A DNA stretch of 59,952 bases, counting the filler, from Sphacelaria rigidula (Eukaryota): the NCBI GenBank assembly GCA_964200075.2. It is 6 parts of 6 records of this genome, joined end to end, with 100 filler letters (N's around TTAATTAATTAA, not from the genome) between each part and the next. Parts side by side here need not be neighbours in the genome. Positions count along the whole stretch, not along the records: positions 1 to 9,910 come from CAXNAA020007505.1; 5 more parts are not named here. One strand, 5' to 3'. The notes under the pieces are model-generated. The model was given only the letters and a program-made list of their open reading frames with translations. It was not told the origin of the DNA and ran no database searches. Below are positions 1 to 59,952 of this stretch, in pieces; the stretch's first letter is position 1, and each line of letters starts with the position of its first letter. The position numbers and the translations under genes were made by a program.

Positions 1-239
1 ACATCTTCCGGCGCTAATCAGCTACACTGTTCCAGCCCTCCCCACCAAAAAATAAAAATTCTCCCCCCCCCCCCCCGCGGCAGTAAAACGGCATCGCAGA
101 CAGACCACTGGTATCTCATATGACGATTCACTGCGCTCCATCATCACGCAGCGATTTCTCAGTTGTCGTAAGGGGCACAAAAGTAACAACGTTCACATGC
201 CCCCTACGAACGTTGCCAGAATCTGAGGTGTCATTGTTC

Positions 240-3200
240 TCATTCTACGAGAAGTGCGTCGCGGAGGCGTTGGCGCCAGGTGCTGTCGAAGCCAATGGAG
301 TCCAGGTAGCCTTCCACAGATCCGTATTTATGCTTTTAGATGGAGACGGAAACGGATACACACACACGGAAACGGATACACACACATGAGTTTCAAAAAG
401 GAGGACAACGGATCGTGTAGTTGGACGGTCAAGTAAGAGATTAATTTTTCTTTTCAGCTAAGGCACATGAACAAAAAGGATGTATTGAAGTAATGCAGTC
501 TACTTCTACTCGATGAAGTGTTTTAATCATTACTGCCAGCTGGGAGGCGGAGAGAACGGTAAATGTATCACACACAAAATGATTCATTCATTTTTTCTCT
601 TTCCTTCAAGGAAGGAGGAAGCCTCACCCAACCCTTACCCCGCGATCGGGGATCGTGTGCCCATAATCCGGAGGCTCGGCGTGTGGTGGTCACATGGAAT
701 AGGCCCCCCGAACTTTCGGAGAGCTTTGCTCAAGGCAGTGTGAAATTCTTTGTTCATCTCATGCGCTTGGATCCATGCCGACCAAGACGACAAATTTCAG
801 TGGGCACGAACACCAGTACAATGGGAAAAATGACATAAATATCACCATGTAAAAAATGAAAGACCGAGCCACGAACGATCGTGCCCCGTCAAACCATCCC
901 ATAAGTTGCAGGGTACACTGTCTTGGTGTTTGTTTCCCTGTACCTTCCTCCCCTTCCCCTTCCTTCCCTTTCCTTTTTTACTTTCTTGTTGTCATTGTCT
1001 TTTTTCCTTCCACTGTGTTCTTCGCTTCAATTTCACTCCGCCTGTTCTCCAGCTCTGTGTCATCTTCCCCCTTCTCGAGTTTTGTTCAGCGAGTCTTTCC
1101 GTTTCGTTCACTTTGGGTGATGCACGATCAATCGATCAATCAATCAATCAAGCGACACCAGACGGGAAACTGTACGCGAGGAGAACATTTTGACATTGGA
1201 AAATGAAACACTGACTCAAGGGACACATACACGGGACACATGGGACACACACGGGACACATCGGGACACATGGGACACACACGGGACATGCACGGGACGC
1301 ACACGGGACGCACACGGGACATACGCACACAACGTAAAAATGCACACTTACACGGATGAAACGCAGGATATCTTCCATCACGTGCCTCGGGGCAGACAAG
1401 AAAATATCCGGATCCAGATCCTCCTGCGAAACACGTCGTCCGACCAAAACACGGCACCAACACAAGGAATAAAACAACCGAATGCCAACAAACATGTGCA
1501 GAAGGTGGAAAAGGGGAGTACGTGTTGTGCTGCCGAGCACACCAACTCAAAAACAAAGGTAGTCGTTCTTGATAAAAGATGGCCAATGGTACATGAGTGA
1601 AATTGCGTGGGTTGCAAGATACATATTTCAAGAATGCAACATATGTACGAGCGGGCCCAGCCAGGAGTGTCCATTGGTGGTTGAACAGTATTGTCTTGCC
1701 TAATTTCAGGAGTTGAGAGCTAAACCTTTGACACGAGATTTGCATCATCAGTACGCGGAAAGTAGCGGAAGCAACCAAGAAGAAAAAAAAACAGAAAGCT
1801 AGGGCAGTTTTTTAATCTCTGACAAAAAAAAAAGATAATGCCATGACAACTCGATCAGAAAACAAGTGAAAACTCTGGTTACTCCCGTGAAGAATCTTCA
1901 GCTTGCGTGCAGAAGGTCCTTGTAAATATGTTCGGCTCGAAACTCCTGATACTGGGCAGGGCACTCCACTCTTGGTGAGACACCGCCCCACCTCGCTGTC
2001 TAGACAAGTGGTATACGCGACTTCCACAAGGGCGGAAGGTCACGAGTTCGAATCTCGATAAATGCATTTTTTCCCGCATAATCTGGTTCCGTCGTTGAGG
2101 TAATATATTACGCGGTAAATAATTCCTATCTTCTCTTTTCTTTTGCGGCAGAGCGCGCATCAGCAAGTTAGTCTGCAGTTCACGTCGATATGCTTACATC
2201 GGGCTGGCTCGTAAATCTGAAGAAAATAATAGCGCGTGTCGAAGAAACATGTATGTTGTGGCTGGCCCCAGCTCGTAGTGATTAGTGTGGTGCGTTGTTT
2301 TTGCACCCAAGGGGTTGAAATATGGATCCCGTCAAAAGTCCTCCACTCTACACGAGATCGAAAGTTTTGAAAACTTCAATCATCTCGGCGGAGTTTGTTT
2401 TTTTTCGAGGCATTGTCATCATTTTTTTGGAATAACACAACAACAAAATAGCGGCTTTGAATGGGGGCTAGCTGCAGTGTCATGGGTCAGAATATGCCGT
2501 GTTACCTTTGGTTAATTGATTGATCGACTGGTTGGTTGTCGCGAGTGCTTATCATCATGTGTGAACAGGGTACTGTCGTTGACAGACCCTTGTAGGCATT
2601 TTCCTTTGTATATGGCAGTATCCACATCCCCCCCCCCCCCTTTGTACGAGTCTCTTCGTCCGTTCTTTGAATAACACTTTTGGAACTCGCGAAAAACAGT
2701 ACAAACTCTCAAATGCGAGCTTTCGTCACCGGGGAAACGTCACTTGGAGTTCGGTGCACGAATCTGTGACATTAGTATACTTGAACTTAGAGTGGTGCAC
2801 CGTTTCGGTAGGCTGCATCAACACCTGCAGAAAAACAACCACATCTTCCCCAAGTAAACGTCAATCGTAAATCATTTATTTTTCCATCGACGGTTCCAAG
2901 AGGGCTAAGCGACAAGAGGTTTTAGTAGGGGGGATCATATTCATCGGCTAGCGGTGAGGTCATTTGCGCACCCTTCTTCGCATACCTTGTACATGTGTTG
3001 GTTCCCCCCAAGCCAACAACCTCCACAGAAGACGTGTTCCTGAGTTTGTGAAGTCTGCTTGCTATTTGTGGTCACCCCCCCGTTTTCTTCTTCCCCACCA
3101 CGTTTACGACTCTGTGCTGTCCGCTCAACGTTTTTTTTTTCGCAACATCGGTGGGAGTCGGGATCCGAACTCGGGACGGTGCTACTCATGAAACGTACAG

Positions 3201-6200
3201 GGTTCTTTCAGGTGTCGCCAATGTGAGAAGGTCATCGTCCTCGACAGACACTCGTGGGGATTGCTCCCCTGTAAGTAGTGGTCGTATCCACGCAGGTTGT
3301 ACCGTCCTGTTGCTCGCTTTGTGCAAAATTTTCTGAACAAACCGCAGAGAAATTACACGTGAAGTAAGCTCCAGCGGTCGAAAAAACTGTTTACCAAACA
3401 ATTCACATCTATCAGCAGCAGCAGCGGCAGCAGCAGTAATAATGGAGGCGGTGAAACAGCTGAGCTACGGTCGAGGCGGTGGGTGACAAAACATGTCTTG
3501 CGCTTGTTCGGCGTTGATATTTGTCATGAAACGAATAGAATGGTCATTTTCCACACCCTGGATGATGACGATAGATTACATTGTCAAAAAATGTGCTGCG
3601 TACAGTATGGAATCCTTTGTCCATTGTAACACACGTGATAGTCTACACTGTACGCAGTACACTTTCTCAATCACGTATTCTTTTGTCCAGGGTGTGCAAT
3701 CTTCTACTTCGAAGCGTCATTTACGAACGGCCGACGGTGCTCATGTCGTGCGAGCACTGTACGTACCTGAGCTAGAGCCCCGACCATAGCATCGTCGTCG
3801 TCAAGCTCTCGATACGCCGCGTCCGACTGCGCATAGTCATCCACGATAGCCTCATCAGGCACACCCAGGGCCGCTAGCGTCAGAGCCATCACCAAGCCGG
3901 TACGATCTTTGCCTGAGGAATTTTTCGGCCATGGTCGAGAATAGAATGTCCAACCAAATGCGATGTTTAGGGGAGGAAGGGGGGGGAGTACATCGCGGCG
4001 TACAATACGGACTGGGATCAAGAACATGGCAGCGGGACAGGCATGCCGAAAAATATTGCTCAGGTATACGCAGACATACCATTACTTTTTACGATGAAAC
4101 GCGTCAGCGTCCGCTTCCAGGGAATGGTCATACTGAGGTGCTGCTGAGCAAACATGATGGAGATGGCATACGGAGTTCCCCCGTGGAAATTGCATCGGCG
4201 TCTGCCGGTTTGATGACTCTGCAATATACGGAATTTGGGTCGGCACGGCAGTAGACAGCATTACCTGTGGGCTGTAGATTGATTGGCCCACACGCTCTTC
4301 AATTTTTCCGATGACAGACAGACGCTCAGCTCAACGTGTGTGCTCTGTACAGTACGGTACAGTACAGTACCTGCGGTGCAGTAGAGCGCCACAGGGTGCC
4401 TTTCTCTCGTGGCCAGCAACCTAAGTACGCGGTTAATCCCTTCCCCGGAGTATTGAAGGAGCAGCTAAGCACGAACGGATTGGACCAGAGGTGACAATAA
4501 GAGAGCACGCCGTCATGATGAGGCAGTAAACGAGGGAAACGTAACGGGGGCATGTGAGCGGCTGCGTAAGAGAATTGGGACGAGGAAGAAGAACGCGGTC
4601 AAATCTGTCATACAGCAAGAAGGGCAACAACAGAAGAAGGGCCACGTGAGCTACAGGCGTGAACAGATACAGCCCGCAGCCTCGAGAAAAACACACAATA
4701 ATAAGAACGACAACAACAACAACAACAACAATACATGCTTTATTCATCCACCTCATAAAACCAAACAAAATAAAGGGGGCCTTCTATGCCCATCCATCTT
4801 TTTCCCCCGTTTTTTCTTCAGACGGGACATTTTGTGAGCGACATGGAAATAATAAAAAAAATGTATGCAACACGGTTGTTGATCTGAGTGATTGATTGTC
4901 GGACACTAACTGGTCATTACCCACAAGAGGGAACCAGGCGTGGTCATGACTCTCAAGCGAGACGTACCCAGGTGAAGAAAACGGAAATGCTTACTCAGGA
5001 AGAAGAAAAGTGGGGGAAAGGGGGAAAGATAGAACAAACAAATGGAGTCAACTGAGAAAAACAACACTGACGACGACAACGAAAGCAAGCAGAAGGAAAG
5101 GGAACGAAAGAAACGGAGAAGAACTAGCATATTAAATAAATGAATGAACGCATGCATGCATGAATACATGAATGAACGAATGAATACATGAATAAATGGA
5201 TATATAAATGAATGACTGATGAAACAAATAATTGAACAAATAAATACGTACACACATCCGGAGTACATAAATGCATCGAAAAAATTGGTGATCACCAAAA
5301 ATCAAATCGGCACACGTACTTCGTTCAAGAGCACCAGACCGCCGGCGTTGATCTCCTTCATGAATATTTCCTTTGCTTTTTTAGTGCACCGGCGGGACAC
5401 CATCGTCGCGGGAGCGAGCGCCATCACAGCCGCCTGAACAAGAACGGGAAAAAACAAACAAAACATCATAACAAAAGATGTCGATACAAACGAAAAAAAA
5501 CATCGACATATATTTTTGTTTCAAACTCCTTAATTTTTCATCACCTCCGCCCTTCGGAAGTTCCCCCTTCCGTTTGCCGAGTTTCCTGTAACAAATGTGT
5601 GTGTGTGTGTGTCTGTGTGTGTCTGTGTGTGTGTGTGTTCCACTTTGAGTACAAATGCCTATTCACGTGTGAGCACGGCTGGCCTCGCAGAGTGTATCAC
5701 ACGATGTGCAAAAATGAGTCACATCACTCGATCAAAAAACTAGGCAAATTGAACATGTACCGGGACAAAATACTCTCAATTAACCCTTGTGGAAGTCGCG
5801 ATGAACAGTACAAACTCCCACATGCGAGCTTTCGTCACCTAGAAAACGTCACTTTGAGTTCGGCGCACGAATCTGTCACGTTAGTATACTTGAACTTAGA
5901 GTGCTGCACCGTTTCGGTAGGCTGCATCATCAACAGTTGCAGAAGAACATCCATATCTTGCCCAAGAAAACGTCGATCGTAAATCGTCATTTTCCCATCA
6001 ACAATTCCAAAAGAGTTAAATTAGCGGCCGAAGTCCGCAATACGAGTCAGACCTCCCACACGCAGATGGGCGGTAGCTCAACGTGAATAAAAAAAGGCGC
6101 GATCATGGCCGAGCGTTCCAACTCGGCACCCGCCCAAAATCGAGGACCTGCTCAAAATCAGGCGGGGGGTCATAAAACATTGAACACGTCCTCCTTCACT

Positions 6201-9200
6201 GCACCGCAGCACAAACACACCCACGCCCTCTTCCATGTGCTGGAGCTGTCACTGTACTGTGGCGTGTTCACGCATTGCGAAGACAGGTTGGATTGCCTGA
6301 GCTGCGACGTCGTTGTCTTCGTCTCTGTAGAAAATAATGTTGGCCGGCACACAGTGCTGTCTGCACACTCGTGAAAACTTCATGGTGCGTTGGCTCTCTC
6401 ATCTTCCGTACAACGAACAAGGCGCTGCCCGCTGCTGTGCCACTCTGTTTAGCTGGTGCTGTGCGTTAGGGTAACGTACTGTAGTGTACTGTACAGTACT
6501 GCGTGGTGTTGAATCATGTGAGTGCGGTCGTGATTGGTCGTGAGATTATATCGCACGAACACTAGGTTTTAGACTACTCTACAGGCAATTCCCGAGTAGA
6601 ATGAAGCAATCTAATTCGTAATTCCCACGTAAATCTGTCCCGCTGCAATATTCAGTCTGCCAAAAATCTACATCATCACGTGGCGATGCGTAGTAGCCCT
6701 CAAACTCACGCTAACAATGAATTGTTTGTGCGTACTGTTGATATTACTCGACCGTGCTGGCAAACAAGAGGGTCGGTGAAGACGAAAAAATATCAAAATC
6801 AAGTGGCCACGCTAACTGGTCCACTATTTTCGCGGGCTAAAACACAATTTTGCCAATCAAACCCTAATCAACGCGCAAAAAAGAAGCCTCGAGTCAACCA
6901 GGAAGATGTGTATCGACCAGCACTGACCCACACTGGAACATGGCAAACTCACCTCAAGCTAGAATCTCTCTCGACCAGCTCCGCAAAACAATGGAACATG
7001 GCGATTTAGGCGGACGAAACAAATATCATTCAACCCTTCGAACCCACCGCAAGAAGGATAAAGGGTTTTGTAGGTGAAGGCACAAGAGCTGTTGGTGTTA
7101 CTGCTATGTGCACTGCAGAAAAAGGCTTCACAGGATGGGAGATGTGTGTGTTAGTATGTCTATATCAATAGCACTATACTGGTGGATGATTAGTATTGCC
7201 ACGGCGGAATCTTAAAAATGCAAGATGGTTTATATATATATATATATATATAATGCAGCGGTTTTGTGGTAGATGTGTGCAATACACGTTACACGAGAAA
7301 AGAAACTATAATTTGCTCTTATAGGGAGGCTTCAGAAAAAGGAGCACCGCGCAATCACCATCGGATGCATTAACTACTGTAATAGCATGTAATAGCGTGA
7401 GAGCGTAGCGTCAAATTTGCAACACGACCACCTGCAAGACGCCTTGGAGGTGAACGTGATGCACTACCAAATAGGTACAACGTATGTGTTATGTAGTAGT
7501 CCGGCTCACAAGTAATCAGCACAAGCTGAACTCTCCCGACCCCACCCTCTCCTCCTTGCTCCGTCTTGAAAGGGATGCGTGGTTAATGGTGAAACGACTA
7601 AGGCAAGCAACAAATGAGTACGCCCCCCCCCCACCCTCTCCTCGGGCGGGTGAGAGACCCCGGAGGCAAAACAAAATGCGCGTTTTATGTTTAATTCGTC
7701 TTCAGAATCGAGATCATTATTCACGGCTGAAGGGCAGCGGTTTCTTTGTACAAACTTGAGCTTTACTGATCGATAAAACGCAGGAGAAAAGTATGCACGC
7801 TTGATTTAATTCAATATTTTCTGTGCAACACTCGTCTCCGGCGAGTGCCCCTTGCTCAAATACACAATCGTAATTACGCGTGTTAACAGCAAAAGCTGCC
7901 GCGACTCTGTCGCTTCCGTCAGTCATGCTGCTGGTCTCCACGTCGGGGTACGCTACTATTATAGCGCTGAGGGCTGCTGCAGCAGTGATCACACTACAGC
8001 TTAATCATGACAAAAACATGTAAAAAATCGTCGGAATATGACCATAAATTCGTGTCCACCTAGTGGACAACAAAAACGGCAGGAGGTGGCAGTATCTTGA
8101 TATGTTGGTACCTCTACTACCCCATTCTAATAACTTCACATCGTAAGTTGTTTGTGCAACCCACATATACATTTAGATTTTGGTACTGTACCAGTACCCA
8201 GCCATCATTATGGTTTATCCCGAGGGGCCACATATCGGGAAATCCATGCACCACCGCTACCCCCCCCCCCCCCCTACCCGCGGTCGAGAATGAGGAAAAT
8301 GCCAAATCAATTCGGGGAAAACCTCATTCTTCCTATTCCTCCATATTATACGGAATTGAACGATCATTTACATATCTCCGGGTTCGCCTCAACGTGAGCA
8401 GCCCAAAACCGAGGAGTTTTGGTGTGTCAGTTGTTTTTGTGGCGATCGGGGAGCAATTTTGCCGGCTGGAAAATGACTTTTGAGTCGCGGCGATCACTGG
8501 ATAATGAATATTGAGTCCCCCTGGCTTCTACAAGACCGGTTGTTACCGACCTAGCACTATCGCAGTGATACGGCCGCCATGCTAAGAAAGGCGGTGTAGG
8601 ACGAACAGTTCTGTACTGCTACCGAATGACTGAAATGGGCATGCAGTAAGTTGATTGTGCGGTGTTACCAGCCGACACGAGAATGTTCCGATATTATAGA
8701 CGTGCACAATGTTTGAGTTGCAGATAATCACGTACTTTGCCCGCGTTTGGGCAGACAGCCGTGTTCATACAACGCATATATCTACATATCGCAATTCATA
8801 CTGTACTGCGACACAAGAGAGGGAGAGGTTGCGAGGGGGAATGATATGGACGTGGTGTTGCGAAAAAGAATATCCAACATCGAGGTAACGGCAGTCATGA
8901 AATGTAATTAACGTGATATTGATATTATTATGCCCGCAAGGGCAGAACCATGCAGCAAGCTCCCGGGTGCCAGGCGTGCGCGCCCACTTCACGTTCACCC
9001 CTTGCAAGACTTCTGGAATCTGCGGCACATTTCCAGCACCGTTACCCTAAGCGCTTTGATCTTCACTCCCTGCTTCTGCGGGCATGTTTTTTTCTGCTTG
9101 CTTTGACTTACCCCTACCATCTACCGTTTTGGTACACCCGGCGCAGGCCGATGTTACCGGCAAACACGTGCGGTGGAGTACAGCAACTACTATCGCCATC

Positions 9201-9825
9201 ATCCAGCGATCAGGGGGGGGGTACCCCTTCCATGAAATCGGGTACCCTCCCCCTTCTTCAACCCCAGAATAAGGTTTGTGCAGCGAAAGAGGGGGTGGTG
9301 CCTGGATTTCCCGATATGGGGCCCCTCGGTTTATCCACAGGGTTGTTGGGTTGTTGCTAAATTTCACAATTGAGAACATAATCGTTTCGTCACCATGTTT
9401 TCGGTTGGCAACGCAATCCCCTTCCCATCATCGCCACATACTCCTCTTGACCCTACCTTGTGTCGCCTGCGCAGCCGCTGGAACACACCCTTCTTGTATA
9501 TGCTCTCATCGATCAGAGAAACGAAGTATCTTCGCTTAGACCCGTCCTCCCTCTCCTCTCCATCCACGGTCTTCCCCGCCCCATTCATCAAGGGATCTGC
9601 TTGCCCCTCCTCCCCGCTCAAAAACCCCTCATCAAATTCCCTGAGTATGGTCTTGCTCCACCCAGGTTGGTTGCCCTGCATGTTCCGCTGAGTGATAGTG
9701 GCCGTCTGCACGGTTTCTTGGTTGTTGCGGTTGTTGATACTGTCCCCGACGCTTTCAAACCCGCGATACACGTCCGCCTGTATCAGCTTGTCCTTCTCGA
9801 GCTCGGTCGCGCTTCGAAGGTCAAT
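240..9825 (-). CDS. Cys-based protein tyrosine/lipid phosphatase, Y_phosphatase3 (MptpB/IphP-like) family; 5'-partial, 6 exons
   Basis: Phase-consistent GT-AG exons on the minus strand: 9457-9825, 5320-5433, 4371-4464, 3767-3912, 1352-1423, 240-332 (TGA at 240-242). The joined protein has IDLRS(ATE), P-loop ALYCTAGKDRTGLVMAL split across an intron, IVDDYAQS and C-terminal KYGSVEGYLDSIGFD. The N-terminus lies beyond the contig end. Confidence 0.9.
1220..1325 (+). repeat. Minisatellite of ~10-12-bp GGGACAC(A) units
   Basis: acacgggacacatgggacac repeated. Confidence 0.85.
1990..2070 (+). mobile_element. tRNA-like SINE head
   Basis: tagacaagtggta (A-box-like) ... gagttcgaatctc (B-box); acceptor stem not formed. 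Confidence 0.45.
2675..2904. mobile_element. Second copy of the piggyBac-like MITE
   Basis: High similarity to 5784-6015; ends cacttttggaa...ttccaagaggg, flanked by ataa/ctaa (decayed TTAA). Confidence 0.72.
5784..6015. mobile_element. piggyBac-like MITE with TTAA TSD
   Basis: TTAA-CCCTTGTGGAA...TTCCAAAAGAG-TTAA; second copy at 2675-2904 in another intron of the same gene. Confidence 0.75.
7555..7628 (+). mobile_element. Short 5'-truncated family A 3' terminus with 15-bp target-site duplication
   Basis: ccccaccctctcctc at 7540-7554 and 7629-7643 flanks ...aaggcaagcaacaaatgagtacg plus a C-run. Other copies: 30029-30100(+), 39378-39455(-), 40831-40910(-), 40910-40961(+), 54238-54372(+). Confidence 0.8.
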
Positions 9826-9910
9826 CTACACAAATCGAGGGCAGAATAGGACCGGGGAGGGGCGCACTCATGATCATGCATGCCATAGTCATGAGACCAT
9901 CTAACTCGCG

Positions 9911-10010
9911 NNNNNNNNNNNNNNNNNNNNNNNNNNNNNNNNNNNNNNNNNNNNTTAATTAATTAANNNNNNNNNNNNNNNNNNNNNNNNNNNNNNNNNN
10001 NNNNNNNNNN
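9911..10010. other. Artificial contig linker N44-TTAATTAATTAA-N44
   Basis: Identical 100-bp spacers at 9911-10010, 19920-20019, 29929-30028, 39937-40036 and 49945-50044; the palindromic core puts stops in all six frames. Confidence 0.97.
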
Positions 10011-11850
10011 CACCCATCCACCCTCCACCGGCGCCCCCTGACGTGCCACCATTTCACACGTCGGACAACTAATGAGCTACCAAATAATGCTTGTTATTAG
10101 TGTACTGATCCGGATCACGAGCTAGCCCATTTGGCCCCCTGTTCCATATTTGCTCCCTGTAGCGCTGCACGCCGAGCACACGGAGTGGCGCAAAAGGTAG
10201 CGCGCTTTGGCTCCTCGAACCCCGCTGTCACGTATCCTGTGTTCTTCAACAAGGGAAATGGGAGTCCTCTAAGATTCGTAATTTCAGGTTGCTCATGAGC
10301 TCTCCGACGCGTGCACCATCTTGCACTGATTCGGGCAATGAAACGTGCAATTTTTACAGAGACAGTCATTCATGAGCTCCCGCACGCCTCTGTGTGGTTG
10401 CTCAACTAGTCTTGCTCGAGCACGTATTAGCGGAGTATTCAGCTTTTTTCCCCCTTCAAGGGTGCCAACAAGTCGCACCGCCGCGTTCACAGAAAGCACA
10501 CACGCCGTGTGCTACAACAGCATGAGCTATTGTAGGCCGTACAAGAAACCTCGGATTCGCCAACATCGCCCCGCACCGCTCAATTTTTCGTGTTGAGGCC
10601 CAAAATGTGTTGTGACAAGTGGTTCGAAAGAAATTCGCAGGAAGATTACGCGCTCACCTTTTATATATTTTTCTTCTCTCTTGTTCCTTCTTTTCTCTGT
10701 TGTTTTTCTTTTTCTTGTTTTTCTATTCTTTCAAGAATTTGAATTGTCGTATAATTGTCGGAGGAAAATAATGAACGAACAAGGCGAGAATGCAATACGT
10801 CGGTTAGTTCATATCAAATTACGTATCAATATTGCGATATTTTGCGCACCAGGGTTCGCTTTGCTTGCAAAGTTACATACAAGGTAGGGTTTCATGGCTC
10901 CGGCTACGAATCTCGGTCGACGAGGAATCATGGACTGCGACCTTCACCGCTTTACTCTCCCCACCTCGCGAGCTACGCGCGCTCAGAAAGTTTGAGCAAA
11001 TTATGATTCTTTTATTTTGCGGGAAGTTTTTCAGAAGAGCAAACAAACAAAACAAAAATGACACAAAAATGTGCCAATACGGAGATGCGTTAACTAGGCG
11101 ATTACAACCATATGCTCAGCTTGCCTTGGCTCAGTGCAGCTCAAACGGTGTGACCATCTGACCTGAATTTTCGTCTGCGTGCGACACTCAGGAATCGCGG
11201 TTTCGTTGTTATGATATTCTGCAAAAAGGGTGCTTCTCAGATGGAAAATAATATTGGAAAGCTTACAGTATTCTTTTCCCAATCGTTGTTCATTGATTTG
11301 CATGAGCCGACATATTACAGCCTCATCCTGCCCCAAAACCGGACGGATGACACACTCGCAGATTTACCTGGCACTTGTTTTTGTTCGAGTTTAGACGTTG
11401 AGCGAGTAGTAACGCTCAAAAAAATATCCACCCAACGTGTACTCATGTTCTTCTCTTTTTTTCATCCTCTCGTATCCTTCCCCTTGCTCGGGCCGAGTAT
11501 GCAGTGCAGTCTCTAGGGGGATCAATCCTATGTTCCCCGTCCCCCCCCCCGGGGTACTTTTCTAGCAATCTATTGCTGTAGCGAGAACTGGATCGGCACT
11601 CATGCACCCCGTCGACTCCTATCGAATTGCCATTGGCCGCTCATACCCTCAGCGCTTTCAACGGCGGAAACAAGGGTGCGTAAAACACACACACACACAC
11701 ATGATGATCACACTTGTGGGGATTCGTTCTCACCAAGTCCGCACAGACCGAAGCCAACGGCGCACTAGTTTTACTATACCACCGTGACGCGGCTGCTGTA
11801 TACTCACGCCCGCTGCTTGCACCGCGAACTGTATTTTGATCATTCAGCAG

Positions 11851-11940
11851 GACTACATTACCGCCTCGGAGTTCGCAGACACCCTGATGGAGTTCATGCA
11901 GGGGGATGCAGGCATACAGTCCGTCATGCGTTCCACTTGA
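11851..11940 (+). CDS. Candidate isolated terminal exon (DYITASEFADTLMEFMQGDAGIQSVMRST*)
   Basis: Follows cagcag acceptor, reads protein-like and ends in TGA. An overlapping minus-strand reading (~11862-11961) also has a strong polypyrimidine acceptor and a gtaatg donor, so the strand is ambiguous. Confidence 0.3.
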   Translation, partial: DYITASEFADTLMEFMQGDAGIQSVMRST

Positions 11941-13980
11941 TCAAGAGCAGCTGGCTCAACACTGCATGAAAAAGCAGAGGGAGAGAGAAAAAAATATATA
12001 GAGTAACAGCAGTACAACAGCACCTGTTCTACTGTTCTTGTTTGTGCTTTGACGACAAAAAAACGAAAAAAAAAAAGATCGAGCGGGCAGAGACAGCAAA
12101 CGCTGAAAATGTCGGGGTCGGAACTACTCCGCTACCGCCCAAGCAAGACAGGCAACGGAGAGGGTTAAACCGGTAGACTTGTAGGTTAAACTGGCAAAAA
12201 ATCTGACAGTTTGCCAGAGGTGCGCCGAATAATAGATTTTAGCTTGGGTGTCTCTCAAACATTTGGAGCAGCGTCTCTTTAAAACTTGCGAAGGCAGACG
12301 CCACAAGAGAAGCGTCTCGATCCTTTTATTGAGTGTTCACGCGCGAGAGATTGTTGACCAAATCTGTAGTTGTGATTCGATACGTGGTATTAATTTCGAT
12401 ATATACACATGTTAACGTTGTTGGGATTACGAGTATCATTTTCAAGTAGGGTAAAGTTGCTGTGTACACACACGGCCATGCGTCGTCTTGCTCGGGTATA
12501 CTCTCGCGGCGAATTGTTGCAACTATGCAAACTGCTGTCGAGTATAGTAGACCAGTACTTCATTGCCTATGGCTTTGACCAGAGAATCGACTTCGACATG
12601 GCACGTTTACCGCTTCCATCCACACCAGGGGAGAGATTGGTTGATCCCTTGAGACCACGGGCTCATCCCGAGGAAGGGGGAGGGTTCAAAGTGCGACAAA
12701 TGAAACTAAAAATAATAAATATTCAATAGTAAAAAAATAATCATCCACAGGGCATCAATGAGGGCATTGCCATGGCACGACGCGGCTGATGTGAAACCTC
12801 AGCAGCTCTTCGACCATGCCGTACATCAAGTATAATCCACTTACGTTATTGTAAAAGAAACAACAGCACTACGGTAAAGAGGAAGGGAGAAGCGGCGCGC
12901 AGTCTTCTGACTGACCCAACGCAAGGACTCGACACGTCTGACTGACCAGTATGGGTGTGCGCGACTGCCTTTCGGAAGAGTTTGCGATACATTCGTGTAC
13001 TTTTTTGTCACCATTTCGCGCTGGGGTTGCCTGTTGCTGCTTCTTTTTGTGCGAGTAAGGTGCTGTATGTGAGGATCCTAATCCTTACAACCAACGGAAA
13101 GTGACCTCCCTCAGACTAATACAGAGACCAGAACACAACAAACGTTACAATTGTCGTTGGTGGCACTAGTACGCTGACACGAACTTGTCTCTTCGCGAGA
13201 GTCACGATGTTCCACGGCACTCCTACCGGGGCTTATCACGGGAATTCTTGTCATGTCCCGTCGTTTTTTTTTATGACGGGAAGACGGTCCCATCCCGTGC
13301 CACTATTTCTGTCACGGGAAAACGTTCCCGTCCCGTTGTTTTTTGCCGACGGGGACACATTCTCGTCCCATCTCGACCCAACGCGAAAAATTCTCCGTCT
13401 TATTCTGCCCCGTTCTCACGGGAAAAATCCCGACAGTTTTCGTGGGTAGTCCATCAGATTGGATGGGACTGCCCGTGAACGGAACGGGGATTCCCGTCTA
13501 ATCTAACGGCGATTTGAGTAATATTTTGCGCAGGTAGAATGTCGGAACATGCTTTCGATGTTCGGGTTCCGGTCCCTTCCGCAGTCCATTCGTATCGTAT
13601 GTGATATGAATCGATGAGCGGTCAAGATTATCGTGACCACGCGCGGCTTGTCACGGAACTTCGGAGCGGGACAGTTTTTCCGTCACTACCTTGGGTCGAT
13701 TCGAGTGTTGTTGTCGGATGTTGTACATCAAAACCGGTCGATTTCTTCGTGAACGTGTCCAAGCATCGCTGCACCGGACTAAAGTCTCATCGCGCTTGTT
13801 TCAGGGCGGGAGTTACACATGCACTTCGGGAAGGACGGGACGGAACAACATTTCCCCTCCCGTTTCGTCACGTCAATTTTTGCTATGGGAAACCGTTCTT
13901 GTCCCATCCCGTCAGCTCCCAAATTTTCTCGTCCCGTCCTGTTATTCTTTAGCAACGGGACACTGTTTCCGTCCGAATTA

Positions 13981-14229
13981 TGCTACGGTAGGGATGCACG
14001 AATATTTTCTGGGGTTAGAATTTGTTGGGAGCCCTTCGTCTTATCCAAAACACAACTTACGAAATATGTGAGAGTACTCCAGGGGATTATTATTATTCCA
14101 ATGTGCCAGGGGTAGCCCGAATGAGTTTGCAAACGGGGATGTCCTAGCTCGTATTCTTGTGCATCTAGAATCGTTAGGAGCCCCTGAACCAGACAAGATT
14201 TTGCGCAAAAATTGCACCCTACCGTAGTA
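13981..14229. mobile_element. ~250-bp MITE with TIR TGCTACGGTAGGG(G)TGCA
   Basis: TIRs visible; inverted copy at 16089-16333 and truncated copy at 29866-29928. This copy is nested in a larger TIR element (~13641-14305). Confidence 0.8.
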
Positions 14230-14609
14230 TTGCTCGTCCCGTCCCTGTTTGGCGATGCTTATTCCCGCGTCCCACCCCGTCCCGAACTTGCGTGACAAGT
14301 CGTGACTTCCACCAACCAATTCTTCTGTAGGAAAAGCTCGTTTGCCTCACAGATCGCGATGTACGCGAGGAGGGCGCATTTCGGCGACCATAACGTTTCG
14401 ATGGTGAGGCTTGTTCATTGTGGCATCCCTGCATTGCCAACTTCACTCAGTACGATCTCATCTAAGTTTACTACTAACTGATGTGTGAATTTAAGAGAGC
14501 AGCGAAATCTAACAACACTGTTCATTATCCATACGGATCTGGACAATTGCAACATTCGAGGTATCTTTCGATACCTGCGACTTCTTAGCAATCATCCACC
14601 ATCACCCGG

Positions 14610-16085
14610 AGCCTACGACACAGCATGGGGAAACAAACGGGCTGTGGAAAAGTTGTGGGAAAGTGAGATCAGAGTAAATTTGCGGAGAATGGTGAAGAAA
14701 AAAACGACAGAATGTGAGAGAAGTGTCATGATGCTAGACCGGAAAATATCGAAGCCGTTCTTTTTTTCATAAGAAGTTGCACAAGGATGTACGTTTTCAC
14801 CCACTTTATCCAAAGCATTTGCATTTATTAACCAATGACCTGATAACAGCAAAAGAAGCAGCAAAGCGGTGAGGGAAGATACGGTGTCGGGATCGATGTT
14901 CGCGGATGATTTCATGGGGATATCAGGAACAACAGAAGGGTTGCAGAAGCAAATAGAGCAAACGCTAGAAGACACCAGAAAAATGGAGAGTGGCAGCGAA
15001 CGTCGATAAAATGCGCGCTACTTGTATGTAACGAAGGTGAGAAGAACCCGGTAGAGTTCAAGTGAAAGTGGGGAGAAGAAGAACTGCCCATCGTAGACCA
15101 GCATACAGACTTGGTGCAGATTTATAAATATACTGTTTTTGGGGTGCACACATGAATAAAGCAATATAAAAGAGTAAGGCACATATAGGCAAGATAGACA
15201 GACGTGGTCGTACGAGATTCGTACCTAGATACCAGGATTAATATATATGTACTATGATGAATGTGATTGTACCAAAGCTGGAATATACAGAAGAATGGGA
15301 GAGGAACGCGAAGTTGGAGAAGAAGCAGGATACAGTGCAGAGATGACAGCAGCTACGAAAATACTTGGGTCCTCAAAAACGACGAGTAATACAGCATTGA
15401 GAGCAGAGTTGGGAATATACCCACATGTAGCAAATAGAGAAATTATAACATTCAACGGCAATACACGTGCGAAACGTGTCAAGGACGAGATCACCAGTTG
15501 GGGCCGTATGGAGGAAAGTCAATAAAGAGCAGACCGGAATAAGGTGGGATAACGTAGTTGAGAAAGTATGGAAGGGCATAGGATAAAACCAAGCGAGATA
15601 ATGTCCATAGGTGACTGTGGTGGGCACCAGACAAGATAATAGACATGATAGAATTAGTAAGGAAAAATGAGCGCTGAGACGGGACGAGGAAGAACACCTG
15701 AATATATACGGGGGGTTGAGGGAGGGAAAAAGGGATGAAAACAATAAACAATTCTACATGGCCCCATGGACTCCGCGAAAAATTGAAACTGCGATTCCGG
15801 GTGGGGGACGTGGACTTGCCAGAAAGAAGGTAGATACAGAGCTATACTAGTAGTCGAGCGGAGGAGAAGGAAGTTGATGCACAGAATTACCCCTGTCGTG
15901 AACCAGTAGAGAGTACAACTCATATCGTAGGAGAACGTGAACTATGCAATAAGGAACGGGACGTGTTAAAGGGGGGAAATTGGGAAACAAACGAAGGTGG
16001 CATGAAATCGTTTGGTAAGTTAGATGGTAGCGAGAAAACGGTGGAAGTACAAGGAGATAAATGGCGGCCGCAGACAGGGAATGAG
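14610..16085 (+). mobile_element. Degenerate LINE-like retrotransposon, family A (RT C-terminal half plus Cys/His knuckle remnant)
   Basis: AYDTAW, VAQGCTFSP, MFADDFMGISGTTEGLQKQIE...KWRVAANV, and ES.THIVGE near 15910. Interrupted at its 3' end by a MITE at 16089. Confidence 0.8.
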
Positions 16086-16088
16086 CAA

Positions 16089-16333
16089 TGCTACGGTAGG
16101 GGTGTACTTTTTTCGCGAAATTATGTCTAATTCAGAGGCTCCCAACGATTCTAGATGCACAAAAGTATGGGTCAGGGCATCCCCGTTTGCAAATTCATTC
16201 TGGATATCCCCATCACATTGAAGTAGTAATCCTGGCGTACTTTCACATACTTTCATAGGTCGTGTTTTGCATGAGAGAAAGGGCTCCTAACAATTCTAAC
16301 CTCAGAGAATATTTGTGCACCCCTACCGTAGCA
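16089..16333. mobile_element. Copy of the TGCTACGGTAGGGG MITE, at the 3' end of the family A LINE
   Basis: tgctacggtaggggtg...cacccctaccgtagca; internal sequence is the reverse complement of 13981-14229. Confidence 0.8.
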
Positions 16334-17096
16334 TCACTCCGACGACGAAAACAACGACCGTCGCTTTGATTGACTTCGCCCCGACCGCAGCCTGCACTTG
16401 CCGGCCCCAGCGCGGGAGTCGTCAGAAAGCTCACGTCGTGCTTTCGCACTCCACACTGCACACGACCACAGGCGACGTAGTCCCTGTATGTGTTTGTAGG
16501 CATCATCTCCACACGAATAAATGACCGGACCGCGCCGTTTGTATTCTTTTGTACGAAAACACACAAGCGAACGCTAGAAAAAGGGTGGAATAACGTCATT
16601 CATGCCACTCCCGCTTATCGGAGGTCACACGCAACAGTAGTTAGATTATCGGAATCAATTGAGCGTACCACGTTTTCCGGCCTCTCTGTCCGCGTTGCCG
16701 CAACTCGGTGCATTTTCTTGGCCCACGCCGCGAAGTCTTCTCCGTCCATGCCGTCCCAGGGCCGCCGCCATCCATTCTAGTGTCGCATATTGCAATCATC
16801 AAACATGGCGTTTTCGGGGCGGTGGGGGGGCGGGGGATGTCATCTTGTTTTTGCACTGAAAGTGTTAAACAAAATGACGGAAAGGCGATTTAACTGACGC
16901 GTAATGTATAGTCTGGCGGATCTACGGATCTACGTAAAATAGGGTGCTAGCCAGCCTCGAAAGTATGATTTGCATAGGCCACTATACTATATCCAGACAG
17001 GCACTGGGCCCACGCCACAGCTTGGAGCCTAACCCCAGTGATTGCAAAAGCGGTGCATCGCCAAAACATACACAGTCTCAAGCATACCCCGTACTT

Positions 17097-19582
17097 TCAT
17101 ACAGATGATCCGACTTTGCCCGGGTCCACCTCCTGTGTATCCAACACTAGTCAAAACACGCAGGGTAATCTTGTCATGATCGCGAAGGTGGGGATCAATT
17201 TTCTGCACCGTTTTTTGTTCCATGGGGTCGTCAATATCAGCAATATCAGCAATATCACCTATATCACCTTACCTTGAGAGCCTTGGTTCTGTTCCGTTTC
17301 AAAACCTCGGAGTACTCCACGAAGCAGTACTTGTCCAGCAAGTTGTTCTCAACCACCCGCATGCGGTCGTGCTGCTTTTCCTTGATTTCCAGCTTTAGCG
17401 TCACTCTCTCCAGTTCTAGTTTGACGATCTTCACGAAGCAGGGCAAAAAACCAAATAGTACAGTTGACAACCAATGATTTAGACTGGCTGGTCACCATAC
17501 TTTGAGTAAGCAATGTGTACAGGGTACAGCTCCCAGTAGAGGAGTCAATACATCGCCCGACACTTTACAGTGTACAATGAATGCACAACGTTTTTTCATG
17601 GTGAGGCCGTTATACGTTGTACTGCCCTACCGTACCGTACTGCACATATGCATTTTTGGTCTTCAGCTCAAACGACCTCACATGATGATGGCCGAGTAGA
17701 ACACACTATGAATCGCACAATGAATCGCACTATGCTGGTCTCGCTCTCTTTGATTCGATTTTCGATGTAGGCGGCGCCTCGCCGGGTCTCGGCGGGGATT
17801 CGGGACAGATAATGGACACGTTGCGCTGCGCTGCATTTGGAATGATCGTTGATGGTACTACTTTATAGCGTGCCCTATCTTGTGCAAGACACGATACAAC
17901 ACGGTACTGCAAACGCGTTATACACACGTCTAAATGTCTAGATGGGTAGGCGATCAACCACACGTCTCGGAGTGGCCAAAATCTTCTGTAAGATCGGCTA
18001 GATATGAACGACACTTGTAGACTGCCTGTCAATTCTGTTACGGTAGGTTCAGGCGATGAACGAATGGTATCAATTTGGGTTTATCTCATGTATTCATTAT
18101 ATGTGAAATATACCCCCAGTAGTCCAGACACGTCTGGCTGGGCGAAGCAGTATTGCGAGGTGTCGAGTATCGTCATCATCCTATCGGCCGGCTGCGCGGT
18201 CTGGCCCTCTCTGCCGGTAGCCCGTGGTGGAGAGGTTGATGTGCAGTCTTAATGGTGTCCACGCGAACATTTTCATTTTTCTCTTGGCTTATAGTTACAT
18301 TGAATCGAAACCCTTGATATGGAATTCGCGGTGCAACATATTGTCCACCGTTCGAAGTCCCCAGTCCTGTATATCATTCATTGTCGAAGGTGACGCGAGC
18401 GGCCGCCGTCCTCAATGTCAAACTCTTTTTGTTCACAACGATCCATGATGGCGACAACCCCTCGTTTTGCCCTCTGAGCGCCAGGCGACTCTTTCTGTGT
18501 GTTGTAGGCTAGCCTTTTCTCCAATGCGAATACAACCGCGGACCACAGAAGGGCAGCGTCTAGCTCAGGCCACCGTGCCGGCAAACGTCGGGGTGTCTCA
18601 CCAAATTCGCGCAATCCGATGGGTTCTTCTACTCTCGGTTAAGTTTATGGCTGTGGCGGCGCGCCGTTATGTGGCGTGCCTCCCTCATGTATACGACGAT
18701 AGCTGTTTTTTTATTAGGTCGAACGCCGATAGAGGATGCTTGATTCAGCCTTGATAGGTATGTCCGCAATGAGTATCTCCTCTCTCACACACAAACAAAC
18801 GCATACATATTGTATACCTCTATTCCCAGGTCGTCAGCTGTTAGCTGGACCAGCATTGCTTTTTTTCTCGACATCGTTCTTACAATATCAATATCAAATG
18901 ACGCCACACGACCGAGGGACGTACATAGCTTATGATTTCTATTATTTCTCTCTGTAGCTGTTCGACCCCCCCCCCTTTTTTTCTGTTCCTTCTTTTTCTC
19001 AGAGCGTGTTTCAATTTCGTTTTTCTTGGGTACGTCTATCATGACACCACGGCTGGACCCCTGGGGGGTCAGTTATAGTGCGACAATCAATCAGTCAGCT
19101 TTCCTCCTTCCGAATTTCCCCTAGTGAGCCTTTCCATTTCTCTCCACCTTGGGTACGTCGAGCTTATTGATAATGGTCAAGGCTATTAATACATCAGTAG
19201 GTCCCTCGGGGATAGTTTAATATGCCACAGTTAATCAGTAGCCATCCTCGTTCTTCCGCAAAATAGCAATTCCGATACCGATACATGCGTTCCCGGAAGT
19301 GATTCTGAGCATCAGACACATTCATGCAAGAATTTTACTCCACTGAAAGTGACCCTCTATATTTCGTGGCAACACCTCGATCGTCGGCCGACCATCTATA
19401 AGCAAAAACGCGGTGCGTACCTCTGCGTCCACATCGGCAACCACTTGAGCTGCGTTGGCCACGAGCGCTGTTGCTCCGTCGGAGGATTCCAGCAAATGGA
19501 AGTGGAAGGGTTCGCCGGCCTCGAACTGAGCCTTGCGCTGGTTCGCGAACTTTAGCAGCTCTCGCTTTACCTCCGCTAAACC
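17097..19582 (-). CDS. Uncharacterised coiled-coil protein, 5'-partial, 3 exons
   Basis: Phase-0 exons with ag/gt ends: 19421-19582 (GLAEVKRELLKFANQRK...VVADVDAE), 17273-17428 (IVKLELERVTLKLEIKEKQHDRMRVVENN...KALK) and probable terminal exon 17097-17132 (EVDPGKVGSSV*). No family recognised; the terminal exon is less certain. Confidence 0.6.
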
Positions 19583-19804
19583 CTGCCGTGAAAACAACAG
19601 CGAGCGCGAAGCAGAGGACACGCCGGTACTCGCATCGGTGTACCCACGCGTGCTCTCATGAGCAGGAAGGTGAATACGAGAAGCAGTGTTCTTTGACGTT
19701 TCTGCCCCCGGGCCCGGCGACGAAGCGGATAAGATATAGTGACGGAGCATGCGGTTTGTCATCAAGGGTTGTTTAATGAACAAACTGTCTTTGTCATGAT
19801 TCAA

Positions 19805-19919
<115 letters not shown>

Positions 19920-20423
19920 NNNNNNNNNNNNNNNNNNNNNNNNNNNNNNNNNNNNNNNNNNNNTTAATTAATTAANNNNNNNNNNNNNNNNNNNNNNNNN
20001 NNNNNNNNNNNNNNNNNNNAGGTTGGGGTTGTGCGGTTGGTGAAGTATGGGGAGACCAAGGGGGAGGGGGGGGGGGGGGGGGGGGGGTATTTGATTCCAC
20101 CAAAAAGAGGCTCATAGTTATGTCAGACGATCTGCCGCACTCGCGGTGCGCTTGTATTTGGTTAAAAACGGTGCCAAGCAGTATGGATGAGTGTTCCATA
20201 TTTAAAACGAGCTCGTTTGAACAACGGTTACTGCTTTCAACGACGATTTGACTTGAAATTCCGTGCGAGAAGTGGCCCAAAATATCGCCCCCCTCCCTTA
20301 CGTAGGATCACTCATGCCGTGTTGGGTGCTTTTTGTGTTACTACTACAGCCAAGATGCTGCTGGCATGTCGGCATCCTAACCCCAATGGCGTATCGCCTC
20401 CTTGTTTTACGCTATGAATCCAG

Positions 20424-23400
20424 GAAATGAAAGATCGAGAGACCAAGAAATATTTGCTGGAAGAATTCGTGAAGGAGAACGAGATCAGATCATCCGAACT
20501 CGAGATGGCCTACAAGAGGTACATAAACCTTGCACCTCCCAGTGGGGGGGCTCGAGCCCCACAGTCAGCGGAGATCGACTTCAAGACCTGGGTCATGGTA
20601 AGAAACCTACCGTGTTTTTGATGTTCCGGACCAAAAATGTCAGAGTTGAGCTCACTTGCATGATTTTGTTTTCATGTCAGAGAGGGTGGGAAACGTGGAT
20701 TTTTCTTGTCAGCGTAACATTCGTCAGCGTACTGGTGGGTGAGGCACGACCTGTTCCCCACGTTTTTTTGTTTTTTACTATTGGGTATGCGGGTATGCGG
20801 GTATGCGTCTGGTCTTTGTGCAAGACCTTCGCCACCGAAGCCATGTGGCAGCGCCCAGCCGTTTCTATTTATCGGTGTCCGTTTGTTTTTCCTTGTCGCT
20901 GTATCGGTTCGTTCTTTCCGTTTTTTCTTTTTTCAGTTTCTCTTTTCAGTCTTGTTTGTCTGTCCTACGAGTACCTTTTCTGTGTTCTTGTCTTTCCTTC
21001 AGCAAGTGTTGCAGTTTTGGTTTTGCCTCGGGCACGTCTACATTATGGATAATGACCAATCACGCCTGGATTCCCGGGGGATCGGTTAGATGCGACAATC
21101 AATCAGTCAACCAATTATTCAGAAAAAAATCGATATAGATCTCATGAAGTTGACACTTTCCAGGATTCGCAGTGCTTCTCTCAGCGTGTTGAGTTTCGCA
21201 TACAATGTGTAAAGAAAAAAGAGCGTTCGGACGTGTTAGCTTGATGAGGTATATACACTGGCACAACTCAGCCTAATAAAAGGAAACCCGCTCCCGACTC
21301 TCTCTGATGTATTATACATCTCACGTTGAACTCGGGGCAGCTACTTCTCACCGGTTTTCGTGGCGTCTCTCTTTTTATTTTTTAATTATTTTGGTAATGT
21401 GTCTGGTAAGGAATAGCAACGACGGTATTGGAAAGGCGNNNNNNNNNNTCTGCGAGCCTACGTCTGTGACCACGGGTTCGCGAGATCGGACGCATGTGCG
21501 GAAATAATAATAATAATAATAGTAGTAATAAAAAGTAACCCGACGTGTCGGACTTTTGGTGGCAGGACTTGTGAAGGCGAGGGAGTGGTGGTGGTATACC
21601 GTGCAAAAAGTGCGCAACGGAAAAAGAACTCCAAGTCAACGGAAACAAAAGCGAGAAAAAGTACGTTACGAGTAAGACTGAGGGGAAGTGTCCTGCCCAC
21701 CGTGTACCAGTTCAGGATTAATCTTGGCACGACGTCTGGGATTCCGCGAATCTTCTTTCTACTTTTGGGACGACGGGTGTTCATTGTTGAGACAACGGGG
21801 CCGCTCATGTGTATCGGGAGCGAGTCAAGGTTCAACGTGAGCCAGAGAAACAGCGTCAAGGTGTACCTCGTCACAAGGACTAGTATTATAGTAGTAGCTG
21901 TGCGCCACAAAAGCAACAAACGGCCCATCCGTACAACACGCAGTTGACGTATTTCAATGGCTTTTCCTGACGCACTGTGTTTTTCTGTGTCAACTTGTTT
22001 GTGCACCCACTCAACGGAACAGGTGTTCAACATGGAGCCTACGGGGCAATATCGGAAGCTTTTCAAGTTATACGATGTCACGGGCACTGGCGATGCGCCC
22101 GGCCTCGACGTAGATACGCAGAGGATGGACGTACGCGAAGTGAGATCTTGAAAAGAAAAGAGTAAATACAAACACACTTCCAAAGCAGAGAAAAAAAAAG
22201 TGATGATGTATACACACTGCGGTGGTATGCTCGATGTACTATCCTGGTCGTGTGTTGTTTGTCCTCTGGTATGTCAACAAGGGAGTAAATACAAACACAC
22301 TTCCAAAGCAGAGAAAAAAAAGTGATGATGTATACACACTGCGGTGGTATGCTCGATGTACGATCCTGGTCGTGTGTTGTTTGTCCTCTGGTATGTCAAC
22401 GAGGGAACGAACGCCTCGCATTGTTCCGACAAGCAGTCCTTTAAGGCTCATTAATATCGGCGGGAATTCTCGGACCTTTCGGATTCTGCGTTCAGACTTT
22501 TCCGAAAACGAAGCGGCCTTTTTTTCTCCGAGGTTTCATTTTTTCTGGATACGTCCGAAAAATTCGGACCGCAACGTAGCACTTCGGGGAGCTGTCCTGT
22601 GTATACATCGTGACGCTCGCCAGCATTTGAGAATCATCACCTACCTTGCCAACCCGACAATTTTGGAGATCTCCGACAAAAACAGTGTCGATGGTAATCA
22701 TGGGCCCGAGGGTCTCCGCCTCACAACCGGCTACGTACGCGTTTCCCTCGCGGGGTATCTGTTGGAGGGAACGATACATGTATCAGAGCCAACCGCTCGC
22801 TTAACCAGTAATGTGCAGTCAGCGCGGGTCGCATATCATATTGCTCATAGTGCAGCGATAAATATTACAACAGAAGTTCCACTTCGTATCACCGCACTGC
22901 ACTACGCCATGCGGTACAGTACGACCCAACATTTATATGGGGACCTGCTACTGATATATGTAGATTTGACTCCCCGACACGTTATCAAGGCAGCAGCGGC
23001 GTGTATTTTGCGTGGTGGTAACGCCTCAAGCTGGCAACGAGCAGAGATCTGTCTGCGCGCGAGAGAGCTGCGCCAGCCGAATCTGTGACACCTCCTTCGT
23101 GTACGGTAGTTCCTGGCGGCCTGCGCCCCCGACCACCGACCACGCTGCCGCCCGCCGTGGCTTCACGGCGTACGCGGCAGGAGTAAGTGCTCGCTACTGG
23201 GGCATTGCTCAGGCGTTACGTGACCGCGGTTTTCCGTGTCGTCCTCGCCGCTTTTTAGTGCTGCCGCTTTTGGTATGCTGTACTGTACTGTACTGTACTG
23301 TACTGTACTGTACTGTACATGCGTTTGCCGACGGTGGGTGTGGGGATATTAAGCGAGGGGGGAAGAGCGGAGATGACGCGATAATTTTCGACATTATAAT

Positions 23401-26400
23401 CGAGTAGCGAATATCTCGTCTAAAGTCCGTGCTCAAATCAAGTCGATTTTACCCGGGGAGACCTGGAGTGCTGCAAGCACCGTGTCTACATGGTGTTGAA
23501 CGTAATGATCAGCTGTCACTGAGTATACACTTTCGAATAGGATGAAACATCAGCCGGGAAGGGGGACAAGCATAACTAGACACCGTGTTGGCTCGGTCTT
23601 GTCAGAACCCCAGTCTCACAAGGGTTATTACACGGCTGCAGCTCGTGACAACATCGTGTCAATTGTGCTCCTGATTAACATTTGCTGGGTCGAGGACACT
23701 ACCGCTACGATTGCGCTGCCGTGAATTCTTGTGAACAATGTGGATATATATCGAATCACTTTTTAAATTATCCTTGAGATCCATCTTTAACGATCTAACA
23801 CGTACGAGTTCTGTACCACTACTGTACCTCTTGTCGGTCACGGGGTTTCCCCGTCCTCACAGCTGCCCCACGACGCACCTCACGGCAAATGTGCACTTAA
23901 TTGCTGTGTGGCAGTCCCCATCCCTATCACGTAGCATTCTTGTGTTGTGCGGTCAAGTGCTCAATTTCTATGTCGCTCATGCCTACAGTGCAGGACGCTA
24001 TGTAGTATAGCAGAGCTGGGAGGTTCATGCTCAACTGTTTTGCCCCCCCATGCTTACTGGCGCGGCGTTCGCAGTTTTTGCTGCAGCGCTGCAGTGCATT
24101 TATCAGCTGATCTTCACCCGTCACTCGTACTTCTTCCATTGTGACTTGCTTGCGCCGAATATCACGCGCCGATACCGTTGCGCAGTTTATGCTGGGAGTG
24201 GCAAATTTCGTGGAATGGTCTCTGGAGCCGCGGACGCAGTTCATCTTCACCCTGTTCGACGATGATAGAAGTGGCTTCCTCTCAATGGTAAGAACCCCTC
24301 TTCAGGATCCTTGCAAAAGGACTTCATATGTTCGTCTTGAGTGACATGCATTCCTCGAGTCAGTGTTCTAACCTCGAATTGAAATCGCGTCGGAAAAAAA
24401 TAAGAAAACGAAAGAAGTAGAAACATTGGCACTGAAAATCGTTCCTTCCAAATTCTGGGGAAAACGAAATGCCACAAAGGAAAGAAAATGGATTCGTTCA
24501 GAAAGAGATATGGTGTAGAACGGACCTGAGTCGAACGTTTGTTTTACTCGCAATCTTAGTAGTAGTCCTCACTTTATTCAGTACAACAGCAAACGGTGAA
24601 GGTAGAAAAGCGGGAAAAAAAGTGATGCCGATATTCTCAAAGACCAAGGTGCTATAATAGTGACCCCACAACCTACGTCACCGGAGAGCTTTTATCGCAA
24701 GCTCTGTCTGTGCGATGGCTCGTGTTGACAGCGCAGTCTTACTCGCTCCGGAGAGAACTGTGGCGGGAACATCATCACTTGTGGGTTTTTTCTGCATACC
24801 GTGCAAAATACGGTGCGACAGGGCCGGCTACCTCCGATTTTGTTGTGTATGACACGGTATATACACTGGCCTAAGGCTCATTATTCTCGGCACTGTCTTT
24901 CGGAGATGTCCGAAACAGTCGGGTTGGCAAGGTAGCTGATGATTCTCGACGAGCGTCACGGCGTATTCACAGGCCAGCTCTCCGAAGTGCTGCGTTGCAG
25001 TCCGAAGGTTTTGGACGTATACAAAGATGAAGCTTCGGAGAAGAAATCAAGCCGCGTCGTTCTCGGGGAAGCCTGAACGCAGAGACTGAAAAATCTGAAA
25101 ATTTCCGAGGTTCATCAAGAAAACAGCGTCGATAATAACGGGCCTGCGTAGGCAACATTTGCCCACTGAGACATGTACCTGCCGTGGAAAAAAGGAGCAC
25201 GAGGCGATATCGTTTCTGCAGCAGCAACTGTATGTTGTAAGCCTTTGGGGCGCCTTGTGGGGTCGAGGTGTTTTCTTCGGATGCCTTCGAAAGGATGCCG
25301 TCCATATATGTCTTTTCAGGGTGCTTGTAAGCGGTCCTGGAATTCCAACCCGAGTTCAAGATCGCCCTGATTTTCTCTTTTATATCATCGACAATTTTGT
25401 TTTATCCACGACAATGATGTCTTGATTCGTGGAGGCAGGCACTCGACAGCGCATTTTTGTCGTCACCCAGCGCAAATAGGCACCCTTTCGCACGTGGGCA
25501 CTATTCCGAACAACCTACGCTGTCAGACCGGACAGTGCTCACCGGAGTGTGGTTTTTGGGTAATATGATGCTTTATGGTAGTAGTATTGCGGTACGGCAT
25601 GCTGTGGGACCAGACCCGCGGCTTTTGCCGAGTCCCTTCCTTCGCGACTTCCCGCTATGTCGCGTGTTTTCGGTTGTGAAAACCGTGACGGCGTGTAAAA
25701 CATCGGTGTGGTACTGGACAGCAATGTATTCGATCACGTACTGACCAAACAGATACAGCCTTCGGGCGTACTGCAGTTGACACACATTCCTTCAGATATT
25801 TTCCTTCTGCGCATGATACGATATGTGTGTCTGCTTTCGAGTGGGTCTCAACGAATGGAAACCTGCAACACATACGCGTATTTGGATGGATGCTTATCGG
25901 TGCCATGGGCAATGCTGGGGTGGAATCAGTGATGGTGAACGTTGCTTCCCTACAACCCTTCTCGATCCTGTCAATCAGCGGGCCAACCAACCCCTCAATG
26001 GAACAATCCATCAATCAATCGATCAAGGTGTGAGAAATGCCCGTGTTTACCCACAAAAAAACAGACAAGTCTCAAAAGTGAGGTTGTACGATGAAATGAG
26101 GTTCAAGCCCCAAACAGTGCTTTCCCCACACTTACAGCGATGGTGCTCAATGACGTTTTTGTCAGCCTAATGCCCCTCGATTGCATAGATACCGTTTCAG
26201 CGCATTTCACCGACTCTGTGAGCTTACAGCACTGACCGAAACCGTCGATTCCCTGATACCACCCTGAAAAATAAGGGAAAATGACGGTTTCGTTCAGCAC
26301 CGTAAGTTCACAGAGTCGGTGAAATGCGCTGATGAAGTATCTACGCGATCGAGGGGCATTAGGCCGACAAAAACGTCATTGGGCACCATCGCAGAAAGTG

Positions 26401-27331
26401 TGCGGGGAAAAAAGCACTGTTTTAGGCTTGAACCTCATCTCATCGTACAACCTCATTATATAGGATAGTCTGGTCAAAGTACATGAACGAATATGTACGA
26501 AAAGCCTTCCGAAGTTGCCGTCATTCGATCCCCTACTTTTGCCCGCAGGTTGAAAGAACACACATGACAAACAGTCGGTCACAACCTCCCTCCAATATTT
26601 CCGCGTCGATCGACATCAGGACGAACTGGTGGATGTTCTCAAGGCGAATCACATGTCTTCGGCGAAGGGAGTCGCCAAGAAAGCTCAAACCATCATGCGA
26701 CAAGCGGACGCAGATGGGTCGGGAACGCTAACGCTAGATGAATTTATGGTGGTGGCGAAGAAGTTCCCCAACCTGGTGAGCACGCCGAGTTAGTGTTAGG
26801 GTCAGAGGTTACGCTTGAAGTTGGAGTATATGTGTAGTAGAGGCGATCAGTCAGGCGTATACATCCGGTTCGCGAGTAAACGACCCGGTCATGTCCGCGC
26901 CTACATGGTACCTTGTCGGAGTACGCATCATTCGGTGTGGTACTCGAACGAAGAACACCTTCTTTTCTGAATCAACTTATTCTCTTTAACGTGCTGAATG
27001 GCATCTTGCTTCGAGAACGCTGCATACCGCGAACGCAAGAGGGTGTGTTGGTGTGTTGGTGCGATGCATGGAGAAATGCCTCTGATCGCTCGGTCGCTCG
27101 GTTCTTGGATAGCTTCCGGTTCTGAGGGACATTTTATGCCCTCCGCACAGGGCTTCTCTGAATTTATTCCACCCCACCAAGCACGGATGCTCCCGGAACT
27201 AATGTTGCGTAACTATCGTTTTCCCGTCTACCTTTGTTGTGCCACACCGCCCGCCTTATGCCCCTCAGCTCTTCCCGGCGCAGAAGAAGAGAGCGCCCGA
27301 AACAGGAGTTCCCCAGATAACCAACGGCTAA
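20424..27331 (+). CDS. EF-hand calcium-binding protein, calcineurin B-like architecture; probably 5'-partial, 5 exons
   Basis: Phase-0 exons 20424-20597, 22023-22139, 24186-24287, 26620-26775, 27269-27331 (TAA). Canonical EF loops DDDRSGFLSMDE (spanning an intron) and DADGSGTLTLDE, plus two degenerate N-terminal EF-hands. Confidence 0.88.
20738..21115 (+). mobile_element. RTE-type 3' UTR/tail copy ending in (AATC)n
   Basis: Ends with gggcacgtctacatt...cacgcctgga..ccc...tgcgacaatcaatc, like 47550-47632. Related tails near 1101-1151, 2512-2640(-), 4880-5120(-), 19010-19097, 31535-31635, 42550-42625, 42981-43317, 57140-57250. Confidence 0.7.
22160..22404 (+). repeat. Near-perfect tandem duplication of ~123 bp
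   Basis: gagtaaatacaaacacacttccaaagcagag...ggtatgtcaac occurs twice in tandem. Confidence 0.9.
22445..22706. mobile_element. MITE (GGCTCATTA.. TIR, possibly PIF/Harbinger-like); inverted partner at 24875-25144
   Basis: Shared internal blocks in opposite orientation (e.g. ctaccttgccaacccgac / gtcgggttggcaaggtag); both preceded by TAA. Confidence 0.7.
24875..25144. mobile_element. Inverted copy of the MITE at 22445-22706
   Basis: TIR ggctcattattctcggc...gtcgataataacgggcc. Confidence 0.7.
26079..26455. mobile_element. Fold-back (palindromic) MITE
   Basis: ~175-bp arms: tgaggttgtacgatga...tcatcgtacaacctca, with complementarity almost to the centre. Confidence 0.85.
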
Positions 27332-30300
27332 CTCTAAGGGCCATTCGTAGTTGCCACGTTTTGAGTGGGGGTCTGAAATGTAGTTATATTCTGGTTTTTA
27401 TTTTTTTGGAATCTTTTTGTTTGAAAAGTCAGCATAGCCTTTACCCTGCTTCTCTGTGTTTGGGGAACTATATATCCTCGAAAAATATGAACAAGGATCT
27501 GAGTTTTGTGCGGTATCATGTGTAAGTTTGGGCACCCAACACTCGATATTCCCGCGACAACAGGGGGTGGGTCCGAGCGCGTTATTATCAGCGTTGTCGT
27601 GCCACCGTAGGTCAATACCTGTGCCCGTGTTATGGAGATTGATGTGCGCTGGGCACAAGCACGTTCTCCACGAATCTAACAAGAACGACGATTAAAATCT
27701 CCCGTCGCAACGAATAGACCGCAGGCGGTGCACACCGGAGAACCTGAACACACGTCATCACAGAGAGTGAGGCAAATTATTGAAATGCTCAGGAAAGGAC
27801 GTGTTGTACGTGCCTGCGCATGAAATTTCGAAGAAGTTGGATGTCAACGTGGCGGCATGCTCAGGAGCCAACCATTCGGTAGATCCCCGGGTGGCTGGAA
27901 AGCACGGGTTAGGGTGCAGTAGGTATTTTGATTCCATTCTATACGGTCACATTGGCTACGTCGCCGTTCATCGTTTTGCTCTTCGAGCCTTGCTCTGGCA
28001 AACATTGTAAGCGCGCTGTCCTCTCGGCTATACGCTGGACAAAAAGTACGTGACGAATACTCGACGATTTGTACGTGGTATGGACTGTCGTTTCAGAGAA
28101 GTGCTTGACTCAATGCCGCACACATTCAATACAGCTTCCAGGTAGGTGACATTCTGAATGCTCCCGACCTTTCAGGACGTCTGTGACATGATTTTACCCA
28201 GATGTCCTCGAGGATCTTTGCCTCGTAGGATTTACCGCGGTAAAACCACGGTATAAGGTAAACAATACGTTATGATCATTCGCAACTACCATTTCTATCC
28301 AAGCCGTCACCGGGGAATGGTGTTATGCCTTCCCCATCCAGATCGTTACCGAGCAATTGGTATTATCCCATTGCCGTCCAAACACTTACCGCGCAAATAC
28401 TGGCATTCCTGGAGTTTCTCATTGCCACCCAAACAAATGCCGCGCAAACATGATGTCCCCAACAACTGTACAGCGAAGCAATTGAACTTCCGACTTCAGT
28501 CAACATCACGTTACCTCAGTAGGACAGTATAGTGAACGTGCACAACTTTTGGTGGATAGGTCGGACCTTCAATCCCCACCAGGTCACTTTCGATTTCTTC
28601 AATCTTTTTCTGTTTCTTCGTGTAACATTTTTTCTGGGATGACGTGTCATTTTCTTGAATTACGTTTTTTTTCATGCTGTTCGTTGAGGACCATATTATA
28701 CAGCTTTTCTCCGGTCGACCCGCGCGCGCTGAAGCCATTACTAAGTTATAATGTCAATATCTGATTTTCATAACTTTAGATATAAGCAGCTGGTAGATTG
28801 TCGACATGGTGTCAGGTTCGATTATACAATCTCGTAGCGTTCAGTTTTCACTTCGAACTTCTGTCTAAAATAGGATGGCGGTGTCCCTTCACGGTTTCTG
28901 GTCGCTGAATCAGTGGTTGGTATTGCCGGGCGTCGCTCTGGATGTATTTCGTCGTTTTCCTTATTTCAGCTGCGAAAGTCTGCCTGTGTTCAGTGTCTAA
29001 TACTGTAGTGTATTTGAGTTTTGCAAACAACAGGCTCAGGTATGATTCGTGTTGTCTCGATGTCTACACAAACCATAGAGCCCTGGGTTGACACTCTGAA
29101 GAAATACAAAAAAACACGTGATATCGTACATCATACATTATCAAGGTGACTGGTTACTGTACCAATCATCACCGGGGTGGTTAGTTTTTATCCAAAAGTT
29201 ACCGTGCGCTACAAAGGTGGTTGGTTCTTGTGCCGATGAGTACCACGGTGGTCAGTTACTCTCCGAAAAATTACCGTACATTACCAAGGTGGCTGGACAC
29301 CGTGGTTGACATTAACAACCTCAAAATACACTTTCTACGATAATAGCCCCCCCCCCCCCCAAGAAAAAAAAACCAGCCCAAAAACGTGTCACGAAACAAA
29401 TAGTCATACAGCGCCTGAGGTTTGGGTTCAGGCTGCATAAAGCGCGTCATATGGGCGACATTGGCAAGAATGAACCCGAGCGTGGGAATTCTCAGCTGCT
29501 CGTTGTGCTCGTCTCTTTCCATTTACAAGTCTATGTTTGGCAACGCCGTAATCGACATTTTTTTTTGTCTTCCTCTTTTTTTTTTTCAACTCATTGAAAT
29601 AGGTTTTGATAGAGATGTCCCAAGTTTGGTCTTCATCGGTTTTGATGAACCCTTTTGGAGCCCACCGACGATTTTTTTTTTCTTGAATCGGCATCATTTT
29701 GACTTGAAAGTGACTGGAGACGATGTCGATTCACAAAAACAAAAATCGTCGTTGGGTTCCAAAAGGATTAAAATACTCTATCACGCACGTTGAGTGGTGC
29801 CCCCTGTAGACTCTAGCCATCATTGTTACCTAAGGTTAGGGACTTTTGTAGGTGGAGTTGAGTGATGCTACGGTAGGGGTGCACAAATATTTTCTGAGGT
29901 TGGAAATGTTAGGAGCCCTTGATCTCATNNNNNNNNNNNNNNNNNNNNNNNNNNNNNNNNNNNNNNNNNNNNTTAATTAATTAANNNNNNNNNNNNNNNN
30001 NNNNNNNNNNNNNNNNNNNNNNNNNNNNGTCTCGAAAGGGATGCGTGGTCAATGGTCAAATGACTAAGGCAAGCAACAAATGAGTACGCCCCCCCCCCCC
30101 GTTTCTAGATGGTGTTTCGCTCTGTTTTCCTTGGGTCCGTCCATCGTGTGACCACTGCTCAATCCCTCATGAATGTGCGACAACCAATCGAACTCTAGGT
30201 ATAGTGTTGCGACCTCCGGGACCTGTACAGCATCATGTTCGGTTGCTCTCGCTTTGTCGTTTTCAGGACATAGATTTCCCTACTGTTGAGTAAAAAGAGT

Positions 30301-31686
30301 TTCACGGCAAAGTCGATTCATCTGCAAAAAGGGAGTCGATAAATCACTTTCGGTCCTCCCCTTCCCTCTTCTTCGAGGTTTTTTCATTAGCGGTGACGCC
30401 TGTCTGTGCCACGTGACACCAGGATGGCAAAGGCTGTTCTTCATACACTTTCACAGAACAGTCGGGGGTCGTGTGACATCTGAGCGAGAAAGACTTGCTG
30501 ATATATAGACTGGACATCTTCACTCTATGTCTCTCATCTATGTAAATTTGTGAACTTATCGTCCCTGACCCCACTGTACTGCTGCTAACGAACTGCATAT
30601 AAAGCATGCACATCTCCCTCAACTCGGGACGTCCTTCATTAACTCTTGATTGTGTCTTTACAATCTACAGGTGTGATTTTGTTTACCATATGCGTACGTC
30701 ACCCCAACTTGGTCCTGTCAGACTGCACTTTTAAAAATTTAGTTTTCCGTATCCTGCCTATCTTGGTCTTTCCTCGTTGTGCACAGTTCTGCACCCGTAA
30801 GGGATAATCGAAAACCCAGTACATGTCATGACATATCAACTCGTCCAGAGCGTGTTGTGCAAATATCTCAGCACTGGAAGAGCCTGCTCTCCCGAATGAA
30901 TAGACCGTTATTGCTTCTCCTGCGAGCTAGGTATGATCGCCAAATTTCCGGACCAATACATATCCAGACCGACGCAAGAATATTATTAGACGGACACAGA
31001 TAATGTAAGTGCGACTTTCTCTGCCTAGTGTACGGTGCTGCATTGCACTGTCTGCACCGTACAGCAGCATACTTTGGTACGACTTCGGTGTTACACAGTA
31101 GCGGTTTGGTGCCTTGCTTCCGTAGTTCATTCGTGAGAGCTCATACCCAAATAGTATGGTCCGAAATAGCTGAGTCACAATCTGCTCTCACGGCGTTTTC
31201 GTTCTTCTCCGTGAGTGGGTGCGTGTGCCTATTGCGCATGACCTTCTATCACCTGACGCCATGCTGTGGGGATCCCCCATGTTCAGGTTTATTTCGTTGT
31301 TTATATTAATTTATTGGTTTTTGTTTTTGTAGCCTTTCTCAGTTCATTTTCTTTCTTTCCTTCCTTGTCGTTGTTTTCGTTTCCGTTTTCGCTTTTGCTT
31401 TTGTGTTTGCTTTTGCTTTTGCCTGTGTGTTTGCTTTTGTTTGTTTTGGGTTCGGTTACCAGTTGACTCTGTCTATTTGTTTTCCATATATATATATATA
31501 TATATACACATATTTCCCCCATTTTTCTCTTCCTTTAGCGAGCATTTCCGTTTTGTATACCTTGGGTACGTCCATCATGCCGACAAAGACCACGGCTGGG
31601 TCCCTCCGGGATCAGCTAATTTGCGGAACTCAATTATTCAAATCAACGACGGTCTACATGTCCTCGTTGCGCTACAGGACGGCAAA

Positions 31687-34600
31687 ATGGGCGGTCTTGG
31701 GCTCTCGCCACTTGCTCCGGCAGTATCATTTCTCATAGCGTTGGTGTGCTTTAGAGGACTCTCGGTGGGGATGAGCTGCACGACCATCGCTGTGGGCAAG
31801 AGCGCGACGAAAGATGGATCCACCATTTCCACGCATAACGCAGATGTGAGTCCAAATTACAGACACGATAAAACGGCAGTGTAGCGCTGGTGATGAAGTC
31901 ACTTTAGGTACCAGCACATTCAAAACAAGTTGCGGTGGAGTCACCAAACTCGATCAAACATGCGATTACCAATACACGGTAACAGAAGTGTAGATGATCT
32001 CTGAACGTATGCCCTGTAGCCAAATGATACCACGCCGTAGGTTTCAGTAAAATCGCATGCATGATTGGAGCAGCGGCAGGTGACAGGGGATCCTGGATTA
32101 ATAGCCCTTATCTGTGTGGCTCCTTGCTGTTGGCTTGTGATATGGTCTGTTGAGGATCATTCCGTGATAATAAAGGAGAAGAAAAGACTTGTCGAGCACG
32201 AGGCCAGTGATACTGGAGGAGTCCCTCGTTGAAAGTCCTCTTGTCCAGATCGTCTGGCAGAGGCTATAGCCTTAAAACAATTTCCGACTCGGTTGCACGT
32301 ACAACAGCAGACAGATTGGCGCTAAATGTACCGTCAATAGAACGAATACGGTATTTATACTAGCCTGGAAGTTGTGTTTCGTTATGCCCCTCCGAAACGC
32401 GGTCGTAGATACTGTAAATCGCGCTGTACGCGCAACGCGATGCCTTGCGTATGCGTTCAACACTTGTCAGCGGAAGTCGTTTGAGGCGGAAGGTTTGACC
32501 ACAATCTCAGTGAACCGTACCATATTCGCTGGTTGTGCTGCCAACTTCACCTCTGATTATTTGGCCACTGCACCGGTATATCATAGCAGCACTCGAACGC
32601 ATCGCTAGCCATGTGCATATATGTTAGCTATACAGAGCAAGTCAAGTTGTCGCAGTTGGCTCTGTGCGGGTGCAGAAACCGTTAGATATTATTTGCACGG
32701 CATTTGAGCATGAAATGTGCGGTCAAAACGATAATTGAAATCACTTAAACGTAGTGAGTACGGCGGTTTCGCCGCACATGACTCATGACTCTTACTAGTC
32801 AACCCAAGCTCCCTGGGCCTTGTGCTACAATTGCGGTGTGTACACTTTTGCTGCATGTTGCACTTGGAGGCAAGGATTTTGTTCATTTGTGTACCTGTTT
32901 GAAGCTTGATTCCAATCGACCTGCCTTTTCTTCGTATACGGAAGTCAGTATAACATATTGTACGATCACGGTTGGATACAGAGAGAGTACTACAATACAG
33001 CTAGCTCAAGTGCGCTTTGGCGTTCCGGTATTTGTAAGGTAATCCAAGTTATGTCGCCCTGTTTGATTTTCGGGGTGGATATTATCCCGCCAAATTTTTT
33101 CCAATAATTGGTTTGTGATGGCCTGTAACCACTAACGCATACGTGTTTTTAATTTTTGCATTTGATACCAGCACAGCGGTATCCAGGACGTAGCTGCCTA
33201 AACACAGTTTGTACTAAGGCCAAGGCCAGTGAGATTGTCGAGCCAGTTTTCCGACACGCAATCAGACTTTAATTGATCTGTTTTGTCGACAAGGTGTATA
33301 TAAACACGCCATATAGTCATCAAAATAACGTTTTTGATACCAAGGTATATGCGTTACTTCGAGGACGTATTTTTTTTATGATAAACATTATTGCTTTATT
33401 TGTCGCACTTTGAACCCCCCCCCCTTCTCGGGATGAGCCCGTGGCCTTAAGGGATCAACCCATCTCTCCCCGGTATAAGCCTTGCATTTTGGTCTCGTGG
33501 GTTGAGTCAGCACCCCTGCACCGCGTCAATCACGTCAAATAAACTCAGCCGACTACTTTGCTTACTCACGTTCTCGCGCTTTCCACGGTGGAAATCAGAC
33601 ACCACGAAGAAAAAACCTAACGCATCGGGAATCGAATCCTCGTTCTCTCCAGCCTCATGGCGACAGTCGAACCATTACACCACCGAGCCGCGGCGGCAAA
33701 CGCAGGAGACGAGTTATTTCGAGGGTAGCAGATACAGCTGGTCCGCGCCGGGGGGGGTTGCAAATATAATAATACAATAAATATGACGGACTCAGCCTTC
33801 CCTCGTCCCATACCACCTCATTTTGGTCCAACGAATCGCTCAGACTTTGTCCCTGTTGCAATATATGTTCGCACCCTGGACAATACAAAATGTTTCCAAT
33901 GTATATATATATATATATATTAGCCGATCACACTGGAATTTTCATCAGAAAGGCGTATCGCTAGGGTAGACAGATACCTACCGGTAGGACTGTTGTTGGA
34001 GATGTCGTCCTGCTGCCGAAGGAACTCCGAGGCTGGCGACGGTTTCCTCTTGTGTAATGCAGGCAAGAAGGGGATCGGGTTCAGAAGAAGTGGTGCACCG
34101 TTATTAGGTGAACCCTGTTTGACGAGGGATGCTCGGTCACCGTAATATCGAAGTCTTACCGGCATCACTCCGACTTGTCTAGTATCGCTGGCTTTACAGG
34201 GTCTTGATATTCTGGTCCTTTCGGACCGTTCCTACCTTGTATCTGCATGCGCTGATTCTTCACACATGTGTGGCATCAATCTCTGATGTGTCACTGCAAA
34301 GAGGTGTCTTCCACATATTGCAATATTTGACGGCGTAATATGTATTGGTATCCTTGGACTGCACATCGGAATCCCATAGAGATGCGGTACATACCTCGGA
34401 TAGTATATTGAGTACAGAACGTCGATGGTCACACACGTGGGTCGAAGGACACCTCGTTAGCTTTCGAGAGGAAATTGCAAGCGCTGTCCTATCTCGTGAT
34501 CTTTGGATTCCCTTCGTACATGTGATACGGCATGCACTTGACCTTTCGCGAATGTCGAGAAGGGTACATACAGTAACCATACTGCTGGCTATGGTATCAT

Positions 34601-37600
34601 AACCGTTGCATCGCTCATTCCCGTGCAGGGACGCTACCAGAGTATCAATGGTGTATTGTAACATGGGATGTCATGGAATGGATGATGCGGCGCCGAGGAA
34701 CATCGTGTAGAATGTAAGGTTCTATCAACGCAAGTCAATCAATCTACTCACCTGTTCTGTCCATTCTGGCCAAAAAATGTCAATCGCCAATCGTTACCTT
34801 TCGCATGACCATCTCTTGCCGCCTTCCTCTCTCATGTGTTGGATGCTCGAGCCAGTGCTTCGACTGCGATTTCAGGCTAGGAAAGGTACCAGCAAGGGAT
34901 TGGCCGAAGGGATCGAAGCGCCCGATTGTCAAGTTCCGTCCGGAGTACCCTCGCACAGGTGAGTACTCCAGAATCGACACCAGAAACATTTCAGCGCATA
35001 TGATTGAGCACGTCTGGTCAGCAAAGCTGTACCGCCCTGCATCTATCGTCTATTACCGCAACACGGCCAATGTTCACTACGAAATGTCCAATGAAGACTG
35101 AATATGACCAACTGTAAAACAAATTCGCTCTTGAGCGTTGCAAAAACCCAACGTTGACGAGCTAGTGGGAGTGCTGCACCCTCTACGTCATCGTAATGGG
35201 TGATCTTGAAGGCATTATAGTTCCAGCCTTCGACCTACGGTTTGGTTCTTGATTGGGTAAAGCGTACTAGCAGTATTGCCTTCAATCGATGACTACGTTA
35301 GTGAGATATGTAGCTGTACACTTTGAATATGCGCATTGCCCATCCTCAGGCTTACTTCTACTGCTGTATGCTCATTGTTGTCAGTGAGCCATGAGCGAGG
35401 CCCAACTTGGACCCCGGAAAATCTTGATCCACACCTGCCCCAACGTGAGAAATGGTTCCAGCCAGAGTGGAGAGAATCCATGGTGCTTGGTCACATCCCT
35501 CAGGTACGATGGCTAATGCTAGGATTGTAAGAACATTGCGTGACACAAAGATTAATTGTGGCTTTAGAGACTGACATATTTCAGGTATCCATACCGATGT
35601 GTCAGATGATCCATCAATTGATACAATGGGTAGTAATACGTAGTGCCTATGAAGTACAGTCGGTGATTGGCGGTGTCTGGTATCGAAGTAAACGCTCCTA
35701 GCTGTGTATTCGCCAATATCAGATATCCTTCTGCTCTTTGTCTCATCAGCACAGGGACAGGCGATGAGACATCCTGGTCGCACCTTTTTCTGAAGGTCCC
35801 ACACCTTGGACAGTATATGGTCAATAGTTGCAATAGACAAGAAACGTATTCCATAAAGTATAGACCTATTGCGGCTATTCTCGGCCGGCAATAGTTACAA
35901 TAAGCTAATACTTTATGCAGTACACTTCGCGTCTATTGCATCTGTTGACCATATATTGTCCAGGATGTAAAAATTCTCGATAATTGATGCTTGTTTATAC
36001 AAACACAAGCAGGAAGACGCGAGATACAGTGATATTGCAAAACATCACATAACACCTGCTGGGTACGATCAAGAGGTTCAATTTTATCGCTGGGGTCCGA
36101 CTAATGGTGATATGCCTTAATCTCCTCCTCTACATATGATGACCAGATGATTGTAGAATGTAATGCATGCGTACAATCCCCTTTCTCGCCCTCTTTCGTT
36201 CAATATTTTGTTTGTGTGTTGCGGCATTAAGGTTAACCATACATTCGCCTATCTGGAAGGACTGTACGCCATCATCAACGAGAAACAGGTACGCCCTCGC
36301 CGACTATATAGCCGAAGTGCTCTCTCGTCAGTAGCTAGACGGAGGCTTCAGCTTCAGGAGGCATCTGCTGTTGCAGCAACCGCACGTTAGGTCAAAAGCT
36401 GTGAATAATTGAAGACAGAAGCGTGAGTGCCTTATGAATGCGTGTTACCATGACACAAGAATGGAATCCTGCGGGAACATGGGTATCTACATTTCACACC
36501 TTGGACAATATATGGTCAATAGATGCAATAGACGAGAAGTGTACTGCATAAAGTATAGGCATATTGCGACTACTGTCGGCTATACTTTATGCAGTACACT
36601 TCTCGTCTATTGCAATTATTGATCATATACTGTCCAAGGTGTGCTACATTTCCACATGTGGCTTCACCACGACCCACTGGCTACGCATGTCAGGCTTTTA
36701 CACGATAACTGGGAAGCAGAGCTGGGGTTCGTCGCAGTATTTATTTTCCGCAAATCTGGTGCTAGCATGCTGACGCACGTCGCGCCTTTATATTGTACAC
36801 CCAGGCAACTTCAGGTACACTTGCTCGTTTCTTGCCCGCACCTGTCTGTTGTCCGTGCGCTTTGCCCTTCACAACCATGGTCATGTGTGCTGTCCAGGTT
36901 GGTATCGGCGAGTCGACGTGCGGGGCGAAGTGGTTCGCGGGGCCTAAGGGCGACGGTTGCAAGGAGTGCAACGCGCTGTTCGACATATCGGAGCTTACCC
37001 GGATAGCGCTCGAGAGGGCGCCGACGGCTAGGTATGTGTGGGTCCACGAACGGGGGGGGGAAGGGGAGAAAATAGGTTGTTCAAGCGTGTCGTAGAGCAC
37101 ACCGTTTTAATCAAACCAGTTTTCACGGCGTTTAGATCGAACTTCTTTTTTATCTATGCAGCGATTCCGGCTTCACGACCAGAAAATGAAGCCAGATCGA
37201 CGGAATAAGACCCTGTGCGTTGGCAATACCACGGCCTTCGACCCAACGGGTTATGGCTTGCTTGCATGTGTTTGACGGCGCCGCAAGTGCCAAGGTAGCG
37301 CCAAAAAGGAAGGCACTCCGCCGCAAGGTGAATCCAGAGCAGGGCGGTGCTGTCTTTGCACCCGACCCCGTGTGTTCGTCTTTTGCAGTATTCATATACG
37401 TTGCTCTTGTCGCCACTCGCCCGCGTTTCCACTCCGTCATCCAGGGAAGCCATCCAGATAATGGGAGACCTCGCCGTCGAGTATGGGTTTTACGGCAGCG
37501 AGTGGAACTCTTCGGACCCTATGACATACGAGGAGGTGTGGGCATGATTCTCCATATGCGGAAGTGAATTAGTTTGACGAAATTGTTCGTTGTCAAAGAT

Positions 37601-39639
37601 ATTGTTGCTGAGAAGCTGTGCTGTGGTCGTAGCTCGTGATGACAGATTTAAACAGAGGAAACATCCCGCTCCAGCAGCTCCCGGTATCGTATTGATGTAT
37701 TGATCCTGCCTCGGGTCGCAGTGACACGTTAGCCTCGGGTCGCAGTGACACGTTAGCTACGAAGTCAGTAGCTTGTCAATATCGTTCGCTTGTTTTGAAC
37801 GATGAAAGACAAGAAATTCCAATGTGGACGTAAAAACAAAGCTGCCGCACGTCGAGTGCTCCATGATTATGACTTCCATGTGTCGCTCTGTTAGGCGCTT
37901 AGGCCACGACTTGGTGTCCGAAGCCTTACTACTTGGTGTCCGGAGCCTTTCCAAAATCCTGTCGGGATCTCTTTCTCATCTGCCGCATCCCTTGCACCCA
38001 TGCTTGTCCACATGCTTCGTTTTTTCGTTCTGTTTCGAACGATCATCAAAGGCCCACATAACTCCTAACTTGGACGTAAGAGAATTTCTGCAATATATCT
38101 CCTTGCTTTATAATTATTCCTATACGTGTCGTTTATCGGTGCTTGTGTGTCATGGTTTCCCTTGTCCTGCCTTTGTCCTGCCTTACTCCAACAGGCGGCG
38201 GAAGCGTTGGTGATAACGGACCCCGAGGAGGTTTGGGTTTTCCATATTTTGTCAGATGACACGACTACCAGCGCGGTGTGGGCTGCGCAGCGCGTGCCAG
38301 ATGACCATGTGTCAGTCGTGGCTAACCAATTCATCATCAGGGAGGTACTGACGTACACTTGAGACACCACGGCAGGCAGAACGGTGTGTCACAAATCTTC
38401 GGCGTGGATGCATGAGTGCCATAACTTCCCCCATTGTCACCCCGGTCGGCGCTGCCAATAGCCGTCAGTTTTTCCGAGCTTTGACAAGTCATTCACAGCC
38501 TATTCAGCGCTTCCACAGTACTTGTTATGCTGCAGACAACATTCCGTTGTGCCACGTGCGGGTGGCTAGCTAACGTCAACTTTAGACATGCACCCCGATG
38601 CAGTGCTGAGTACGAGGCATGAAGCGCACTGGACGCATCTGCATGAGGCACGGCAATTGACACGCCGCTCATGAACCCCGTCTCTTTGGTATATATCAAA
38701 CAGAGCGCAAACGTTACCCCGCCGGTCGACCAGGCAACAGCGTATACTGTATCGTACTACTGCTCATCATACCACGCGTTTCTAGTACAAGTCCAGCTCT
38801 TACATGCTCACAGAGCAATAGAAAATCTCGGACAGCCCCATGTTGATTATGGTGAATGTGAAAGTTGCCGACTCTGTCCTTGTACACTTGGGTTTTTCCT
38901 CTTATGCAGATATACCCGGACGCTGATCCCGACGAGTTCATGTTTTCAGAGAATCTCTTCGAGGTGGCAGAGCGAAGCGGGGTTGGGTACCAGCGTGGCT
39001 CTGGCCATCCCCTCCATTTCACACTAGCCTTCAACTGCCGCGTTAGTGATTTCCCACACTACGCCTACACCACTCGGCGCCTGTGGTAAGTCTGTAAGCC
39101 ATCAAGGCGTTAGATATGCCTCAGTTTCATGAGCAGAGCGAGCTTGCTTCCTTCACCTTCCTGGATAAAACTCCTTGCCTTCATAACGATGCTCAAAAGC
39201 GCCGTTTTGTGATACACAAGAGCCCCCTTCATGTTGCACGATATTTCATTCGACAAAGGCTATCGCCAAGTGCGTTTTTCTGCAAGGGCGTCGACAGAAA
39301 TAGCTCCACCCATAATTCAATTCCGCCGGCGACTCTGTATTCTATATCATGACAATCTTGTGTGTGTGGGAGGGAACGGGGGGTACTCACATTTGTTGCT
39401 TGCCTGAATTCATCTGATCATTGACCACGCATCCCTTTCGAGACGGAGCACAATCGTGTGGGAGTGGATCGTGGATGGTGGGCGATGTTGTGTGGCAACG
39501 GACTTCGTGAATTGTGCACCTCAATCTGACGATAGTTCCGTTCTACGATGCGCAGGCGTGTGCTGGACGTCCTCGCCCCGAGCCTGGGACTTTCGCCCTA
39601 CACCGACTCTCTGGCCTTGGACTACCCGTTCTCCGCCAA
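31687..39639 (+). CDS. Peptidase family C69 (dipeptidase A/secernin-like Ntn cysteine hydrolase) with signal peptide; 3'-partial, 9 exons
   Basis: Phase-consistent exons 31687-31845, 34856-34958, 35385-35503, 36232-36288, 36898-37031, 37445-37535, 38195-38344, 38910-39085, 39556-39639. Motifs: hydrophobic leader then [102 protein letters not shown]. Confidence 0.92.
33405..33693 (-). mobile_element. tRNA-derived SINE (family copies at 42387-42780 and ~54400-54635)
   Basis: The minus-strand head ggctcggtggtgtaatggtt...ggattcgattccc has pol III A/B boxes but no proper cloverleaf; the body is shared with the other copies. Confidence 0.65.
35801..35968. mobile_element. Small palindromic MITE; second copy at 36495-36643
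   Basis: acaccttggacagtatatggtcaatag...ctgttgaccatatattgtccaggatgt. Confidence 0.8.
36495..36643. mobile_element. Second copy of the small palindromic MITE
   Basis: cacaccttggacaatatatggtcaatag...gatcatatactgtccaaggtgtg. Confidence 0.8.
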
Positions 39640-40795
39640 GTGAGCGCACATCGCAAGAGAGACGATAACGAAGGAAACCTTTCCTACGGGCTCCGAACTT
39701 CGTCCTTTGGTCGCGGAAATATTTTGTTGGGATCCATGCATCATTCAACGCATCGCTGCTATGGCTTGATTTGCTAGGCAGAAATAGCGGTTCCAGGTGA
39801 AGTTTCCTGGATACTTCGCGACCCAACGGTAGCATGACTTCTTGGCACGTGGTAAGTGTTATATATGCATCCAAACGCGATTGCTGCAGAATACGACTGA
39901 CCGCCCTCAGGCAGAGTTGTCGGCAACTGTTTTTCGNNNNNNNNNNNNNNNNNNNNNNNNNNNNNNNNNNNNNNNNNNNNTTAATTAATTAANNNNNNNN
40001 NNNNNNNNNNNNNNNNNNNNNNNNNNNNNNNNNNNNATCAACAGAGTGAAATAGCCCCACGCTATTTACTCTCCAAAGCGATCCACCTCAATCAAGCCTA
40101 TCAGCTTGTTATTGGTTTCTGCGTTAATAAGGAGCAAAATGTTTCATGTGTTTAATTTGAGTAATGCCCAGGTGAAGCGGCAAGTTCAACCATCTTTCTC
40201 TCTCGCACAAACAAGTGTTTAACCAACACTGTGCAGCCTCTGCGAGCTCTCTTGTCAGAACTGGGTTCACTTGGTGAACCGTGTTCCTGTCGAATTGACA
40301 GTCAAACGTTGTGTGTGATACACAAGCCACGATAGCCACATATGTCTTTCAACAGGTTTATCAGCTTCGCGTAACAACTGCAACGTCCCAATATGAAGTG
40401 TATACGTCGTCAATCTCACACAGCGTGGCCATGGTAACGTCGGAAATAAAGGATACATGCGACCACCTGTAATCGGTTGCGACAACTGCAGATCAACCTT
40501 TCGGTGAGGTGGCAGCGTCGATTCGGCAAAGAAATACTAATTCAAAACGAAGGAAACTCGACATTGTGCGAAAACAAGTATCGGCGAACATCAAACTTCC
40601 TGATGTTCGTCAAGCAGGAAATCATTTTCCAGTTTTGTGCATTACATGGCCAGAGGTACCCGGCATGGCTACATTTCGGCATATATTCTGAAAGGATTGA
40701 CGAGGTGAATTGCTGGCCGCTGGGGTTCGTATTGCAGCTGATCAGCCGTGCATGAACTCGAAACCTCCTCGCCAGACCAGGATTGAACAGCGTGG

Positions 40796-41004
40796 CCGCA
40801 TTCCTTCCTCAAGGCTCTGCTTCAATTGGCGGGGGGCGGGGGGCGTACTCATTTGTTGCTTGTCTCAGTCGTGTGACCATCGACCACGCATCCCTTTCGA
40901 GACGGAGCATGGTCAAAGGCCACACGACGAAGGCAAGCAACAAATGAGTACGCCCCCCCCCTCTGCCCCGCCTATTGAAACAGAGCCTTGAGGGAGGAAT
41001 GCGG
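40796..41004. repeat. ~210-bp inverted repeat built from two head-to-head family A termini plus inverted flanks
   Basis: ccgcattccttcctcaaggctctg...tcgacca [loop ~23 nt] tggtcaa...cagagccttgagggaggaatgcgg. Confidence 0.85.
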
Positions 41005-41414
41005 GGCGGACGGTTGCTGAGCAGCAACATTTTATGTTTTGAAACCGTCAAATCGGTGCGTTTTCAAGAGGGAGGGGGGTTCTAAGGCCCCGGACACACA
41101 GGGAGAAAGCAGGTAACAGCGGACACCGCTCAGAACCCCCCTGATAATTCTGTAGCGCCAGGTTGAGCACCAAACACGTGCTGTATGGTATGTCTGACAA
41201 ACGTATTGTACAAAGATGGAGTCCCCGACGCGTTGCCTATTTTACTTAATTTCAAGCCAGAATTAGAATGAGATGTCGACAGACGTACTCCGACTGCGTC
41301 CTAGAGACAAACGCAACCAAAAACAGTATGAGCAGGGGGGGAGATTTTGCTACTGTATGAAATCACATCAGTGCGGCAGGTCAACGGTGTAAGCAGACGA
41401 CCAAGTTTGTTTAC

Positions 41415-42190
41415 CGTGGTGGTGCTGTCAGCGCGGGTGCAAAAATATCCATCGAAATCAACCGCCGCATCAGCGCGGCGTGAGTACATCTTCGAAGGAT
41501 AGTTCCTAACTCTACGATTGGCCAACTGAAGTCTTATCCTTGAAAGTCCGACTGCTTGAAGCGGAGGTGGTGGAAGCTCTGTTGTACGGATGTGCCACAA
41601 GGACGTTACCTTCTGAGGACTTCGACAGTCTGCGCACTGCCCATCACAAGCTTCTGCCACGAGTGGTCGGATTCCGCAGGAAAGACCGCTCGGGCTACAA
41701 GCTAGAGTCTTCTCTTTTGTACAGAGCTGCACTCGAGAAGACCAACCGCAATCGTACCGAGACGACTAGCCGCAAGCGTCAACTCGGTTCGCGGGAGCCC
41801 TTGTTCGGCAGGCCGAAACATGCCTCCCCAAATGCATGATCATGAGTGCACCCCCCCCCCCAGATGCATAATCCACGGTCGGGTAGCCGCACAAGGACCA
41901 AAGGAGGCTGCCGCCCCTCCAACCACTGGGGGGCACCCTCCGCGAGAACCTAAGCACACGGGGCTCTTCCACGGAAATGAGCGCGACGGAAATGGTTCGT
42001 CTACGGTGCAGTGGTTGACGAAACACATGATTGGATCACTGCGGCGAAGGGCATGGGCAAATGGCATCTTGGAGTCGATAAGGCGGCGGAAGAGTTCGAG
42101 GACACGTGGCGACGCGAAGGCAAACGAGAATCGCACCGCCGCCGCAAACGAGAGGCTGCTGCGTTGATAGCCGCCCATCGGAGAACTGAC
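41415..42190 (+). mobile_element. 5'-truncated fragment of the same RTE-like LINE family
   Basis: Aligns by eye to ~46450-47170 (KVRLLEAEVVEALLYGCAT...LRTAHHKLL; AAKGMGKWHLGV). Confidence 0.85.
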
Positions 42191-43339
42191 CTCGCAAGCA
42201 CGCAAGGAACAACTCGCGAAGAATACAAGGTGAAATGATCAAAATAATGGCCCCCTGTATACCCGGCTAGGGATGAATGGGAGGAAATGGGCTAAACCGG
42301 AAGTAATATATCCCCGCCTTTCCTTGTCACTTGATGATTTTGTCCCGGTCAAGGTGCTGTGGTGCTCCCTGGTGTGTTTCATGTGGCGCACTTTGAACCC
42401 CTCCCTTTCCTCGGGACGAGTCCGTGATATCTAGGGATCAGCCCATCTCTCCCCGGCACACGCCTTGCATTCCGGTCTCGCTGATTGGATCAGCACTCCC
42501 GCTCCGCATCAGCTCTCGTCGAACAAAATCAGTCGACTACTTTTTGCTTACCCACGTACTCATGACTATCATGTGGCCACGGCTGGATCCCTGGGGGATC
42601 AATGGAGGTGCGACAATGAATCAAATTCGTCACATCACGCACAACACTTTCGAAGGTGAAAATCATGCTCCCGACGGTGGAAATCAAATAATTCGAACGA
42701 AAGAACCCAACGCATCGGGAATACAAACTATGCTTTCTCCACTTTAATGGTGACAGTCGGACTATTAGACCACAGGGGCGCGTCTTTTATACCTGGTCTA
42801 CCGTACTGTGTCCTCTGGGTTGCATCATTTCTGTAGTCTCCTTTTATGTTCTCTCTTCCTTACCCCATAGTTTCGTCTATTTGTGTGTTGCTCCAGGTGT
42901 ATGCAAGTAGCAGTTTGGTACCTCGCCTCCGTAGGGTTCATGGCCGATAATTTCACATCCAAAATAGTGAGGTCGAAATAGATGAGACACAATCTGTTCC
43001 CACGGCCTTTTTGTTTTACGATTAGGTACGAGTGTATTTTTCGCTCAAGACCTTTTCAACCGAAGTCATGTGGCAGAGGATGGCCGCAGCTTTTCCCCCT
43101 TTTTTCTTTTGCTTTTTCTCGTCATTGGCTTGTTCTGGTTCTTGTTTCCTCCGTTTTTCCTTCTTCATTTCCCTTCTGAGTCTACTCAACTATTCCGTGT
43201 CCTTCACTCTTCTTCAGCCAATGTTTCCACTTTGTTGTTATCTCGAGCACGCTTATCATGTGAACACAGCTGGATTCTTGAGGGATTGGTTGAAGAGCGA
43301 AATCAATAATAATCAAATTAGCAAAAAATACAGATATGA

Positions 43340-46300
43340 ACAGTGCTTCCCTTCTCTCCGACCGCCACCCGTCTGGGGTTGGTTGTGTCGGAGTAGGCTT
43401 ACCCCGCATCGACAACGCAACCCATAAGTAAGGAGGAGGGTAAGTTTACCTACTGGCTTGCCTGCGTTTCGTGTCAGTGGTGATGCAACACACAGTCTAG
43501 GTAGTGGGTCATGCCGGCAGTGCTAACGTCCGGGCTCAACCGTGCAGCTTCGGAATTCTACCTCAGAATGGGAACCGAATCGAGCCCCGCAGCTGCAGTT
43601 TTTTACCCGGCGTTGAGACGCTGTCACGGAAAGTACGTTGATGTTGATGAGACACGTGTGAGTAAGTATCAGATTCGGCGGACTGGAGATAGCGGCCGAC
43701 GCGGGATGGGAAAGCTGCACCCTTCCCGCGAGATCAACAAGCAAGGCAAGTACCGTGATAGACGTGCCAAAGGAAGATCGNNNNNNNNNNATCGGAAGAG
43801 AAACAAAAGCTCGCCCGTGAAAATAGGAAGCGGAACAGACCAAAAAGGAGAGCAGAGGAAAGAGGAAGATGCGTGAATATGAAGAAGGCTAAAGCTAGGT
43901 CGCGTGGTGGGAAGCTCAAAGTGACTACCTATAACGTCCGTACACTGTCCCTCACGGGAAAGAACGGAGCTCGCCATGCTGAGGTGGTCCTGCAAAAATG
44001 TCAGGCAGTCGGATGTGACATCATCGGGCGACAGGAAACGAGGAGACCAGGTCGATCCGAATTTTGTGCGTCCGGGTATCGTGTCTTCTGCTGCGGGTCA
44101 GAGGGGGGTAAGGGAAGGCTGGTCAACACGGGGTTGTGTTGGCGGTCAAGGAGTCGATAGTCAGCAAGGCGACGTGGAATCAGGCACTCATCAGCGAACG
44201 CCTCATGTCAATGACTTTCAACCTGGCGGGTAAATCAAATGCTGCTACGTTTGTAGTTGCATACACCCCGACGGGCACTCCGCAGTCAAGAGAAGAAAGA
44301 TGTGTTCTGGACTGAGTCAGACGGCATTATGGACCGTATCCCTGACAAACATCACGTGTTTATTTTAATGGACGCTAACGCGAGGACTGGAGTACGAACA
44401 GGCGAGGAGGAACGTGAAATTGTAGGAGCATACGGCCGAGACTCCCAATCCAACGACAGTAACGGCACATCCCCAATGCAATTTGCCGGCGACAACAGGC
44501 TTTCCCTGGTCAACACGTTATCTCCACCCCCAAGGGGAACACCTCGCGTAAGTTCAACGGTATTGCGAATCGCCCCGCGGACAAAACACGCATTGACCAC
44601 ATCATCACACAGCAAGATCACCGCAGGTTTGTTCGTAACGTCACCGTCCACCTTCAACCCCCCAACTCGCCGGACTCTGACCACAACATCGTGTGCGCCT
44701 CAGTGCGACTCCTTGATCGCTTCGCACGCAACAGACCTAGACGAATCCCGATTGGGCGTACACCGATCGACAGACGGGCAATAGTATCTGACCCCGACAG
44801 ACGCGAGAAGCTCATCCAGCTCATCATCAGCGAGCTCAAACAGAGTATGCCTGGTGATACCGTTAGTTCACTGGCTACGAACTTTGCTGACGTACTCTTG
44901 AGTGCCGCTGAAAAGGTGGTACCCCGTCTTACCCGAAAGCCACGCATACCGGGGTGGTTCGAGGATGCTAAAATCAGAACGGAATTCGAATAGACCTGGA
45001 TGGAGCGGCAAAGGGCGAGATCAACGGTAAGACTGGAACCATCTCAAGATGAACCCACCCGCATGGCGCACATTGCGAGCAGCATGCAAAATATCAAAGA
45101 GGTGATCCAAGTTGGGGTGGACAAATAGATGGATGTGTATGCTAGAGAATTAGAGTGGTATACTCGAGCGAGGGACATGAGAGGATGGTGCAGACATCTC
45201 AACGGAGGGTGGAGACTGTCTGGACGACCAATCGAGAGTGAACAGTGCATTCGAGAGGAGAACGGCAATTTACTCCGGGACAAAGGTTTGATCAGTGGGA
45301 GATGAGAACGGTACTTCTCTACATTGCTGAAGGCCATATCGGCGACTATCGACCGCACCGTCATCCAGAAGATTGCCCAACGACCGATAGCGCTGTCACT
45401 AGGAGACCCACCAAGCCCAAGTGAAACTGAGGAGGCTCTGAGAGCTATGTCGAACGGCAAAGCAATTGGTCCGGATGGTATTCCTGCTGAAACCCTGAAG
45501 CTTGGACTTAACGGGGAGGCGTCGGATATTCTGTACCACTTCCACAGCATCGCCTCTGCGGTTTGGACACCTGGCGAGGTGCCGCAAGAATGGAAACATG
45601 TTACCACCAAAGTGCTACACAAAAAACAGGATAGGACCCAGTGTAGTAACTACAGAGGCATTTCACGTGTGGCACATACTGCTAAAGTTCTCCTGAAAAT
45701 CGAACCCAACAGGCTCGGTGATTTTTGAGAGGAAACATATGCCTTCTCGGAAGGGCGGTGTGGATTCAGGCGCCAAAACTCCACCACAGACATGATGTTC
45801 GTGGTACGCCGACTCCAGGAGTTGGGACGGGCGAGCAACATCCCAATAAACATGTGCTTTATCGACCTGCAGAAAGCCTACGATTCCGTAGACCGCACGC
45901 TCCTGTGGGAAGTGCTTGCTCGGTTCGGAGTCCCGTCGCGAATGATCACGATCATCCGTATGTTCCACGATGACATGCAAGCTCGGGTACAGCTAGATAG
46001 TGGCGAAGTATAAGCGTGGTTCCACGTCTGCCAGGGACCCAGAGAAGCTTGCGTTTCGTCTCCGCTGTTGTTCAACATCTTCGGAGCAGGCTTGGTGGAA
46101 GTGGTTGTTCAGCGGTTTGCGGCGGACCCAGTCATCGTCTCAAACTTGATATTTCTAGATGATGCGCCAAAACGTGACGGGTGAACCCGTGGAAGGAACA
46201 ACGTTGGAAAAGGTGCGACGCGCGGCGTGGGCAATCAAATCCTTTATGCCGACGACGCTGGCATAGCCTCGAAGACCTCAGAAGGCTTTGCTCGAATGAT

Positions 46301-47632
46301 GGCCGTGATAGTGATGACCTGCCAGGAATTCGGCCTGATTGTCTCCGAGAGCAAGACAGAGTCCACGCGCCTTTGGTCAGTACTCAGTCCCACGGAGGCC
46401 GCCCTGGATATCGAAGCTGCGGGTCAAGGGTAAAGGTAGATGGGGGAGTTCATCTCTCTTGGTGGAGCTATCAGCGCTGATGCGAAAATGTCCATCGACA
46501 TCAAGCGCCCTACCAGCGCGGCGTGGGGGCGTATCCGAAAATATAGCTCCCAACTTTAAGACCGACCCAACGCCGAGCTATCTTTGGAAGTTCGACTGCT
46601 TAAAACGGGGGCGGTAGAAGCTCCATTGCATGGATGTGCCACATGAACGCTACGTTCTGAGTACCTCGATAGTCTGCGGACTGCCCATCACAAGCTCTTG
46701 CTGCGAGTGGTTGGATTCCGCAGGAAATATCAAAATGGCTACAAGACCCTTTCGTAGAGAGCGGTGCTTGAGATGACCAGCCGTGAACGTATCGAGACGA
46801 CTATCCGCAACCGTCAGCTCTGGTTGGCAGGAGCCCTTATCCGGTAGAAGGACACACGCCTTCCTAAGCGTGTCATAAACGGTCGGCTTTCCACACACAC
46901 ACACACACACGGTCGACCGCCCCCCAAGCAATGCGAGAACACCCTACAGGAGAACAAACATGCGCTAGGGACTGTCCCGCACAAAGGAGCCCGACGGGAG
47001 TGGTTCGTCCACGGTGTAGAGGTTAACGATGCATGCGACTGGGTCACTGCGACGAAGAGCATGGGCAAATGGCATATTGGAGTCGAAAAAGGAGCGGGAG
47101 AGTTTGAGGACACGTGGCGACGCGCGGACAAACGAGAATCAGACCGCCGTCACACACGAGAGGCTGCTGCGTCGAGGGCTGCCAATCGAAGTATCCTGTC
47201 TGCTCATATCGGTGGTTGATTATGTCCTTAGTCAGTGGCTTTGCGGTGCCCACTGGTGTGTGTCTGTATCTACTCTGCTGCCCTGAATCCCTCGGGCTTT
47301 TCCCTTCTTCTTTTTCACTCCATTTGTTGTGCTCTTTTCTTTTTCTTCTCTTTTCTTTTTTTTATTCTGGGTCGGCCATTCATATCCGTGCTTTGCTTTT
47401 GTTGAATGATGATGATGATGATGATGATGATGATGGTGATTGTTGTTGTTGTTGTTGTTGTTGTTGTTATTGACGTCTTAGTCTTCTATGTCGTTCTATT
47501 CGACGTCTTTCTGTCCCTTCTTTCCTTCAGCGAGTGTTTTAGTTTTGCTTTTCTTGGGTACGTCTATCATGCGACCACGGCTGGACCCCTGAGGGGTCAG
47601 TTAAAGTGCGACAATCAATCAATCAATCAATC
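43340..47632 (+). mobile_element. Near full-length degenerate non-LTR retrotransposon (RTE-like LINE): APE endonuclease plus reverse transcriptase
   Basis: APE motifs LKVTTYNVRTL, DIIG.QETR, MDANARTG, SDHNIV (~43910-44700); RT motifs KAIGPDGIPAE, NYRGIS, FIDLQKAYDSV, LYADD (~45450-46260); many stops and frameshifts; 3' UTR with (GAT)n/(GTT)n and an (AATC)n tail. The 5' boundary is approximate and there is a 10-N gap at 43781-43790. Confidence 0.9.
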
Positions 47633-48100
47633 AAATAAACTAGCAATGCCGACCACGGAAAGTGGCGCAGCCCTCTCAATTATCGCGTCGAGAACGACCT
47701 AAAAACATTGTACGAAAGGCTACATTCCAGGCCGTCAGTTCGCCTCGAGATCATAAGTGCGATACTGACATCATTGAGTCAAAAACACGCACAGTTATCA
47801 CTACACCCGATAGTAGGATACTAACAAGTTTTTCCTTCCCTGACGCTCGTCGAAGTACAAACTCAGTGTACGTACTCACCATCAGCATATCGATCGATAA
47901 TATGCCCTCATCGGCCTCGGATACTGTACACGTGTCGGTCTCCCTACGTGAGTCTGCGTATGAGCGCGGGAGGTTTACACCGGGACCCCCAGAGGCACAT
48001 CTGAAACCTGAAAGTAAGGATTACGAAGTAATCCTTCTTCGGAAATCGAAGGCTCTAGTACGCCTCTAGGACACCCATGTAGCTTAATTAGCCCTTAGGA

Positions 48101-48547
48101 CACTTCTTATGTGTAGAAAAAGCCGTGTTGAAAATTGCCTCTTCTGTCCTTTTCTGTCATTTTACGCCCGACAAAAAGTCTAGGCGAATATTGACACCTC
48201 GGAACAACTTGCTCTACTCGTTGAGACCGTTTCAGGGCTGGCATCTTAGCGCTTCCCGGTGGTCGGATGTTTCTTTTTGTCGAGCTCCCATTCTCCATAA
48301 CACACGGTGAAGTTATGAAAAAACAGGGTGGGAACAACCAGTGTTTTTATAAACTGAACGTTAGTGAACGTGAACAAAGAAGTGTTTCCACCGAGAAGCG
48401 TAAAGGATTCCTCGCATGGTCCCAACGGGCGGAGCAAGTCATTCCAAGGTGTCAACATCCGCCTAGCCTTTTTATCGGGCGTAAAACGACGGAGAACGAC
48501 CTAAACGGCAGTTTGCAACAAGTTTTCCATTCTACACATAAGAAGTG
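48101..48547. mobile_element. ~450-bp MITE with long imperfect TIRs
   Basis: cacttcttatgtgtagaa...ttctacacataagaagtg, with ~125 bp of imperfect arm complementarity. Confidence 0.8.
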
Positions 48548-51500
48548 GCGTTAGGGTTTTATTTGCGAAGTCGCAAACGTGCACAACGATTGATGAACGA
48601 CCCCACTGCGGTGTGGATGGCTACTGTGTCGCCGCTTTTTTTGGTGGCATCCTAAATATCTTTGTTGTGAACCAAGTTTGTCAACGGGCCAATGCGACAC
48701 AACCTTGAGGCTACGCACTCCGCATGCTACATCTGCAGTATCTTTGGTCATGACTCCGTTGTCCTCTGGTGCTGCTGTAGGCCCGATGTGTTGGACTCCA
48801 GAACTCACAACACGGGGCTTTTCACATCACTCTGAACCTAGTGTTGAAGTGGGTGCGCCGCATTCTGCGAACCGTAATGTGGTTCTAGAGTGAATCCTCG
48901 AAGTACTCTGTATTTTATGTATTACGACATGAATAACACCGATGGAAACACCCACAAGAGCATAACCCAAGGAACGGGAAAAAACGATAGCTGCTGCCGA
49001 GTAAACTTTCAATGACTTCAGATTGTCAAATTCGACTGAAATACAAGTTTGCGCGAAGGGGATGGAGACAGCTTGAAGTAAACCAAAGCCAGCAATGGTG
49101 ATCACCATAACGGCGCAGAGGTGTCTCGTAACACTGCATGAGTCGTGCTCCATATTTACTGGATCATGTTTAAGAGCACAAAACGTCGCGTGCGCTTCAA
49201 GGGTATGCAGAAATAATCGCCTTGGACCCTCACCACCCGCACCCCACCATCCTCCTCTCCCCCCTGGGCGGATCGGAAAACATATTCTTGGCCGCCTTCA
49301 CCATTGGGAAGCCGGAAGTCGCGTGTCTACCAGTCGGGCATGTCCAAAAAAGGGTTTGAAAGTTTTACCTGGTCATCCGCATGGTTCCCACATCGATCGT
49401 CTGCTCCTCAGCGTTGGGCAACATCGTAATGCTTCTACTTTATGAGACATTCGGCCTGTTGGGGAGTTCGTGTACGTTCTGCCGCAGGTTGGAGCAGTTT
49501 CACCCAAGGCAGAGGCGAAAGCATACGTTACCAAAGGTCCGCAACGGCCTCCTCTCTAACTGCGTATGTTAAGGTTTGGCATGAACGGCGAACTGTGGGG
49601 TCAGTGTAGCTCGAACAAGCACTACAGTCCGACACGAGCCAAATATCTCGTATTCACATTCCCAACTGATAAATTCCAGTCATGGTACAAGGAACCGTTG
49701 ATCCTTGACGGTGGGCAAGAGTGTTGAATAGGACCTATTTCGTCCGTGAGCTACGAGCTGGGCCAGCCTAAAAACGGATTTAAGCTCTGAAAGCAATACC
49801 TCATCGACACAGACGAGTTGGGCCGTGATCCGGATATCGTCTAGTCAAAGGGAAGGTGCCCATCTGCTCAAAATTTTGGGCCCATATTTTCTCGTTGATT
49901 AAACCCCATGTCTAGTATTTCCTATACCTAAGGGAGATAGCCCCNNNNNNNNNNNNNNNNNNNNNNNNNNNNNNNNNNNNNNNNNNNNTTAATTAATTAA
50001 NNNNNNNNNNNNNNNNNNNNNNNNNNNNNNNNNNNNNNNNNNNNAGCGGTTGATTCTCATTTCAAAATACGTTCTCGTTTTTCTGGCAACCCTGTTTAGT
50101 GGTGGTTCGTCAGTGTATATGTGCGTGTGAGCTGTGTTCTGGATGCGCGCTGCGGCATGCCCTACCTCGAGGGCGTGTTCTTCCGTAGTAGTACAGCATC
50201 AGCAGCAGCAGCTGGACATTATTAATTTTGCAACAAGAGAACGTGTTCAGGTTCTAAAAATCACTGCAGAACTGCTTTGTTGTCTTGTGTTCAGTGCAGT
50301 ACTCTGTACTCCATATATCACTGCAGAGTTGTCTTGTGTTCAGTGTAGTACACTGTGCTCCATGTAATAGGGTCACGTTTTGATCAGTTCTTGAAAAGTT
50401 CTGCTTGTTTTTTGAAAAGTTCTCGAACAGTTGTGCTCATTTTTCTGTCACAGAAATCCAATGCCGAACTGGAATAGCCTGAGGCAACAACCAATTTGAA
50501 AATTGGAATTGGCCAAAGAACCGTTCGCTGGATCAGATTGACCAAAACAATATTATCGACTCTTCCGACGTTTGCTGTCGGTAGTTCGGCCAGACGCCAG
50601 CTTCATAGGGCGTGCAGGAGGTGTTGTGCCCATCGAGGGAGGGTTCGCTTGGGGGGAGGGGGGGGCAGGGCAGAGAGATCACTTGTAGTTTGGCGTGGAA
50701 GCGACATGACATAGATCGCTCCAAGCGACGCCGACAGGGCCAACTTAAACCTGAGAAATCTCAGTCGAGCATGATGCTCTCGAGTTGGGCTTGTGGAACT
50801 GGTTGTTGTGTCCATAGATGAGGAAACATATGGTGCATAAAGTGAGTGGCCAATTAATTCGAGAAAAATATATTGCTACGAAAAAGAATGAGGAGAAAGC
50901 GATGACCTCAACCGTCGTCTCGAGAAAATACATGTTTGCCCACTGTAGTACGTGTACATCGTGGCTTACTTCGGCACACACCGCTTAGCCATCCGGTGAA
51001 CTGTATCGACGTTACTCCCCATGTCCTAACAAGTGCGACAGGAGTTATACGAAGAGTGATCCCCGCCGCTGCTCGTGTGTTCACAAAGTGGTATGTACAT
51101 CAATCACAAATACGATAAGGGGATGTAATTTAGCTTCAAGTCTAGACGACAGAATCCTCTCATCCCTTCCTTTTGGCCCCCGTCATCCGAACACAAGAGG
51201 CGTTCCAACTTGTGAGCACATCAAGAATACGTCGTGGAGGTATGATAGCTTTGAATCTAGACAGCAGAAGATAAACATGTATTTCTCTTTTGCTCTTTCT
51301 TGATTCTCTTCATTCATCCGAACACGCCATGAGAACAAGACCTGGCGAAAATAATGAAAATTTTGATGAAAATGGGTGAGTTGCTGCGGTGCTGGTCCAA
51401 TACCCCACAATAAAGAGTCAGAGCAGGTACAAGCCTTCAGACAACAGATTCCTTCCGAAGAAAGGAAGAGGGGTAAATAATGAAAACATGTGAACAACCA

Positions 51501-52905
51501 AAGTGCGCCCTGCTCGTATGAAGCGAACCTGACGGGTAAATACTCCAAAACGGACGCAAAAAATGGTGGGTAGCGTCCCCTCACACATGTGGTACCTACC
51601 CTGTCACGGCCCAAATTTACACTCAGCGTACGAAGGCAATGTAGCTCCTCTTACCTTCTCTTGATTGCTGGTGCTACGAGTGGTCCACATGGATTCACAC
51701 AGCACCAAAACGTGCATGGTGACGGTCAAAAACACGTTATTTCATGACAAAATCATTCCGAGTATTGTGAATCCCAGCTCTGGGAACCCAACATTCCTCC
51801 CGGTTTTGTCCACGAGGGGTGTCTTCCGCTGTCGGCCAGGCTGCTGTCGGAGAGACCTTTCTAAGCCGTGTAGCCACGGAGGTATATACATGCTCCAGGC
51901 TCAAGCGTTTTACACACAAACACCATCCCAAGCACACTCTATGGGATTTACCCGGTTCGCTGTCTCTCCCTTGTGTCCGAGAGAAGATGCGAGGCTCCAC
52001 CTCATCTCGCAAATCGTCCTACTCTCCCCTGTGCTTCCACCTTTTCCTATCCAGCTCTCCCGAACCCGGTCACTCAAACCCGCCGTTGTAGCCCAAGAGA
52101 CGGGGCACTTTGCTATCCGCAGACAGACAAGGGGTCACATAACCCCTCCAGCGGCAATCTCTCGCGTGTGTACCACCCTCACTGGCGTCGAATGGATGGG
52201 CCCAAACGAGCCTGGGCATCTGTCCATACACGTGAGCTGTTATTGTTGAGCATATTTACCCGTAGTATTCAAGGAAACGATACAAGCGCGCGACCTAAGA
52301 AAAAAACGGATCTTGTCTCCGACACGCGATTTTCACCACGTCATCCTAACCCCGACCGTAGCTCTAACCCTAAACCTATACGAATATATGAGATTTTTTT
52401 GATGGCTGGTTACAGCAGGCCTAAAGCAGTACGGATCGCCGCGCTGTGGCGGCCAGAAAGACAATCCCCAGCTCCAACTCCAACAACTATCCCTGACCCA
52501 AAGTCAGAGAAATGGTCAATTTTCGTTGGCAAAAAAGGCAGCGCGACATTTAGTATGCCGCTCTCCAATGTAATCGCAAATATGTTTCATCAGTCAAAAA
52601 TGGCGGCCTGAATAATATCTCCCATTAGTCATGCCATATGAATAATGAAACAAAAGAATAATACCACAATGGCCCGCCAATGATTAGATAATTACTGGGT
52701 CAAAAAATGATTACAAAAAACATCACCCATTACACACACCGCCCTGAAGACATACCGCTTGCGGCCGAGAAGGATAACAAAAACACCCACCAGTCCCTGG
52801 TACTGACTGTACAGTATCGCTCACGCACATTCGCCCACCCATGCAAACAAAAACATAACCATGGCCAGCTGTTTACAGCTCGTATTAGCCTCCGATGCCC
52901 GTGTA

Positions 52906-55900
52906 TCAAGACGCTTTGTTCACGTGGTATAGCACCCAGTCCTTGATGTTACCGATGACTTCGTCCGTGTTGTTTGTGAGCAGGTCATGAAGCCAACCGT
53001 CCATCTCCTTCAGCTCCCTGCAGTGATTTTACGGTGCGCATCATGTCATACCAGGGTCGTCCGCAAACCAAACCGATACAGTTCGGGCAAACGTTCGGTA
53101 GAAATCGGAGCTTTCCGTAACGCACGACAGGACGTGCCAAGCAAATCACACCATGTATTGCTCTTAGTGTGCGCTTTCAGAACGGGGTTTTCTGTTTGGT
53201 ACAGATCGAATACACTAATATTAGTGCGATAAGGATGGGCCGTCCTTTTCTATCGTACGTGCGAGAGGGCTGTTACCTCCTACATCAGGCGTAACAGCCC
53301 TACAAAACAGCTCGCGCGCACGGGGGGGGGGGAGTGGGGATTGTAACCATGATCTTGCATGCCGTAGCTATTGGACTATTGACCTCGTATACCTACGAAG
53401 CTGGGGCACGCCGGGTTTTCGCCGTACGAGCCTCGCGATCGCCAAGTGCGGAGCGCCGTGATGTGTTCGGCGAGGCAAGGGCGTGCTGCAGCCCAAGACT
53501 GTTCGGCCCCAAGCATACTACTTGCCTTGCATATGGATGACAGCCTCGAATGTGTCGCTTCATTTTCTGGTCTGACCACTTTCAGAGACAGCCACGGATT
53601 GCACTGCCTCAGGGTTTCTCGCCATTTCAACACCACCTGGTACGATCACCCCCTTGCGCGGAGTTGAGGCTCTACATTCCGCACAATGTGTGGTGTGTGT
53701 GTTGTCGTCCCATCGATTCTGGACGCCGGTCTACACCCTTTATCATATGTGGGCGCATCAGCCGGGGTCACACCCGAGGAAGGTCAACACAGAAGTTTTT
53801 TTCGTTCCTTGATTGTTTTTAGTACTTCTCCTTCCTTCTGCGGTGCTTACCTTTATTCTTTATCGCGAGTTCAGCAGCCCCTTTCCCTCGTCGACCGATG
53901 AGTCGAATTTTGTGTATCCACAACATACTCGCTCTCCACTGTAGGGCATGGTGTGAAAAGAAAATGCCAGGTCGCTCCGAGAATTGAACCCACAACCCAT
54001 CCGTCGGAAGGTTTCGAAGTTACCAACTGAGCCACGGGGACCACCGGCTACAATATGATTTGTAACTTGACCACCATTCATGGCTACCGCGAAAAACCAC
54101 AAGCACGAAAAACCCACGGAAACCTGGTTGCCTAGCTTACGCAGTGACGTGTTTTATAGCATCGTTGCCAACCGACACCAACCCTGGGGGGGGACCATAC
54201 ACGGAGGAGGTGGCGGAGGGGGGGTACTCATGATCTCGTATGGAAGAAACGTTATGAGCACCTAAATGTTGGACGTGTCTCTGTTAGAAGTACGAACGGT
54301 GCTCCGTCTCGAAAGGGGTGCGTGGTCGGTCAATGGTCAAACGACCAAGGCAGCCAACAGATGAGCATGCCCTCCTCAGCCCCCCGCCCCCCGGTACATG
54401 CCGTGCAAATCAGCATCGCGGGTTTGATCATGACCATCAGTAATTTCGCGCCGCATCAATCGTCGTCGAATCAATTAACCATATTTCACTACAATAGTAC
54501 CCACGTTCTCACGCTTTCGAGGACTAAAATTGCATACTTGTCTGATATAAACCCCAAAATCCATCTTCCGGCGATCGAACCCGCATTTTCCCGACCCGGT
54601 GGGTTACGTTGGACCATTAGACCACCGGAGAGCGGCGCACGCCAAACTTCAAGGTTGTGTTCTGTAGGATAAACCGGCAGAAATTCCGGTATTTACACAA
54701 GTAAAATAAGGATATTCGATCCGTAAATACGAGTACTTTTCCCGATCATACCTCGCCAACCGATTTATCCCACGCGCGGGTATACTCTATTAATGTAGAA
54801 GACAACCCTGGAAAAATCGACCAGCGTAAAGCCTTGACGTGGATTCAACCCTACTTACCTCCCCACCTACCGAAGGACTACTGGTGCGAGACTGTGTCCT
54901 CCGGCGGCATGTGAAGCCCCGCTTAAAACAAAAGCTCACCTTATCGTGAGGAAACCACTGTTGTCAGGCCGTTTCTTATCGCTCAAATTTCATGATTTTC
55001 CCCCCAGACAACGAATCCCCCATATCTCAGGGGCAGTGAATTTCAGATGTTGCCGAAGGAGCGAGTCTTTCAGATTGTCTTCACCTACAGTAGGCGTTTG
55101 TAAACGGTGGGGGTAGGTCGGTAGGGGTAGGTCGGTACTAATCATCGCACCTGTTTCTAGGGTCGTCCTTCGGAGTGATCGCTTTCTCCATCAGCTCTGT
55201 CGATGGGCCGAACTGTACAATGGCTGTTCGGAGTACATGGCCCAACACACGCGCGCGTACACACACACGCAAGAAGAAAAAAGGGACACGGGCGGCGTGG
55301 GGAAAAAGGACGAAAAAAATAAATCTAGCTTACTCGCTGTCTTCTTCGTGTTTCATTTGATTTGGTTATACTTGGCTGTTTCTGCTGGGAGGATAAGTAA
55401 GAGGAAAATACGGAAAAAAACCCCATGAAACGCAACTTCTCGGAAAGAAACACCTGGCGGCAGCGGAAATGGAGAGGGAGCGGGGAGGGGGGTTACTCAT
55501 GATTCTGCATGTCGTAGTCATATGACCATTGACCTCGCGTCCCTACCAAGCCGGAACGGAGCACGCCGGGTTTACGCTGGACTAGGCTCGCAGTTACCAA
55601 GCGCGAAGCGCCGTGGTGTGTTCGGCGAGTCGCTTGACGAGTGAGCTGCATCCTGCTAAGATTCTCCGACCCGAAGCGTACTGGATATCTTTCCTATGGA
55701 TGACGGCCTTCAACAAGCTGCTTTCTTTCCTGGTATCGTCACTTCCAACTCCCGGGAATAAGGGGGAGGAGGATTGATGAGGCAGGGTCATTTTTTGCTT
55801 GCCTTGGTCATTTGACCATTGATCATGCATCCCTTTCGAGACGCAGCACCGTTCCTACTCCTGCTAGACACCTCCAACATTCGGGTGCTCATTACGTTTT

Positions 55901-58403
55901 CTTCACACAATAAAACACCAGAAACCTTTTACATATCTGATCCCTTGTCTGATTCGCCGTCTGCGGCCGCCATCTATCTTCCAGTATAGCCATCGTTTCC
56001 TCACTACTGTCTGATATGTCAAACGATTTCATACAACCTTTCTTTACTTTCCACATTTCCCCCTTCAACACGTCCCATTCCTTCTTGTATGGTTCACATT
56101 CTGCCACTGAGGGAATTATACTCTCCACTGCAGGGGGGCAGTGTACTCATGTTCATGCATGCCGTAGTCATACGACCATTGACCTCGCATCCCTACAAAG
56201 CCGGGACGGAGCACGCCGGGATTTCGCTGGACCAGGCTCGCGATTACTAATCGCAGGGCGGGGGGAGGGGGGGGGGAAACACGAGTTAGTGTAACCTTGA
56301 ATTCTCTGCTCACCTCACCGTTCTTTGCATTTCGCGGACGTATCGAGCACACGTCCCTGATGAAACACACTCTGCACGACCACCACCAAACGCCTCAAAG
56401 GTACCTACATATTAGATATGATTCCCTCTTCTCAAACGCTCCGTGATAATGCTGCGATGCGGCCAACCATCTCGGAACCGTTGTCTTTTCCTACACTCTC
56501 TTCATGAAATTTGTATCTGCACGCGAACAGCAAGGACAACACGTGAACCATTCCTTCCGGGGTTTTTTTCTTCAATGTGCCGTGTACACACCTACATCCT
56601 CGCGAGTACCCCTGGTTCAAACAAACGAGCACACGAAGAAGCAACCATCTGACTCACCACCATCACGGGCATGCTAAACCAACACTTTCGCAAAGCAAAA
56701 CCGATAGGGTCCGAAAAAACATTCTCAGCGTAGATTGCGAAGGAGCGTGACCGGTGCCCGAGTTTCCTCCATCTCCGCTGTGTTTCTGTTGCCGCCAGGG
56801 GCGACTCTACACACACACAAAAAACGGGGTACTGTATTGGCCATGGTTTGGTTTGTGGTGAGAGACGGCGGCTGCGCCGATCGATGTTTCCAAGTCGATC
56901 ATCATCAACGTGTGTTGAACATATGCACGATGAGAAAAAAATATTTCGCATGCATCTTGCGGTACGCATGGCCAGAAGAAAAAAAATGAAAAAAAAATGA
57001 AAAAAAAATCAAATTCGACACGGCTTTACACGGGGCATCAAATCTTACTCAGCAGCACTTGGTGACCAATTGACCTGTTCTGTTTCAGGGAAGGTTCACC
57101 CCCCCCGCGCCCCCCCTTCTCTCTATACACTCATTTTACTCAGCGAGCATTCCGCTTTGCTTTTTTTGGGTACGTTTATCTATCTTATCCGCATATCTAT
57201 GTTGTGGATAATGACCTCAAGTAACAGTTAATGTGCGACAATCAATCAACCTATCTATACATGACGATGCTACGCTATATAATAGTAGCCTCTTTACACG
57301 GAACAGTGCTACAATATTATAAACGTTATACCACGAGTAGAAACGTCAACACACGAGCGAGATGTATGCACGTGTGGACATATCCGACCAATATTGGCTC
57401 AGACACTACTACAGCGAAGCGGTCCATCTCGTAGGGTCAAGTCAAAGAACATACTCCATACAATCAACCAAGCCATCCCGCATGCACTACTGCATCCAAG
57501 TACCCATCAGGCATTTAGAGACCCCTCCCCCCTCTCTCATGACAAGAGGGACGCAGCATGCACACCACATTCCATGCTTTACCTAAGTGATATATCCTTA
57601 ATCCCCTCCCTTGCTCTTTTTCTCGGGGTGGGGGCTGGGGGGTGGGGTGGTTAACGAGTTTGCTGACTACACCGAGATTCGAACCAACGTCCCAAACGTC
57701 AGAAGATTTAGAGACTTTCCGACTGGGCCACCGGAGTGACCGGCGTTTTCATGGCACCTGCAAAAAGCAAGAAACTCAACGCGAAAAAACACCACGAGCG
57801 AGGCTAGCTATAATAACTACCTGCCTACCCCGCTTGAATTACAGTGCGAGTCCCACTCCAGTGCGGTCGAAATCACTCGGCACAGCAGACAAGTCCAATC
57901 CACAACAGAGGGCTAATTTCATATTACGTGATCCCACTTCATCAGTAGAGTGCGGCCATGCACTCTGTTCTTAACCCTTAGACCGCGAGGTTAGTCTTCT
58001 GTTGACTCGGCATCAATTTCAATTGAAAAAAATTATGCATGATCCAGAAAGACTAATCTTGCGGTCTAAGGGTTGGCACAGTATCCTCATTCGTGGAGAA
58101 TGACCACTGAGCAACAAGAGGTACATGTCATTGCCCATCGTATCCCAGCGAGGTCCTCCTGCTTGTGCTCCCCATGCCACGATAAGGGGGGATCAAGTGT
58201 CCCGATAATGTTGTATATCCAAGCAGCGAACGAACATCGGGGGGGAGGGGGGAGGGGGGAACTGCCATGCTCACCATCTTGAGGGTCGTGCATGATGAGG
58301 AAGGGGAACTGCACTTGCGATAGCCGAGCGCACACCGTGGCCACCATGTCCATCATATTGAGTCCCATCCTGAACTTCATGTTGTGTCCCCATCCAATAG
58401 CCC
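52906..58403 (-). CDS. Alpha/beta hydrolase (monoglyceride lipase/lysophospholipase, Hydrolase_4-like), last three exons; 5'-partial
   Basis: Phase-consistent exons 58275-58403, 55151-55223, 52906-53017 (TGA 52906-52908). The joined peptide ...LSQVQFPFLIMHDPQDAIV...ELKEMDGWLHDLL...EVIGNIKDWV carries the catalytic Asp and His motifs of this family. The Ser nucleophile exon is outside the contig. Confidence 0.82.
53700..54048 (-). mobile_element. tRNA-derived SINE, second family (head also at 57660-57744)
   Basis: Minus-strand head ccccgtggctcagttggtaac...gggttcaattctc (A and B boxes). Confidence 0.6.
55780..56131 (-). mobile_element. 3' end of family A LINE (links the RT region to the conserved terminus)
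   Basis: Reverse complement matches 15905-16075 and continues into ...TCTCGAAAGGGATGC.TG.TCAATGGTCAAATGAC.AAGGCAAGCAA, the terminus found in the short copies. Confidence 0.8.
57975..58072. mobile_element. ~98-bp piggyBac-like mini-element
   Basis: ttaa|cccttagaccgcgaggttagtctt...aagactaatcttgcggtctaaggg|ttgg. Confidence 0.65.
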
Positions 58404-58656
58404 CTGTTATCCGACATCAGTTTGGTACATGTGTTGATATATTTGATACATTTTCATTTCTGTCAAACATTTATTCATCCACCACAGAACAGGGTTAGGC
58501 GGGACGGAACAGAGCGGAAAAAGAAGAAACAAAGAGGGGTACAAGTAGGAAGTATGGATGACACACGTCACGACATCATCAAAACATGTTACTAGAATAT
58601 GACTTTCCACAGATACTATACTACAACTACCACGAAAAATGACCCCACGGTAGAAT

Positions 58657-59025
58657 GGAGGAGGAGGGGTTACTAATGATCTTGCATGCCGTATCATATA
58701 ATCTTCGACCTCGCATCCCTACGAAGACGGGATGAAGCACGCCGAGCTTTCGCTGGACAAGGCTCGCGATCAATCACCAAGCGCGAAGCGCCGTGATGTG
58801 TTTGGCGCATCGCATGAAGGGTGAGCTGCATCCTGCTGAAGGTTGTCCTGCTCGGCCCGAAGCGTGCGTACTGAGTATCTTATAGTTGGATGCCAGCGTA
58901 CAATAAGTTGCTTCATTCTCTGGTATCACCACTTCCAGAGCTAACAATGAGTCCCACACTGCCTCATGGATGTTTCACCATATGAACACTACGTGGTACG
59001 ATCATCCCCTCTGCGGGAAGTTCGC
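58657..59025 (-). mobile_element. Family B LINE-like 3' fragment (sister terminus ...GCATGCAAGATCATGAGTAC-Cn)
   Basis: Copies at 9854-9910, 53322-53665, 55482-55755, 56132-56247, 58657-59025 and 59108-59330 share one end next to a G-run and vary at the other. Decayed minus-strand coding remnant (VVIPENEAT...HITALRAW). Confidence 0.7.
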
Positions 59026-59952
59026 GTTCCGTGTTCTCTGCCCCGCACAATATCGTCTACTGTACAAGTAGCTCCAGCACCAATATGTTGACCGACACAA
59101 AAAAAAAGGGGCGGGGGAGCTCATGATGTTGCATGCCGTGGTCATGAGATCATTGACCTCGCATCCCTACAAACCCGGGGCGGAGTACGCCGGGTTTTCG
59201 CCGGACCAGGCTCGCGATCACCAAGCGCGAAGCGCCGTGATGTGTCCCGCGAGTCGAATGACGGGTGAGCTGCATCCTACCAAGATTGTTCGGCTCGAGG
59301 CGTACCAATTATCTTGCGAACAGATGGAACAAAACATTGCACACCGCGGATCTGAAGGCTGGCTGAACACAGCGAACAAACATGCCGAGGACAATAACGA
59401 CTCACCGGGTTTGCCCCAGTCATCTCTCGCGACCATCGCCCGATCTTCCTCGCGCTTCCACACCGCCAGAGGATTCCTTACTACAACAGCGCCACAGCGA
59501 GGGTTGGGGGAGGGGGACGAGGGTGGGGATCGAGCCAAAACCTTCGGGCGCCACAGCTACCCTTTCCCTTGCCTTACCCTCATACGAACTGTTCCGATTC
59601 AAATCCGATCGTGTTCACAAGATGGAGGCGTGTGTGCTCAGGATAAATGAGCGGGGAAATACTCCCGGACTTGTTTGCTTTTCGACCACCGAGTTATGCT
59701 GCGATAGCCCCCCCCGTCATAAAAGTAGATTGTTTGAGGAGGCAAAAGCTACATGCAAATCAACATCACCGAAGCGTAGCGCATCGAACAGCTCGGAACA
59801 CCATGCTTGGCATCATTTTCGCCGATGTCGATCATACGAGGCGCTTCCTACAGTCTGAAATCAGCTGCCGTGCGCAGCATAGCTATTCTCTTCGTGAAAT
59901 CTCTAGGGCTGGTTTGGGGGGGGCGGGGGGCGCGCTCAACGTGTTGGCTTCC

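Follow-up and report, generated by a model that had tools for sequence, protein, structure and literature searches.

An oligo(C)-tailed LINE of Sphacelaria rigidula, most probably of the brown-algal RTE-X type, and the non-coding partner that has its 3′ end in common

C tails and shared 3′ ends among described retrotransposons

The described elements that come closest to those considered here belong to Ectocarpus. A curated table of transposable elements of this alga, published in 2025 (PMC12477816, supplementary file 1), characterizes RTEX-1_Ec32 as 'single EN-RT ORF; (C)n 3′' with a 'C-rich' target-site duplication (TSD), and gives '(C)n termini/TSD' for RTEX-2_Ec32. It also holds non-autonomous RTEX partners which share the 3′ 60 bp, among them RTEX-N1_Ec32, annotated '60 bp 3′ end 83% RTEX-1/RTEX-2; can be present in tandem'. 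In the main text of that work neither 'C-rich' nor 'homopolymer' occurs, and its RTE-X passages, as far as considered here, make no mention of a C tail; a search of the literature on C-tailed retrotransposons returned nothing relevant among the matches listed. The table entries suffice to set aside the suggestion, made when the present locus was first read, that an oligo(C)-tailed LINE might be undescribed.

Other systems share part of this anatomy. In LINE/SINE pairs of the stringent type, exemplified by UnaL2 with (TGTAA)n, the I factor with (TAA)n and plant RTE with (TTG)n, the LINE and its partner share their 3′ end, and the short terminal repeat is thought to guide initiation, to judge from the part of the source considered here (PMC3747384). 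The elements described below differ from these pairs in that the repeat unit is one nucleotide, and in that the module common to LINE and partner sits inside the ORF instead of a 3′ UTR and displays no convincing hairpin. Human and other mammalian L1, of the relaxed type, with its poly(A) and its TTTT/AA nick, offers another likeness: a homopolymer tail pairs with its complementary homopolymer at a bottom-strand nick (as it would here), copies are truncated at their 5′ end and the TSD begins with the letter of the tail. It is unlike our elements in that the letter here is C instead of A, in a tail that cannot arise by polyadenylation, in that the 3′ module is common to a partner, as in the stringent type, and in its clade, the present LINE having a single ORF. 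Kibi, Koshi, Waldo and Mino, which are said to be microsatellite-specific LINEs, resemble it in inserting beside a simple repeat that matches the element end.

The window, that is, the whole stretch of 59,952 nucleotides of Sphacelaria rigidula DNA that was analysed, consists of six pieces of about 9.9 kb separated by N linkers, and it harbours two families, A and B. Family A is most probably an RTE-X like RTEX-1_Ec32 and RTEX-2_Ec32, to which it is likened by their description in the table; its nearest named relatives are Ectocarpus proteins (59-71% protein identity), one of which, P0004, is 71% identical and has the same C-terminal peptide. These relatives make a brown alga the probable host; a dinoflagellate host was rejected in view of them, and the dinoflagellate spliced-leader motif has 0 matches when up to 3 mismatches are allowed. 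It has in common with the two elements, as tabulated, a single EN-RT ORF, a (C)n 3′ tail and thousands of mostly truncated copies; its TSDs may be C-rich as well, as the two clear ones among 11 window copies are at their start. The host is another one, and family A stands at 59-71% identity to the Ectocarpus proteins whereas it reaches 88% with a copy found elsewhere (L008, see below). The RTEX consensus is tabulated at 5.5-5.9 kb, to be set against an intact ORF of about 4.1 kb in family A, and copies are apparently far more numerous here. Family B, likened in the same manner to RTEX-N1_Ec32 and RTEX-N2_Ec32 as the table describes them, is non-coding and abundant, also occurs head to tail, and resembles the LINE only in its final ~55-60 nt and in the C tail; its longest window copies measure about 350-400 bp.

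A shared 3′ end in two families

A nucleotide profile of the ~65-nt terminus, built from 12 copies and run over the whole window with nhmmer, yields 13 matches at E ≤ 1.1e-7, the next best having E = 5.5. They are spread over four of the six pieces, seven of them within a cluster at 53.3-59.3 kb, and those at 9864 and 30029 are cut by N linkers; positions 41828-41850 and 54225-54237 hold two extra short fragments, each of about 20 nt (Table 1). All have a common 3′ end, with GGATGCGTGGTCAATGG as the core of the module, while 5′ ends vary, resulting in element lengths from about 20 nt to more than 1.4 kb; three copies have an identical first base, starting TGCTCCG. The sequence-only reading, which had counted more than 12 dispersed copies with one fixed end and variable other ends, is thus borne out, except that what it took for a single repeat family is a shared end carried by two families, and that in family A this end is coding.

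The 3′ flank is C-rich in each of the 13 copies, its first 20 nt containing at least 8 C, where a C run had been said to follow in most of them. At least 10 C are counted in 12 of the 13, against 2.6% of 19,777 random 20-mers, and a C run of at least 5 lies within 25 nt 3′ of the terminus in 10, against 2.3% of controls. The length of the pure C tail varies from copy to copy, from about 5 to 13 when loci outside the window are included, some tails being interrupted by T or G. No A run or poly(A) is found beyond the C run in the 13 window copies, nor in five copies of other assemblies, and an L1-like LINE of the relaxed type, which ends in poly(A), was rejected for that reason.

Table 1. Features of the window that belong to families A and B, by position
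Position	Strand	Feature	Evidence
7540..7554	+	5′ TSD ccccaccctctcctc	exact 15-nt match
7555..7622	+	solo 3′ module of family A (2 nt + 66 nt); last 19 codons, TGA stop, then GTACG	tblastn, aa 1342-1360
7623..7628	+	six C beyond the target's share: element-derived oligo(C) tail	comparison of both TSD copies
7629..7643	+	3′ TSD ccccaccctctcctc	exact 15-nt match
9864..9909	-	B-type 3′ module, N linker cuts off its 5′ part; gcccctcccc follows 3′	profile match
14611..16085	+	decayed family A body, aa 821-1308 of P0001, with C-terminal half of RT, thumb and CxC..H..C motif	
30029..30100	+	family A 3′ module + C12; 5′ side cut by linker	
39378..39450	-	family A solo module + C5; interrupted TSD CTCCCACAC..GATTG, shuffle p ~0.02	
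40831..40909	-	family A solo module + C6GC6; palindrome left arm	
40900..40961	+	partial family A module + C9; palindrome right arm	
41828..41861	+	B-type end ~20 nt (..atgcatgatcatgagtgca) + C11, within copy of another LINE	
53322..53665	-	family B, ~340 bp, terminal ..CCCCACTC11	
54218..54237	-	inverted B-type end ~13 nt + C7, abuts 5′ end of 54238 copy	
54238..54392	+	family A, 5′-truncated (aa 1321 to end), decayed C-rich tail	tblastn
55476..55747	-	family B; 5′ end behind C-rich tail of upstream A copy	
55762..56140	-	family A, 5′-truncated (aa 1245-1360), decayed tail; joins terminus to RT-bearing body	
56133..56254	-	family B, 5′-truncated; 5′ flank C10TC6GCCC (56255-56276); tail ACTGC6	
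58660..59022	-	family B copy	
59108..59317	-	family B copy; tail CTC5GC4T9	

In family A the terminus represents the last ~20 codons of an endonuclease-RT ORF of 1360 aa (P0001, encoded on a 4903-nt contig), the peptide end of which, ...NGAPSRKGCVVNGQMTKASNK, was mapped by tblastn onto the window copies. The TGA stop is followed by GTACG and then by the oligo(C) run, which begins 5 nt after the stop, so that the 3′ recognition module falls within these last ~20 codons. P0001 matches Exo_endo_phos at 170-392 (E 3.4e-12; Exo_endo_phos_2 matches too) and RVT_1 at 740-989 (E 9.8e-31), the apurinic-like endonuclease lying N-terminal to the RT. The decayed copy at 14611-16085, which lacks both its tail and the final 52 codons, matches RVT_1 weakly (E 0.05) and displays the FADD motif and the thumb on the + strand, RT and terminus being on the same strand. 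It had been proposed that the 55780-56131 copy joins the terminus to this RT-bearing LINE (14610-16085), and indeed the two are 75% identical where they overlap (15904-16085 and 56130-55949, blastn) and are placed by tblastn on one protein. With an RT and APE ORF, a common strand and no poly(A) beyond the C run, the description of these copies as LINE-like, 5′-truncated and ending in oligo(C) can be retained.

No window copy reaches the endonuclease part, which is known from P0001 and from L008, a full-length copy that lies on one of the contigs of a bacterial MAG and can be read through 1382 aa without a stop. L008 is 88% identical to P0001, aligned over aa 1-1360, and ends in GTACG followed by C13; the module at 30029 is 100% identical to it over 72 nt. 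Both contain a single EN-RT ORF, apparently with no separate ORF1 upstream of it. Matches in a protein atlas were to generic LINE clusters only, and of the 120 homologues listed, 19 have a G[CR]VV.G motif at a distance of 4-8 residues upstream of the stop. Folding 18 modules to a consensus gives a weak structure of -4.3 kcal/mol with 9 pairs, 1 of which has a compensatory change, and this does not support a structured recognition hairpin.

Family B is a non-autonomous partner of family A: it is non-coding, and only the last ~55 nt and the C run are common to both. In the alignment, inspected by eye, it keeps AGGGATGCGAGGTCAATGGTC..ATGAC.ACGGCATGCA..ATGAGTA despite an upstream indel that breaks the frame of family A, and this persistence of the module in a broken frame points to a constraint that may act at the RNA or DNA level. 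ARAGORN finds 0 tRNA genes, and in Rfam the whole window has 0 matches at gathering score, with 0 also for 53200-59400 when E ≤ 1 is allowed; neither search supports a ribozyme, or a Pol III-type head derived from tRNA, 5S or 7SL, in a family whose 5′ end is undefined.

Beyond the window, a pattern from which the C run was excluded returned seven matches in other assemblies. Five are real copies (L001, L002, L003, L006 and L007), on three marine-metagenome contigs and two MAG contigs, each with a C-rich tract behind it in which the pure C run measures 7 to 13; the remaining two, L004 and L005, match the 19-mer by chance. No match came from viral contigs. In four public runs the terminus is present in 49,082, 17,822, 37,682 and 5,357 contigs aligned to 7250-7950, nearly all of which cover 7538-7657 only, and thousands of which pass from the unit into unrelated sequence. 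The module is on the order of 10^5 copy-equivalents, a figure obtained roughly by dividing summed contig depth by the depth of the flanks and not to be read as a copy number. Loose contig ends behind 7630-7636 have a C-run consensus in each of the four runs, and those before 7559 are C-rich (128 contigs in run X1, 97 in X4). Head-to-tail copies are displayed by joints 7632>7557, which go back 76 (12, 5, 9 and 1 contigs in the four runs), as well as by a minus-strand cluster of the window (56254>55494), where three copies each lie behind another's tail.

Target sites, the origin of the tail and the explanations compared

The cleanest insertion is the unit at 7555-7628, solitary and in unique sequence, around which the exact 15-bp duplication noticed earlier is present at 7540-7554 and 7629-7643. 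The 15-mer ccccaccctctcctc is the longest word common to its flanks and was reached in 0 of 300 shuffles. Its target has CCCC in the duplicated copy, the remainder being ACCCTCTCCTC, against C10 at the 3′ junction; in this one copy, therefore, 6 C came with the element. None of the contig pieces listed for the four runs spans the insertion at 7540-7643 from end to end, nor does any span an empty site. The imperfect duplication ascribed to the 39378-39455 copy is recovered in interrupted form (Table 1). Of 11 window copies tested, 2 have a clear TSD, and both of these TSDs start C-rich; L006 has none that can be seen by eye, and L008 has no flank repeat above 8 nt (longest common word 8 nt, 5′ end undefined). 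The preference for C/G targets hence rests on few clean cases together with contig summaries. The proposal that C/G tracts are targeted is supported by both clear TSDs, by one C10TC6 5′ flank and by the head-to-tail arrays, and weakened by the small share of copies, 2 of 11, with a clear TSD. As the clean TSDs of the window are mostly non-repeat, we may think of a preference for short C/G patches and not of strict site specificity. A strictly microsatellite-specific LINE was rejected on the same ground, CCCCACCCTCTCCTC (7540) and CTCCCACAC..GATTG (39450) not being made of repeat only.

A DNA transposon with terminal inverted repeats was rejected as well: the ends are not TIRs, each copy having one fixed end, and the sole inverted pair (40835-40961) is a palindrome reaching into the flanks, 40796-40843 and 40957-41004 being inverted repeats too. 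The head-to-head pair reported at 40844-40952 does exist, as part of this longer palindrome.

The best explanation, to which we assign a probability of about 0.8, is that family A is an APE-type single-ORF LINE, most probably a brown-algal RTE-X, with family B as its partner, and that both insert by target-primed reverse transcription (TPRT) from a C tail. The element RNA would end in C residues. A nick made by the endonuclease in the bottom strand, within or next to a G run, would free a ...GGGG-3′ end, and this end, paired with the C tail, would prime reverse transcription. An early stop of cDNA synthesis would account for the variable 5′ truncation, and a staggered second nick for TSDs that start C-rich. 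Annealing of the C tail to a G run is plausible, mainly in view of a single clean copy, where a 4-C target received 6 more C. Because a new C tract is left behind at every insertion, later copies would land in older tails, in the same orientation, and build head-to-tail arrays.

The step most open to another account is the origin of the C run. It might be made at integration, the reverse transcriptase adding untemplated G to the nicked primer or slipping repeatedly on one or a few terminal C, so that its length would be set at each insertion; tail lengths that differ among copies, from about 5 to 13, would suit this, and slippage has been proposed for the TGTAA repeats of UnaL2 (PMC3747384, in the part considered here), whereas source copies such as L008 carry a C13 that read-through transcription could copy. 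We regard this variant, which alters one step only of the main explanation, as unlikely. Less likely still is that the C run belongs to the target only, the RNA ending ...GTACG and a site-specific LINE inserting into pre-existing (C)n/(G)n. LINE insertion into microsatellites occurs in other LINEs, C tracts lie on both sides of some copies, and the window abounds in C/G runs of at least 8 nt, of which it has 23 where a first-order Markov null gives 0.9, an over-representation of about 25 times, yet many of the surplus C runs may themselves be relics of older tails. The entry '(C)n termini/TSD' for RTEX-2_Ec32 (PMC12477816) may also be read in that way. Against it stand the 7540 target, with its 4 C for C10 at the 3′ junction, and the TSD of the 39450 copy, which is no homopolymer.

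The joints that go back 76, seen in contigs of all four runs, and the three window copies that start at one base could be taken to mean that units of about 76 bp, module and C run together, are a satellite expanded by unequal crossing-over or replication slippage. We hold this to be improbable, as the 7555-7628 unit is solitary in unique sequence with a 15-bp TSD, as the copies have many other 5′ ends, and as contigs by the thousand continue from the unit into sequence that has nothing to do with it. Errors in G/C homopolymers are known artefacts of some sequencing platforms, and C runs might be imagined to stem from sequencing or assembly, for instance from poly-G read ends. Such an origin has next to no credibility for runs that are internal, with unique sequence and TSDs beyond them, and that are seen repeatedly: in the window, on three marine-metagenome contigs, on two MAG contigs and among the contigs of four runs.

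What the C tail may mean for brown-algal RTE-X

Coming back to a C-tailed RTE-X with its partner, the habit which the accessible part of the literature records only as notes in the Ectocarpus table (PMC12477816) most probably extends to a second host, where the copies are very numerous. To that table the present locus adds, as far as its entries go, a stop codon located 5 nt before the tail, a module common to LINE and partner that is coding in the LINE, and the existence of a solitary unit of 66 nt flanked by a TSD. For annotators of such genomes, these ends and their C tracts account for many homopolymers and contig breaks. For the mechanism, we would have a natural non-A counterpart of the pairing of tail to nick in L1.

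A more demanding proposal, which we put forward tentatively and at somewhat less than even odds, is that brown-algal RTE-X initiate TPRT in a manner of their own, the oligo(C) of the transcript pairing with the G run of the nick, and that the module of about 66 nt, the last ~20 codons, is the whole cis-requirement. Were it true, the 7555-7628 copy with its TSD would be a natural minimal retrotransposition unit, and the G[CR]VV.G motif would be kept for the sake of the RNA, not of the protein. The self-seeding of C tracts would then explain both the excess of C/G homopolymers and the copy-equivalents in the order of 10^5.

Anatomy of the terminus and of its non-coding partner

Direct inspection bears out exactly what had been read at 7540-7643 from the sequence alone: the 15-mer ccccaccctctcctc at 7540-7554 is found again at 7629-7643, and between the two lies a 68-nt element ending in ...GCAACAAATGAGTACG, followed by ten C, the last four of which are the start of the second 15-mer. 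Four C stood in the target against ten in the filled site, so that six C came in with the insertion. Fifteen nucleotides is the longest word common to both flanks, a length equalled in none of 300 shuffles. A 66-nt solo unit with a target-site duplication (TSD) is an addition of the present analysis. A search of the window with a profile of this terminus, built from 12 copies, recovers 13 of them at E <= 1.1e-7 (next-best match, E = 5.5), in agreement with the earlier claim of more than 12, mostly followed by a C run. Runs of at least five C are indeed present in the 3' flank of 10 of the 13, against 2.3% in the control; all 13 have at least eight C within 20 nt 3' of the terminus, and 12 have at least ten, versus 2.6% of 19,777 random 20-mers. 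Two extra stubs of about 20 nt are listed in the table. The window being made of six ~9.9-kb pieces with N44-TTAATTAATTAA-N44 linkers, which cut two repeat copies, and not a single locus, 'dispersed' means here dispersed over separate pieces.

The translation of 14611-16085, an RT-bearing fragment with an FADD motif and thumb, was used as a query with its stops read as X, and found one long relative, P0001, a 1360-aa protein in which Exo_endo_phos matches at 170-392 and RVT_1 at 740-989. Its C-terminus, ...SLRSRNGAPSRKGCVVNGQMTKASNK, is what the 'fixed end' itself encodes, as mapped by tblastn, and the terminus is therefore the last ~20 codons of the single ORF of the LINE. At the 3' end of this family, termed A, after the stop TGA come GTACG (5 nt) and then the C run, the 3' UTR being practically absent; that the shared module is coding, and that stop and tail are 5 nt apart, are further additions. 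The joining of the terminus to the LINE body by the copy at 55788-56140 (-), previously noticed, is confirmed, tblastn included. A pair of ~280-bp inverted repeats (79% identity) brackets the decayed body at 14611-16085, and pieces of the repeat recur elsewhere; the pair may represent the termini of some other mobile element, and could account for the loss of the last 52 codons and tail in this copy.

Family B comprises a linker-cut copy at 9864 and five longer ones at 53.3-59.3 kb, every one of the five being on the minus strand; its copies are mutually alike over 200-350 bp. Its resemblance to family A is confined to the last ~55 nt (AGGGATGCGAGGTCAATGGTC..ATGAC.ACGGCATGCA..ATGAGTA plus C), and an indel upstream, seen by eye in module alignment A4, breaks the reading frame of family A. 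Searches of family B against tRNA and Rfam gave no match. The two families match the classical pattern in which a LINE and a non-autonomous partner have a common 3' end, and this speaks for constraint on the module at the nucleic-acid level; in keeping with this, G[CR]VV.G is kept 4-8 residues before the stop in 19 of the 120 homologues listed, the preceding residues being variable. A conserved hairpin in the module is unsupported (consensus fold -4.3 kcal/mol, 9 pairs, one with a compensatory change).

Coordinates of the features in the window
Feature	Position	Strand	Evidence
P0001 aa 1342-1360	7558-7614		tblastn
P0001 C-terminal region	30030-30080		tblastn
P0001 C-terminal region	40908-40852		tblastn
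P0001 C-terminal region	54238-54327		tblastn
P0001 C-terminal region	56140-55791		tblastn
P0001 aa 821-1308	14611-16085	+	tblastn
Terminus stubs	41828-41850; 54225-54237
Inverted repeats, ~280 bp	13970-14251; 16071-16344; pieces at 29860-29928
Palindrome, whole	40796-41004
Palindrome, family A ends	40835-40889; 40907-40961		85% complementary
Palindrome, 48-nt flanks	40796-40843; 40957-41004		inverted, 85%
Head-to-head junction	54218-54240
Different LINE family	44802-47300	+	RVT_1, E 3.7e-18
Different LINE family	41417-42183		RVT_1, E 3.7e-18
B-type end (~20 nt) + C11	41828-41861
Y_phosphatase3 exon	3707-4081	-	Pfam, E 8.4e-12
GPR180/TMEM145, weak	42986-43306	+	E 0.0014, below curated cut-off
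Long runs without module (examples)	C14 at 63; C13 at 2628; C15 at 8260; G22 at 20066; C14 at 29347
Linkers	9911-10010; 19920-20019; 29929-30028; 39937-40036; 49945-50044
N10 gaps	21439; 43781

Copies beyond the window

Contigs from four public sequencing runs in which the unique flanks occur were aligned to 7250-7950 at 80% likeness: X1 (49,082 contigs, unique-flank depth 65), X3 (17,822, ~10), X4 (37,682, 28) and X5 (5,357, 6). Nearly all aligned contigs are confined to 7538-7657, and among those listed none spans the 7540-7643 insertion or an empty site. Loose ends behind 7630-7636 give a C-run consensus in all four runs (310, 328, 824 and 795 contigs in X1), while those before 7557 are upstream LINE sequence (508, 377, 457 and 139 contigs) and those before 7559 are C tracts (128 contigs in X1, 97 in X4). 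Numerous joints lead from the C run back to where the module starts (for instance 7632 to 7557 in 12, 5, 9 and 1 contigs) and represent head-to-tail copies, with a few bases or the C run between them. Dividing summed depth by flank depth would give on the order of 10^5 module equivalents, a ratio that is not a copy number, and this scale of expansion is also an addition of the present analysis.

A 19-nt pattern without the C run gave seven matches in metagenome and genome collections, and none in viral contigs. Two (L004, L005) are chance matches; the remaining five are real copies, with a C tract after every one: following ...GTAC, we find G + C8 (L001), G + C10 (L002), G + CCTC7TCCTCCC (L003), C9TC9 (L006) and G + C13 (L007). 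The last belongs to a contig that was assigned to a bacterial MAG; in its entirety this contig (L008) contains a full-length copy with an open frame of 1382 aa, zero stops and 88% identity to P0001. Neither a 5' end nor a TSD could be defined for this copy, and no TSD was seen by eye for the 351-bp copy in L006. In reverse complement, L008 also has at ~440-525, some 550 nt upstream of the intact ORF, an inverted, diverged module-like fragment (..GGTGCTCCGTCTC..GGTCGGTCAATGG..CATGAGTTC). Two bacterial MAGs (G001 and G002; loci L006-L018) have contigs bearing eukaryotic sequence of this LINE family, G002 with 10 LINE-protein matches; these contigs are probably binning contamination from a host alga.

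Target choice and priming

Clear TSDs accompany two of the 11 window copies tested, at 7540 and 39450, and both start C-rich; the second, CTCCCACAC..GATTG (shuffle p ~0.02), is the imperfect duplication that had been noticed at the 39378-39455 copy. Three copies, B56254, A56131 and B55747, are consecutive on the minus strand, each beginning just after its predecessor's C-rich tail, the 5' flank of B56254 being C10TC6GCCC. Such single-orientation arrays would be expected were priming to occur preferentially from the G run that faces an older tail. C/G runs of at least 8 nt number 23 in the window versus 0.9 +/- 0.9 under a first-order Markov null, and those of at least 6 nt 63 versus 17.3 +/- 3.9; by eye, ~7 of the 23 adjoin recognised copies. 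For roughly two thirds of the long runs, no module can be recognised next to the run. Three window copies begin at the identical base, TGCTCCG, and it may be, speculatively, that this C-rich patch is a favoured microhomology point with C-rich target ends.

The best reading of these features is target-primed reverse transcription, in which the G-run 3' end at a bottom-strand nick would pair with the oligo(C) end of the element RNA, while the ORF protein would specifically recognise the ~55-66-nt module. The distinction between stringent and relaxed recognition of the 3' end, of which this would be the stringent type, is taken from passages of PMC3747384 that also give repeat tails: plant RTE has (TTG)n, I has TAA, and UnaL2 has TGTAA with slippage. 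What the sequences show is the anatomy of the elements, C6 added in a single clean copy, TSDs with C-rich starts, and the arrays. It is an inference that the C run would be present on the transcript instead of arising through slippage or untemplated addition of G, as are its annealing to the G run and a preference of the nick for the G run.

Two head-to-head arrangements were also seen. The palindrome joins family A ends, and its flanks beyond the C/G runs are inverted as well; it resembles a snap-back or an inverted duplication rather than the outcome of two separate insertions. At the second junction, an inverted ~13-nt B-type end with C7 adjoins the 5' end of the 54238 copy of family A, in a manner reminiscent of twin priming.

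Relation to known elements

Among named homologues of P0001 the best are Ectocarpus sp. proteins, P0003 (59% identity) and P0004 (71%; C-terminus ...NGAPSRKGRVANGQMTTASNK). They point to a brown alga as the probable host; one of the sequencing runs containing the locus bears the label 'algae metagenome'. The transposable elements of Ectocarpus are curated in PMC12477816 (Genome Biol 2025), where entries of supplementary file 1 describe RTEX-1_Ec32 as 'single EN-RT ORF; (C)n 3'', with a 'C-rich' TSD, RTEX-2_Ec32 as having '(C)n termini/TSD', and the non-autonomous RTEX-N1_Ec32 (607 bp) as '60 bp 3' end 83% RTEX-1_Ec32/RTEX-2_Ec32', which 'can be present in tandem'; RTEX-N2_Ec32 is 188 bp long. 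The main text has no occurrence of 'C-rich' or 'homopolymer', and passages on RTE-X there leave the C tail unmentioned; nothing relevant on poly-C, oligo-C or C-rich retrotransposon tails was present among the literature matches listed. An RTEX-1 reconstructed in Saccharina is called recently inserted in a passage of PMC4421812. Family A would most probably be placed in RTE-X, as an element akin to RTEX-1_Ec32.

The window also holds a different LINE family, with only 29% identity to P0001 over aa 674-918; its copy at 41.4-42.2 kb carries the B-type end with C11. Pfam searches of 184 six-frame ORFs of at least 90 aa gave as host-gene hints only Y_phosphatase3 and GPR180/TMEM145.

The sequence-only reading was thus right in its structure, a real LINE-like end with oligo(C), and its suggested novelty falls with the (C)n 3' ends already recorded for RTEX-1_Ec32 and RTEX-2_Ec32 in that supplementary table. 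What Sphacelaria rigidula harbours is a new, very abundant oligo(C)-tailed LINE, most probably of the RTE-X kind already noted in Ectocarpus, with its non-autonomous partner.
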